DNA of 64,000 nucleotides from Lytechinus pictus (lineage: Eukaryota). The stretch covers positions 29,886,001 to 29,950,000 of the forward strand of contig NC_087251.1 in the NCBI RefSeq assembly GCF_037042905.1, read 5' to 3'. Below are positions 1 through 64,000 of this stretch, piece by piece; position 1 is the first letter of the stretch, and each line of letters begins with the position of its first letter. The notes beneath the pieces are model-generated. The model was given only the letters and a program-made list of their open reading frames with translations, made no database searches and was not told the origin of the DNA. Position numbers and translations under genes: made by a program.

Positions 1-188
1 CTATTTTTTGAAGTCTAGTCCCTACCTAAGCATCAATATCTTAACTTCTATTGGAAGTGGATGTAGAAGTAACTTCTGACGGTTTCCATTGCAAAAATAC
101 TAATCCATATGGAGGCTTCATATTACATCTTCATGAAGCTTCCTTACTCATGGACATAGAAGCAATCAATCTCTTCATTATATCTTAC

Positions 189-320
189 CTATGGTGTGTA
201 CCATACATAATATCAAGCCTTGCCTGACATAGTTTAATGTTAGGGAATGGATGCGCTGCTTCATGAAGTGCTATTTTTCCTTCCCTCTGCTCTCCATGTA
301 CAATCAGTAATGGTTTATCT
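189..320 (-). CDS. TDP1: TDP1 coding exon ([43 protein letters not shown]), reaching the first HKN catalytic His
   Basis: Translated by hand (not in the ORF track): ttccag acceptor, AG|gtaag donor, 132 bp, phase 2-2; matches the TDP1 KP.L.VHG...LCQA.LDI..GTHH segment. The gene continues beyond the left edge. Confidence 0.95.
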
Positions 321-1196
321 CTGGAACAGAGAATAAATTACAGGAATTTACATGATTTTGAGTTTCAATTGATCAGAAAAAAAAATTATTATTTCCTCTG
401 CTTCTGAATCCTCTGCTTCTGATGAGATCATATTTCTGATCCTTTTACTTAGGGTTTATGTCGGTAAAGGGTGGACACAATGCATAATTTTTACAATGAT
501 ATCAGTTAAAGTTCATGTCCAACTTAACAAGTTGATTAGAAAATTTTGAACAAATATGGTAAAAAAAACATAGCATTGCATTTAACTAGGATATCAAAGA
601 AGAAATGTATTGAATTAAGTTTAGATTATTTTTCACAAATTATTTTAGTAAACATCATGATTGGAATACAACTGATTAAAACAAAGAAATTCATTCTGTT
701 TTTTATTTCATTTTATTTTTTCTTCAGTTTTTATTGATTTGATATGGAGAAGCTCTGAACTAAAGCACAATAGCTTACAATGATGATGGTCTTCAAGGTT
801 CAGTAAAGAGTAAAACCATGGTTCATATTTTAGGATAAAGGTGTAAATATTTGAAATTTAGAAGAAAAAAAATGAACTGTGTGGCACCATCAGCACTCTT
901 ACGTGTATACTGCTTGTATTGTGCAGAAAACTTTCATGAGAGACAACTTGAATTAATATTCATCTGGTTTTGAAAATTGTCATGCTAGACTTATTTCTCA
1001 TTATTATTCAAACAAACAAATATGTTTGAGTGCAATCAAACTTAATAGAAATTTATCAAACATTTAATGCATCTGAACTCTCTAGGCTAGGTTTGGCTGT
1101 ATGCAAACCAAGCAACCACCCCTGTAAACCAAACTAATGGCCAGGCAATCTAGGTTCTTGTGTCAATCCCCTTACAAATCTTTGTACAAACCCAGT

Positions 1197-2126
1197 ATAC
1201 AAATGATGCATGGGTTAGAGTGGGTCAGTAGGAACTGTGTGCACAAGGTAACTTTGGCATGGTTTAACCCACGAGGCGCAGCCGAGTGGGTTTAGACCAT
1301 AATGCCAAAGTTACCGCGTGCACACAGTTCCACTGACCCACGAAAGAAACCCATGCATCATCTGTTTTATAGAATGGAAAAATTTTATTGAATAAACCAC
1401 AAAAATTAATGATTTACCGGATGCATGATAATTTCATGCGTCCAGTAAACTCAATTTACTGGACGCATGAAAATATTTACTGGACGCATGATTTTTTTTA
1501 CTGGATGCATGATTTTTTACCGGATGCATGAAAATTCCAAAATGTAATGCAGACCCTTTGATAACCCTGGAAAACATAAATATGTATGCCTAACTTGATA
1601 ATATGTTGGCACAAAGGCATCATTATACCCAAAATGCCAGATACAGCTTTGCATTGACTAGATCTATGACTTTTATGAGGCAGCCATAGCTGTGTGTGTA
1701 TGCCCGGGCCGCTCCGGTGGCCAGTGCCTACGGCTGCCTGGGCCCGCACTGGAGATTTGGCTGTGCACAGCCAGCCCAGGGCAGTGCCAGTAGATCTATA
1801 AACGTTAGATCGTATGTCTGGACTTCTCAACTAACGAGTATGCAGGCAGTTTTAATCCCTATGACAATTACGGTAACGTATTTGTACTTACAGATCATTT
1901 TGCATCCTTTATTTGATTCATTCTGCCTTGATCGAAAATTCAAAATTTTGACGTAAACAAGCGTAACAGTACATGCGCGATGACATCACAATGACCTTTT
2001 CGGACGATAGCTTGTTTACAGTGGATATCGTTTTGATTATCGGGATATCGTTCATGCAGCCCAGTAAAAATTCTTGCATTGCTCTCAACCAATCAGATTG
2101 CAGGGATTTTCCCATCCATTCTATAA
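1197..2126. mobile_element. Non-autonomous hairpin element in a TDP1 intron (possibly Crypton-like)
   Basis: Long stem (about 1205-1360) closing on cgaggcgcagccgag; tatagaatgga (~1368) is inverted relative to tccattctata (~2115); short tandem tttactggacgcatga repeats at ~1415-1530. Confidence 0.5.
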
Positions 2127-2419
2127 TACACCTTGACCAAAATATGCAAGCAATACCCAACTTTGTGTGTACAAACTCCAGATGTCCTACTAGAAACACA
2201 CAGTAATTTCAAAAGTGATTTCTAGCATTCAATTCAAACACAAGCCTCATTTAAGTTTTTGGTATCATTCCCCAGAAGGAAGCTGTTTCATAAGCCACTG
2301 TGCTCACCAAAGTTCATCTGCATCATGGTGACTACTCAACTACATGTATTATCCTTGTCTCTCTAAGATGCTGCATAAGAAATATAGCTGAAAAGTAATT
2401 GAACGGCTTGTATACTAAC

Positions 2420-2519
2420 CTGAACTCTCTTGGATACTGCTTCATTAGCCATGGTATGTCAAACATGTAGTTGAACTGAGCTGATTCCACCAGTTTTCCC
2501 ATGCACGGATCTAGAATAT
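2420..2519 (-). CDS. TDP1: TDP1 coding exon ([34 protein letters not shown])
   Basis: tttgccag acceptor, AG|gttagt donor, 100 bp, phase 1-2; SAQFNY.FD..WL.KQYP.EFR is a TDP1 signature. Confidence 0.95.
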
Positions 2520-2983
2520 CTGGCAAAGTTGGTACACATATTTTTTGTTCAAATATGCAAAAAGAAAGCTTGTATAAAGTGGTACTTTTGTAAAAAAAAA
2601 AAGGTTCTTGCATTTCCTCGTTTCAAACAAAAGTTGGATTGAATTTAATCATTTTTGATATTTTGACAAATCAATTAATTTTGTATTCATATTGCTTTTT
2701 TTAACAATAATTTCTAATTTAGAAAAATCATTTTTCAACTTACCTGATAGGAATCAAAAGACTGAGAATCTCATATAACATTCATAAAACTACATGTAGG
2801 CCTATGCATTACTTTTTGTGTCAACTTTATAAAAGCAACCCTGAGGCCTTGAAGTCAGTACTTCTATCAAACAAATGACATAAGTGGAGGACAAAAAAAT
2901 GTTCCACAATCCGTTTTTGTATTCCCCTGGACGCAGCCATTTTAATAAAAATTTCTTGAAAATGAACATACAAATCATCTTAC

Positions 2984-3154
2984 CTTTGATATGCACAGCA
3001 TACTGATTATTATAGGTCGACGCAATCCCCTCAACTTTTGTAAGAAGGAAACCATATGGTGATGACTCCTCAATAGCTTCTGGACAGGACAGTGGACATT
3101 TCTTTCCTTCTGATTTCTGTCTCTTGGGTGAAGGCTTTGCAGGGCTTTTCTTGC
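2984..3154 (-). CDS. TDP1: TDP1 coding exon (GKKSPAK...SPYGFLLTKVEGIASTYNNQYAVHIK)
   Basis: ctaacaacag acceptor, AAAG|gtaag donor, 171 bp, phase 1-1; PYGFLLTKVEGI resembles the start of the TDP1 catalytic domain. Confidence 0.9.
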
Positions 3155-3531
3155 CTGTTGTTAGTTGAGGATGCATATAGAAAAGACAACAATGTATGGG
3201 ATAAAAGTCAAATTGATTTATCTTGCTCATAATTATTTCAAAAATCTCAACTCTATCATGATCAGATACAAACATTTAACCCTAATTCTTCCGGGGGGGG
3301 GGGGGGGGGGCATAATGCCCCCCCCCCCCCCGGGAATGACAAGAATCAAAATACCCCGGGAGATTTAGGGTTAAAAGACGGCCTTACCTTCAATCAGCTA
3401 TCTTGTTCTGATTGCTCATATTTTTCTTGCCAATCAAAAGACCCACTGCAAATGCAATTTCTTCTCCTCCCCCCCTTTGGCTTATGATTTATTTTTTCAT
3501 TTTACAAAGTCATCATGACTGCTATCAATAC

Positions 3532-4018
3532 CTTGGTGTCTGTACTCTTCCAAATGAGAAGGGTTCTTTCTGTAGCATTTGGATCCATAAGGGCACTCCT
3601 GTTTTGACCCACTGGGCATGCTGGTTTCTCCTTCCTCGATGATCACCGTGTCCTCTTTCTTCAATCTCTTTGTGGACTGTGATATCAATGTTTTCTTCTC
3701 CTGGGATTTAGTCTTCCCTCCAGTTTTCTTCTTTCCTTTCCGATCTTCATCCTCATTTTGTGGGCCTGAATCTGAGTCGGATTCCAGTTTCCGCTTTGCT
3801 TGTCTCGTCGTCGGATGGTTGTCATTGGTGTTAAATTCATCTTCGTCTTCAATGTATGTGGCATCAGAGTCTGAGTCGCTGGATGTACGTTCAGGTAGAA
3901 AGCTTGATTTTTTATTTGTTGAAGGTCTGTCATCATCTGAATCTGAATCGGATATATCATGTCCAGCGGCTAAAGCTCTGGCCATCATTAAGTCTTGGTG
4001 TTCTTGCTCTTCCTCCAT
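3532..4018 (-). CDS. TDP1: TDP1 first coding exon: acidic/basic disordered N-terminus plus PBZ zinc finger
   Basis: Acceptor tttttttgcag before 4024, in-frame ATG at 4018 (MEEEQEHQ...), CPYGSKCYRKNPSHLEEYRH matches the PBZ consensus, donor CAAG|gtattg at 3532 (phase 1) joins in frame to the next exon. The true start could lie in an upstream exon. Confidence 0.8.
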
Positions 4019-4390
4019 GTCATACTGCAAAAAAAAGGAACAGAGCCAACAGCTAGTGTTTAATAAGACAAATCACGCAAAGTAAATTAAATGATCTTGA
4101 TTCTTAGTAGCAGTACTAGTAATCTAAGAACTGTTTGTAAGATTAGAAGTAAATGGAATAATTCATCAGTGTGAATTTTGCAGTGTGATTTGTAAGTTCT
4201 ATTTTACCATCATAAGTTTGATTGAGTCATGACCATATGGTTCCTTCCTCCATGCCTGAATTTCAAGACCTGAATTGAACAGATGTACAGAATTATATCT
4301 GACTGATACACATCTGTAAAACTCAATCACAAATTCACAGCACACACACAAGGCTATTCAATACCACAATTGGGCAGCCAATGCAAAAGC

Positions 4391-4550
4391 CCGAGTGGTC
4401 TCCTGTTGCAAGTGGGATTCCTCAAGGAAGCTTCATAGTGCTGTAAATACACCTTCAAAGAGGAGTGGTCAGTGACGACTTAAATAACCTTCTGAAGTGG
4501 TCTGAGAGATGGCAACTACCCTTCAATTATATCAAATGCAGTGTTCCACA
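4391..4550 (+). pseudogene. CR1/L2-type LINE reverse transcriptase fragment
   Basis: Reads EWSPVASGIPQGS, then DDLNNLLKWSERWQLPFNYIKCSVPH, both typical RT motifs, with a deletion between them. Confidence 0.75.
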
Positions 4551-5600
4551 TCGACAGGAGAAACATTGAAATTTACTGCATTCTTGAGAAAGATCTGCAA
4601 GTAGAGAAAGCCGGACAGGATCTCGATGTAAAATTTTACTGTCGGCCGAAATTTCATCAGTAGTAAGCATATGTGATACCAACTCATCAGAAAAATGAAT
4701 AGAACCATCACTCAACCAGGACCACTCTGCCAATGTTCTTCAAAACCCTAATAAGACCACATCTTGAATACATAGCAGTTATGGTGATATGACCATAATT
4801 CAAGTGTGACCATATTTTGCACAGGTTCGCATATCTCAATATTGAGAATTACAGTTATATCATTATTTTCCTTCTTTAGAGCCTTGACAGAGGGAAGAGA
4901 CTCTGTATGGATGGTCAGGCTGGAATTTTCATGGATTTATTTTGGCCCGCGGTAGGCCTACGTGCAGCTGCACGAGTTGGTAGCGAATCGGCATGCAAGT
5001 TGAATTGTCCGACTCATCATCATAGACGTAATTCCCCTAATTTAACTCCATCCACGTCACTAGAGCTAGAAACTTCATCATCATTCTCTTCATCTTCAAA
5101 ATCATCAATTTGAAAATCCAAAATCTAGATAAACTTCTGGGTTTTCTTTCATTTCATGATCGAAGTATTCAGTGACAGTGTAGAGTAAACGTACCCTCGC
5201 AACATGTTTTGCATGCAAGTGGAGCTTGACGTTGGAGAGCCAATCACGTCTCTCGTACACTCATACACGTCATCAAATTCGAGTCAATTCAGAGACTGAT
5301 CATCTGATGCGATGGGAGGCGTATTTCGGAGAGGCATTTTATTGGCAATTTCCACCTTAATTATGTATTACTTTCGTTATTTTTGAATGACCAAATGGTA
5401 ATTCCCACATCATGACCTTTCCACTGATATATAATAAGGCCATATTCATAATCAATATATTTCTCCTTTAACTGACTGCTGTGCCGAGGTAACACGAACC
5501 TAACTTGTCTAGACCAGAGAGCTCCGGCGGCGCAGGCCGGCTGCAGCTGCCGGAGCTCTCTGACTCTGGCATGTCAATAACCCAGGGAGCTCCCGCCCGT

Positions 5601-5899
5601 ACTTACCACGATTACCGTATATGGATGAAGGTCTAACGAGTGGCAGTTTCCTGACATCTGGGCACAAACTGGAACCTGAATAAAACGAAAAGTTCTCTCC
5701 TTCTACCCCAGTCTCGATCGGCCATTTTGTTACGATTCATAACAAAAATGGCCGATCGAGACGGGGGTAGAAGTACTAGGAGAGAACTTTTCGTTTTTTG
5801 AGGTTCCAGTCTGTGCCCAGTCCCAGATGTCAGGAAACTGCCACTCGTTAGACCTTCATGATCATCCATATAAATTATAATCGTGGTGACGTGGTAAGT
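5601..5899. repeat. ~300-bp palindrome (foldback MITE)
   Basis: acttaccacg...cgtggtaagt arms are complementary apart from small indels; centre near 5735. Confidence 0.85.
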
Positions 5900-6077
5900 G
5901 CATAATTGCTATTTTCACAATTCATTTGGAGAAATATTTAGACCATAAATCACGCTAGTCCCGTGAGTATGGTCAAATACACGGTAAGCCCCTGGGCTCC
6001 CTGGGTTCATACTAACCTCGTATTAGTGTGAGTGCCCTGGGTTAGCATGTCAAGAGCTCCCGGGCCTGGCCCTGGGT

Positions 6078-7229
6078 CCCAGGGGGGGGGGGGGGCACTC
6101 AGTATATAATGCATAGTGGGTACCGTAAGGGCACTAGTATTCAACCCGTTTGGAGAGTTTCCTCAAATATATAGAAATATAGAATTTACCTGAATTTCAG
6201 ACCCGTCTTATTTCCAAGAGCAAATGCTGGTTATTCTTTTTCCGTTATTTTTTTCTTCAACCAGTTGACTGTGTGCGCGGGCGATCGAATTATACGGCGA
6301 CGGATTTTGGTACTAGTATTCAACCCGTCGGCACTAGTATTCAACCTAGCGATGAAAGATGGCCCTGTCTCTCAATCTGCCCTTGTCCCATCCGACTATG
6401 GACTAGACCATTTGAGATGAGACCAAACAGGGAATTAATCAAAGCCAGAGACTTACATAGATCTAGATCTAATTTAGCAATTTAAACCCTTTTGAGATTT
6501 GCTATCAATCCTCACTAGGTTGAATACTAGGTACCATTCAGTGCAAAAGGCCATCGCCGCATAATTCGATCCTCCGCGCATACAGTCGACAGATTGACAA
6601 AGAAAATATCGACAACAGATTACCCTGGAAATAATAAAGACCTGTGTGAAATTAAGATAAATTCCCTATTTCTAAATATTTTGGGGAATATGTCAAAATC
6701 TTTGAATTATGCCGGGTTGAATACTAGTACCCATACGGTATGTGCCGCGGAGGGGACCCCCATTTTTACACTCAAATTTCTGTTCCGAGGCATAGCATTT
6801 TTGTCTTATTGAGAAAAAGAACATAGAAAGCCGCTCCAGAGCATAGCATTTTCTTCTTCTCGAGATAAAAAGAAGAAAAAAAATCCGCTCCAGGGCTTCG
6901 CATATTTTCCGTTACGCCGTTCCGGTCGCAATTTTGGTGAAAAGCGGCCGCAGTTCGCTGTCCGACCATCGCCTCTCCGCTAGCGCGCCCGTCAGTCGTG
7001 CCGCCGGGCTAGCTGCATGTACGTTCCATAGCCAGGGATGCATACGCACTCGCACACAGGCGACCCGTTCCAAGGACCCCCGTTTTCAGAAACATTTGTA
7101 GTTCCAAAGCTCGTTCCGAGGACCCTCCTTTTTACAATGAGCCCGGCCGCTCCAAGCCCAAGGCCCCCGTTTTTTGTCTCGCCCGCGGCACACCCCTACC
7201 ACTTTTTTGGTCGAGTGCCCCCCCCCGGG
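6078..7229. mobile_element. MITE with CCC-G(n)-CACTC / GAGTG-C(n)-GGG ends, containing a TA-flanked MITE at 6123-6738
   Basis: The outer ends are complementary; the inner element has ta|ccgta...actagtattcaacc and ggttgaatactagt...tacgg|ta ends. Confidence 0.7.
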
Positions 7230-7255
7230 CCCCTGGGTTTAAACTTTTTAAGTCT

Positions 7256-7594
7256 GGGGAGCGTTTCATCAATATTTTCATCAGACAAGTTGTCTGGGGA
7301 GCGTTTCATCAATATTTTCATCCGACAAGTTGTCAGATCTGACATCTTTCCATGATTTTGATTGGCTGAGAGGCACTGTTCCTATGCCTATAAGTATAAG
7401 GCTATATTACTGTCGGATAAAATGGGACTTGTCGGATAAAACGTCCGACAAGTCCTTTCATGAAACGCCCCCCAGATCTGACATCTTTCCCTGCATGTTG
7501 ATTTGCTGAAAGGCACTGTTACTATGGTAACTGTCGGATAAAGCAGGACTTGTCGGATAAAACCTCCGACAAGTCCTTTCATGAAACGCTCCCC
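7256..7594. mobile_element. Harbinger-like MITE with duplicated termini
   Basis: ggggagcgtttcat occurs twice (7256, ~7296) and atgaaacgc(t/c)cccc twice (~7460, ~7581). Confidence 0.6.
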
Positions 7595-9084
7595 TGGAGT
7601 CTGGGTTATTTAATATTAACAATCACGAAATTGAGGTAGCCTAGATGATGATAATAGTACCTGCTGTTGCAATTGCAGAGCCAGATCCTCATCATCAGCT
7701 AAATTTGCCATGAACTTGCTGCAATTTATGACGAAAAGTTAACGTTAATAGACTGTATTCAATTGTCGGTACAGTCGCTATCCCTAGCTAGCTAGCTCGC
7801 TCGATCGCCACAACTCCAAGGCACAACCAAGGAGCTTCTCCATGCGCTATGCCATATATATATGCATAACGCATGCGTACACCGGTACGTACGTACCGGT
7901 GATCGTGAGCGATCGTGAGACGAGAGGGTGAGGGAGGAGAGGGAGAGAGGGAGAGAGAGCTGGGGAATCCCCGTATTTGTTTATACAACTCGGACCCGGA
8001 GACAACGCGGCCTCGCCTCCGAAAAGGGGCCGAGTTGCCAGCCGAGTTGTCCCAACCTGTTGGTGATTTTTTTTCTTTTTCACGAATTTGTGTAACGGTT
8101 GTGAGTTATCCCACCTGTTTTTGTGATTTTTCCTTCACGAATTTTTGTAATGAAGCCAAAATGGTTAACCAATTCGTGAAGAAAAAAAGAAAATCACGAA
8201 ACAGGTGGGACAACTCGGCCCCGTTCTGGAGGTGAGGCCGGCTTGCTTGTTCTTGGAGCCGAGTTGTGCCGATCTCTAAACCTGGGCGTGGCTAGCCTTC
8301 GCCAAAGTCCTACACCGGGCCGAGCTCGCTCACGGAAATTTCCATCAAACTTTGAAAGGCATCAGTTCAACTTCAGGCTCAGCTTAGTAAAGATACATCT
8401 TGCATCTTCTCTCCATAGTAGTACACCCAGTTGTTGTGTGTCTGGACAGGTTGTGTGTCCGGACGATCAATTTTAGAAAGTCATTTGGAAAAATTTGAAA
8501 GCGAAGTTTCATAAATTTTTAGTACAAAATGTTAGGAAATATAAAGAACAAAATAGAAGATGATTACAAGTATTGAATTCATATTTTTAGTGTAATCCAA
8601 AGACAAAAAAAGAAGGCTTCAAAAATATAAAGTGTCCGGACACCAACCCCCCATCCTACTCTACTGAACTGTTTTGTCAAGTGTACATTAATTTCCAGTT
8701 TAGCTAGCCTTTTTGGAGCTGCAAGAGGAATTATCGCATCAAGTATCAAGTAAGTCAAACTTAAAATTAAATAAGTTAAACTAAAGTCAAAGACTGTCTA
8801 GACCACTCATTCAATGAACAAGGTTATGATTATGAATATGATATGTTACTTTAGTCGACTTTACTTTTAGTCAAGACATTGCAATTTGCATATTCAGATC
8901 TAACCCAGGAAGCTCGGACTCGGAGCTCCCTGGGTTGATTCAGATCTAGTATTCTTGAACTTGAGCATGTTGAGACTTGAACTTAGCGTGGAGTTCTGCG
9001 TGTTAATGATGGGGGGGGGGTACTCAAATTATAACATACCTAGATCTATGTGCCACGCCAACTCGAAAATAGGGGGCTCTGGAA

Positions 9085-11075
9085 CAAGCGTGTAACCATG
9101 GGGGGGGGGGCGGTGGGGGTGGTCGCCCCCCCAAAAAAAAGGAGAAAAGGGAAAAAACAGTAGAGGCACTGGTCAGAAAATTGGGATTGTCCCAGTTTAC
9201 AGGGACTGTCAGTTTTCAAAGATTTCTCCACACGAGAAAGCTAGGAAAGTTCATTCACCTGTCGAGTGTCGACATCAATTGAGTGCGCTAGTCAATGTAA
9301 ACATTATCAGGTTTCATAACAAGATTGTTGGAAGACGGCAAGTCATGAAGAAAAGAAAGGTATACATTTCCCACACCTTCTTTCTACTCCGTTTTCCCCT
9401 TCCCGGCTGTGGGAATCGTATATTCTTGCCAGAAATTATTCAAGTATTAAAGTATACATGGGTGTAAAGAGTATGACAAGTATTTATTCAAATATTACAT
9501 TGACACAAAAGTTTGGCTCTTCTGTTTGGAGCGGGTAAACACTACCGTCACTCCCCAAGTCCCCAAATGCTATTTCTTCTGCTTTTCAGCAAGTGGTTTT
9601 TGGCAAAGTATCTGCTCAAAGGGAAAGGCATTAAATTTGTGCCGTGCTATATGCAAAAGTATGTACGATATTATACTTTATTCTATATCGCTGCACATCC
9701 ATGTCTTGTTTTGTGCCATTGATTTGAAATTTCGAATATTTCTGAAGTTTCTTAATCAAAAGGAAGCGCTTAAAGGTCAAGTCCACCCCAGAAAATTGTT
9801 GATTTGAATCGATAGAGAAAAATCAAACAAACATAACGCTGCAAATTTCATCGAAATTGGATGTAAAATAAGAAAGTTATGACATTTTTAAGTTTTGCTT
9901 ATTTTTCACAAAACAGTTAAAATGCACAACTCGGCGATATGCAAATGAGAGAGTCAATGATGTCCATCACTCACTATTTCTTTTGTTTTTTATTGTTTGA
10001 ATAATACAACATTTCAATTTTTACAAATTTGACAATAAAGACTAACTTAACTTGACCATAAACTGTTAAAATAATGGTAATTCCACATGTTCAGGAAGAA
10101 ATAAAACTGTTTCACTTGACAAGGAAGAGAAAATTAGAATATTCATATTTCATATAATAAGATACAAAAGAAATAGTGAGTGGGTGACATCATCAGTCTC
10201 CTCATTTGCATACCAACCAGGATGTGCATATAACTGTTTTGTGAAATTAAGCAAAACTTTAAAATGTCATAACTTTCTTATTTTACATCAAATTTTGATG
10301 AAATTTTCAGTGTTTTGCTTGTTGGATTTTTCTCCTTTTTTTCAAATCAACTTTTTGTTGGGGTGGACTTGTCCTTCAATATGAGCAAAATTACAACTTT
10401 TTCTAAAATAAATCAGAGAGGTTTCCGCGCTTCGCGGGCATGGGAAAGGAAATGTCCCTCTTCTAGCTTGCATCATCCCTTTCACATTTTGAGCTTGTTT
10501 TTCTTCTTAATCGAATTATATATAATCTAAGAAATATCAAATTTAGAACAGGTTAAAGTTTCAGAGAATTTTTTTAAATATTCGCGGGAAGGAATATAGC
10601 GCCCATTTCCTTCCTGTATATACCTGTCTTCTACTCTGTTTTGCGACTTGAGTTAAAGAAATTTAATATGGATACACTTTTTACAATCAAATCTGATGTG
10701 ACCAAGGTAGGCATAATCATTTCTGTTCTCTATTTTTATAAAACTTTTTAAGCTTCAACGCTTTGTGCGGTAAGAGGAATTATTTCAAATTCTTCAATCT
10801 TTTCCCATTTTGTGGCGCTCATAATTTCTTTCGAAAACAATTTTGTTTTAATCATACCAAGTCAATAATCGAGTTGATAAGGGTACTAGAGACGCCTTCT
10901 TTTGATTTGAATTTGATGAGATATCGAAAACTTCGCGCTCTGCGCGGGAGTGGGGAAACTCCCCCCTCCCTGCATCCTCCCCCCTAGGGACCGCGCTTCG
11001 CGCGCTCTGTAAGTGTTGGCACGCTTCGCGTGCACTTACCGCCCCCTCCAAAATTAAATCCTGGTTACGCGGTTG
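9085..11075. mobile_element. hAT-like non-autonomous element
   Basis: TIR caagcgtgtaacca / tggttacgcggttg; 8-bp TSD ctctggaa at 9077-9084 and 11076-11083. Confidence 0.8.
9774..10375. mobile_element. TTAA-flanked AGG...CCT MITE (Kolobok-like), family A copy 1, nested in the hAT-like element
   Basis: ttaa|aggtcaagtccacccc ... ggggtggacttgtcct; largely palindromic; homologous to 15178-15764, 29878-30470 and 31647-32404. Confidence 0.8.
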
Positions 11076-12086
11076 CTCTGGAACTAAATCTTGGTCTTAA
11101 AATAAGGGTCTCCATGGTCTCTGGAGCAGCTCTTGCATTCTTGCTTGGAATGGATCAATGATTGCGAAAAATGCAATGCTCTGGATTCCTGGAACGGACC
11201 ACATCAAACGGGGTCTCCGAAAGACCGGAACTCATTAACCAATTCGTGAAGAAAAAAAGAAAATCATGAAACAGTTGGGCGTAATCGGTAGTGGCCATGT
11301 AAATATACGCGTCTTGCTAGATTCATATCAGGCCAGCGCAAGCTAGCTGTGGGGGTCTTCGGCAGGCTGACATAGGGCTCTGTGCTGATCGACCTAGCTG
11401 GCTGAGTAGATCATGACAGGTAGTCGGGTACTCTCTGGAGGGAGAAGTTACAAATTTGAGGACCTTCAGAAAGGGGAAAAATGGGAATCTCTTAAGAGAT
11501 GATGAAGTTAAGCCTTTCGCGAACCACCACCATTAAACGAGTCCTATGGGAGTCTTTCGTCTATGTAGGAGGAGGGCTGAAAATTTTTATTAAAAATTGT
11601 TGTTTTAACTCCTTCGAAACAGCAGATTTTTCAGTCTAAAGGTTATTTTTCAGAAATTGTTGCCATGGTAACCACATATTATGGCCTTGTTGTGGATAAG
11701 ACTACATAAACTACTTCCCCAGTTTTTGGTCAGTGCCCATGTAGGTTGGTACCAACATTCGTCCTCGGCCTCGAGTAAAACATGCAATTCCCTTTCCAGA
11801 TGTGAAACTCATTGCTGATTGAACTTCCTCAGTTTTTTTTTTTACCATCGCTCATAAAATTTGGTACAAATATTTATTTTGGGTAAGACATGCAAGATTC
11901 ATTCTCCAAATGTGTTGGACACTGCATTGCCATGGTAACAGCATATAGGGCAAGATATTTATCACCTGCTCTTGTGATATTTCTAGTTTCATAATACCAA
12001 TGTTTTTTTTTTTTATTATAGCTGTAATGACCAATTTGTTTTGTTTTTTTCATGTCAGTTGTTTGCAATTAAAAGGACAGTTTCAG

Positions 12087-12167
12087 AAGACAAAATGATC
12101 TACTCTTCGATGGTAGTTGTATGCCTGGTGGTCATATGGCTTGTCTCGGGGTTAATGATGTGGAAAA
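12087..12167 (+). CDS. Candidate upstream exon of the plus-strand gene
   Basis: Strong donor AAAA|gtgagt; tttcag acceptor gives an 81-bp phase 2-2 exon (RQNDLLFDGSCMPGGHMACLGVNDVE) compatible with the exon at 40733. An alternative frame gives the hydrophobic MIYSSMVVVCLVVIWLVSGLMMWK. Confidence 0.3.
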
Positions 12168-14717
12168 GTGAGTATCAACAATCAAAGATTGACCCCTTTA
12201 TTGAACAAATCCTTCCAAATCTATACAAATTAATATGAATTGATAGAGAGTTAAAAAATAACCTTTTTACAAAAAAATTCATTGAAATTGAATATGGATT
12301 AGAACGTCATGACATTTGAAAAGTTTAATTTCATAAAAACGGTCCTGGATAATATACAGATGAGCTGTGTCACACATTAACCTTTTTCGTAAGTGCCAAT
12401 ACATCAATGTTTATTTTTGTTGATGTTATATTCAAAGAAGTCCTTTTTTTTAATGTAACATATAAAAATATTATTTTTTTTTTTACGTTGGAATCATGTT
12501 TTAGTATTGTATTTTTTCATATTTCATAATATACTAGTAATCAAATAACCAAAGAAATAAATAATAGTCTGTGAAAAGCATCAACTCATTTAAACATTAC
12601 CTCATATAAAATGAGTTACCCCCAATTTTTCCTTTAAAAAAATGGGACTTAAATTCCTGATAATCCTATTCAAAATGTGACAACTAAAGAATAAAAAATC
12701 AAAATGCTTGTTAAAATAAGAATGTGATATACAAAGATCATATTTCTGCTCCTTGTGAATATATGTAGTTTTAAGCATGAAAATATTTATATCTACCGTA
12801 ATACTTATTTGTAATAATTATTTGTGTCAAAATAGTTTTCCTGAATATGATGATGTTTTGTTTATAATTATATCTTCTTTGCCACTAATGTACATGTAGA
12901 ATTATCGTAAATAAGTACCCCAAGTCCCCGAAGATTGAAAAGCTGTTAAACGCAATATGGAGTTTAGATCACATTTATGAATGGAAGACCTGCTTGCATG
13001 TGACTTCACAAATTAAAGATTTTTCATAACGCTCTTCCTTTTTGCTTGATTTTCATCAATCCTTTAAAAATATTTTGTTGAATTGACCTAGTCCACCTAC
13101 ACTTAAAATATCAAATAGATTAATTAATTTGGCAGGATGACCATTATAATGCTGGGTCATCTAGCCTTTTTTTTTGCAAACCGCTGTTCTGCTTTGTGTG
13201 TGGATGCCTGCATATACTGCATTTTCTTCTTTGTGATGGGTTCTTTTCAAGTTTATACCTTGTTCTTGATTTTTAAATTTGGACTTTAAAAAAAATCTTC
13301 ATTTAGAAAATAACACTCTATTTGATGTATTGTTTTTCTTTAACTTTAAAGGGACTTATTAATTTATTTTAACTGTTTTATTCTTTCCCCATTATTAAAG
13401 AGAAAAAGTTTTATGCTTTTGAGTAAACAGGGTTAGATCCTATCGAAGGGAATGTGATTATTTAGTGCCTGAATCATGAGCATTAATGTCTCCCCAAATG
13501 TGGAACATTAAAGACCCAAACCAGAGCTCAAATGGCAATTGACAAATGGGAAATATGTAAGCTACATAGTACAACAGTGTAAGTTTTATGCATATTCACC
13601 GCTTGACAGCTGAGTATTTTGCTCAAGGAAAACTAAAATTAACGGGTTTTGCCGAGGATTTGGACAAAAGGCTTTCCATTGCATTTCTCTGGCCTCATGA
13701 TTGTGATCTCATGTTGTGTTAGAAGCATTGTGACTCCATAGGCTTGTACACCGAAAAGGGTTATTTTTTCTGCTTTTCACATTCTGAATTCAATTTATTT
13801 ATCAATTTGCAGAAAAAAAATGAAAATGACAATTAATCAGTGCTCAAATGGATGGAAACCTAAATGTACAACTCTTCACTAATTTTTTTTTGTGATTTCT
13901 GTTCTTAGCTCTTATTGGGCCTAAATTGCTATGTAAGGAAAACTTGTTAGTGTGTGCCAATTAAGCAGGAAACAAAATATGGCAAAAACTAGTCAAAAGC
14001 CATAGATTTCATCAATTCAAGCTTGCAGCAAAAGATATGATATCTCTGTGTGAGAGAAGTGAAGAAAATAAGGTGTGTAATCTGAAAGGGGGGGAAATCA
14101 CACACTTTTTCTGTGTAAAACTCGAAGGAATTACACTGCTTCTAACACGACATGACATCATGGTCTCGAGGCCGGTGAAAGCATTACAAGAGAGTCTATT
14201 TTCGAAGCCCGATGATTGGAGCTATTATTAAGCAAAATACTCAGCTGTTAAGCGGTTTAAATTCATAAAGCTTGCATTTCTGTATTAAGTAATTATTAGC
14301 TTTCGATTGGTACATGATTTGTCAGTTTCATTTTTGGGTCTGGTCTGGGTCTTTAAACCCATTTCTGAGGTCATCACCTATAATATCACTAGACTACACG
14401 CTGTCGGGACTGACGTTATGGACTTTGAACTCGCCCTTAAAGTTGCTATTAAAGTTGTTCCTGCTCTGTTTCATCAATTTGCATACTGTGAGGTATATTT
14501 GAAAATCTTTCTTGACTTTTTGTGTTTAATTTTATTTACATGTAGTTCAGATAGAACTGTTTTGTTATTTACTTTATGATATGATAGTATCAGGAATTGC
14601 ATAAATCAAGGACAAAGAAGGCAATTCCCTTGGATGTTCACCTCGGCTGTATTGTTTCCATCAAATTTCCTCAATAATTGATGGTAGTTTTAAGGCAGTT
14701 AAAAAATTGCTGCTATT

Positions 14718-14852
14718 ATAGTAGTAGTAGTAGTAGTAGTAGTAGTGTTCATTATCATTATTTATTTATTACTATTATGATTATTATCGTTATTATTATT
14801 ATTATAACAATTCATCATTGCTATTGTTATTATTATCTATTATCATCATTAT
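14718..14852. repeat. (AGT)n/(ATT)n microsatellite
   Basis: Trinucleotide runs read directly. Confidence 0.85.
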
Positions 14853-15177
14853 ACTTGTGTTCATTTATTTTTTGTCATTAAATCTGCCTTTTTGTGTATT
14901 ATACTCATAAAAATTGTAATATGCTCCTGATACTTGTTTCATCTTTCTCTGTCTCTCTTTTCCCCTCTCCCCATCTCTATCTTGACTGCTTGATGTTCTG
15001 TGTGCCTGCAGTGCTATAGACTTTTGTTGGCCTTTCAAGTATCTACATGATGTGCATGCTTAGACTTAATAGTTAAATCACAGTCTAGCCTTCACAAAGT
15101 GACTTACAATATCAACCAACGTCTATGAATGCAACTGTCATAGACTCGTATTTTTTTTTTACTCATTTAGTCTTTAA

Positions 15178-15764
15178 AGGTCAAGTCCACCCCAGAAAAA
15201 TGTTGATTTGAATAAATAAAGAAAAATCAAACTAGCATAACACTGAAAATTTCATCAAATTCGGATGTAAAATAAGAAAGTTATGACATTTTAAAGTTTC
15301 GCTTATTTTTCACAAAACAGTGATATGCACAACTCAGTGACATGCAAATGAGACACTTGATGATGTCCATCACTCACTATTTCTTTTGTTTTTTATTGTT
15401 TGAATTAAACAATATTTCATTATTTTGCAGATTTGACAATAAGGACCAACTTGACTGAGCCATATAGTATCAAACAATGCTAATTCTACATGTTCAGGGA
15501 GGAATTAAATGTTGTTTCACTTGACAACGAGGAGAAAATTCAAATATTTCATATAATAAAATACAAAAGAAATAGTGAGTGGATGACGTCATCAGTCTTC
15601 TCATTTGCATACCGACCAGGAACTGTTTTGTGAAATTACGCAAAACTTCAAAATGTCATAACTTTCTTTTTTTTCATCCGATTTTGTTGAAATTTTCAGT
15701 GTTATGCTTGTTGGATTTTTCTCTTTTTATTCAAATCAACTTTTTGTTGGGGTGGACTTGTCCT
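15178..15764. mobile_element. Kolobok-like MITE family A copy 2
   Basis: ttaa|aggtcaagtccacccc ... ggggtggacttgtcct|ttaa. Confidence 0.85.
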
Positions 15765-17659
15765 TTAAATATGGGGCCGCGGAACTGGGGGGGGGTGTGC
15801 TTGTGAGTTGTGAGGCTTCATCGATCCCCCCACTTTTCTCCAAAACTGTACAAAAATGTAAAAATGACATGATCTGATCATGATTTTTTTGCTCAGCCCC
15901 CTCACTTTTAAACCTGTTCTGTGGCGCCTGTAAATGAATGATTGTAATATTTTGTAAGAATTCTCTGTATGCTTATCATTTTTCTTTGTGTTTTTGTTTC
16001 CCAATTCTATGTTAGTGTACTGCTCCAGTGGTAAAAATGCAAGGTAAGAATTGGACCAGTCAGGGGGGGGGGTTCACAAAGAGTTGAGTGTTAATTATTA
16101 AAATCATTCTTGTCAAAAAGCAATGTTTTTCAATACACAGTCTTACACAGTATTGTGTGTCACCTGAGCATGATCTGACCGATGTGGTGATGCATTGTAT
16201 TCCAAACATAACTGGGAATTTAAGCATAATTTTGAGTCACACTTTTAAAATGTCATCCTGGAATTGAATTCTGTTCACAATTAGCAGGAAATGGCTGAAT
16301 ACTGAAGTAAGAATGTATGAATAAGTACTAAGTTTAGTTATAATGAAATACAATACGTTACATCAGCCCAATATGACTGCAACAGTGGCCACAATATGGG
16401 AGGGGGGCATCTGGGCAGCTTCACCCCTCTCCCCCTAACTTTTTTCAGTACCCTTGCACAAAAACATGAAAATGACCATCAAACTTGTGATTTTAAGCAT
16501 GTTCAGCCCCCCCCCTTTAATACTGTTCCGCGGCCCCTGTACAATATAGAATATCCTGGCATTGAAACTTCAATTTTTATAAGTAGACACTATTGAGTCC
16601 TCAGTATATCACCCCTCATGATGTAAAAAAAGGTAGGTTTTAACAGGTAAAATGCAGCCAATGTAATTTTCACCAAACTTTCCACAGAGTTAAAAATAAT
16701 ATAGTTTCATATGAACAATTTTTTTCTGTGGGACTTTGAAGCTTGCCATTATTAGATTGCTGAAAAATTGATTAAATCAACAGACGGATGCATCAGATAA
16801 ACCTCAAGATATCAACAAATGAGTGTTTGAAATTCCCATTCTGTCTAAACCTCTGTACATTTCATTAAAATTAACTTTGCAATTGTGTAATTTATGTCAT
16901 TTTATACCTTCTTGCAAATTTCCTCTGCAAACTGCAACCGAGATCTTAAGTGATCTGTAATACCCCTACTAGTGGGGTGTCTGGAAAACGAAGACCGAAG
17001 ACCGAAGACCGGGGACTCATATCACACTCGTGTGAAAGCGTTTGTAGTTCACGCCCGAAGTGTGTACAAAGCAGTGCAAAGTGTGTACAAAACACGTGCG
17101 CGGGTTAGAATGGACTTTGGACCTTGCCCCGACACATGTTCTCCCATTGACAATGCACGGGTCCCCGGTCTTCGATCTTCGTTTTCCAAACCCGTTGTTG
17201 GGTGTCTGGAAAACGAAGACCGAAGACCGGGGATCGCATTCGTTTAGCTAAGATACCACTTATAAATGTCATTATGAAGGCCTCTATTATTCAGCTCAAA
17301 TTCAAGAATATTCTGATCTAGAATACATTAATGTCATTAATTGGCTGATAATGAAGTCATGTTAATTGCTTGTGTCAATAATTAGTATAGTTAGACCAGT
17401 TGAAGCGGGATAGGTCTCCCAGTTTACACCACTATTCCACTGAGACAAGTAACAAACTCCAGTAATCAATCAGACCAGTTTCAAATTTCCAGTTAAAGGT
17501 TAACTCTAGACCAGTAATTTCAGACCAGTTTAATTCTTAACTGGTCCAGTAAAGTGAACTCGACCAGTTAGACCAGAATGCCGTTTTTCCATTTTCCAGA
17601 ATTACATTCTGTGAACTGGTTTTTCCTTCTTAATTGGCTGACATTGATTTGCAATTTTA

Positions 17660-20600
17660 CTACCATTGACATTACGCATGTCCCCGGTCTTCGTTTTCCA
17701 AACCTGTTGTTGGGTGTCTGGAAAACGAAGACAGAAGACCGGGGATTGCGTATTCGTCTAGCTAAGATAGGCCTATGATATTCAGCTCCAGTTTAAGAAT
17801 ATTCTGATCTTGGATACGTCATCAGCTATGATTGGCTGCGGATAAGTTATGGTTATTTGTGTGAATATCGTTATCAGCTAGGGCATGATATTAAGGATAA
17901 CGTACATATTTCACCCACGGAATTCAGCCATTGCAATTCTGAAAACTGTCATAAAACTGAAAACTTGCATACAATACACCTCATACTGCGCAATCACGTA
18001 CAAGCAGACTCAACTCAACTGGCGTTTGCAACTATTTTACTACCATTGACATTACGCATGTCCCCGGTCTTCGGTCTTCGTTTTCCAAACCTGTTGTTGG
18101 GTGTCTGGAAAACGAAGACAGAAGACCGGGGATTGCGTATTCGTCTAGCTAAGATAGGCCTATAATATTCAGCTCCAGTTTAAGAATATTCTGATCTTGG
18201 ATACGTCATCAGCTATGATTGGCTGCGGACAAGTTATGGTTATTTGTGTGAATATCGTTATCAGTTAGGGCATGATATTAACGATAACGTACATATTTCA
18301 CCCACGGAATTCAGCCATTGCAATTCTGAAAACTGTCATAAAACTGAAAACTTGCATACAATACACTTCATACTGCGCAATCAGTGGCGTACCGTGGGTC
18401 ACGGCATTGGGGGGGCACCAACAAAAAATTTGAGTCACTTAATGAGCACGCGAAGCGCGCTTAGTTGCCAGGTATAAAGACCTATAAGTAATAGTGACAT
18501 TTTAAGGACAGTGCCATTAAAGCGGATATGTATCTCACTGATCATATAATGCGAGCGCGAAGCGCGAGCTGAAATTTTTTGATATTCAGAACTAAAAAGG
18601 GACATTATAAGCAAATTTTTGTAATCATGATACATACCTGTCTTGCTAAACAAACAGTATATACATGTCTCACCATAATCATCTAATGCGAGTGCCAAGC
18701 TTGCGTATGCTGATTTTGTTAGAATTACATTTAAACACATGAGGCACTTTTTGTAGTCGTTGTAATCATGATTATCATACGCATCTCACTAATCAAATAT
18801 TGCGAGCGCGAGCTGAAAATTTAGGAAATTCAGACCTTAAGAGAAGCATTCTAAGATTTGTTTGTTGGAATTCACGAAGACCATACATATTTCACTAACC
18901 AAATGATGCGAGCGCGAAGCGCGAGCTGAAATTTTTGTATATTTTGACCCTGAACAGGGCTATTTTAAGGGCTATTTTTTTAAGGAATCCATTAAGAGTA
19001 CACATATCTCACCATAGTCATCTAATGCGAGTGCCAAGTGCATGCTGATGTTACTAGAATTACATCTAAACACATGAAGCACTTTTTGTAGTCATTGTAA
19101 TCATGATTATTATACGCATCTCACTAATCAAATATTGCGAGCGCGAAGCGCGAGCTGGAAATTTACTTAATTCAGAACTGAAGAGGGGAATTCTAAGGCT
19201 TGTTTGTAGGAATTCACAAAGACCATGCGTATTTCGCTAACCAAATGATGCGAGCGCGAAGCGCAAGCTGAAAATGTTTGATTTTCAGATAAAAAAAAGT
19301 TACATTTTAAGGACTGATTTTAGGAATTCATGAAGAGCAGACATATCTCAGCTATCCAGTAATGCGATCGTAAGCACGGACAGGAAGTGTTTTATATTAA
19401 GTCCTTAAAATGGGGCAACCACTTTAAGTAGTCATGAAAAAGAAGCATATGTAACTACATAAAACAATAATAATTCGAAGTGCGAGGAAATATATTTGGT
19501 GTATATTGACTTAATAACGGGAGGTTTTAGTACATCGGGATTATATATCTCGTTAAACAGACGATGCGAGCGCCAGGAACAATGAAGACATAGGCCCTGA
19601 GCAAATTATGTTTCATAAAGATATGATTTTTTTAAAGTAATATAACATAACATAATCATAATATAACATTATAATGAACAATAATTTTTTATTTCCCACT
19701 ACGTTTCTTGCCCTTTCTCCCTCTTTTTCTCCTTTTCCCCGTTTTTTTTTTTTTTTTTGCCAGCCGATTGGGGGGGGGCACGTGCCCCCCCATGCCCCCC
19801 CGTAGTTACGCCACTGTGCGCAATCACGTACAAGCAGACTCAACTCAACTGGCGTTTGCAACTATTTTATACTACCATTGACATTACGCATGTCCCCGGT
19901 CTTCGGTCTTCGTTTTCCAAACCTGTTGTTGGGTGTCTGGAAAACGAAGACAGAAGACCGGGGATTGCGTATTCGTCTAGCTAAGAAAGGCCTATAATAT
20001 TCAGCACCAGTTCAAGAATATTCTGATCTTGGATACGTCATCAGCTATGATTGGCTGCGGATAAGTTATGGTTATTTGTGTGAATATCGTTATCAGCTAG
20101 GGCATGATATTAAAGATAGCGTACATATTTCACCCATGGAATTCAGCCATTGCAATTCTGAAAACTGTTATAAAGCTGAAAACTTGCATACAATACACCT
20201 CATACTGCGCAATTACGTAAAGCAGAATCAACTCAACTGGCGTTTGCAACTATTTTATACTACCATTGACATAACGCATGTCCCCGGTCTTCGGTCTTCG
20301 TTTTCCAAACCTGTTGTTGGGTGTCTGGAAAACGAAGACAGAAGACCGGGGATTGCGTATTCGTCTAGCTAAGATAGGCCTATAATATTCAGCACCAGTT
20401 CAAGAATATTCTGATCTTGGATACGTCATCAGCTATGATTGGCTGCGGATAAGTTATGGTTATTTGTGTGAATATCGTTATCAGCTAGGGCATGATATTA
20501 AGGATAACGTACATATTTCACCCACGGAATTCAGCCATTGCAATTCTGAAAACTGTCATAAAACTGAAAACTTGCATACAATACACCTCATACTGCGCAA

Positions 20601-21658
20601 TCACGTACAAGCAGACTCAACTCAACTGGCGTTTGCAACTATTTTACTACCATTGACATTACGCATGTCCCCGGTCTTCGGTCTTCGTTTTCCAAACCTG
20701 TTGTTGGGTGTCTGGAAAACGAAGACAGAAGACCGGGGATTGCGTATTCGTCTAGCTAAGATAGGCCTATAATATTCAGCACCAGTACAAGGATATTCCG
20801 ATCTTGGATACGTCATCAGCTATGATTGGCTGCGGATAAGTTATGGTTATTTGTGTGAATATCGTTATCAGCTAGGGCATGATTAATAAGGATTAGACAA
20901 TTATAATGTACATATTTCACCCACGGAATTCAGCCATTGCAATTCTGAAAACTGTCATAAAACTGAAAACGTGCATACAATACACCCCATACTGCGGAAT
21001 CACGTACAAGCAGACTCACCTCAACTGGCGTTTACAACTATTTTACTACCATTGACATTACGCATGTCCCCGGTCTTCGGTCTTCGTTTTCCAAACCTGT
21101 TGTTGGGTGTCTGGAAAACGAAGACAGAAGACCGGGGATTGCGTATTCGTCTAGCTAAGATAGGCCTATAATATTCAGCTCCAGTTTAAGAATATTCTGA
21201 TCTTGGATACGTCATCAGCTATGATTGGCTGCGGATAAGTTATGGTTATTTGTGTGAATATCGTTATCAGCTAGGGCATGATATTAAGGATAACGTACAT
21301 ATTTCACCCACGGAATTCAGCCATTGCAATTCCAAAAACTGTCATAAAACTGAAAACTTGCATACAATACACCTCATACTGCGCAATCACGTACAGGCAG
21401 ACTCAATTCAACTGGCGTTTGCAACTATTTTACTACCATTGACATAACGCATGTCCCCGGTCTTCGGTCTTCGTTTTCCAAACCTGTTGTTGGGTGTCTG
21501 GAAAACGAAGACAGAAGACCGGGGATCGCGTCAATTCGTCTAGCTATAAGATAGGCCTATAATATTCAGCACCAGTTCAAGAATATTCTGATCTTGGATA
21601 CGTCATCAGCTATATGATTGGCTGCCGAAAAGTTATGGTTATTTGTGTGAATATCGTT
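17660..21658 (+). repeat. Left-arm tandem array of the 387-bp unit (about 6.5 units, one interrupted)
   Basis: Hairpin junctions near 17681, 18061, 19892, 20281, 20668, 21067 and 21453; spacing 387 bp where uninterrupted. Confidence 0.95.
18382..19816. mobile_element. hAT-like non-autonomous element inserted in a 387-bp unit
   Basis: TIR cagtggcgta / tacgccactg; perfect 8-bp TSD tgcgcaat (18374-18381, 19817-19824); internal gcgagcgcgaagcgcgagctgaaa repeats. Confidence 0.9.
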
Positions 21659-21787
21659 CACATCCAGATGACGAGATACGATATCTCGCCAAGTCGACTT
21701 ATAAAAGGTCATGTCGACATGGCGAGATTATGTCGACATGGCATAATTAAGTTTCTCGCCAAGTCGATGGCAATTAAAACATGTAAA

Positions 21788-22365
21788 AGGGATGGTCCTG
21801 GCTGAAAATATTTATATCTTAATACATAGAGTAGAATTCACTGAGCTATGTGCCGAAAATTTCATCAATCGGATAACAAGTAAACAGTTATTGAAGTTTA
21901 AAGTTTAGCAATATATTGTTAAAACAGTCGTCGTGAATATTCATTAGGTGGGCTGATGATGTCACATCTCCACTCTCCGTTTCCCTATGTTATTATATAT
22001 AATCATAATTTTTACATTATTTCATATTTGTGCTAATAATATGTCTCCCTTATAATGAAATAAGTTGCAGCAATGAATATTTAATGCACTAAATCAGTTG
22101 CCAATCCAATTTTTCTACTTTTTTGTTCTTGGATGAAAACATTTGAATAAACCTAATTTCATATAATAAAATACAAAAGAACAAGTGGAGATGTGACATC
22201 ATCAGCCAACCTAATGAATATTAATGACGACTGTATTCACAAAATATTGCTAAATTTTAAAATTCAATAACTTTGTTATCCGATTTTGATGAAATTTTCG
22301 GTATTTTGCTCAGTGAATTTTACTCTATTCATTAAGCTATACATGCTTTCAGCCCGCCCATCCCT
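21788..22365. mobile_element. Kolobok-like MITE family B copy 1
   Basis: agggatgg...ccatccct|ttaa, palindromic body; related to 33317-33914. Confidence 0.7.
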
Positions 22366-23032
22366 TTAAAGGCTCCGTATAAAATAAACCTAATTGTAAT
22401 AGAAAGCAATGTCATCGACCTAAGACAGGTGGCAAGCGTGCCTTTGTAGAATGCTGTTGCCGGTATGCGATGTTTTCTATACGGTCGGCGCACATGAAAC
22501 ACAAGTGTGTCGCTTGTATACTACTTTGCGGTTAAACCCGAGACGTTCCCACGCGTACATTTCGAGAGCAACAATTCAGTACGCGTTTGGAAGAAAATTA
22601 CCCTGTTTACACGTGCATCGGCTTTTGGTTCAGAACCAAAAGCCGATGCAGAATTGGCTTTTGGTCTATCTTGCACCGCAGAATCGGCTTACCCTCTTTG
22701 GGAATCGACGGGCGGACGACATTTGGATCTCTTAGTCTCGCCTTCACCTCTTGCGGGCGAGACAAACAATGAGAAAGAGAAGGAAGAAAGGAGAAAGGAA
22801 AAGGGCCAATAATTGGAATGATCAAACAAATCTAATCATCCTGAAATAGGGCCTACTAATAAACAAGTGAGAAAGGGGTTAGAAATAAAGAGATGGCAAA
22901 GTGGAACGGAAATTTTAGGCGGGAAAGGGAAGGAAGAGAGGCCAAAATAAACGGGATGCGAAAATGCTAACATGAAATCGGAATAGAAAACAGAAAAAAC
23001 AAGAGGGGAAAAGAAAGAAATTAAGAACACAA

Positions 23033-24344
23033 CAGCTAGTGGCGTAGCTACGGGGGGGGGGGGGGGGGCTGGGAGCCCCCCCCCCCCCTGAGATTTGGTG
23101 TGCCCCCATCAGGTGCCCCGCCTGGAAAAAAAGTGGTAGAGCAAAAAAAAAAGGGAGAAAGAAGAAAAGAAAAAGAAGAAGAAAGACAGAAGAAAAAAGA
23201 AGAGGAAAATTAGAGGAGGGAGACGAATGAATGAAATAATGTGAGGGGAAGACTTGCCAAAAAAGAAACAATTCTTTCATGTTACTATAAAAAATATTTG
23301 CTTGCGCTTCGCGCCAGAATTGACTGTTCGATGAGATTCATATCTTGCTCAATAGGCTGATATGGAGCAAGTTTTGAAGTCATTATACAAAACATTATTA
23401 GCTCGGACATCGAGCTTTCAATATTTTTTCATTTACAAATTTAAGTGCTCTGTAAAATGTCCGTTTTATTGTCTACATATCAGCATTTTTTTTTAAAGCT
23501 CACGCTGCGTGGTCACATTGTTTGATTTGCCAAGTTCCTATTGTCTACATGTATTCCATAATGTTCCATTAAAGAAATATATTCAGAATGCCCAGATTCT
23601 AGGTCTAAATCTAAAACATGCGCGATAGCATGCATGTTCTTTATTTAAAATCTACTTGAATTATCCAGTTTCACATCAGAATATAAATAATTGTCTGCTC
23701 GCGCTTTACGATAGCATAATTAATGATACCCAATTAACTATATCCTATTTATGATTTACAAAATATGAATAGTGTCCCGCTTTTAGGTCTAAAATCTCTT
23801 TTTTTTTCCTCTCGCGCTTCGCGCTCGCATCCATTGTTTCGTTACATACCTATCCCATTTATTGATACAAAAAGTGCTTAGAATTACCATTCTTTTAGGT
23901 CGGAATGTCAAAAAAATTGCATTATTGAAATATATACCATCTTCGTGGGTACCTATATAAGTGCACTTAACAGGTCCCTTTTCGATAATGCTAGAACAGT
24001 TAATAAAAATTTCTGCTCGCGCTTGGCGTTCGCAGTAACCATCTAGTTACATACGAATCTTGATCGGGATCACACATAACATTGCCCAGAATATTACATG
24101 AAAGTAACAAATAAAAAAAATCGCTCGCGCTTCGCGCTCGCACTTTTTATAATGCTTATGAGATTATTTCATGTTTATGCTGTTTTATAAGAATATAACG
24201 AAGAAGTGACTGATCGGGAAAAATATAGGTGAAGATAATTTCGGGCCCTTGTGACAAGTACACACCGGATAAAAATGGTGCCCCCCTGACTCAAAGCAAG
24301 GACCCCCAGTGCCCCCCAGGAAAAAAATCCTAGCTACGCTACTG
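23033..24344. mobile_element. hAT-like non-autonomous element
   Basis: 8-bp TSD gaacacaa (23025-23032, 24345-24352); ends cag(ctag)tggcgtagcta / tagctacgctactg. Confidence 0.8.
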
Positions 24345-24554
24345 GAACACAACCGGGATACCGAGGTTGAAAATAAAGAACGGTAAGAAAGACTCGGCTG
24401 GTGTGTGGGTATGACGTGTATATAATAGCCTATTTTGATTTCACGCAACTAGCCGCAATCATAAGGGGACACAAATTAGTGAACTTCAAGATATCGCCCA
24501 ATTACTGCCGATGTTCCTATCCAGGGGACAGACCGCTCTTCACACCATGATATG

Positions 24555-24893
24555 CAGCGGCGTAACAGGGGTCGGTGGCCAGGGGCGGGGGGGGGGGGGG
24601 GGGCGGGCAAGAGCCAAATATTTCCTGGTCACATTATATGGTATAAACAGGCGTAATGAGCCGACACTATTTTGAGAAGGCCAGATATTGTGCATCGGAC
24701 AGAATTTATCTTTTATTTAAAAAAATGCGAGCAAGCAAAAATTTTGACCTTTTTAATACAAAAATCCAATTTTGTGATAGATTTTGACATGATGTCCAGA
24801 GAATGATATTTCACTCTTCTCTCTTTGGATTCCTTTTTTGTCGTCTGTACGCGCACTGTGAACAGGATTCTTTGCGGCTGTAGTAACGTGAAG

Positions 24894-24927
<34 letters not shown>

Positions 24928-26166
24928 AGGGGTGGAGTATACCACATGTGCTAAAAAAAGCTGTTTTATATAAGTCCCGAGCGAAGCGAGGGATAAAAAA
25001 ATCACCTTTTCATGAGAATCTAACTTTGAGCTATTTTTTGACATTATATTTAGTAAATAAAATCATATCCTACACTTTTCCTCTGCTTTTTTTGTGTTTT
25101 TGTTTGTACAACTTTTTGGGCCCATGGCCCAACACTTCCATACGCAGTGATGTGCGGTTGGGGTCCGGGGCGGAGCCCCCTGAAAACTTCTTGATATCAA
25201 AGCCATTTAAACCTCGCAGATTGCCGCTATTTTAATCAAATCGCATTCTACATAGACTATAGCTTTTACACAACACATTTATTCAACCCAGTTGCGTAAT
25301 GAACCAAATATTTATAGGGCAAAGCATACCAACGTGGAAAAAAAGTCGCTAGCGTGCAAAGCGAGCTGGAAAAAAATTGCCTATTGAATTTAAATTCTAA
25401 TTATGTGATATATTTTCCATTATATTCAGCAAATAACACATTTCATTGTCCATTCATTTCATTATACTTTGTCTCCTATAATTTCTTTTTTTCCCTCTTG
25501 GGTGTGGAACACCCCCCCCCCGCCTGTATGCCATTGATTGAACATTGTTGAACGGGGGTAGGTATATAGCCATTTAAAGGTTATAAATGCTGAAGAGCCC
25601 ATACTGCGTGGGGTCTGGGACAAAGGCCCGGTAGCTTATTTGCATAAAGTCTAGCAAGCTTATAACACAATGTATGCAGACCATCTTTCTTCCCGCTCTT
25701 TTCAATCATCGGCAGCCCGGTCGTGTTATTATTTTTTTCTTGTCCCTTTTTCCCTTGTATTTTTTTCCAATTTAGCTTTTGATTAATTACGTTCTACCTT
25801 CGTTTCCCGCTCTTCATACCATTTTGTTATATTTTAAATTATTTCCCACCGTGCTATTGCATTACATAGGCCTATTTCGGAATGATATGTTCTTTCTCAA
25901 ATGTTCTTCTTTCGTATATTTTCCCGCTTTCCTTTCTTTTCCATTAAAAAAAAAAGTTTTTTTCTTCGTTTTCTTTTCAATTTTCCCTTTCCTTTTCCTC
26001 CTTTCCTTTTCCCATTTCCTTCCCCAGTTCCCTTTCTTTCTTTCTCCCTCCCTTTTTTCTTTTTCCCGTTTTTCTTAATTACGCCACTGATGATAATGAC
26101 GGGGAATTTTCTGGCTCTCGTCCCCCCCCCCCCCTCCCCTGGCCACCGAACGCTGCTACGCCCCTG
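24555..26166. mobile_element. Older hAT-like element with an internal second pair of ends
   Basis: cagcggcgtaacaggggtcggtggccagggg / cccctggccaccgaacgctgctacgcccctg; degenerate TSD atgatatg/attctatg. Confidence 0.6.
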
Positions 26167-26363
26167 ATTCTATGTAAGCATCTATTAATTGCATGCATTT
26201 TTTCAGTTTGAAATTTTTTTTTATTTAAAAACGATATGACAATTTCATGGAATATTGTATCCACGTATATCGGTTGTTTTAAGGTCTGTTTATCAGCCAG
26301 CATGAAGAAAACGAAGTACAATTGCACGGAAACGTGTCCATAGCACGCTATATGTGGTAATTA

Positions 26364-27978
26364 CCCAGGACCAAAATCCAGTTGAAACCAATTAGAGCAA
26401 AACCAATTGAAACCAGTTGGCCAACTGGTTTCAATAGGGGAATTGGAACAACTGGAACCAATTGAAACCAGTTGCCAACTGGTTCCAGTTAAAACCAATT
26501 GGGCAACTGGTTTCAATTGGTTCCAGTTCCAATTTCCCTATTAAAACCAGTTGAATCCAATTGGAGGTAACTGGTTTCAATTGGTTCCAGTTGAAACCAA
26601 TTGGAGGCAACTGGTTTCAACTGGAACCAGTTGAAACTAACTGGTTTCCAACTGGATCCAATTGGAACTTCCAGTTGGAATGACTTAATTAGTTACAAAT
26701 TAATTAGAATTTGCACCAACTATTGCTCATGCCAACAAAGAAGCAGTGCTATATGTCTACAATACCATTGTAAAGTGCATTGATAAAATAGACTTTCATA
26801 ATGTATATATTTACATGAAAGATCTTCAAATATATGTATTTGCATTTGATGTAATTTGGTAACAGTTAGTGGTGTACTAATTATCTTATAATCTGTTTTA
26901 ATTATAATCTATAACATTTATGAACATGGTTTTCACTGCTAAGCATTCTAAACACTTATCTGAAACAAGTATGGTACTTGAAATAGAAAAGAATTAAATA
27001 GATACATTTTAAATGATGATGAATCACATAAAAACATTAATCTGTGCACACTGGCAGATAATATGCAAATTAACTGGTTTCAATTGGAACCAGTTGGGTA
27101 ACTGGAAAATTTCCAATTGGAAACCAATTGGAAGTCATTTCCAGTTACCCAACTGGATCCAGTTAGGATTTCCAGTTACCCAACTGGTTCCAGTTAGGAT
27201 TTCCAGTTACCCAACTGGTTCCAGTTAGGATTTCCAGTTACCCAACTGGTTCCAGTTAGAAATCATTTCCAGTTGGAAGTCATTTCCAGTTACCCAACTG
27301 GTTCCAGTTAGTATTTCCAGTTACCCAACTGGTTCCAGTTAGGATTTCCAGTGACCCAACTGGTTCCAGTTAGGATTTCCAGTTACCCAACTGGTTCCAG
27401 TTAGGATTTCCAGTTACCCAACTGGTTCCAGTTAGAAATCATTTCCAGTTGGAAGTCATTTCCAGTTACCCAACTGGTTCCAGTTAGGATTTCCAGTTAC
27501 CCAACTGGTTCCAGTTAGGATTTCCAGTTACCCAACTGGATCCAGTTAGGATTTCCAGTTACTCAACTGGTTCCAGTTAGAAATCATTTCCAGTTGGAAG
27601 TCATTTCCAGTTACCCAACTGGTACCAGTTAGGATTTCCAGTTACCCAACTGGTTCCAGTTAGAAATCATTTCCAGTTGGAAGTCATTTCCAGTTACCCA
27701 ACTGGTTCCAGTTAGGATTCCCAGTTACCCATACTGGTTCCAGTTAGAAATCATTTCCAGTTGGAAGTCATTTCCAGTTACCCAACTGGTTCCAGTTAGG
27801 ATTTCCAGTTGCCCAACGGGTTCCAGTTAGGATTTCCAGTTGCCCAACTGGTTTCAATTGGTTTCAACTGGAAATTTTTATATTCCAGTTAAAACCAATT
27901 GAAACCAGTTGAAACCAATTGAAACCAATTGAAACCAGTTGGAAATCCAACTGGTTTCAATTGGATTTTGGTCCTGGG
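26364..27978. mobile_element. EnSpm/CACTA-like non-autonomous element with an internal 31-bp minisatellite
   Basis: TIR cccaggaccaaaatcca / tggattttggtcctggg; 2-bp TSD TA; dense ccagtt/aactgg subterminal repeats; unit ccagttacccaactggttccagttaggattt arrayed at ~27140-27850. Confidence 0.8.
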
Positions 27979-29459
27979 TAGCTTGACGAATGAAATCCCC
28001 GGTCTTCTGTCTTCGTTTTCCAGACACCCAACAACAGGTTTGGAAAACGAAGACCGAAGACCGGGGACATGCGTAATGTCAATGGTAGTAAAATAGTTGC
28101 AAACGCCAGTTGAGTTGAGTCTGCTTGTACGTGATTGCGCAGTATGAGGTGTATTGTATGCAAGTTTTCAGTTTTATGACAGTTTTCAGAATTGCAATGG
28201 CTGAATTCCGTGGGTGAAATATGTACGTTATCCTTAATATCATGCCCTAGCTGATAACGATATTCACACAAATAACCATAACTTATCCGCAGCCAATCAT
28301 AGCTGATGACGTATCCAAGATCAGAATATTCTTGAACTGGTGCTGAATATTATAGGCCTATCTTAGCTAGACGAATACGCAATCCCCGGTCTTCTGTCTT
28401 CGTTTTCCAGACACCCAACAACAGGTTTGGAAAACGAAGACCGAAGACCGGGGACATGCGTAATGTCAATGGTAGTAAAATAGTTGCAAACGCCAGTTGA
28501 GTTGAGTCTGCTTGTACGTGATTGCGCAGTATGAGGTGTATTGTATGCAAGTTTTCAGTTTTATGACAGTTTTCAGAATTGCAATGGCTGAATTCCGTGG
28601 GTGAAATATGTACGTTATCCTTAATATCATGCCCTAGCTGATAACGATATTCACACAAATAACCATAACTTATCCGCAGCCAATCATAGCTGATGACGTA
28701 TCCAAGATCAGAATATTCTTAAACTGGAGCTGAATATTATAGGCCTATCTTAGCTAGACGAATACGCAATCCCCGGTCTTCTGTCTTCGTTTTCCAGACA
28801 CCCAACAACAGGTTTGGAAAACGAAGACCGAAGACCGGGGACATGCGTAATGTCAATGGTAACGGTATAAAATAGTTGCAAAAGCGGGGTTGAGTTAGTC
28901 TACAACTGTAGACCCACATCTGCAGTGTGTGTATCACAGCTGATTCAAGGAGTCTGCATAGCAGACTAGGTCTACTAGAGCCTGCAGATCTGGGTCTACA
29001 ACATGTTTGACCAATGTACACGAAACGTGTACACAAGGCGGAGCTTGCTGAAACCCTCCGTTGCCAGTAGATACCATAATTGACAGCAGATTTGTGGAAG
29101 TAGGGGCAAGAGAGGGATTAGGATCCAGCTGTTCTGACCATTTCTTATCTTGTGGAATTTAAACAAATAGGGTATACCCCTCTTTCACTTTTGGGGCTTG
29201 CTACATACACATAGGATCCATATACATGCATAGATACATATATGAATGTACTTGAGTAGTCAGGAGATGGAATGGTTTGGATGATAGGTCCATGATGATA
29301 CCAAAGTCTGTAATAGCTCATGGTTATAATAGCATAGGGCATGTTTTGAAACATTTTTTGTTACAGCAAGGAACGTGTATGGAACTAATACAGTATATGA
29401 ATGTGTAGAAGATGCCCTGATCACCCCCCGGGTCTTTTATAAGTGACATGGAATAAACC

Positions 29460-29810
29460 TTGTCTTTTTCTCTCTTTCTCTTCCTTTCTTTCCTTTTTTT
29501 CTTTTTTCCTCTTTTCATTCTTCTTGATTTTTTTTTTTTTCCTCTTTTCTTCTCTTTTGTTTTCTTTCTTTTTTCTCTCTTCTTTTTCTCTTTATATCTT
29601 CCTTTCTTTCCTTTCCTTTCTTCCTTTTTCTTTCTTTCATTCATTCATTTTTTCCTTCCTTTTTTTCATTTTTATCTCTTTCTCTCTCTCTCTCTTTCTT
29701 TCTTTCATTCTTTCCCTTCCTCCTCCTTTCTTATTTTTTCTAATTTTATTTTCATTTTTATTTCATTTGCTCTCTCATTCTTCTTCCTTTCCTCCAATGT
29801 CCTGTTTTTT
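29460..29810. repeat. CT-rich low-complexity tract
   Basis: Read directly; source of spurious K/R- and F/S-rich ORFs. Confidence 0.85.
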
Positions 29811-29877
29811 TAAATGTTATTTATCATCATACGTGTATCTTTATCATTTCTACAATATAATGGAACTGATTGATTAA

Positions 29878-30470
29878 AGGACAAGTCCACCCCAACAAAA
29901 CTTGATTTGAATAAAAAGAGAAAAATTCAGCAATCATAACACTGAAAATTTCATCAAAATCGGATGTAAAATAAGAAAGTTATGACATTTAAAAGTTTCG
30001 CTTCATTTCACAAAACAGTTTGATATGCACATCTCGGTCGGTATGCAAATGAGGGAACTGATGACATCACTCACTCACTATTTCTTTTGTATTTTATTAT
30101 ATGAAATGTGAAATATTTTTATTTTCTTGTCATTGTCATATGGTGAAATGAAGTTTCATTCCTCCCTGAACACGTTCAACATTTTATGCTTCAGACAAAG
30201 AGGTCCTAATCATCAAATTCGTAAAAATTGAAATATTGTGTAATTCAAACAATAAAAAACAAAAGAAATATTGAGTGAGTGACATCATCGACTCTCTCAT
30301 TTGGATGTAACTGGCTCGTTCATATAACTATTTTGTTAAAAATAAGCGAAACTTGGAAATGTCATAACTTTCTTATTTTACATCCGATTTTGATGAAATT
30401 TTCAGCCTTGTGCTTGTCTGATCTTTCTCTATTGATTCAAATCAACATTTTTCTGAGGTAGACTTGACCT
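29878..30470. mobile_element. Kolobok-like MITE family A copy 3 (opposite orientation)
   Basis: ttaa|aggacaagtccacccc ... gacttgacct|ttaa. Confidence 0.8.
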
Positions 30471-31000
30471 TTAATGAACCAAACCGTTTTCTAAAGTACA
30501 AAATAAGAAATTATATGAAATTTTAGCGTGCAACATTAACCTTATGTACTACTCACATAAGATATGACTTGTTCACCGGCCTTTCTTATACCCTCTTTAT
30601 TTCTTCCCCTTCCTTTCCTTCTTGTTATCTTTTCTTTCTCTTTCTCTTTGTCTCTTTTCTTCTTTTCCGTTCCTTCTTCTTACATCTTAATAAATTAAGT
30701 TTTGTTTGCCCTGCCATTAGCATTTAGTTTCACATTTTCTTTATAATTCTATTCTTTCGACTTCAATGTTTCCTTCTTCATTAAGCCTATTGTGAATGTT
30801 TTTCAAAGCCGTGTACATAATCGTAAAAATGACCATATGACTGTGATTTTTTGCGTCATCAGCCCCCCCCCCTACTTTGAAAACCATTTCCACGGCCCCT
30901 GAAATATACACTGTTCATCATCACACCGGACACCTCGGGCCCACCCTGGATCCGCCTATGAAATGCATATTTTTTTTAGAAGAAGTAGCATACACTACAG

Positions 31001-31292
31001 CAGTGGCGTACCTAGGATTTTCCACAGGAGGGGAAAATTTGCCCGCCAAAAAATTTGACAAGCAAAAAAAAAAGAAAGAAAAGGTCCTCAATCGAAAATA
31101 AAGGTTTTCGTACCAGAAAAAATATTGACATGCAAAAAAAAAAAGGCCTTCAAGTTTGTCAGGGGGGGGGGGGGGGGCAATAAAGGTCTTTCAAGCTCGT
31201 CAGGGGGGGGGGCAGGGATATGTCTTTTGTATGGGTTGTGGCTCGTCAGGGGGGGGGCAGATTGCCCCCCCCCCCCCGTAGGTACGCTAGTG
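31001..31292. mobile_element. Small hAT-like MITE
   Basis: cagtggcgtaccta / taggtacgctagtg; 8-bp TSD cactacag (30993-31000, 31293-31300). Confidence 0.8.
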
Positions 31293-31646
31293 CACTACAG
31301 CCAATATAACTGGTAAGCACATATTTAACAGACAACAACAAAAAATTACCTACTTTCCACAATTCAAATCCAACAAATTAATATTTTGAAACAAAATAAT
31401 TATCCTTCAAAGCAATGGGGCATAGTACATGTAAGCAGTTTGCACTAATGAGTAAAGCATCAAGGCATATAGCTCCCGGGCATACCAATATGCAACTTTC
31501 ACATCTTTGGCATCGACATTGCATGTGTTGACAAAGCTAATTGTTTTCATATTCAGTTCATTCAGCAGGATTGGCTGATTTAAATCACGTTGATTTTAAT
31601 CGCGATTTAAATCACTGTGATCATTTTTTTCAAATCATTGATTTAA

Positions 31647-32404
31647 AGGTCATATCCACCCCAGAAAAAAAGAGTTTAATTGAATAAACATAGAGAAAAA
31701 TCAAACAAGAATAACGCTGGAAACTACATCAAAATCGGATGTAAAATAGTTTATGATAACATTTTTAAGTTTCGCTTATTTTTCACAAAACAGATGGGTG
31801 TTTTATAAAGCTGTTCGTAAGTTAAGAGCGACTTTAAGAACGATTTGAGATCCTTTCTTGTGGTAAATTGTATATACATTGGCGATGGTTTATCGCGTAA
31901 GAAGTGTTCACCAGTCGTTCTTTAAGTCGCTCTTAACTTGTGAACAGCTTTATGAAACGGCCCCCAGTTATAATGACAATTCAGTGATATGAAAATTAGA
32001 GAGTCAATGATGTCACTCACTCACTATTGCTTTTGCATTTTTACTGTTTGAATTATACAACATTTCAATTTTTACGAATTTAACAAATAGGACCCTCTTG
32101 TTTGAACTACTAAATGTTAAAACAATGTAATCCCACATGGTCAGGGAGGAATGATTTTTTTTCATAAAAATATTTCATATTTCACATAATAAAATACAAC
32201 AAAAAAATGAGTGATGTCATCGCCATAATTTGCATACCGACAAGGATTTGCATATAACCACGGTTTTGTGAAATTAAGCAAAAATTTTAATCGTCATTAC
32301 TTTCTTCTTTTAGATCGGATTTTGATGAAATTTTCAGCGTTATGCTTGTCTGATTTTCTCTTACTATTCAAAGCAGCTTTTTGTTGGGGTGCATGACTTT
32401 TCCT
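31647..32404. mobile_element. Kolobok-like MITE family A copy 4, carrying a ~170-bp palindromic MITE (~31796-31966)
   Basis: ttaa|agg...cct|ttaa; inner arms aagctgttcgtaagttaagagcgac / gtcgctcttaacttgtgaacagctt. Confidence 0.75.
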
Positions 32405-33316
32405 TTAAATCATTTCCATTGAAACATGTACAAATTATTTGGGATTTTTTATTGTTTGTGGCAGTTTTACTTTTTAAATTAAAAAGAAAAAGATTTTACC
32501 AACTTTATATCATGAGAACAGGAATAAATCCTTCATATCTACTCAGAACAATTGAAATCAAATCAATGAAATCAAGTCAATCTTGCAAAACCAAAGATGA
32601 ACATGTAGCCTACATTATATGCGACCCCTACTCAACTTGTATGTATGAGTAGACTTTGTTAATAGTAAAACAAATTTCTTGTTTCTTTATGTCAAAATTC
32701 AAAAGTGTTTTAGAGGGCAGTTTTCAAGAAAGTAAAGGAACTCTGAACTTATTAGGCTGAATCTCAACATGATAGATTTTTGCCAGGATGGGTTATAACC
32801 ATGGATCCTATACTAGAAAAAGCCTGTTCAGACATTCTGAGTAGGATTGTGCTTCATTCAGCCAGTTCACTGAAAAAGGTTCAGTAATTAAGTACATGTA
32901 CATTTATTTTAAAATATGTATGAATGTTCTTGGCAAAGGGCACCAACATGACTAAATCATAACAACTATACATTTTAGTGCCCTTTGCCAAAATGATTTA
33001 TGTTTGTACATTTTTAAGTGAATATTTTGAATTGAGTACAATAAAAGTAAAAATCGGCAACGTCCCTGCTTACCCAATACACCGATATTTTAACATTTCT
33101 ATTCCTTTACATGTTCCTGTATTCAAATAAATAGGCCGACACAGTAGTATAAGGGAACCCGTTTTCTTATTTTAGCAAAACTGCTGCTAAAATACTAGTT
33201 TTCCAGTTTATTGTAAACGAAATCATTTAAATCAACTTGCAAGTTTGTCAAAACTTTGCAAGCCAATGCTTTGAAACAGTCAAATAGTTCCAACTATGGC
33301 TCAAAGAAGAACTTAA

Positions 33317-33914
33317 AGGAATTGTCCAGGCTGGAGAAATTATGATACATGTATCAATAAATAAAGTAAAATTCACAGAGTAAAATACTGAAATTTGATC
33401 AAAATCGGATAACAAATAACAAAGTTATTGAATTTTAAAGATTTCTTTTCGATTATTCCGGTAAAACATTTCTAGGCATGTCTTCATGAATATCCGTTAG
33501 TTGGGCTTATGATGGCATATCTCCACTTGTTCTTTTAATTATGATTATGTGAAATTAGGTTTATTAAAAAGAAATTTACCAAGAACTAAAAACAATTGAA
33601 TTGGCAACTAATTAAGTACATTAGTTATTTATTGCCGCAACTTATTTCATCATAATGGAGACACATTATTTACACATGTATAAAAAAAAATGAAACAATT
33701 ATGATTTCATGTTATAAGAAAAAGGAAAGAGGGGATGTGACATCATCAACCCACCAAATGAACATTCATGACGATGTAAATATAACTGTTTTCACAAAAT
33801 ACTGATAAACTTTAAAATACAATAACTTTGTTATTTGTCATCCAATTTTGGTGAAATTTTCATCATTTTACTCTATTTATTTAGATCTGAATATTTTCAG
33901 CCCGGTCCATTCCT
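33317..33914. mobile_element. Kolobok-like MITE family B copy 2
   Basis: ttaa|aggaat...attcct|ttaa; body homologous to 21788-22365. Confidence 0.7.
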
Positions 33915-34899
33915 TTAAGGTTGATACAAACAAAAATAAATGCAGTCGGTCAAAGCTTTGAAAGCCAATGCTTTGAAAAGAACAACTTGGGGTTGAAACA
34001 AACAAAAGATAAATGCAGTTTTCTTTAACATGTATGATCTTCAATCCTTGACCTGAAAATAAAATTTAAAAAATATATCTCTTTGGAGAACTTGAATCTC
34101 TGAGTCATGGAATTCTTCCAAATAAACTGATCCTCATTAAATACCAAGAGCTTTGAAAATGAGCACCAACTTTGCATGTTTGCAGCATTAGCTGTACCAA
34201 GACAGTTATGTACTTTAGACACAGCAGAAAATGTCAGCTTCTTTATGGCTTTAATATTTTCTATAAATTATATTTTGACTGGATTTGATTATGAAATAGT
34301 TAAGAATAATTTTGGTGGTGAAATGCATAATTTTAAAATTGATGTCAGTGTGAAGGGTTATATTTTGGGTGTTTGCACTTTGTTAAAAAAAATTTGTTAG
34401 AAAAAATCAGATTGAAATTAAAAAAAATCTGATTTAAATCAAATAGATCCGATTTAGGTTTATATAAAAAAATTGCCAACATTTTCATTCAGCATACTTT
34501 TGAGTTTGAAAGTACCTGATTATCACATACATTATGGCTGGCATAAAAACACTTTTAATACAAAGGTGAACGAATGTTGCTGGGCATGACAACTTACACA
34601 AGGCTAATTAAGGCTAATTAATATCAAACTGAGCTAACATAACAGTAAAACAGGTTGAATACAGTAGCATGGAGAAGTGACTACAAATACAAGGTCCAAT
34701 CAAGAAACTATGGTTAGAAGTTAATTCCAAACAGGAACAAAATAAAACATAGCTATCCTGTTTGATTAAAAGTATGATAGTTTACAAACTTACAATCGTG
34801 AAATTTAAGATTTTCATTTTGTAAACTATCATATTTGATATTTAAGTTCTGAATTTTATGAGAATGGTGTTTTTGAGTTTGATATTTTGGGTTTTAAGT

Positions 34900-35661
34900 A
34901 CCATATGATAAAAGTTTTAAGGAATACTGGTTTAATTTACAAACTTAAGCTTAGTTTGCTTCATAAAAATCTGATAACTTTATACCATTCCATGATTTTC
35001 TCTTATTTAAAATATTGCAATACCAATGTATCCTCATATAAATTGGACTCAATATTCAAAAGAAATGTTTAAGAATAATTACCTATTCTAATAGCACCAT
35101 CCGCACCTTTATTTAATAAGCGAGAACTCACAATATTTATCTATAAGTTCAAGAAGAGGTAGTTGTTACCCATGTAGTTTTCAGATCTTTTTCAATGCAA
35201 TAATCAAGTTCATAACCATAATACCCGTTCTTCCAATAAATTTCATTTATGGTCTATTAGGTCTATAGTCACGAAGCTGAGTTATGTAGGTCCCAAACGA
35301 TGGAATGAGATTCCCCAAATAATAACTAATTCACAATTTATATATTCTTTTAGAAAACAGTATTCAAATTTTCTAGTAAATTATTATTAATTCTCACACA
35401 TGATATCAATGCATACTTGTAACGTATCTACCCCCCTCAACTCGTGTTTTTTTTCCTCCTTTTTATATACACTATTAACTATAATGATATGATATTCTGT
35501 TTTGTATTAATGTTGTTTTGTTTTTACTATGTTTTGGCGAGCCTCACATGTTTCTTATTACCTTCATGGGAAGCCACGCAATTTATTTTTATTATCTAAT
35601 CACATTATTTGATGTTTCCTTGTATTTTTATCCTATTTGCGAAATAAAGATTGAATTGAAT
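34900..35661 (+). pseudogene. 5'-truncated L2/CR1-group LINE: ORF2 C-terminus, 3' UTR and tail
   Basis: GLIYKLK...LITLYHSMIFSYLKYCN, HNHNTRSS and WNEIP motifs; ends aataaagattgaattgaa. Confidence 0.75.
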
Positions 35662-38600
35662 AGAATATATATAGAGAGCTATGATAAAACCATCCACTAT
35701 TTTGGGCCATGGAGCAAGGTTTTGGCCATACATGCAGCTGCTCAGTGGAATGTCATACGTAAACACTGTCTGATGGCCTGAGCGAGGGTATTACATAATA
35801 ACCCTGCTCATGGCTCTGTGGTTGAAGTAGGGGATTATCTATACTCCTCAGTGGTCATAAAATTTGGTTTACAGACAGATGAAGTTATCCAATGAAAGCT
35901 CTCTGAAATTTTGGGTGGGTGGGACTTATTTTGACCGTGGGAACAAGATTTCCAAAGAAGAAGCAGACTCTGAAATGGCTCGCTTCGCTCGCCCTTTCAG
36001 GCTGGTTTGCTTCGCAAACCAGCTGCAGATCCCACTTCACGAGCCATTCAGAGTCTGCATAGCAGACTAGGGTTGAGTGGACTCTGCTTGTACGTGATTG
36101 CGCAGTATGAGGTGTATTGTATGCAAGTTTTCAGTTTTATGACAGTTTTCAGAATTGCAATGGCTGAATTCCGTGGGTGAAATATGTACGTTATCCTTAA
36201 TATCATGCCCTAGCTGATAACGATATTCACACAAATAACCATAACTTATCCGCAGCCAATCATAGCTGATGACGTATCCAAGATCAGAATATTCTTAAAC
36301 TGGAGCTGAATATTATAGGCCTATCTTAGCTAGACGAATACGCAATCCCCGGTCTTCTGTCTTCGTTTTCCAGACACCCAACAACAGGTTTGGAAAACGA
36401 AGACCGAAGACCGGGGACATGCGTAATGTCAATGGTAGTATAAAATAGTTGCAAACGCCAGTTGAGTTGAGTCTGCTTGTACGTGATTGCGCAGTATGAA
36501 GTGTATTGTATGCAAGTTTTCAGTTTTATGACAGTTTTCAGAATTGCAATGGCTGAATTCCGTGGGTGAAATATGTACGTTATCCTTAATATCATGCCCT
36601 AGCTGATAACGATATTCACACAAATAACCATAACTTATCCGCAGCCAATCATAGCTGATGACGTATCCAAGATCAGAAAATTCTTAAACTGGAGCTGAAT
36701 ATTATAGGCCTATCTTAGCTAGACGAATACGCAATCCCCGGTCTTCTGTCTTCGTTTTCCAGACACCCAACAACAGGTTTGGAAAACGAAGACCGAAGAC
36801 CGGGGACATGCGTAATGTCAATGGTAGTAAAATAGTTGCAAACACCAGTTGAGTTGAGTCTGCTTGTACGTGATTGCGCAGTATGAGGTGTACGTATGCA
36901 AGTTTTCAGTTTTATGACAGTTTTCAGAATTGCAATGGCTGAATTCCGTGGGTGAAATATGTACGTTATCCTTAATATCATGCCCTAGCTGATAACGATA
37001 TTCACACAAATAACCATAACTTATCCGCAGCCAATCATAGCTGATGACGTATCCAAGATCAGAATATTCTTAAACTGGAGCTGAATATCATAGGCCCATC
37101 TTAGCTAGACGAATACGCAATCCCCGGTCTTCTGTCTTCGTTTTCCAGACACCCAACAACAGGTTTGGAAAACGAAGACCGAAGACCGGGGACATGCGTA
37201 ATGTCAATGGTAACGGTATAAAATAGTTGCAAACGCCAGTTGAGTTGACTCTGCTTGTACGTGATTGCGCAGTATGAGGTGTATTGTATGCAAGTTTTCA
37301 GTTTTATGACAGTTTTCAGAATTGCAATGGCTGAATTCCGTGGGTGAAATATGTACGTTATCCTTAATATCATGCCCTAGCTCATAACGATATTCACACA
37401 GATAACCATAACTTATCCGCAGCCAATCATAGCTGATGACGTATCCAAGATCAGAATATTCTTAAACTGGAGCTGAATATCATAGGCCCATCTTAGCTAG
37501 ACGAATACGCAATCCCCGGTCTTCTGTCTTCGTTTTCCAGACACCCAACAACAGGTTTGGAAAACGAAGACCGAAGACCGGGGACATGCGTAATAATGTC
37601 AATGGTAGTAAAATAGTTGCAAACGCCAGTTGAGTTGAGTCTGCTTGTACGTGATTGCGCAGTATGAGGTGTATTGTACGCAAGTTTTCAGTTTTATGAC
37701 AGTTTTCAGAATTGCAATGGCTGAATTCCGTGGGTGAAATATGTACGTTATCCTTAATATCATGCCCTAGCTGATAACGATATTCACACAAATAACCATA
37801 ACTTATCCGCAGCCAATCATAGCTGATGACGTATCCAAGATCAGAATATTCTTGAACTGGTGCTGAATATTATAGGCCTATCTTAGCTAGACGAATACTC
37901 AATCCCCGGTCTTCTGTCTTCGTTTTCCAGACACCCAACAACAGGTTTGGAAAACGAAGACCGAAGACCGGGGACAAGCGTAATGTCAATGGTAGTATAC
38001 AATAGTTGCAAACGCCAGTTGATCCTGCTTGTACGTGATTGCGCAGTATGAGGTGTATTGTATGCAAGTTTTTAGTTTTATGACAGTTTTCAGAATTGCA
38101 ATGGCTGAATTCCGTGGGTGAAATATGTACGTTATCCTTAATATCATGCCCTAGCTGATAACGATATTCACACAAATAACCATAACTTATCCGCAGCCAA
38201 TCATAGCTGATGACGTATCCAAGATCAGAATATTCTTGAACTGGTGCTGAATATTATAGGCCTATTTTAGCTAGACGAATACGCAATCCCCGGTCTTCTG
38301 TCTTCGTTTTCCAGACACCCAACAACAGGTTTGGAAAACGAAGACCGAAGACCGGGGACATGCGTAATGTTAATGGTAGTAAAATAGTTGCAAACGCCAG
38401 TTGAGTTGAGTCTGCTTGTACGTGATTGCGCAGTATGAGGTGTATTGTATGCAAGTTTTCAGTTTTATGACAGTTTTCAGAATTGCAATGGCTGAATTCC
38501 GTGGGTGAAATATGTACGTTATCCTTAATATCATGCTCTAGCTGATAACGAAATTCACACAAATAACCATAACTTATCCGCAGCCAATCATAGCTGATGA

Positions 38601-40732
38601 CGTATCCAAGATCAGAATATTCTTAAACTGGTGCTGAATATTATAGGCCTATCTTAGCTAGACGAATTGGCGCGATCCCCGGTCTTCGGTCTTCGTTTTC
38701 CAGACACCCAACAACAGGTTTGGAAAACGAAGACCGAAGACCGGGGACATGCGTTATGTCAATGGTAGTAAAATTGCAAATTAATGTCAGCCAATTAAGA
38801 AGGAAAAATCAGTTCACAGAATGTAATTCTGGAAAATGGAAAAACGGCATACTGGTCTAACTGGTCGAGTCCACTTTACTGGACCAGTTAAGAATTAAAT
38901 TGGTCTGAAATTACTGCATGGTCTAGAGTTAACCTTTAACTGGAAATTTGAAACTGGTCTGATTGATTACTGGAGTTTGTTACTTGTCTCAGTGGAATAG
39001 TGGTGTAAAATGGGAGACCTATCCCGCTTCAACTGGTCTAACTATACTATTTATTGACACAAGCAATTAACATGACTTCATTATCAGCCAATTAGTGACA
39101 TTAATGTATTCTAGATCAGAATATTCTTGAATTTGAGCTGAATAATAGAGGCCTTCATAATTACATTTATAAGTGGTATCTTAGCTAAACGAATGCGATC
39201 CCCGGTCTTCGGTCTTCGTTTTCCAGACACCCAACAACGGGTTTGGAAAACGAAGATCGAAGACCGGGGACCCGTGCATTGTCAATGGGAGAACATGTGT
39301 CGGGGCAAGGTCCAAAGTCCATTCTAACCCGCGCACGTGTTTTGTACACACTTTGCACTGCTTTGTACACACTGGGCGTGAACTACAAACACTTTCACAC
39401 GAGTGTGATATGAGTCCCCGGTCTTCGGTCTTCGGTCTTCGTTTTCCAGACACCCCCTACTAGTGTACAAGAAACCCCCCCACAAAAAAAAAGAAAAAAG
39501 AAACCACCAAAATATGCAGTCACGATGTGTACAAGCATAACTGAGACGTCTTTATTCTGACGATGATATTACAGCAATATTTCTTATATATTTCACTCAA
39601 TAAGTTTTCAAATTCCAAACATTTAAATACTCCAATATTTAATACTACAGTTAATCTCATTGGGGTCCAGGGGAAAGTGTCATGAAAACTTGTTTAAGAT
39701 GGCTATTTGATATTACAAATTATGAACAACATATTTCCATGTCAAGACCAAAGGCCATTTGAGGTCAATAAACTTTGGGTTTTACTCACATGTATTTAAA
39801 TATTTATTTTTCTTCATTTATTTTCTAATTTTGCGTGGCTTGCATCAAGTATCAGTCATTATCAGGTTATTTAATCATGGTCCGAGATTTAAAGGAAAAT
39901 TGATATTTTGTCAGTTTAAAAAATCATGGGTCTCATCCATTTATTTTCTTATACCTTTAAGCTTATACATGTTCAATATCTGTCAAATATGTGTATTTAC
40001 ATAGATCTTTTCATATTCATTACTCTCATTCCAGTGTTCATTCACATCGATATTAGATTTTTTAAGATTCCAATATTTTAGGGCAAGACCATGCCCTGAG
40101 ATGGGCATCAAGGTCAGCCAACATGGGAATTCACTGCCATGGCCATCGATGACTGGATTCATTTAAGCTCTGTTAGTCTTAGCTAAAGCCTATAAAAGAA
40201 AAAAATGGTGTGTGTGAACTCTTCCATTTTTTTTACAAAATGAGGAACGATTATCACCAGATTGTAGTATAACAGCTAATAATCTTACAGCTTACGATAC
40301 ATTATTAGCCTACATCATCAGGCCCGTAGCCAGGGTTTCAATTAGGGGGTTTGATGTCCTTTCTTTCTTTGCTGAAAATTTGACAAGCAAAACAGTCATT
40401 GATCAAAATCGGTTGGCATTACATCCTGTATTTTTTTTTTTTGCTTTTGAAAAATTTAGGGGTTCAATTGAACCCCCAACCCCCCTCCCCCCTTCCTAGC
40501 TACGGGCCTGTTCATGAATGCAGAAAATTTACAGATCTTCAAAATGCAAGGCAGTACAATAGAAATCCATTCCAAGTCAATTAAAACATGTAATCCCTTA
40601 AATTTGTATCCACATCTAGATAAATTATGACTTTCATATTCAATCATGATGGCACTAGAGAAATCGATGGGAATAAGCATTTGGGCCGGTATTGGTACTT
40701 ATTTGCGTGTATTTCATGTATGCTATCTTCAG

Positions 40733-40816
40733 GGCCAGGAGGACACAAGATCAACCTGACCAAAGTGCTGCCAGTACTCACACAGCTGTTCAATACTCCC
40801 AGATTACCGGTAGTAG
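40733..40816 (+). CDS. Plus-strand unknown gene, exon (ARRTQDQPDQSAASTHTAVQYSQITGS)
   Basis: tcttcag acceptor, AG|gtaaat donor, 84 bp, phase 2-2, open. Confidence 0.65.
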
Positions 40817-41629
40817 GTAAATTTCATAAAGTATATTCTTATATTTTTTGAAATACTAATTATTTATTTATTTCATATTGATTTAAAAGGGTAGTTTCAT
40901 ATTTAACTACACTGTTATACTAGAATTTTCTGTGCAAACCATTTGCTCAAGGAAACTGTTGTGAATATGCAGCGGCTTTGCAGCCTAAATTCCCAGAATG
41001 AGATTTGTGCACAGAATGGCATTACGAGCAGTCTTGTGTGAAGACCCTCTCGTTGACAAAGTTTTTATCAGGGTCTATGCCTGTAGACTACTGTAACACC
41101 TGGGACTCCTACATTAAGATTGTGTTGTAAATTTTTTTAAATAGATTCAACATTTACCTAATTGGGAGTTTTTAAAGGGGAAGTTCACCCTGACAAAAAG
41201 TTTATTGTAAAAAAAGCAGAAAAAAATAATAAAATATATTGCCAAAGGTTTGAGATAAATAGATCAAAGAATTAAAAAGTTATTAGATTTTTAATTCAAT
41301 TTGTGACGTCATATGCGAGCAGTATTCCTACTTAGCAAATGGTAAAAAATCAATGAAATGTCATTTTCTCTGAAAATTGAAAATGGTTTTTACTGTACCT
41401 TTTGTATATCAATAGACAAATCATTTCACACCCGATCACGTAAAGAAAACAAAAGTCATCATGAACCATTGAAAAAATGAAATTTATGCATATAATATTA
41501 CATAACATATGGGGCAGCTGCTCGTTAATGACATCACAAATGCAAAACTTAAAATTCTAATAACTTTCTTAATCTTTAACTTATCTACGTTAGTATCTCT
41601 TATCTTTTAGCTTCATTAATTCTGTTTTT

Positions 41630-42410
41630 GTGCCTCTGCCAACCTTAGGTGGTGCTGCAAGCATTATGGTCCTGTATTTCTTCTGATGATAACTCAAGAC
41701 ATGTTTGACGCATTGACTTCATATTTGCATCATATGACATGAAGTCATATACATGTAGGAGTGACAATGAACTGGTTTGTTTTCGGGATGAAGGTTTAGG
41801 TCAAAGGTCATTAAACACCGTCCTACAAATGCACTGTTTTTTGCGATAAAATATGAACCCCCATTAACTGATCAACTTCATATTTGGATCACATATGTTT
41901 ATGAGAGGGACAATGACTTGATTAGTTTTGAGCGTATGAAGGTGAAAGGTAATTGAAGCTCACAAACTTTTAAGAACTGTTTGACATATCGACTTTAAAC
42001 TTTGGGACATATGTGCAGATGGTGATCTGATGAATTTGGAGGGTTACAAGGTCAAAGGTTCCAGTCCCAGAGATCATTTACATACCTTAAAATGAATTGT
42101 ACTTGTGATACCTGATAAACCATATGAGGTATCAACTTCAAAACTGGAAAATGTATTTTTACTGGAGTGACAATGATCTAAATAGTTTAGGGGAACAGAG
42201 ATCAAAGGTCAGAGAGGTCATGCATCTTCAAATATATGATTTTTGTGATAATTCAAGAACTGCTTGAAAGACTGACTTCAAACTTGGTTTATGTATGCAA
42301 GAATAGATGAATGGCAATGATCTTTAGATTTGGGAATGGCTTGCTCATTTAATCTCTAGTTCTAGTTAATTCAGATCTGGCATTAATGGCAGAGGCATAA
42401 ATTTTTACTT
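41630..42410. mobile_element. Helentron/DINE-like element with degenerate internal tandem repeats
   Basis: tgcctctgcca (~41630) inverted at tggcagaggca (~42387); recurring acttcaaacttgg and ggtcaaaggtca motifs. Confidence 0.55.
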
Positions 42411-42435
42411 TGTGCAGTTGAGAATTCATCTAGAT

Positions 42436-42847
42436 CAGCGCTTCTCAAACGGTGGGCCGCGAAGCTCTCTCAGGTGGGCTGCAAGAAACTCCAGGGGGAG
42501 AAAAACTATAGTATATTTCACAGACCTGTTCGAACATGGTATGTTTGATCAGTCTATTAGGGTCAAACAAAAATTAAAGCACGCTTAGGTATCATGCATG
42601 TTGCAAAGCATGCACATGCACACTATGATGGCTTTAATGCAATTGTCGCCCATTTACCGGACATTTGCAAATGCAGATTAGTTCTCAAACTGTTTGCTTC
42701 AAATGTGATTCAGAGCTTTGTGTTCAAATTTCACGAAGCATTTTTTCATCAAAATTGATGTTTTCTTAAAATTTTGGTAGGTTGGCCTCGAAAAAAATCT
42801 GAGAGTCAAAGTGGTCCTCGAGTAAAAAAAAAGGTTGAGAAGCGCTG
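42436..42847. mobile_element. hAT (Charlie-like) MITE
   Basis: TIR cagcgcttctcaa / ttgagaagcgctg; 8-bp TSD atctagat on both sides. Confidence 0.9.
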
Positions 42848-42959
42848 ATCTAGATTACTTTTTTTATCGAGATAAATAAGAAAATGCCAAAAACAACGAT
42901 GAATAGTGATATAGCTGATGTTCAATATTTACTGATTTTCCTTTCATTATGTCTATCAG

Positions 42960-43025
42960 ACTCGATTCCAAAGGACAAGTGACGTCAACGTTACTGCAGA
43001 ACTCTCCCCGAAAGAGTACTGATGT
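42960..43025 (+). CDS. Plus-strand unknown gene, exon (LDSKGQVTSTLLQNSPRKSTDV)
   Basis: Pyrimidine tract plus tatcag acceptor, GT|gtaagt donor, 66 bp, phase 2-2. Confidence 0.65.
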
Positions 43026-43805
43026 GTAAGTATTGTACAAGCTTTATCAATGCACTTCCCAACTGTTTTATTGGACTGACATTTTCCTTTGTATCTGATT
43101 TTACTCACTGCTTCTCTATAGGGCCTACTTTAGTTCCCAATTTTCATCATTATCTAACTTTGATATTCTAGTGACATTTTCTCTGTTATCTGGTTCTATT
43201 GATTTTGATGCCTCCATTCGTCGATACGTCCGTCCATAATTTGTCCCTCTTTTGTGCTAACCTTAATTTAAATAACCTTTTACGAATCAACTTCAAACTT
43301 GGTCCAAGTTTGCATATAGAAGTAGTGATAATCCATAGAGATATATGGTAAAATTACATTGTCCCCTTTGAAATGTTTGGTCCCACTGTATGTAGCAAAG
43401 CCATTAATAACCTAGTGCATTTGATACATGCAAATTTCGCCATCAACAAACTTTTCTACATTGACTTTTCACATAAAAAAGTCCCATTTAATTAAAAAAG
43501 TTGATATGACGGCAACTTTTGCTGGAATGTTAACTACCGTGGCAACAGGAAAAATTTGTTTCCTGATTGGCTCTTCCAATGAAAGTTGACATTTTAGCAA
43601 GAGTTGCTATCATAGCAACTTTTTATGAAATGGGACCCAGATCATGCAAACTTACTTATAAACCAATTTTTATTGCCATAGTCAAATCAATTTCAGGTAA
43701 AGAAAATAAAGCAATTTATGACTCAATATTTCTTCTTATGATTTTGATGAGAGTTTGACCCGAAGTGCTTTATAAAACCAAAAATATGTTTGATTAGTTT
43801 GTATT

Positions 43806-44472
43806 GTCTCGCCTGCATAGCAGAGCGAGACTACAGGCGCCGCTTTTCCGACGGCAGCGGCGTTTTCAACATCAAATCTTAACCGAAGATTAAGTTTTTG
43901 AAATATCATCATAACTTAGAAAGTATATGGGCATAGTTCATATAACTTGACAAAATTGTTATCAAGTATTACTGAACATCCTGCCAGATAGAGTTTGATG
44001 TCACATGACCAAAGTCAAAGGTCATTTAGGGTCAATGAACTTATAACATGTTGGAGGAATCAGTATCAAATCTTAACCAAAGGTTAAGTTTTTGAAATAT
44101 CATCATAACTTTCATTTAAGTATATTGGCCTAGTTCATGAAACTTGGACTAACAGTAATCAAGTATTACTGAATACCCTGCCTGAGTTTCAGGTCATATG
44201 ACCAGATCAAAGGTCATTTAGGGTCAATGAACTTAGATTATTTTGGGGGAATCAAAACAAAATGTTAAAGATTTTTTTTAAATATATCTCTGAAAATATA
44301 TGGGTCTTGTTCATGAAACTTGGACATAAGATTAATTAAGCATCAGTGAACATCCTGCATAAGTTTCAGGTCACATGACCAAGGTCAATGAACTTTGGCC
44401 GTGTTGGTGGTATTTGTTGAGTTGCCATCGTAACTTTGAAAGTTTATGCATCTGGTTCATGAAATGTGGACA
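43806..44472. mobile_element. Helentron/DINE-like element with ~190-bp internal repeats, truncated
   Basis: 5' hairpin gtctcgcc...gcgagac; about 3.5 copies of a gttcatgaaacttgga...aggtcacatgacc...aaggtcatttagggtcaatgaact unit. Confidence 0.6.
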
Positions 44473-44506
44473 TTTTTTGTACTGAATTCTTCATTGATTT
44501 CCTCAG

Positions 44507-44680
44507 AACTATCACCATAGACTTGCCTACAGATGAGGATGGTCCCAGACCTGATGGAGTGAAAGAAGGAGGAGCAGCAGGACATGGAGAATCTTGTATC
44601 AGTGGAAGCAATGATTGCTTTCATTCTAGTTTGAGTAGCTCCCATAGCCTTAAGTCAAATGAGGAGGCTGAAAGAATCAG
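44507..44680 (+). CDS. Plus-strand unknown gene, exon (TITIDLPTDEDG...FHSSLSSSHSLKSNEEAERI)
   Basis: tttcctcag acceptor, AG|gttggt donor, 174 bp, phase 2-2, GC-richer than its flanks. Confidence 0.75.
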
Positions 44681-46231
44681 GTTGGTCCTGGAATAACATA
44701 ATTTTGGATTGCCTTTAGGGGTGTTGGAAGAGACGTGCAAACACTTGCAAGTCAATTTTGGGTCTAAAACACAATCATGAGGTTGGCAATTAAAAGCGAA
44801 TTTGAATTTGAACTTAATTGCTGTTCTGCTACTTTTAACAAGCAGTAAAAGTCCAGTAGCACTAGTTACAATTGATATATTAAGTGTAAATTTGCATTAA
44901 AAATCTGCAATTGATTGCAAACATTTTTTTGCAAAACTCCCTCCGTCACATCTGCTGTGACTGATTCTGCAATGCTTTATCAAAGTTTTGTCAGACAGTC
45001 AACATAGATAATAAAGTTGCTGATGCATAGTGAATGGTCTGATAAAGCTTGCAGCATCTGTGGCAATTTGTGTCTGTTATTTGCAACTGACTATAATGAC
45101 TGCTAATAAAAAATGGTGTTTACAGGAATAGGCCCTAGAGTTATTTTCCCAACTTCTTTTCGTTCCGATTACATCTTCTACCTTGCCCATAGGAGAATTC
45201 CAGGGTTATTTTTTGTTTTAATTTCTGAGGGAATTTTAAAAACATCTTAAGGCAAATTGCCCCTTTTCCTCAGTGTATTTCTTTTTTCACCAAAGAGGGA
45301 CTTGAGTGTATTACTGGGTTGTATTTCTAGACCTCAAACATCAAGAGGAGGGCCGGTCAGATATGATATTGAGGGAGTGTAAGTATCTTGAAGCCTCAGT
45401 GACCTAAAAATTCTTCTGTTTTGTTGTTGCTCATTTGCATTTTGTACACGGTTCACATGGATCAGGGAACTTCAGGAACATCCAGCAATCCAAAATTTTG
45501 TTCTTCCAGGAGCAATGTTGGCGAATTGCTAATTACTTGTGTAAAGTCAGAAAAAATCTTTTCATTAGATTTTTCTCGAAGGGCAAATTCACTCTGCCAT
45601 CAGTTGCCTTCGATAAAACATCAAACTTAGAGAATCAATTGAAACATAGGTTTATCAAATATCCATCAAAAAAGAACAGAATTACAATTTTAAAATGTTT
45701 TATTTGATGTGACTTTATTTGTAATAAATACAATGCTCTCAGTAAATAATGATAGGTCTGTGCTTTCATTACCTAATAAGGCACATTATTTCATATGTAC
45801 ATCTATGAAAAACAAAACCACATTCATTCATCGTGAACTATAAAAACAATGCCAGTTTATTATTATTTTATCATGGGGTTTTTTATCTCTGCAAATGAGA
45901 TGAGAAAGCTCCAATTGCATTGACTTTGTACACAAAGTCATGATTTGGAGTAATTTTTTTTCTCTGATACTAGTATGTAAGAATGTCTCATTTTTGAAAC
46001 GCTTCCGAACAGTGTTGCAAAATAAAATATGCGTGTCAGAATTGTCACGGAAAATGTTTAGGGGGATTGAATCTACACCAAGCCATTTTAGGATTAAAGA
46101 ACATGAGAAAGGCTCATTCTTTCAGGAGTATTTTATTGAACGAGTACATTCTTATTCTGTATCCTATATTACTTTGTAATTCAATTTGAAATGCTAAGAT
46201 GCATGATATTTGATTTCTTTAATATTTCTAG

Positions 46232-46321
46232 GGTGTGTGGTAGAATTTCAAGCAGTGAGAGTTACCATTCAGACTTGAGTGGCCCTCAAAGCCTTCACTC
46301 AAATGATGAACCTCAGAAAAG
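46232..46321 (+). CDS. Plus-strand unknown gene, exon (VCGRISSSESYHSDLSGPQSLHSNDEPQK)
   Basis: tttctag acceptor, AG|gtaaat donor, 90 bp, phase 2-2; similar to the end of the preceding exon. Confidence 0.75.
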
Positions 46322-46359
46322 GTAAATGCATATTTTCTATCATACTCCAACAAATATCT

Positions 46360-46756
46360 TGGCCCAAATTCACAATGGTGGTTTTGAAAACCATTGGTTG
46401 AACTCATGGTTTATGCAGATTTCCGGTATAATTTATGCTTAAATACAGCGTATATTTAAAAAAGTTATATGATGATGCACGCTTTTGTAACATGGTTGAG
46501 TATATTATTCATTAATGAGTCTACTGATTTGAACAGTGAACTCGTCTATTCAATATCGTGGACCTGTGAATAAAATACTGTGCTTAATCATGGCAACAAG
46601 TGTCAATTTGGTTCAATTTGACAAAAGCGTGCATCAGCATTGGACATTTTTTTTAAATATTCATGGTAAAGAAGCGTAATTTATGCAGGAAATCTGCATA
46701 AAGTGTAGGTTCAATCGATTGTTTTCAAACCCATGCACCTTTGTGAATTCGGGCCA
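46360..46756. mobile_element. Harbinger-like MITE
   Basis: tggcccaaattcacaatggtg / cacctttgtgaattcgggcca with long internal complementarity. Confidence 0.65.
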
Positions 46757-49093
46757 TTGTGATTGTGGTGGTATATAGAGAATATAATATACCAGAAATT
46801 ATTTGTTCTGTAACAAATGAGCAAACAATTTACTGAATGTCGGAAACAGGGATCAAATAAGATTTGATTTGATTTTGATCAAAATAGTTATCGAGTGATA
46901 GCCAGTCTGTTGACAATTATATTAGTTGTTTTTACTTAAGAATTTCCACAACAGCTTTGGTTATGTTTTGAAAACAATGAAAAGCTGCAAGTGTATTGCT
47001 TTAATAGCTAATATGAAGAATTATACTTTGGCAATCGAATCTCCAAGAAAAAAGCGGGATGTGTTATTGAAATCAATATTAATTATTAGTCAGCTTGCTC
47101 ATGTTCTTGCCAAGCTACAATAAACAGGCGATAGTCAGCAGTTGAAATCTAGCATTCAGATTGGTAATAATGTCTCACCTACATGTATAGTTGCATTTAG
47201 AAATATGAGTTATATGTATCTTATATTTTTCATTTGTCATGTTTTCTCATGACCAGCTATTACTGGATAATTTTAATGTTTTCAAGATTTGAATAATAGA
47301 CCGATTCAGGCACTACAATTGTTTAGTCCAATATGGGAGGGGGGTCAACTTGACCACCTCTGCAATTTGTTATTGTAGCAAAAATGCTCAGTCACAGTTG
47401 ACACACAATCAGACAAGTATTTATTTTTTCAATTCTCTTGTACCTTTTGATGTGTACTCATTTTACAAAAGTTGGTCTCGGATTTCAGGGTCATGGCAAA
47501 TTTGTAAATTGCCTGTTGGACAAAACCTCATTCCTTTTGCAACACTTTGTGTACTACTTTTCATATGAAAATTACTAAAGAAGCACTGCCAAAATATCAT
47601 ATTTTCTCATTGAATTGATGAAAATTAAATTCCAGAAATACATTAATAATTAAAACAATGAAATGTATACCAATGAAAAATTATAAACCATTATTAATTG
47701 ATTTTACGTATACCTTGTTTACACGCTGTATCGGCTCGCGGTGCAGAACCGAGAGCTGATGCAGAATTGGCTTTTTTATGCGTATAAACGCGATTAACTT
47801 GCATCGGCTCTTGGTGCAGAATCGGCAATTTTGCCAAAATAGTAGGATCAGAATCATGGGTCGATGCAGAATCGTTTTTTTTTTCTCTGCGTGTAACTAT
47901 GAAGCCGATTCTGCACCAGCAATTAGCTGATTGCTCACCTGTTCTCTTATTGTGACATCCCCTGATAGCAGAAACTGGTAAAAATGACGTCATAATTACG
48001 TCAGTTTAACGACGAGTGTCACGTCATTTTGACGTCGTAACATGACGTCTTATTGACGGGATCTTGCACCCGCGAATAACGTCATTATGACGTCGTATAT
48101 TGACGTCATTATGACGTCTCCAAGAGTGACTACGACGTCTTAATGACGTCTTAGCAACGTTTTTACGTTTTCCTGACCAGTATCAAGGGTCAGATTGACG
48201 TCGTGTATTGACGTGATTATGACGTCTTCGAGAGTCAACAACGACGTCTTAATGACATCCGTGCAACGTGTTCCTGACCGGTTTTAGACGTCATATTGAT
48301 GTAATTATGACGTCTTTAAAAGTCATCTACGACGTCTTAATGACAACTTTGCGACGTATTCCTGACCAGTTTCAGACGTCATATTGATGTAATTATGACG
48401 TCTTTATAAGTCAACTACGACGTCTGAATGACGACTTTGCAACATATTGCTGACTAGTAATAGACGTCATATTGACGTCGCATATTAAAATGAATATGAC
48501 GTCTTTTGGAGTCAACTATGATATCTTAACGTATTCTGACGTGATAATGACCTAAACATTAAATTCTACATGCAATGTACATACACACATCACTTCAAAG
48601 ACCTTGTCATTGAGGATTATCTATATTTGGTGAATACTGAGGTGGTCTGACAATGTCCAGCATTCCCAGTAACAATATAATGATCCTCCATGCTAGGGCC
48701 TTGCATAACTTGTCTCGGTCTCAAGAACATGACCCCCCCCCCCTCGAAAAAGAATATATACAAAAATGGAAAACGAAATCAAATACATGTACGCATTTCA
48801 ATTACGAAATCGTTGCAAATATTCTATTAATAAATAAAAGTTGCATAACATATTACCAGCAAAAAAAAAAGGAATACAAAATGTTGAAAACTCCAAATAG
48901 ATTGAAAAAAAAAAAACACTTTTCTATGAAAATGCAGTATTAGGGTCAAAGGAATGAAATTACAATGTTTGTTATACCAATACATACAATTGTACATATA
49001 CATGTACACATTAATACATAACAGAGGCATAATGATCTCCAAGAATAAAGCTTTTTCGTTGAAATTGTAATTAAATATACCTTCAACTTTAGA

Positions 49094-50390
49094 CAACTAT
49101 GTAATGTAGGTAAAAATATACTGTATGTAAAAAAAAAATACCCGAGTTGGAATAGTTTCAGGATTTATGGAAGCTCGCATTTGGGTGAAAGAATCATACA
49201 TGTACATTAATTCTTATGAAATGTTTGGGTTGTATTACACTATCACTTAGGGCCAGGGGTAAAAGACAGTAGTTGCAGCAAACAATTATTTCTTCGGAAA
49301 GTCTTTTAAATTAAGGTTAATTGTCAAAATATTGTACATAATCTAGATCTGGGCCCTGTCTTACAAAGAGTTACGATCGATCCGATCAATCATAACTCTA
49401 TGGAAATCCATCAGTGTCATAATTTTTTTCTACGAAAAATTTGCACAATGTTCTTTGTATGCAAAGAGAAACGCAGCGAATTTTTGAGAAAACAATGAAT
49501 GCATGAACATACATCATAGCTAGAAAATATTTTGAACAAACATGCTTAATAGATGTTAACGTTGCTGACCGTCCATAGTTGCGATTGATCGGATCAATCA
49601 TAACTCTTTGTAAGACGGGGCCCTGGTAAATTAATGTAAACTTGTATCTTTGTAAAATCATGAATTTTGATCTTAAAATCAATAATTCTGATGATCACTA
49701 ACACAGAAAAGCATATGTGGGACAGGACAGTGTATTATGATTGATTTGAGAAATACCAGACGTTTGATAGAATTACATGCTTATTTTGCTCATTTCTCAG
49801 CAATTACACATTTTCTTCCCGAGCTTTTTGGCACACATCTTTTATATATACATACACTTTGCTGGTAATTCTGTTGGATTCTGTTCGAACTCATTTTAAG
49901 ATAGTTACTACTAGAGGTGCGCTATTAACTTAAGGCAACTATGTAATGTAGGAAAAAATATACTGTATGTAAAAAAAAAAATACCTGAGTTCAAAGTTTT
50001 CAGGATTTATGGAAGCTTGCATTTGGGTGAAAGAATCATGCATCAATAAGTCTGATGAAAATAGTTTGTGGAACTGTTGTATTACACTATCACTTACATG
50101 TAGAAGGAAAAGACAGTAGTTGCAGCAAACAATTATTTCTTGAAAAAATCTATAAAATCAAAGTTAATTGTCAATATATTGTACATAATCTACATCTGGT
50201 ACATTAATGTAAACTTGTATCTTTGTAAAATCATGAATTTTTTAACTTAAAATCGATAATTCTGATGATCGCTGTAAACACAGAAAAGCATATGTGGGAC
50301 AGTGTATTATAATCGATTCGAAAAATACCTGACATTTGATAGAATTACATGCTTATTTTGCTCATTTCTCAGCAATTACGCATTTTCTTC
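49094..50390. repeat. Tandem pair of related repeat fragments; first copy interrupted by a palindromic MITE (~49350-49624)
   Basis: caactatgtaatgtagg.aaaa.tatactgtatgt occurs at 49094 and 49936 with collinear downstream sequence; a diverged relative lies at ~55598-55936. Confidence 0.75.
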
Positions 50391-50729
50391 CCTACATGTA
50401 GCTACGTAGGCTTTTTATGTGAGCTGAGAGATTTCATACCAGATTTCCTTAGCTTGATAAAGTTCTTATGATAGTCTGTGTATCAGCATAGTATGTGTTC
50501 AGTGTTTTGAACCCACTGGAGATTGTGCATCATATCTTTATGTATGGAAGTCATTTTGCATCTGCGGTCTCCATGGTTTTTTCAGGATCTATGTGTTGAC
50601 TAGACCAGTCCCATATTGATATTTTCGTGCTGTGTCACTTTGGAAGGCCGTCTCTAATTGGTTGACTGGTGAGTTGGCAGATGCGCAGCCCATCCCACTT
50701 TTCAATTATATCATTACGTAATCTCTAAC

Positions 50730-51346
50730 ATGTCTAAGATTTCCACCAGATCAAGAGGCCGCTTGCACTCGGCTAACGCATGTACACAATCCTCTGCTTC
50801 ATCATTAACTGGATCTAAACAAAGCCCAGCATACCTAGATCATATTGATACAGTCGTTCAAAGAGCGGTGGCCGTGGCAATGGAACGCGAGAGACAAAAA
50901 CTCAATGATGACATGGATAAGCACGAAAATAAATTGCGTGAAATTCTTGATGAAAAGCTCACTAGTCTACACGTTCTTGAAATATCTATCGATACTAAAT
51001 TGAAGCAACTCCGTGATTTTGAAAAATCGGTTTCTGATAACATGACTAACACCATAATGCTTTGTCAAATAGGCTTGACCACATCGAGCAGTACTCCTGT
51101 CGCAATAATATCCGTATCCGTATGAGATTGTTCGAAATGTAGCAAAGCAGATTGGTATCGATCTTACTCCATGTGACATTGATCGATCCCATCACCTTTG
51201 CCGACCAACTAGCAGTCATGATGTTCAACCCAAAGGATCATACCCCGGCGTGGCCCTGTAATGCCAACTTAGCAGCTCCACCAATCAATGTGAAATTCAC
51301 TTCATACAGGCCGAAACAAAGGGTGATGAAAAATAGAGGAAAATGA
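50730..51346 (+). pseudogene. LINE ORF1 remnant (coiled coil plus L1-ORF1-like RNA-binding domain, CR1/L2 type)
   Basis: Coiled-coil ORF 50730-51125, then frameshifted LDHIEQYSCRNNIRI, GIDLTPCDIDRSH and PPINVKFTSYR..RVMKNRGK motifs. Confidence 0.75.
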
Positions 51347-52329
51347 AAATGCTCAGGAACAGATGACTGGGTGCAGGCAGGCAAGGCAGTTCAGGTGGGA
51401 TGAAAATTTATTGGCAGGACACCTTCCGTTTCAAATTACAGCATCTGCAAAAATAACAGAAGAGGAGAAACATAAAAACTTTTTCTACATAAACTATTTA
51501 TTAATCTTCATTAAAAACTAGATGGTTTCAATATTAATTTCCAATTTATTTTAAATGATTAAAAAACGATGTGGGGTTTGTTACATATTTTATACTTCAA
51601 ATATTAACATGTTAAGTCAAGTCGGGGGGGGGGGGCATGATGCCCTCAAGACCTTTAACCATCTCTGTATAAGGAAGGACATTTTAGAATCAATTTATTT
51701 GACACATAAAACATATTATTTTTTTATAATTACAATTTTAATTCATGCCTTTTTTATATGTTTTAAATGGTTATGGGGTAACCAGGACTGTCAGGACCGA
51801 GAATTCGAACTTCGAGGCTGAAATACAGCCATTCCCTATGCCTGATTTGGCTTAAATTCAGGTCAAGGATCAATTAAATATATATTTTGCAAAAAAAATC
51901 TGACAAATTTTGAGGTGGAATTAGTTTTCTGGCATCGCGAGATCGACCAATGCAAAATTTTATTAGCGCCAATTTACCATCTAAACTTGTCATTGAAATT
52001 AGAACGTCCAAACCGATCTAGTACCAGTACTAGCACAATGAATCAATCAGCTATGCATGTGCACCAATTCTGTATTTCTTGCATACGTACGCAGAGATGC
52101 CAACCTAAAGGGATGGTTGTCAGGAACATTTACCATATTTGTCAGGAACAAATGGGAGTTTCTCAGGAACATCCCGCGAAGTAGCATCGTTTATACAGGG
52201 ATGCCACTAGGTGTCCTCCAAAAATACTGAAACTCATCGCGGGCCGGGACAGTGTCCAAGAAAAAAAAATTTAGGGGGGTCCACCTTTAATTTTGGGATG
52301 GACACATGTCACAGGTAAAAAATTGGACA

Positions 52330-52378
<49 letters not shown>

Positions 52379-53844
52379 AGGAGGGGGGGTCTGCCCCCAC
52401 CTCAAATTTAGGGGAGGGGGGGGGGGGGGAGGACCAAGTGGCTTCTTACCTTGTTGTGATTGATGACTTTGAAGTCAATTAGGACTTAGGTTTGAAAAAC
52501 TGTTAGTTGTGTGTTTCTCATAGAACGCTAGACCAAAAGCTTCAGTCTCTGTATTTTGGTTGTTCAGCTGAACCGCGTTGGCTCCACTCACCAATACATA
52601 GACTGAAGAGTTGTTGGCCCGTACATTAAGACAACGTATCAGCTAACCCAGGGACGTAACCCAAGGAGCTCCGGCCCACTTTTCGGGCCGGAGCTCCCCG
52701 AGTTCCGTATCAGCATGCAGCAGTAACGTTAGATCTAACATTCGGCGGAAACCCGATTTTCGGATCGTTTTTGGTACATCAAATGTCACATTATGAAAAA
52801 ATAATTACATCCAAACTTACGAGAAAATATATAAAATTAAGAAACATCGTACCTTAGACCGCAGTTACCGCTAATTCCTTTCAAATGATGATAAAAACTT
52901 AGTCATCCTCGATTCCTTCGTTGGTCATCGTAAGTTGCCATCTTGGATGACGTCATCATCTTTACAGTCGTATTTACCAGTCGCTATTATACCGCGATTC
53001 GTGCCGCTGATTTGTGCTTGTCTATGTGCGTGCGTTCGGAACTTGTCGCTCGCATTGGTTGGCCAGGATATCGATAATTCTAATCAGAAAGCCTTGATAA
53101 AAGCATAACTCAATGAACGTAGTAGGCAGTGCGCGCGTTTATAAATTATAGTAGAGAAACTCCCGTTGGTTTACCGTTGGCCACACACACGCTGCATGCA
53201 CGATACATGTATACACAATACACCCATATACATGCACAATACACAATACACGCATATATACACATGCACAGCAAAGCAATACACAATACACAATACACAT
53301 GTATTGTAGTTGTTTTTTTCCGTAACCTTTTTATTGTTGCCGTAACACCGTAATTGGAGGAATAAAATCGGAACAAATACGGCGAATCCGTAACGGTTGG
53401 CATCTCTGCGTACGTCACTCGAGTTAAAGTTCATGTCATTGCGTTATATAGCGTGGGAATTGTAAGAAAGTGATCCTTCAAAATTTTTACCTTCCAACAA
53501 TTAACATTTTTTAAGCCTTTGTATGCATTTAGAGTACAAAAGCTTACAAATTGGACAAATTAAATGTTTGCCCCAAAATTATTGTGGGAAGGGTGGATTT
53601 TCTAGGGAAATCCATCTTAGTGTACAAAGTTCTACAGGCAACAGAGACTTGTCTAGGCTCCGTGAATGAAAATACAATGAAAAAATATCACAGAGTCCTC
53701 GAAGTACAGTCAGGACCATTAACAGATTATAAGGTGCCCCGAGTTTGTGCACACCCAAATCTGCGTGATTCTGATAATAGAGATTCCCAATGATCCCCCC
53801 CCCCCCCAAAAAAAGGCTTGACATCTGAAATAGCCTTCTAACTT

Positions 53845-54030
53845 ACCTACTGCCCGATGCCTCCTATCATGTAGGGCAGCAACGAAGGATCTCCACTCCT
53901 GGCATCCAGCGATTCTGGGCCTTCTTCTGGAAACTCCCCCAGGCCAGGTCATATTCACTGACTTCATCTCCTCCTCAACTCCTCATGTGTGACACCGAGA
54001 CAGGTGGTTTTGTGTCTCCCTCTCTTTCTC
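53845..54030 (-). pseudogene. RTE-type LINE ORF2 C-terminal fragment
   Basis: EMKSVNMTW...EWRSFVAALHDRRH resembles RTE C-termini. Confidence 0.6.
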
Positions 54031-54129
54031 CTGAAATGTCAAACAGATCTATTCATTAAAAATCTTACTCAAAATGGTGCTTTTGGTAGAAAAATAATGA
54101 ATATAGGGCATTTCATGTGACGGCCTTAA

Positions 54130-54911
54130 CCCTTATTAAACTGGGGGGGGGGGGGTCAATTTGACCCCCCACCCCTCAACAAATTTCATCACTACGCTGT
54201 CGCGCAAAAAATTTTGATCGCGCCGCTCACTGACTTTTTACTTTCAAGTCTCGCGCAAATTTTGAGACCAAATTTGTGACGCCCGGGTACGCGGTTACGA
54301 CATTACGCAACATTATGTAAGTGCATGTCAGACCCAAAATTGCTCATAAACATGATTTCATGTACAAATCCAATGCAAATTGTGTATTTAGCCAAAATTC
54401 ATAAATTTATCATTATTTCTACTTTTAGTGATTAAACTTAATTAATTTTGCCTTGTTTATGATTAGAATTAAGTCTAGAACGATTTCCATCGAAAATACA
54501 ATAAAAAACAAAATGTAAAAAAACAAAGAAATACATGATTTAAAAAAAAATAAAATAGGCCTACATAAGAAATCGGTCTCGGTACCACATTTTTTTTCAT
54601 TCACAATTGTTAGGAATGCTATAGAGAATATTTTCACCCAAAAAATAGCATTCTAGCTTTATTTAGTGAATCAGAGCAAAAAGTATGATTTCATGAATAA
54701 ATTAGCATAATTAATTCATATAAAATAAAAAAATATGAATTCAGTGAAATTTACCAATGCAACTACGTAGATTACGTCATTCTCTACCATCATGCAAATT
54801 TTCGTTGTGATCGTGCAATCCACGGCCGAGATCTTATAAGGGGGGGGGGGGCAATAATACCCCCCTCCCCCCGGGAATGACAAGAATCAAAATACCCCGG
54901 TAGATTTAGGA
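54130..54911. mobile_element. piggyBac-like MITE (TTAA|CCCT ends)
   Basis: ttaacccttat ... atttaggattaa; the right end matches the short element at ~3276-3374; another agggttaa end at ~63153. Confidence 0.55.
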
Positions 54912-56283
54912 TTAAAAAAATTGTCAGTACGGTATATCATCGAGGATCTAGTACATAGTATGGTTGGAACTACCCCTTATCGACCACCTAATCTTCTAAG
55001 CATTGTATCTGCGAAAATATTCATCAATTTTACCCAGTTTTCGTCTCATTTGTGCAGAAAATTGAGCAGATCAGATTCCCATGTTTCGCTCGGCGACTCC
55101 GATTCAATCCGCGTATATATCGACGAACAACGAATACGACGATTTTACATTTGCTCATTTGCACCCGTCTTTTGAAACCGACCACCCGCGGTACATTAAG
55201 TTTACGACCGATTCTTGTCGCGGTGGCGAAATATTTTTACTCTTCCAAATCAGTTCTATGATGTCAACATGCTAAATGATCGTCTCACTACTTCCACTAC
55301 GAGCTCCGGCACATGATTCGACGATTGACGACGGATATTAGTTCTAGAGCCGTTTTCTATCGGATTTCTTGGTTTTTCAGCGGGGTTTGGGTCTGGTCAA
55401 TACAATTTTGATTAATTCTACTAAATTTTTACTTCTTGTTGCTCCTTTTTTTTCTCGTAGTCGTAAAATCGATTCTTACCGTTTCTATGGACACTGCGCC
55501 TACTCTCCCGCGCGTATCGTTTGTAATACGCAATAATTTTAACGCGCGCAAGGTGGTCGGTTTCAAAAGAGGTGGTCGATATGTGGTAGTCTCACCATAC
55601 ATGTAGATCTGGTACAGTTACATAAACTGAACTTTGTGAAATCTTGAAATCTCCACTGAAAAATGTTCAAACTGAACATCACCAACACAGATAAGAGCAC
55701 GTGGGACAGTTATTATTGCTCTGATTAATGTCGGCCCGACGCTTGCCTTGGCTCGAGTTGACCCGAATCCTGTGCTTTTTTTGCTTATTTCGCAGCAATT
55801 ACACAATTTCTTCCAGAATCCTTTTTGGCACATACGGTATATTATTTATAAATATAGACAGACACTTTGGTGGTCATTTCATTGGATTCTGTACGAACTC
55901 ATTTTGATATCGTTACCACAACTGGCATTTACCTTAAAGTGTGCACTGTGTCTGTGCAGACTTGGGCCCTGAGCCCACCAGCGCAGCCTGTCCTATTCAG
56001 CATGCCGGCGCTCGGGGCAGCCACCCCGGCCGGGCAGTGTCAGTGTACGAAATCTAAAGCCAAAGGCAAGCCGCGCTCCGAAAAGAAAATCTTAGAAGAT
56101 GGTTATCTAACTTACTGTTTGGTCTCCTGCGAATGCCTTCGAAGTCGTTATCCAAATCTGAACCGTGTTCTTAAAGTAGTAGAACTATTATTAACGGCCA
56201 TCTTCGTCGCACTTAATTCTCGATCCAAAATTAGGCTGCAACATTTAACGGCGAAAAACGAGCGCATTCCTTTTTCAAATTAA

Positions 56284-57218
56284 GGACGTTCCACAGTTAT
56301 GTTTTTGCGCATTATGATCTGCGCATAGTTTACACTCTGCGCGCTGACGTCACAATGGATGAACAGGTATTAATTAGCTGCGGGTATGAGCTGATTTTTC
56401 TCATCTTCTGCACTTTAACTGCAGATCCGATGCGTTATTTCATGAAGCTAAAAAATTGAATTATTCCATGGACCATTCAAACAAATCTTCTCTACAATTT
56501 CAAAATACTTTACTCTGCAGTGCTGCCAAGAATCACGAATATAAGCCCGAGTTTGAATATATGGTAGAGTGGTTTTGATTTTTTCTTCACATAGATACTA
56601 AGCATTCGGCCCATTTTTGGTGTTTTAAAAAGCACATTTGCTCTAATAAAAATGCTGATAGTTTAAAAACAAGCACATGAACCCCTATTTTTTTATGTTT
56701 CTACCTCTTAGGTATACCTTCCTCTACAACTCTGCAAATTTTGGTGAAAATGACATGGATTTTGAATAAAGTGCAGCATTTATTGTACGTTTGTAGTTTG
56801 TTACTGAAATTTTACATTTTTCAGATTGGGATTTTGTTATCTTTTACGCCATTTGTAAGAACTGACAGTGCTGTTAAACTTAAAATTGCAAACAAATAGC
56901 ACTATTAATAGATTCTCCATTCTAACGATACAATTATTAACTCTCTTGCGAAATTTGATGACTTTTTCATGTATTTTGAATGAGTAATGGAGGTTTAAAC
57001 TCATTGTAGTAATCTTGGGCGGTCTAAAAATGCCAAATTCTTTTGAATGCGCAATTCTTAAGAACATCAATTTGGGTGAACTTTGAAGCTCTATAGCAAA
57101 AAATCAAGCACATGGACCTATGTTAATTTTTGCATATTTCGAATATTAAGGTTCTAAAGTATCTATGTGCAAAGTTTGGTGAAAATGACATGGATTTCAC
57201 TTTAACTGTGGAACGTCC
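56284..57218. mobile_element. TTAA-flanked Kolobok-like element
   Basis: Perfect TIR ggacgttccacagtta / taactgtggaacgtcc, with TTAA on both sides. Confidence 0.85.
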
Positions 57219-58366
57219 TTAAATGGTTGCGACTAACTGCGCCAGTTGCATGCAGTGCAGCGCGCATGCGCAGGCTCGACGCCCGGCGGCGAATTAATTC
57301 TGCGGATCATGAATTTTTTATAGGGGGTGAGCCCGGGGGGCGTGCATGGGGGGGGGGGGGTGAGCTAACTAGATAGGGGGTTTGCATGACACCGGGGCAT
57401 GACACCACTTGCGAAAAAAAAGTTTTAAAATAGATACAAACTTCTTTGACATATAAAGCTTCCTCTTGTTTGGTTTGGTTGGCAACCAGTTAAGAAATGA
57501 TTATTTTTGCCACTGCTTTTGAAACTTTTTTTCTTTGAAGAATTATATACTTTACCTAAAATAAAAAAAATTCTGTACTATTTTTTTTTAGTTTTACTTT
57601 TCCTTTTATAAGTAGAAATAGCCTTGCTAACATGGCAAGGTTGAAAAAATGGCAAAATAGTATGTGGCTTTGAAATTAAACTTGTAAATTTCCTCGTCGT
57701 TGATTGGTAAAATTTGATGTCATAATCACGTCGTAATGTGGTCATATGAAAACGCAAATTTCTTTGTCGTTGTTTGGGAAATAAATGATGTCATAATCAC
57801 GTCATAATGTGGTCATATAAAAATGCAAATTCATTTGTTGCAGATTGGTCGATAAATGACGTCGTAATCACGTAATAATCTGGTCATATAAGAAAGCAAA
57901 TTTACTTGTCGTAAATTGGTCAGTAAATGACGTCGAAATCACGTCATAATCTGGTCAAATAAAAATGCAAATGAAAGTTGCCATTCTAAGTCGTCAAAAT
58001 GACGTCGTAAGAACGTCATAAATACGACGACATGACGAGTATTACCACTTTACGATCAGTTAATGACGTCATTACGACCGTGTCTGCTATCAGGGTCAAT
58101 GCGCATCACATAAAATATGCGCAGATAGAATCCAGTGCTTTGTGTTTTTGCCCTGTAAGCCGATTCTGCACCGTGAGCTGAAACAGCATGTAAACGCATG
58201 CAAGATAACCCGAGTGTATGAAAATATGAATTAGATATGATTTCATGTAATAATATATAAGAAAAATGAAAGTGGAGACATTAATTCATCAGCCCAATGA
58301 ATATTCATGATGGCATGCATATAACAGTTTGGTCGATCACAGAAATGCATTGTTATATCTTTATAG

Positions 58367-59770
58367 AAAACAAGAAGAGAGGGTGATTACAGTATCCAAG
58401 GATTCAAGTACCATGTCTGAGCCTAAGACACTAGCTAGCACCGAAGATGCTGTCCAAGACAACTTCAAAGGAAATTCAAGTAACATGTCTCAGCCTAAGA
58501 CACTAGCTAGCACTGAGGATGCTGTCCAAGACAACTTCAAAGGAGATTCAAGTAACATGTCTGAGCCTAAGACACTAGCTAGCACTGAGGATGCTGTCCA
58601 AGACAACTTCAAAGGAGATTCAAGTACTGTGTCTGAGCCTAAGACACTAGCTAGCACCGAGGATGCTGTCCAAGACAACTTCAAAGGAGATTCAAGTAAC
58701 ATGTCTGAGCCTAAGACACTAGCTAGCACCGAGGATGCTGTCCAAGACAACTTCAAAGGAGATTCAAGTAACATGTCTGAGCCTAAGACACTAGCTAGCA
58801 CCGAAGATGCTGTCCAAGACAACTTCAAAGGAGATTCAAGTAACATGTCTGAGCCTAAGACACTAGCTAGTACCGAGGATGCTGTCCAAGACAATTTCAA
58901 AGGAGATTCAAGTAACATGTCTGAGCCTAAGACACTAGCTAGCACCGAAGATGCTGTCCAAGACAACTTCAAAGGAAATTCAAGTAACATGTCTCAGCCT
59001 AAGACACTAGCTAGCACTGAGGATGCTGTCCAAGACAACTTCAAAGGAGATTCAAGTAACATGTCTGAGCCTAAGACACTAGCTAGCACTGAGGATGCTG
59101 TCCAAGACAACTTCAAAGGAGATTCAAGTACTGTGTCTGAGCCTAAGACACTAGCTAGCACCGAGGATGCTGTCCAAGACAACTTCAAAGGAGATTCAAG
59201 TAACATGTCTGAGCCTAAGACACTAGCTAGCACCGAGGATGCTGTCCAAGACAACTTCAAAGGAGATTCAAGTAACATGTCTGAGCCTAAGACACTAGCT
59301 AGCACCGAGGATGCTGTCCAAGACAATTTCAAAGGAGATTCAAGTAACATGTCTGAGCCTAAGACACTAGCTAGCACCAAGGATGCTGTCCAAGACAACT
59401 TCAAAGGAGATTCAAGTAACATGTCTGAGCCTAAGACACTAGCTAGCACCGAGGATGCTGTCAAAGACAACTTCAAAGGAGATTCAAGTAACATGTCTGA
59501 GCCTAAGACACTAGCTAGCACCGAGGATGCTGTCCAAGACAACTTCAAAGGAGATTCAAGTAACATGTCTGAGCCTAAGACACTAGCTAGCACCGAGGAT
59601 GCACTCCAAGACAATTTCAAAGGAGATTCAAGTACCGTGTCTCAGCCTCAGACACTAGCTAGCACTGATGATGCACTTCAAGACAATCTCAAAGGAGATT
59701 CAAGTACCTTGTCTCAACCTGGGACACTAGCTAGCACTGAGGATGCTGATCATGATAGTGCTTTGCAGAT
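58367..59770 (+). CDS. Plus-strand unknown gene, 1404-bp exon with ~19 copies of a 24-aa repeat (DSSNMSEPKTLASTEDAVQDNFKG)
   Basis: ctttatag acceptor, AT|gtaaga donor, phase 2-2, fully open, with non-repeat coding flanks on both sides. Confidence 0.8.
58401..59750 (+). repeat. 72-bp coding minisatellite, 18 full units plus 1 partial
   Basis: Counted from the 481-aa ORF: 24 + 18x24 + 25 residues. Confidence 0.95.
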
Positions 59771-60144
59771 GTAAGAGCAACACCTTTTTTTAACTTTCTT
59801 AGAATGTCAGTTTTCAATATCTTTTCTTTATTTCAATGCTTTATTCAATCTCTTTGATTTATATCTCAATGGGATTTATTGGCAATTATTGCTACTGTAT
59901 CACTGGAGATACTGTAAGCTTTTCAAAAGGTCAGATTTGAACTAATTTTCTTTTGGAGAAAAAAAGCTTAGTAAAACAAGTTTCATGAGTATCTGAAGTA
60001 CAATGTACAACAGTGTGAAGGATCACTCCCGACTTAATTCATTTTTCTTCTGTCACCCAAGAAATAAGAAAGTTAATGAATTTCAAGAAACCGTGTAGAA
60101 CTGAAATCGCCTAGCAAATTCAATTAACTACATGTAGAAGACCT

Positions 60145-60937
60145 GGGCTGGTATTCAATTTAATACTCAAGCCAGAATTTTAAGTATTGTACTCAGTATT
60201 TTGCTTGAGTAAAATACTTATCCATCTTTGGTATTCAATTGCATTTTTTGGCTTTTTTTGCTTAAATCTAAGTCAGCCACCTACCAGACTTAAGTCTAGC
60301 TTGCGTGCAATTTACAAACATGCTACACACAGTCATACCTTCTGTGCACAGATAGATTCATACATTGCACATTATTTGGCGTAAACTTTATGATGTCACA
60401 ATGGTTATTAATAAGTATTTTGCTTAAATTTGGCTTGATAAAAAAAAATACTTAGATATGATCTCAATACAAGTTTATGCATTTTTCTTAGCCAAGTAAA
60501 ATACTTACAAAATCAATACTTTCAAATGAATACTGGCCCTGGGATGGTATTCAATTTGATACTTAAGGACTTAAAAATATTTTACCTAGTATTTGCTAGG
60601 TTAAAATCTTTGGATTTAGTTGTATTTTCGGCCATTGGTACAGTATTTTGCCTAAATCAAGTTAGCTGTGCCTGCCTACCTGGCTCAAGTCTGGCTTGCG
60701 TGCAGTTTACAAACATGCAAAGCTATACCGACTACGCACAGATGGATTCATACATTGCGCATTATTGGGCTTAAACTTTACAATGTTACAACAGTTATTA
60801 GTAAGTAATTTGCTTGAATTAGGCTTGATAAAGTAAAGTGTTTAGATGAGATGTGAATATGAGTTCACGCATTCGGCTTAGCCAAGTAAAATGCTGAGTA
60901 AAATACTTTTTCAATCATTTTAATTGAATACCAGCCC
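60145..60937. mobile_element. Harbinger-like MITE with an internal tandem duplication (~395 bp)
   Basis: gggctggtattcaatt / aattgaataccagccc; the two halves are homologous (from 60145 and 60541). Confidence 0.7.
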
Positions 60938-61131
60938 AGCTCTTTGCTGAAAGATGCTTGAACCAACAATGCAAACAAAAATGAAAAATTTGTAGGCAAA
61001 GTACTTATGATCCACCGTTATGCTTTTAAGAACAATATAAATAGTTGGTTCAAACTTTGCAATTATTATTTTTGATCAATTACAAAAGTTTACTTATGGT
61101 GCCGCCTTTTTCTTATTCTATTTTTTTTCAG

Positions 61132-61236
61132 GCCTGACCAATTCCTTCAAGTCGGTCAACCCCTGATTGGCGGTGATAGTGGTTCTGAATTGAGTAGCTT
61201 CCATAGTCTGCGTTCTTCAGAGAGTCCTGATAGACG
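61132..61236 (+). CDS. Plus-strand unknown gene, exon (PDQFLQVGQPLIGGDSGSELSSFHSLRSSESPDR)
   Basis: ttttttttcag acceptor, CG|gtttgt donor, 105 bp, phase 2-2; third copy of the LSxxxSLxS motif. Confidence 0.7.
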
Positions 61237-61382
61237 GTTTGTAGCTCATTTCTCTTCCAACATTTGTAAACTGGGCATAAATGGTGGTTCATGGGGATAC
61301 CAATTTGCATTAAAGTATTTTTATGCAAGTACTCTGACTAAATGAAAAAAGATGTATTTAAGATTTTGCCATTCCTTTCTGC

Positions 61383-62401
61383 CAGTGGCGTACCGTGGGT
61401 CACGGCATTGGGGGGGCACCAGCAACATTTTTTAGTCACTTAGGGAGCGCACGAAGCGCGCTAAGTTGCCAAGTATACTGACTCAATAGAGACACTTTAA
61501 GGACATGCAGTGTCATTAAATGGATATGCATCTCACTGATTAAATAATGCGAGCACGAAGCGCGAGCTGAAAATTTTTGATATTCAGACCTAAAGAGGGA
61601 CATTATAAGCAAATTTTTTATAATCATGATACGTACCTGTCTCGCTAATCAAACAATGCGAGCGCGAAGCGCAAGCTGAAATTTTTGTATATATTGACCC
61701 CAAACGGGGACATTTTAAGGACTATATTTTAGGAATCCATTAAGAGTATACATATCTCAGCATAGTCATCTAATGCTAGTGCAATCCTATGCTGATTTTG
61801 TTAGAATTACATCTAAACACATTAAGCATTTTTTGTAGTCATTGTAATCATGATTATCATATGCATCTCACTATGCAAGAGCGAAGCGCGAGCTGAAAAT
61901 TTTAGGAAATTCAGACCTGAAGAGGGGCATTCTAAGGCTTGTTTGCAGGAATTCACTAAGACCGTACGTATTTCACTAATCAAATGCTGCAAGCGCGAAG
62001 TGCAAGCTGAAAATTGTTGATATTGAGATCAGAAAAATTGACATTTTAAGGACTGGGACTGATTTTAGGAATTCATGAAGAGCAGACATCTCACCAATCA
62101 ACTAATGCAAATGTTAGCACGGACAGGAAATGTTTTATTTTAAGACCTTAAAATAGGGCAATCACTTAAAGTCGTTAAACAGTTTATGCGAGCACCAGGA
62201 ACAATGAAGACATAGGCCCTGAGCAAATAATGTTTCATAAAGTTATGAAAAAATGATTCTTATGTATAAATATAACATAATATAATATAACAATATAATG
62301 AACAATAATTTCTTCTTTCCCCACTATGTTTCTCTTCCTTTCTCCCTCTTTTTCTCCTTTCCCCCCCTTTTTTTTTACCAGCCGATTGGCGGGCACGTGC
62401 C
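61383..62401. mobile_element. Second copy of the hAT-like family at 18382-19816, lacking the right TIR
   Basis: Starts cagtggcgtaccgtgggtcacggcattgggggg, collinear with internal deletions, stops at gcacgtgcc. Confidence 0.85.
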
Positions 62402-63850
62402 TCATTTTCTCATAAAATTTGGCTCGCACATTGGTTTTGAGGTTAAGATGTGCAAAACATAACTTTTTGGTGTGTGTCAAAAATGATGCTGCCATGGTAT
62501 TAAACCACTTATTATGGCAAAAAAAAAACCTACGAAAACTCATTTCGGATAAAACTAGTTCCCCAGTTTTTGGCCAGTGCTCATCAAAGTTGGCACCAAT
62601 ATTGGTCTTCAGGTAAAAGCATGTAATTCCTTTTTCCAAATGTGTTTGAAATTGTGTTGTCTTGGTAACACCAAGTTATTGCGAAAAACTCAGGAAACTA
62701 TTTCCCCTGGGTTTTTTTTAAACATTGCTCTTAAAATTTGGCAAAAATATTCATCTTTGGTAAAGAAATGCAAAATTCATTTTCCAATTATTAGAAACTA
62801 TGTTGTCATGGTAACGGCATATGGCGGAGGTATTTCACCTTCAGTGATAATTTTATTTTAAATTGAGTTCAATTGGTAAGTAGAAATTATGATTCATTTA
62901 TGAATTTCAGCTAAAATTACAATTTGCATTGGATTCATGAATTCACATTTTTGAGCAATTTTGGATCCAACCTACACATATGAAATGAAATGATGCTTAA
63001 TTTCAGAACCATGTACCGCTCAAATATGAAATCAATAGTTGCACGAGACTCAATAGAAAATGTCATGGAAGGACGCGGCACCAGCTTTTCGCATTTCAGA
63101 TTTATCATGAAAAATGTTGAGGGGTGGATTCCGCCCTGCCATTCAAGGGTTAAAAAATGTTGGTTTTGGTTGTTATAAGGTCTGTACTGATTTTCCAATA
63201 AAAGAAATAAAAATACCATGACGTCACAGAATTCAGGCCAGTGAGAAGCACAATAAAGCCTAATTTCAGGCTCATTTTAATTATTTGAGGGTTTTCTTAA
63301 GCAAATACTCAGCTGGCAAGTAGTGAAAATGAATAAAACTTGCAATTTTGTGCCTTGTAGTTTATTATTTATACCTCAGTCACGTTTGCTCTATGGCAAG
63401 TCGAAAACAGCCGCTTTAACATTTATTTATAACAGCTACATACCCTGTATACGTGGTTTGAATAAAGATGAATAAAACAGCTGTTTTCGACTCGCCGTTT
63501 GGCCGCCATAGAGCAAATGTGACTGAGGTATTATTGATTTGTGTATGATTTGTCAATTTCCCTTTTTTCCCCGTTGGTTTTGGTTATTAAAGTACACTCC
63601 ACTGACATTCAATGTCTGATTGGGAAAGTTGGGTTTGTGATGGTTTAGAACATGATGCTTGATTTCCTGTACAACGCTTATAGTGATTCTTGAGGCAAGG
63701 TACTTACAATGTAACATTACAGAACTTTATTTTTGAACCATTTTCCTAATTTGATTGTTTTGCTGTCACTTAAAAAAAATTAGGTTGGCGTCATTTCCTT
63801 TAAGAGCATTAAGAATATTTCTGTTTTTGTTAATCTCTTCCATGAAATAG

Positions 63851-63980
63851 GAATCGACAAGTTTATATCCATGCACCCCCAAGCTTACCAGCTATACTCA
63901 GGGTCATATGTGACTGGAGCTCAGGCTCATCAGATGCAAATAGGAACAAGAACCAGAGATGGCATTCTGTTTGATATGAG
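63851..63980 (+). CDS. Plus-strand unknown gene, last visible exon (apparent +1 frameshift; RHIM-like motif)
   Basis: aaatag acceptor, AG|gtagta donor, 130 bp. The phase-2 frame reads NRQVYIHAP... and stops at 63972; the second frame reads ...YSGSYVTGAQAHQMQIGTRTRDGILFDM up to the donor. Confidence 0.5.
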
Positions 63981-64000
63981 GTAGTAGAGGTAATAAACCT

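Follow-up and report, generated by a model that had tools for sequence, protein, structure and literature searches.

Introduction

Sea urchin TU elements are foldback transposons with outer arms of tandem repeats, and their repeat units and total length are much shorter than those of the element described here. Literature searches on TU elements and on sea urchin satellite and inverted repeats returned no papers. A terminal G is a feature of MULE ends, a PHD finger is one of the Rehavkus transposase, and P-type elements have CA ends and 7–8-bp duplications.

The Drosophila virilis foldback Tetris is described as having long inverted arms, composed of a flanking domain together with tandem repeats of ~220 bp, around a non-coding middle, with 8–10-bp duplications and no known transposase (PMC4079207). 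According to the same description, a 37-bp stretch (~80%) is common to the repeats and the flanking domain (PMC4079207). Rehavkus of Tribolium is reported to combine TIRs with variable, satellite-type subterminal tandem repeats that expanded in a species-specific manner, and its arms sometimes exceed 11 kb (PMC12581902). The accounts of Muta1, an Aedes MULE and type-2 foldback, give a terminal motif that starts with GGG and precedes short subterminal repeats, 8–9-bp duplications and non-autonomous derivatives with mixed internal DNA (PMC5225508, PMC5499845). In Galileo, a member of the P superfamily, secondary transposase-binding sites are reported to lie within the long TIRs' tandem repeats (PMC3688188).

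Extent and ends of the element

Self-comparison of the window (the whole 64,000-nucleotide stretch of Lytechinus pictus DNA analysed here, to which all coordinates refer) placed a foldback element with matching, G-starting termini at 16975–39455, a length of 22,481 bp. It is flanked at left and right by CCCCTACTAGTG, the same 12 letters at both ends. Two symmetric readings of the boundaries are available: GGG..CCC ends (16975–39455) leave a 10-bp target duplication and GGGG..CCCC ends (16974–39456) an 8-bp one, and a 9-bp duplication is obtained only if the ends are asymmetric. A duplication of 8–12 bp was found in 267 of 2,000,000 random position pairs, a chance probability of 1.3e-4. The element is a single insertion event bounded by its target duplication, a point on which we have little doubt. 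It has the inverted tandem-repeat arms, the outer target duplication and the mostly non-coding middle of a structural foldback. An initial annotation had described a 22.5-kb inverted-arm element with matching termini and a flanking duplication, and this description is confirmed; of its 8–10 bp for the duplication, 10 and 8 bp stand, and its ~9 bp does not, unless the ends are asymmetric. Ends of the P/Galileo or hAT kind, which start with CA or YAG, were ruled out by the GGG start. A contig break at 17200, considered as a marker of the terminus, was dropped because the window's own sequence accounts for it.

Features of the element (coordinates, strand, description)
16965–16974, +, target duplication, left copy, in the 10-bp reading (16966–16973 in the 8-bp reading)
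16975–17199, +, left terminal module (module 0): terminus, three 7-bp subrepeats, body and inward-facing worn end motif
17200–17711, +, left module 1, a longer, apparently diverged unit, 502/512 against the right copy
17712–18381, +, left 387-bp array, outer part (self-comparison)
19817–21657, +, left 387-bp array, inner part, 4.7 copies (Tandem Repeats Finder)
26349–26363, −, right arm, innermost module-1-like remnant beyond the 1.6-kb TA insertion; short, with moderate support
27979–28895, −, right 387-bp array, inner part, 2.3 copies (Tandem Repeats Finder)
36070–38709, −, right 387-bp array, outer part, about 7 copies (Tandem Repeats Finder)
38710–39232, −, right module 1 (arm alignment)
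39233–39455, −, right terminal module (module 0) (arm alignment)
39456–39465, +, target duplication, right copy, in the 10-bp reading

Composition of the arms

The self-comparison, which the initial annotation had proposed as a check for inverted arms, aligned 16968–18383 with 39464–38036 in inverted orientation at 96.9% identity. Tandem Repeats Finder located arrays of 387–389 bp at 19817–21658, 27979–28861 and 36072–38774. Arm lengths and unit counts were taken after removal of nested insertions. On this basis the left arm measures 3,240 bp and consists of two modules (225 and 512 bp), six full units of 387–399 bp and a remainder of 166 bp, and the right arm measures 4,294 bp and consists of modules of 223 and 523 bp, nine full units of 384–393 bp and a remainder of 51 bp. 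Together the arms amount to 7.5 kb, or 34% of the element. The counts of 6.4 units on the left and 9.1 on the right bear out the earlier estimate of about 6.5 and 9. The opposite orientation of the arrays in the two arms, also claimed earlier, was found as well; their continuity was not, as three insertions split the arms.

Module 0 is identical between the arms at 222 of 223 aligned bases (99.6%) and module 1 at 502 of 512 (2% divergence), and the full units have a mean identity of 97.6% (2.4% divergence). Aligned with the unit, module 1 scored 230 (best of 100 shuffles, 64) and module 0 scored 100 (best of 100 shuffles, 37). Judged by sequence likeness, both modules are diverged units bounded by the unit's own motif pair. 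The ~280-bp "terminal module" and ~400-bp "spacer" of the initial annotation are accordingly real as two outer parts, with sizes of 225 and ~515 bp and with both parts apparently diverged units. Unit variants are common to both arms and differ in order, so that the arms are no exact mirror images. Symmetry between the inner domains of the arms was absent, with 127 of 200 shuffles scoring as well.

Conservation of the end motif at module junctions

At each of the 20 module junctions, two copies of the terminus motif stand back to back, and the total, with the two true ends, is 40 copies. The outward-facing copies agree with the terminus as far as its GGG, and the inward-facing copies are without its last bases, as in the following example.

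18061–18132, no strand assigned, 72-bp junction: inward-facing worn end and outward-facing intact end

In the 15 full units, 1 mutation event fell in the 72 junction columns versus 67 in the 315 body columns (p = 1.4e-5), and the counts were 1 versus 40 (p = 0.002) when the 3 noisiest units were dropped. A lost 7-bp subrepeat in the left module 1 is one more change, outside the 15-unit event count. The end motif is richer in CpG than the unit body, yet better kept. Two of the 20 junctions were folded, with z = −9.6 and −8.6. The unpaired 20-bp middle of the junction is invariant across units and an imperfect motif pair is kept in 14 of the 15, and these two observations make self-correction through a hairpin an unlikely cause of the conservation. 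The constraint is most simply explained by selection for protein binding, and the internal copies are quite likely transposase-binding sites that selection maintains; a locally low mutation rate may lie behind the conservation instead. For Muta1, more subterminal repeats are reported to give more binding and excision (PMC5499845).

Nested insertions and the centre

Six nested insertions, or passengers, occupy about 13.8 kb or 61% of the element (a total computed before small adjustments, of a few bases, to two passenger ends), and three of them sit within the arms. The other DNA of the centre makes up 5%. The term "giant", used in the initial annotation, holds for the length of 22,481 bp, most of which belongs to passengers that were left unmentioned there.

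Passengers and centre (coordinates, description; no strand assigned)
18382–19816, passenger of 1,435 bp, CAGTGGCGTA-ended, perfect 8-bp duplication; splits the left array
21658–26348, centre: about 1.2 kb of non-coding remnants and three worn passengers
21788–22365, centre passenger, palindromic, ~580 bp, flanks TAAA/TTAA
23033–24344, centre passenger, 1.3 kb, CAGTGGCG type, duplication 8/8; left end with a 4-bp insertion
24555–26166, centre passenger, 1.6 kb, CAGTGGCG type, duplication 6/8
26364–27978, passenger of 1,615 bp, CCCAGG-ended, TA duplication, own 31/83-bp tandem repeats; splits the right array
28896–36069, passenger of 7,174 bp, TAGTCT..AGACTA-ended, perfect 9-bp duplication, further small repeats within; splits the right array

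The arm passengers have perfect duplications (8/8, 9/9 and 2/2) and the centre passengers have worn ends, although this wear is judged on few bases and one centre passenger has a perfect 8-bp duplication. Within the centre, 65 bp match a repeat at 47711–47775 with 85% identity.

The 1,435-bp passenger is presumably hAT-like by its CAGTGGCGTA ends, and a relative of it, 81–85% identical, lies outside the element at 61383–62401. The passenger at 26364–27978, with its own palindromic and tandem repeats and near-perfect ends, is a foldback-like element inside the first. The 7.2-kb passenger may be composite; the same 21 bp occur at 28950–28970 and 36051–36071, and its first 73 bp resemble a mini-copy. 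In the unit that it hit (28881–28895 and 36070–36085), about five substitutions and one inserted base cluster at the target site, two of these changes being present in both copies of the duplication. A family of ~600-bp palindromic small repeats is represented at 9770–10383, 15174–15773, 29873–30474 and 31640–32410, with 74–86% identity between copies.

Coding capacity and searches for relatives

Low-complexity frames were removed before both Pfam scans. None of the 88 internal frames of 45 or more amino acids matched Pfam above the curated cut-off, and no transposase was thus found within the element in this comparison, which supports the earlier view of the element as non-autonomous. Four weak hits below the cut-off among these frames, one of them to THAP at E 0.035, were not accepted. 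The 150 frames outside the element gave no Pfam hit above the cut-off, and Rfam gave 0 matches. Scanning for the end motif gave 0 matches in viral contigs and 0 in prokaryote genomes; one metagenome match was isolated, without further likeness by eye, and was rejected. A 128-codon open frame in each unit was considered as a gene and attributed to chance, as its equal arose in 182 of 5,000 resampled units. It has 19 synonymous versus 40 non-synonymous changes, the lengths of 9 of the 15 units are divisible by 3, and no Pfam or Atlas hit was obtained for it.

Host context

The element lies probably within an intron of a host gene, as suggested by four candidate exons that join in frame for 135 codons.

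Candidate host exons (coordinates, strand, description)
12059–12167, +, AG/GT ends and frame
14300–14492, +, AG/GT ends and frame
16016–16043, +, before the element; AG/GT sites and phase
40733–40809, +, after the element; AG/GT sites, in phase with 16016–16043

The predicted intron around the element measures 24.7 kb, and 2.2 kb without the element. From such a position, the arms might form the multi-kb dsRNA or cruciforms that the initial annotation envisaged. No convincing homologue of the host gene was found, one candidate exon giving 4 weak, unrelated-looking hits. At the first candidate exon, 7 of the 8 listed differences from organism B (described below) are non-synonymous in the frame running through it, which counts against this exon; an RNA run of organism B placed 2 reads on it, which neither support nor oppose it.

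Elsewhere in the window, a PBZ zinc finger (Pfam PF10283, E 8e-13) marks the exons of a gene at 2802–4072 on the minus strand, and the exon next to them appears to resemble tyrosyl-DNA phosphodiesterase 1. At 58401–59748, flanked by AG and GT sites, 18.7 copies of a 72-bp repeat form a single open frame of 24-aa units, which is probably a repeat exon of the plus-strand gene. A 150-codon frame at 50673–51300 gave no Pfam hit and appears to resemble a LINE first-ORF remnant. Short diverged tandem arrays occur at 43871–44388 (about 194 bp), 48088–48529 (88 bp) and 57686–58021 (71 bp).

Probable empty sites in other individuals

Public runs listed for the window numbered 24, none with more than 0.14 of its words. 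Four public runs were aligned to 11900–18030, and the pieces shown are 24 of about 178,000. Coordinates of minus-strand records were read against the window, the only way in which the joint 18030-to-17654 of record 8 of run X1 fits. X1 (organism A) has 0 differences from the window over pieces of 720 and 458 bp and is very probably the same species. Runs X2 and X4 (organism B) differ from the window by 5–8%; in the flank, 11 letters and 4 gap letters differ in 204.

The initial annotation had also proposed a search for an empty-site allele. In record 6 of X1 (depth 2), 0 differences over 16517–16974 are followed by 16 unaligned letters, and in record 16 of X2 the match ends at 16974 with 206 further letters left over. 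Position 16974 is the last base of the duplication, and at least two contigs stop exactly there among the 24 pieces shown; the listed piece of X4 ends at 16910, short of the duplication end. The two contigs of X1 and X2 are probable empty sites, as judged from the position of the break. Among the pieces listed, no contig bridges flank and terminus, and the assembly is the sole source of the occupied allele. The 0 differences in 458 flank positions place an upper bound of 0.65% on divergence. The initial annotation had called the element young, which on these probable empty alleles is apt for the insertion at the site and not for its contents.

Point depth relative to a rough single-copy level, which does not give copy numbers, was 8 for module 0, 26 for module 1 and 77 for the unit in X1. 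The corresponding ratios, likewise not copy numbers, were 367, 4 and 7–239 in X2 and 1055, 11 and 166–582 in X4. These values suggest a small family in organism A, of which no second insertion site was seen, and strong amplification of a module-0 type in organism B. The seeding of satellite arrays by the element, proposed in the initial annotation, is hypothetical, the depth differences between species being rough. In X2 and X4, the part of module 0 at 17025–17199 has a depth between several hundred and a thousand times the single-copy level, and module 1 reaches 4–11 times; the depth of module 0 in organism B suggests a lineage-specific amplification of the terminal module. The ~600-bp palindromic repeat family reaches depths in the millions in the organism B runs.

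Origin of the element

We propose that the element is a non-autonomous Mutator-like foldback that recently moved whole, most of its passengers included (probability about 0.68). Taken separately, membership of the Mutator superfamily, argued from the end signatures, is probable, and movement together with most of the passengers is probable to a similar degree. A Mutator-like transposase supplied from elsewhere in the genome would bind the arrays, pair the outer ends and move the whole block, and more motif copies would help the pairing of ends that lie far apart. The inward-facing copies, without their last bases, would prevent single units from being excised as mini-elements. Unit number would change by unequal exchange within and between arms, as the shared variants in non-mirror order may indicate, and the element would have arrived recently as one ~22-kb unit with at least the centre passengers already aboard. 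The flank is identical to the probable empty allele, whereas the arms diverge by at least 2% and the centre passengers are worn, which favours a recent arrival of the whole composite.

Alternatively, a shorter foldback (~8.7 kb) may be an old insertion that acquired its passengers where it stands, and the empty allele would then be the product of a later precise excision or of a deletion between the duplications. Precise excision is reported to be common for Muta1, at about 90% (PMC5225508). With excision of this kind the empty allele is not necessarily ancestral and growth in place is possible; slippage between flanking repeats is in addition favoured by long inverted arms, and the duplications of the arm passengers are perfect. 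Such a history is nevertheless unlikely, since it requires six insertions, some of them worn, after the split from organism B, and both the perfect host duplication and the 99.6% identity of module 0 between arms stand against it. A different question is how the units began. Each lies between inverted end motifs and can fold back on itself (z −5.6), as expected of a small MITE that inserted twice at one site and expanded from the head-to-tail dimer into the arms, and small deletions are reported to be frequent at tandem DNA-transposon junctions (PMC5932611). An intact junction of this origin predicts 26 bp between motif cores, but all have 20 and a truncated inward end, which does not fit satellites formed from TE dimers by double insertion, as described in the same source (PMC5932611). 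The three module bodies share one junction, for which repeated duplication within an arm is simpler, and the window showed no free copy of a MITE. We consider this origin doubtful, although it is compatible with the main explanation.

Independent insertion of the two arms, or an inversion, around native host DNA is very improbable: one 8–10-bp word is present at both outer ends (1.3e-4 by chance) and neither arm has an inner duplication, even though the centre resembles ordinary repeat-rich host DNA in its 65-bp match, the inner ends are not symmetric, and the probable empty sites are judged from the position of the break. We give still less credence to an assembly artefact in the form of a fold-back chimera or a misjoined repeat. 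None of the contigs listed bridges flank and terminus, which would suit an artefact, but a chimera is expected to be an exact mirror without target duplication, and the arms differ in unit number, order and private mutations and in passengers that have their own duplications.

On a more tentative reading, the arms could be chains of half-disabled mini-elements, in which one intact outward and one crippled inward end per unit are kept by selection, providing 40 putative binding sites without self-excision of units. Internal outward ends might then become new termini and yield shorter derivatives, a still-active family would transport, in a single block and within a living population, 14 kb made up of other transposons and host-like DNA, and in sister species different modules would give rise to repeat families of their own. 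Provided that the element is polymorphic and moved whole, large foldbacks are vehicles for other elements and can lengthen an intron by over 20 kb at a stroke, and splicing, editing and rearrangement could be compared between carriers and non-carriers. The arms would also be a measurable case of satellite-like sequence kept for transposase-binding sites, with a motif about 15 times better kept than its surroundings.

Comparison with known elements

The likeness to Tetris lies in the arm architecture, the non-coding middle and the 8–10-bp duplications. Here, each junction has two opposed, near-perfect terminus copies, the units are of 387 bp and 61% of the element consists of passengers, unlike Tetris as described (PMC4079207); the arms of 3.2 and 4.3 kb compare with up to 1.7 kb reported for complete Tetris copies (PMC4079207). 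The combination of a TIR with a subterminal tandem array that characterizes Rehavkus is present here too, and its reported 9-bp duplication (PMC6446971) would be shared if the ends are asymmetric, against 8 or 10 bp in the symmetric readings. MULE duplications are given as 8–11 bp (PMC6446971), and the element has the corresponding 8- or 10-bp duplication together with TIRs of hundreds of base pairs with a terminal G. It is like Muta1 in its GGG-starting ends and mixed internal DNA; the 145-bp TIR of Muta1 is described with nine 12-bp repeats in one orientation (PMC5225508, PMC5499845), whereas here the whole end repeats every 387 bp and in both orientations. The putative binding sites in tandem repeats recall those of Galileo. 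The CA ends and 7–8-bp duplications of P-type elements, in contrast, do not fit the G-starting ends. Arrays with two opposed terminus copies at every junction were not found described in the literature searched. As far as its sequence allows it to be classified, the element cleanly exemplifies a transposon type already known, with Tetris and Rehavkus as published precedents, to which it would add strong constraint on the end motifs inside the arms, along with a probable insertion polymorphism.
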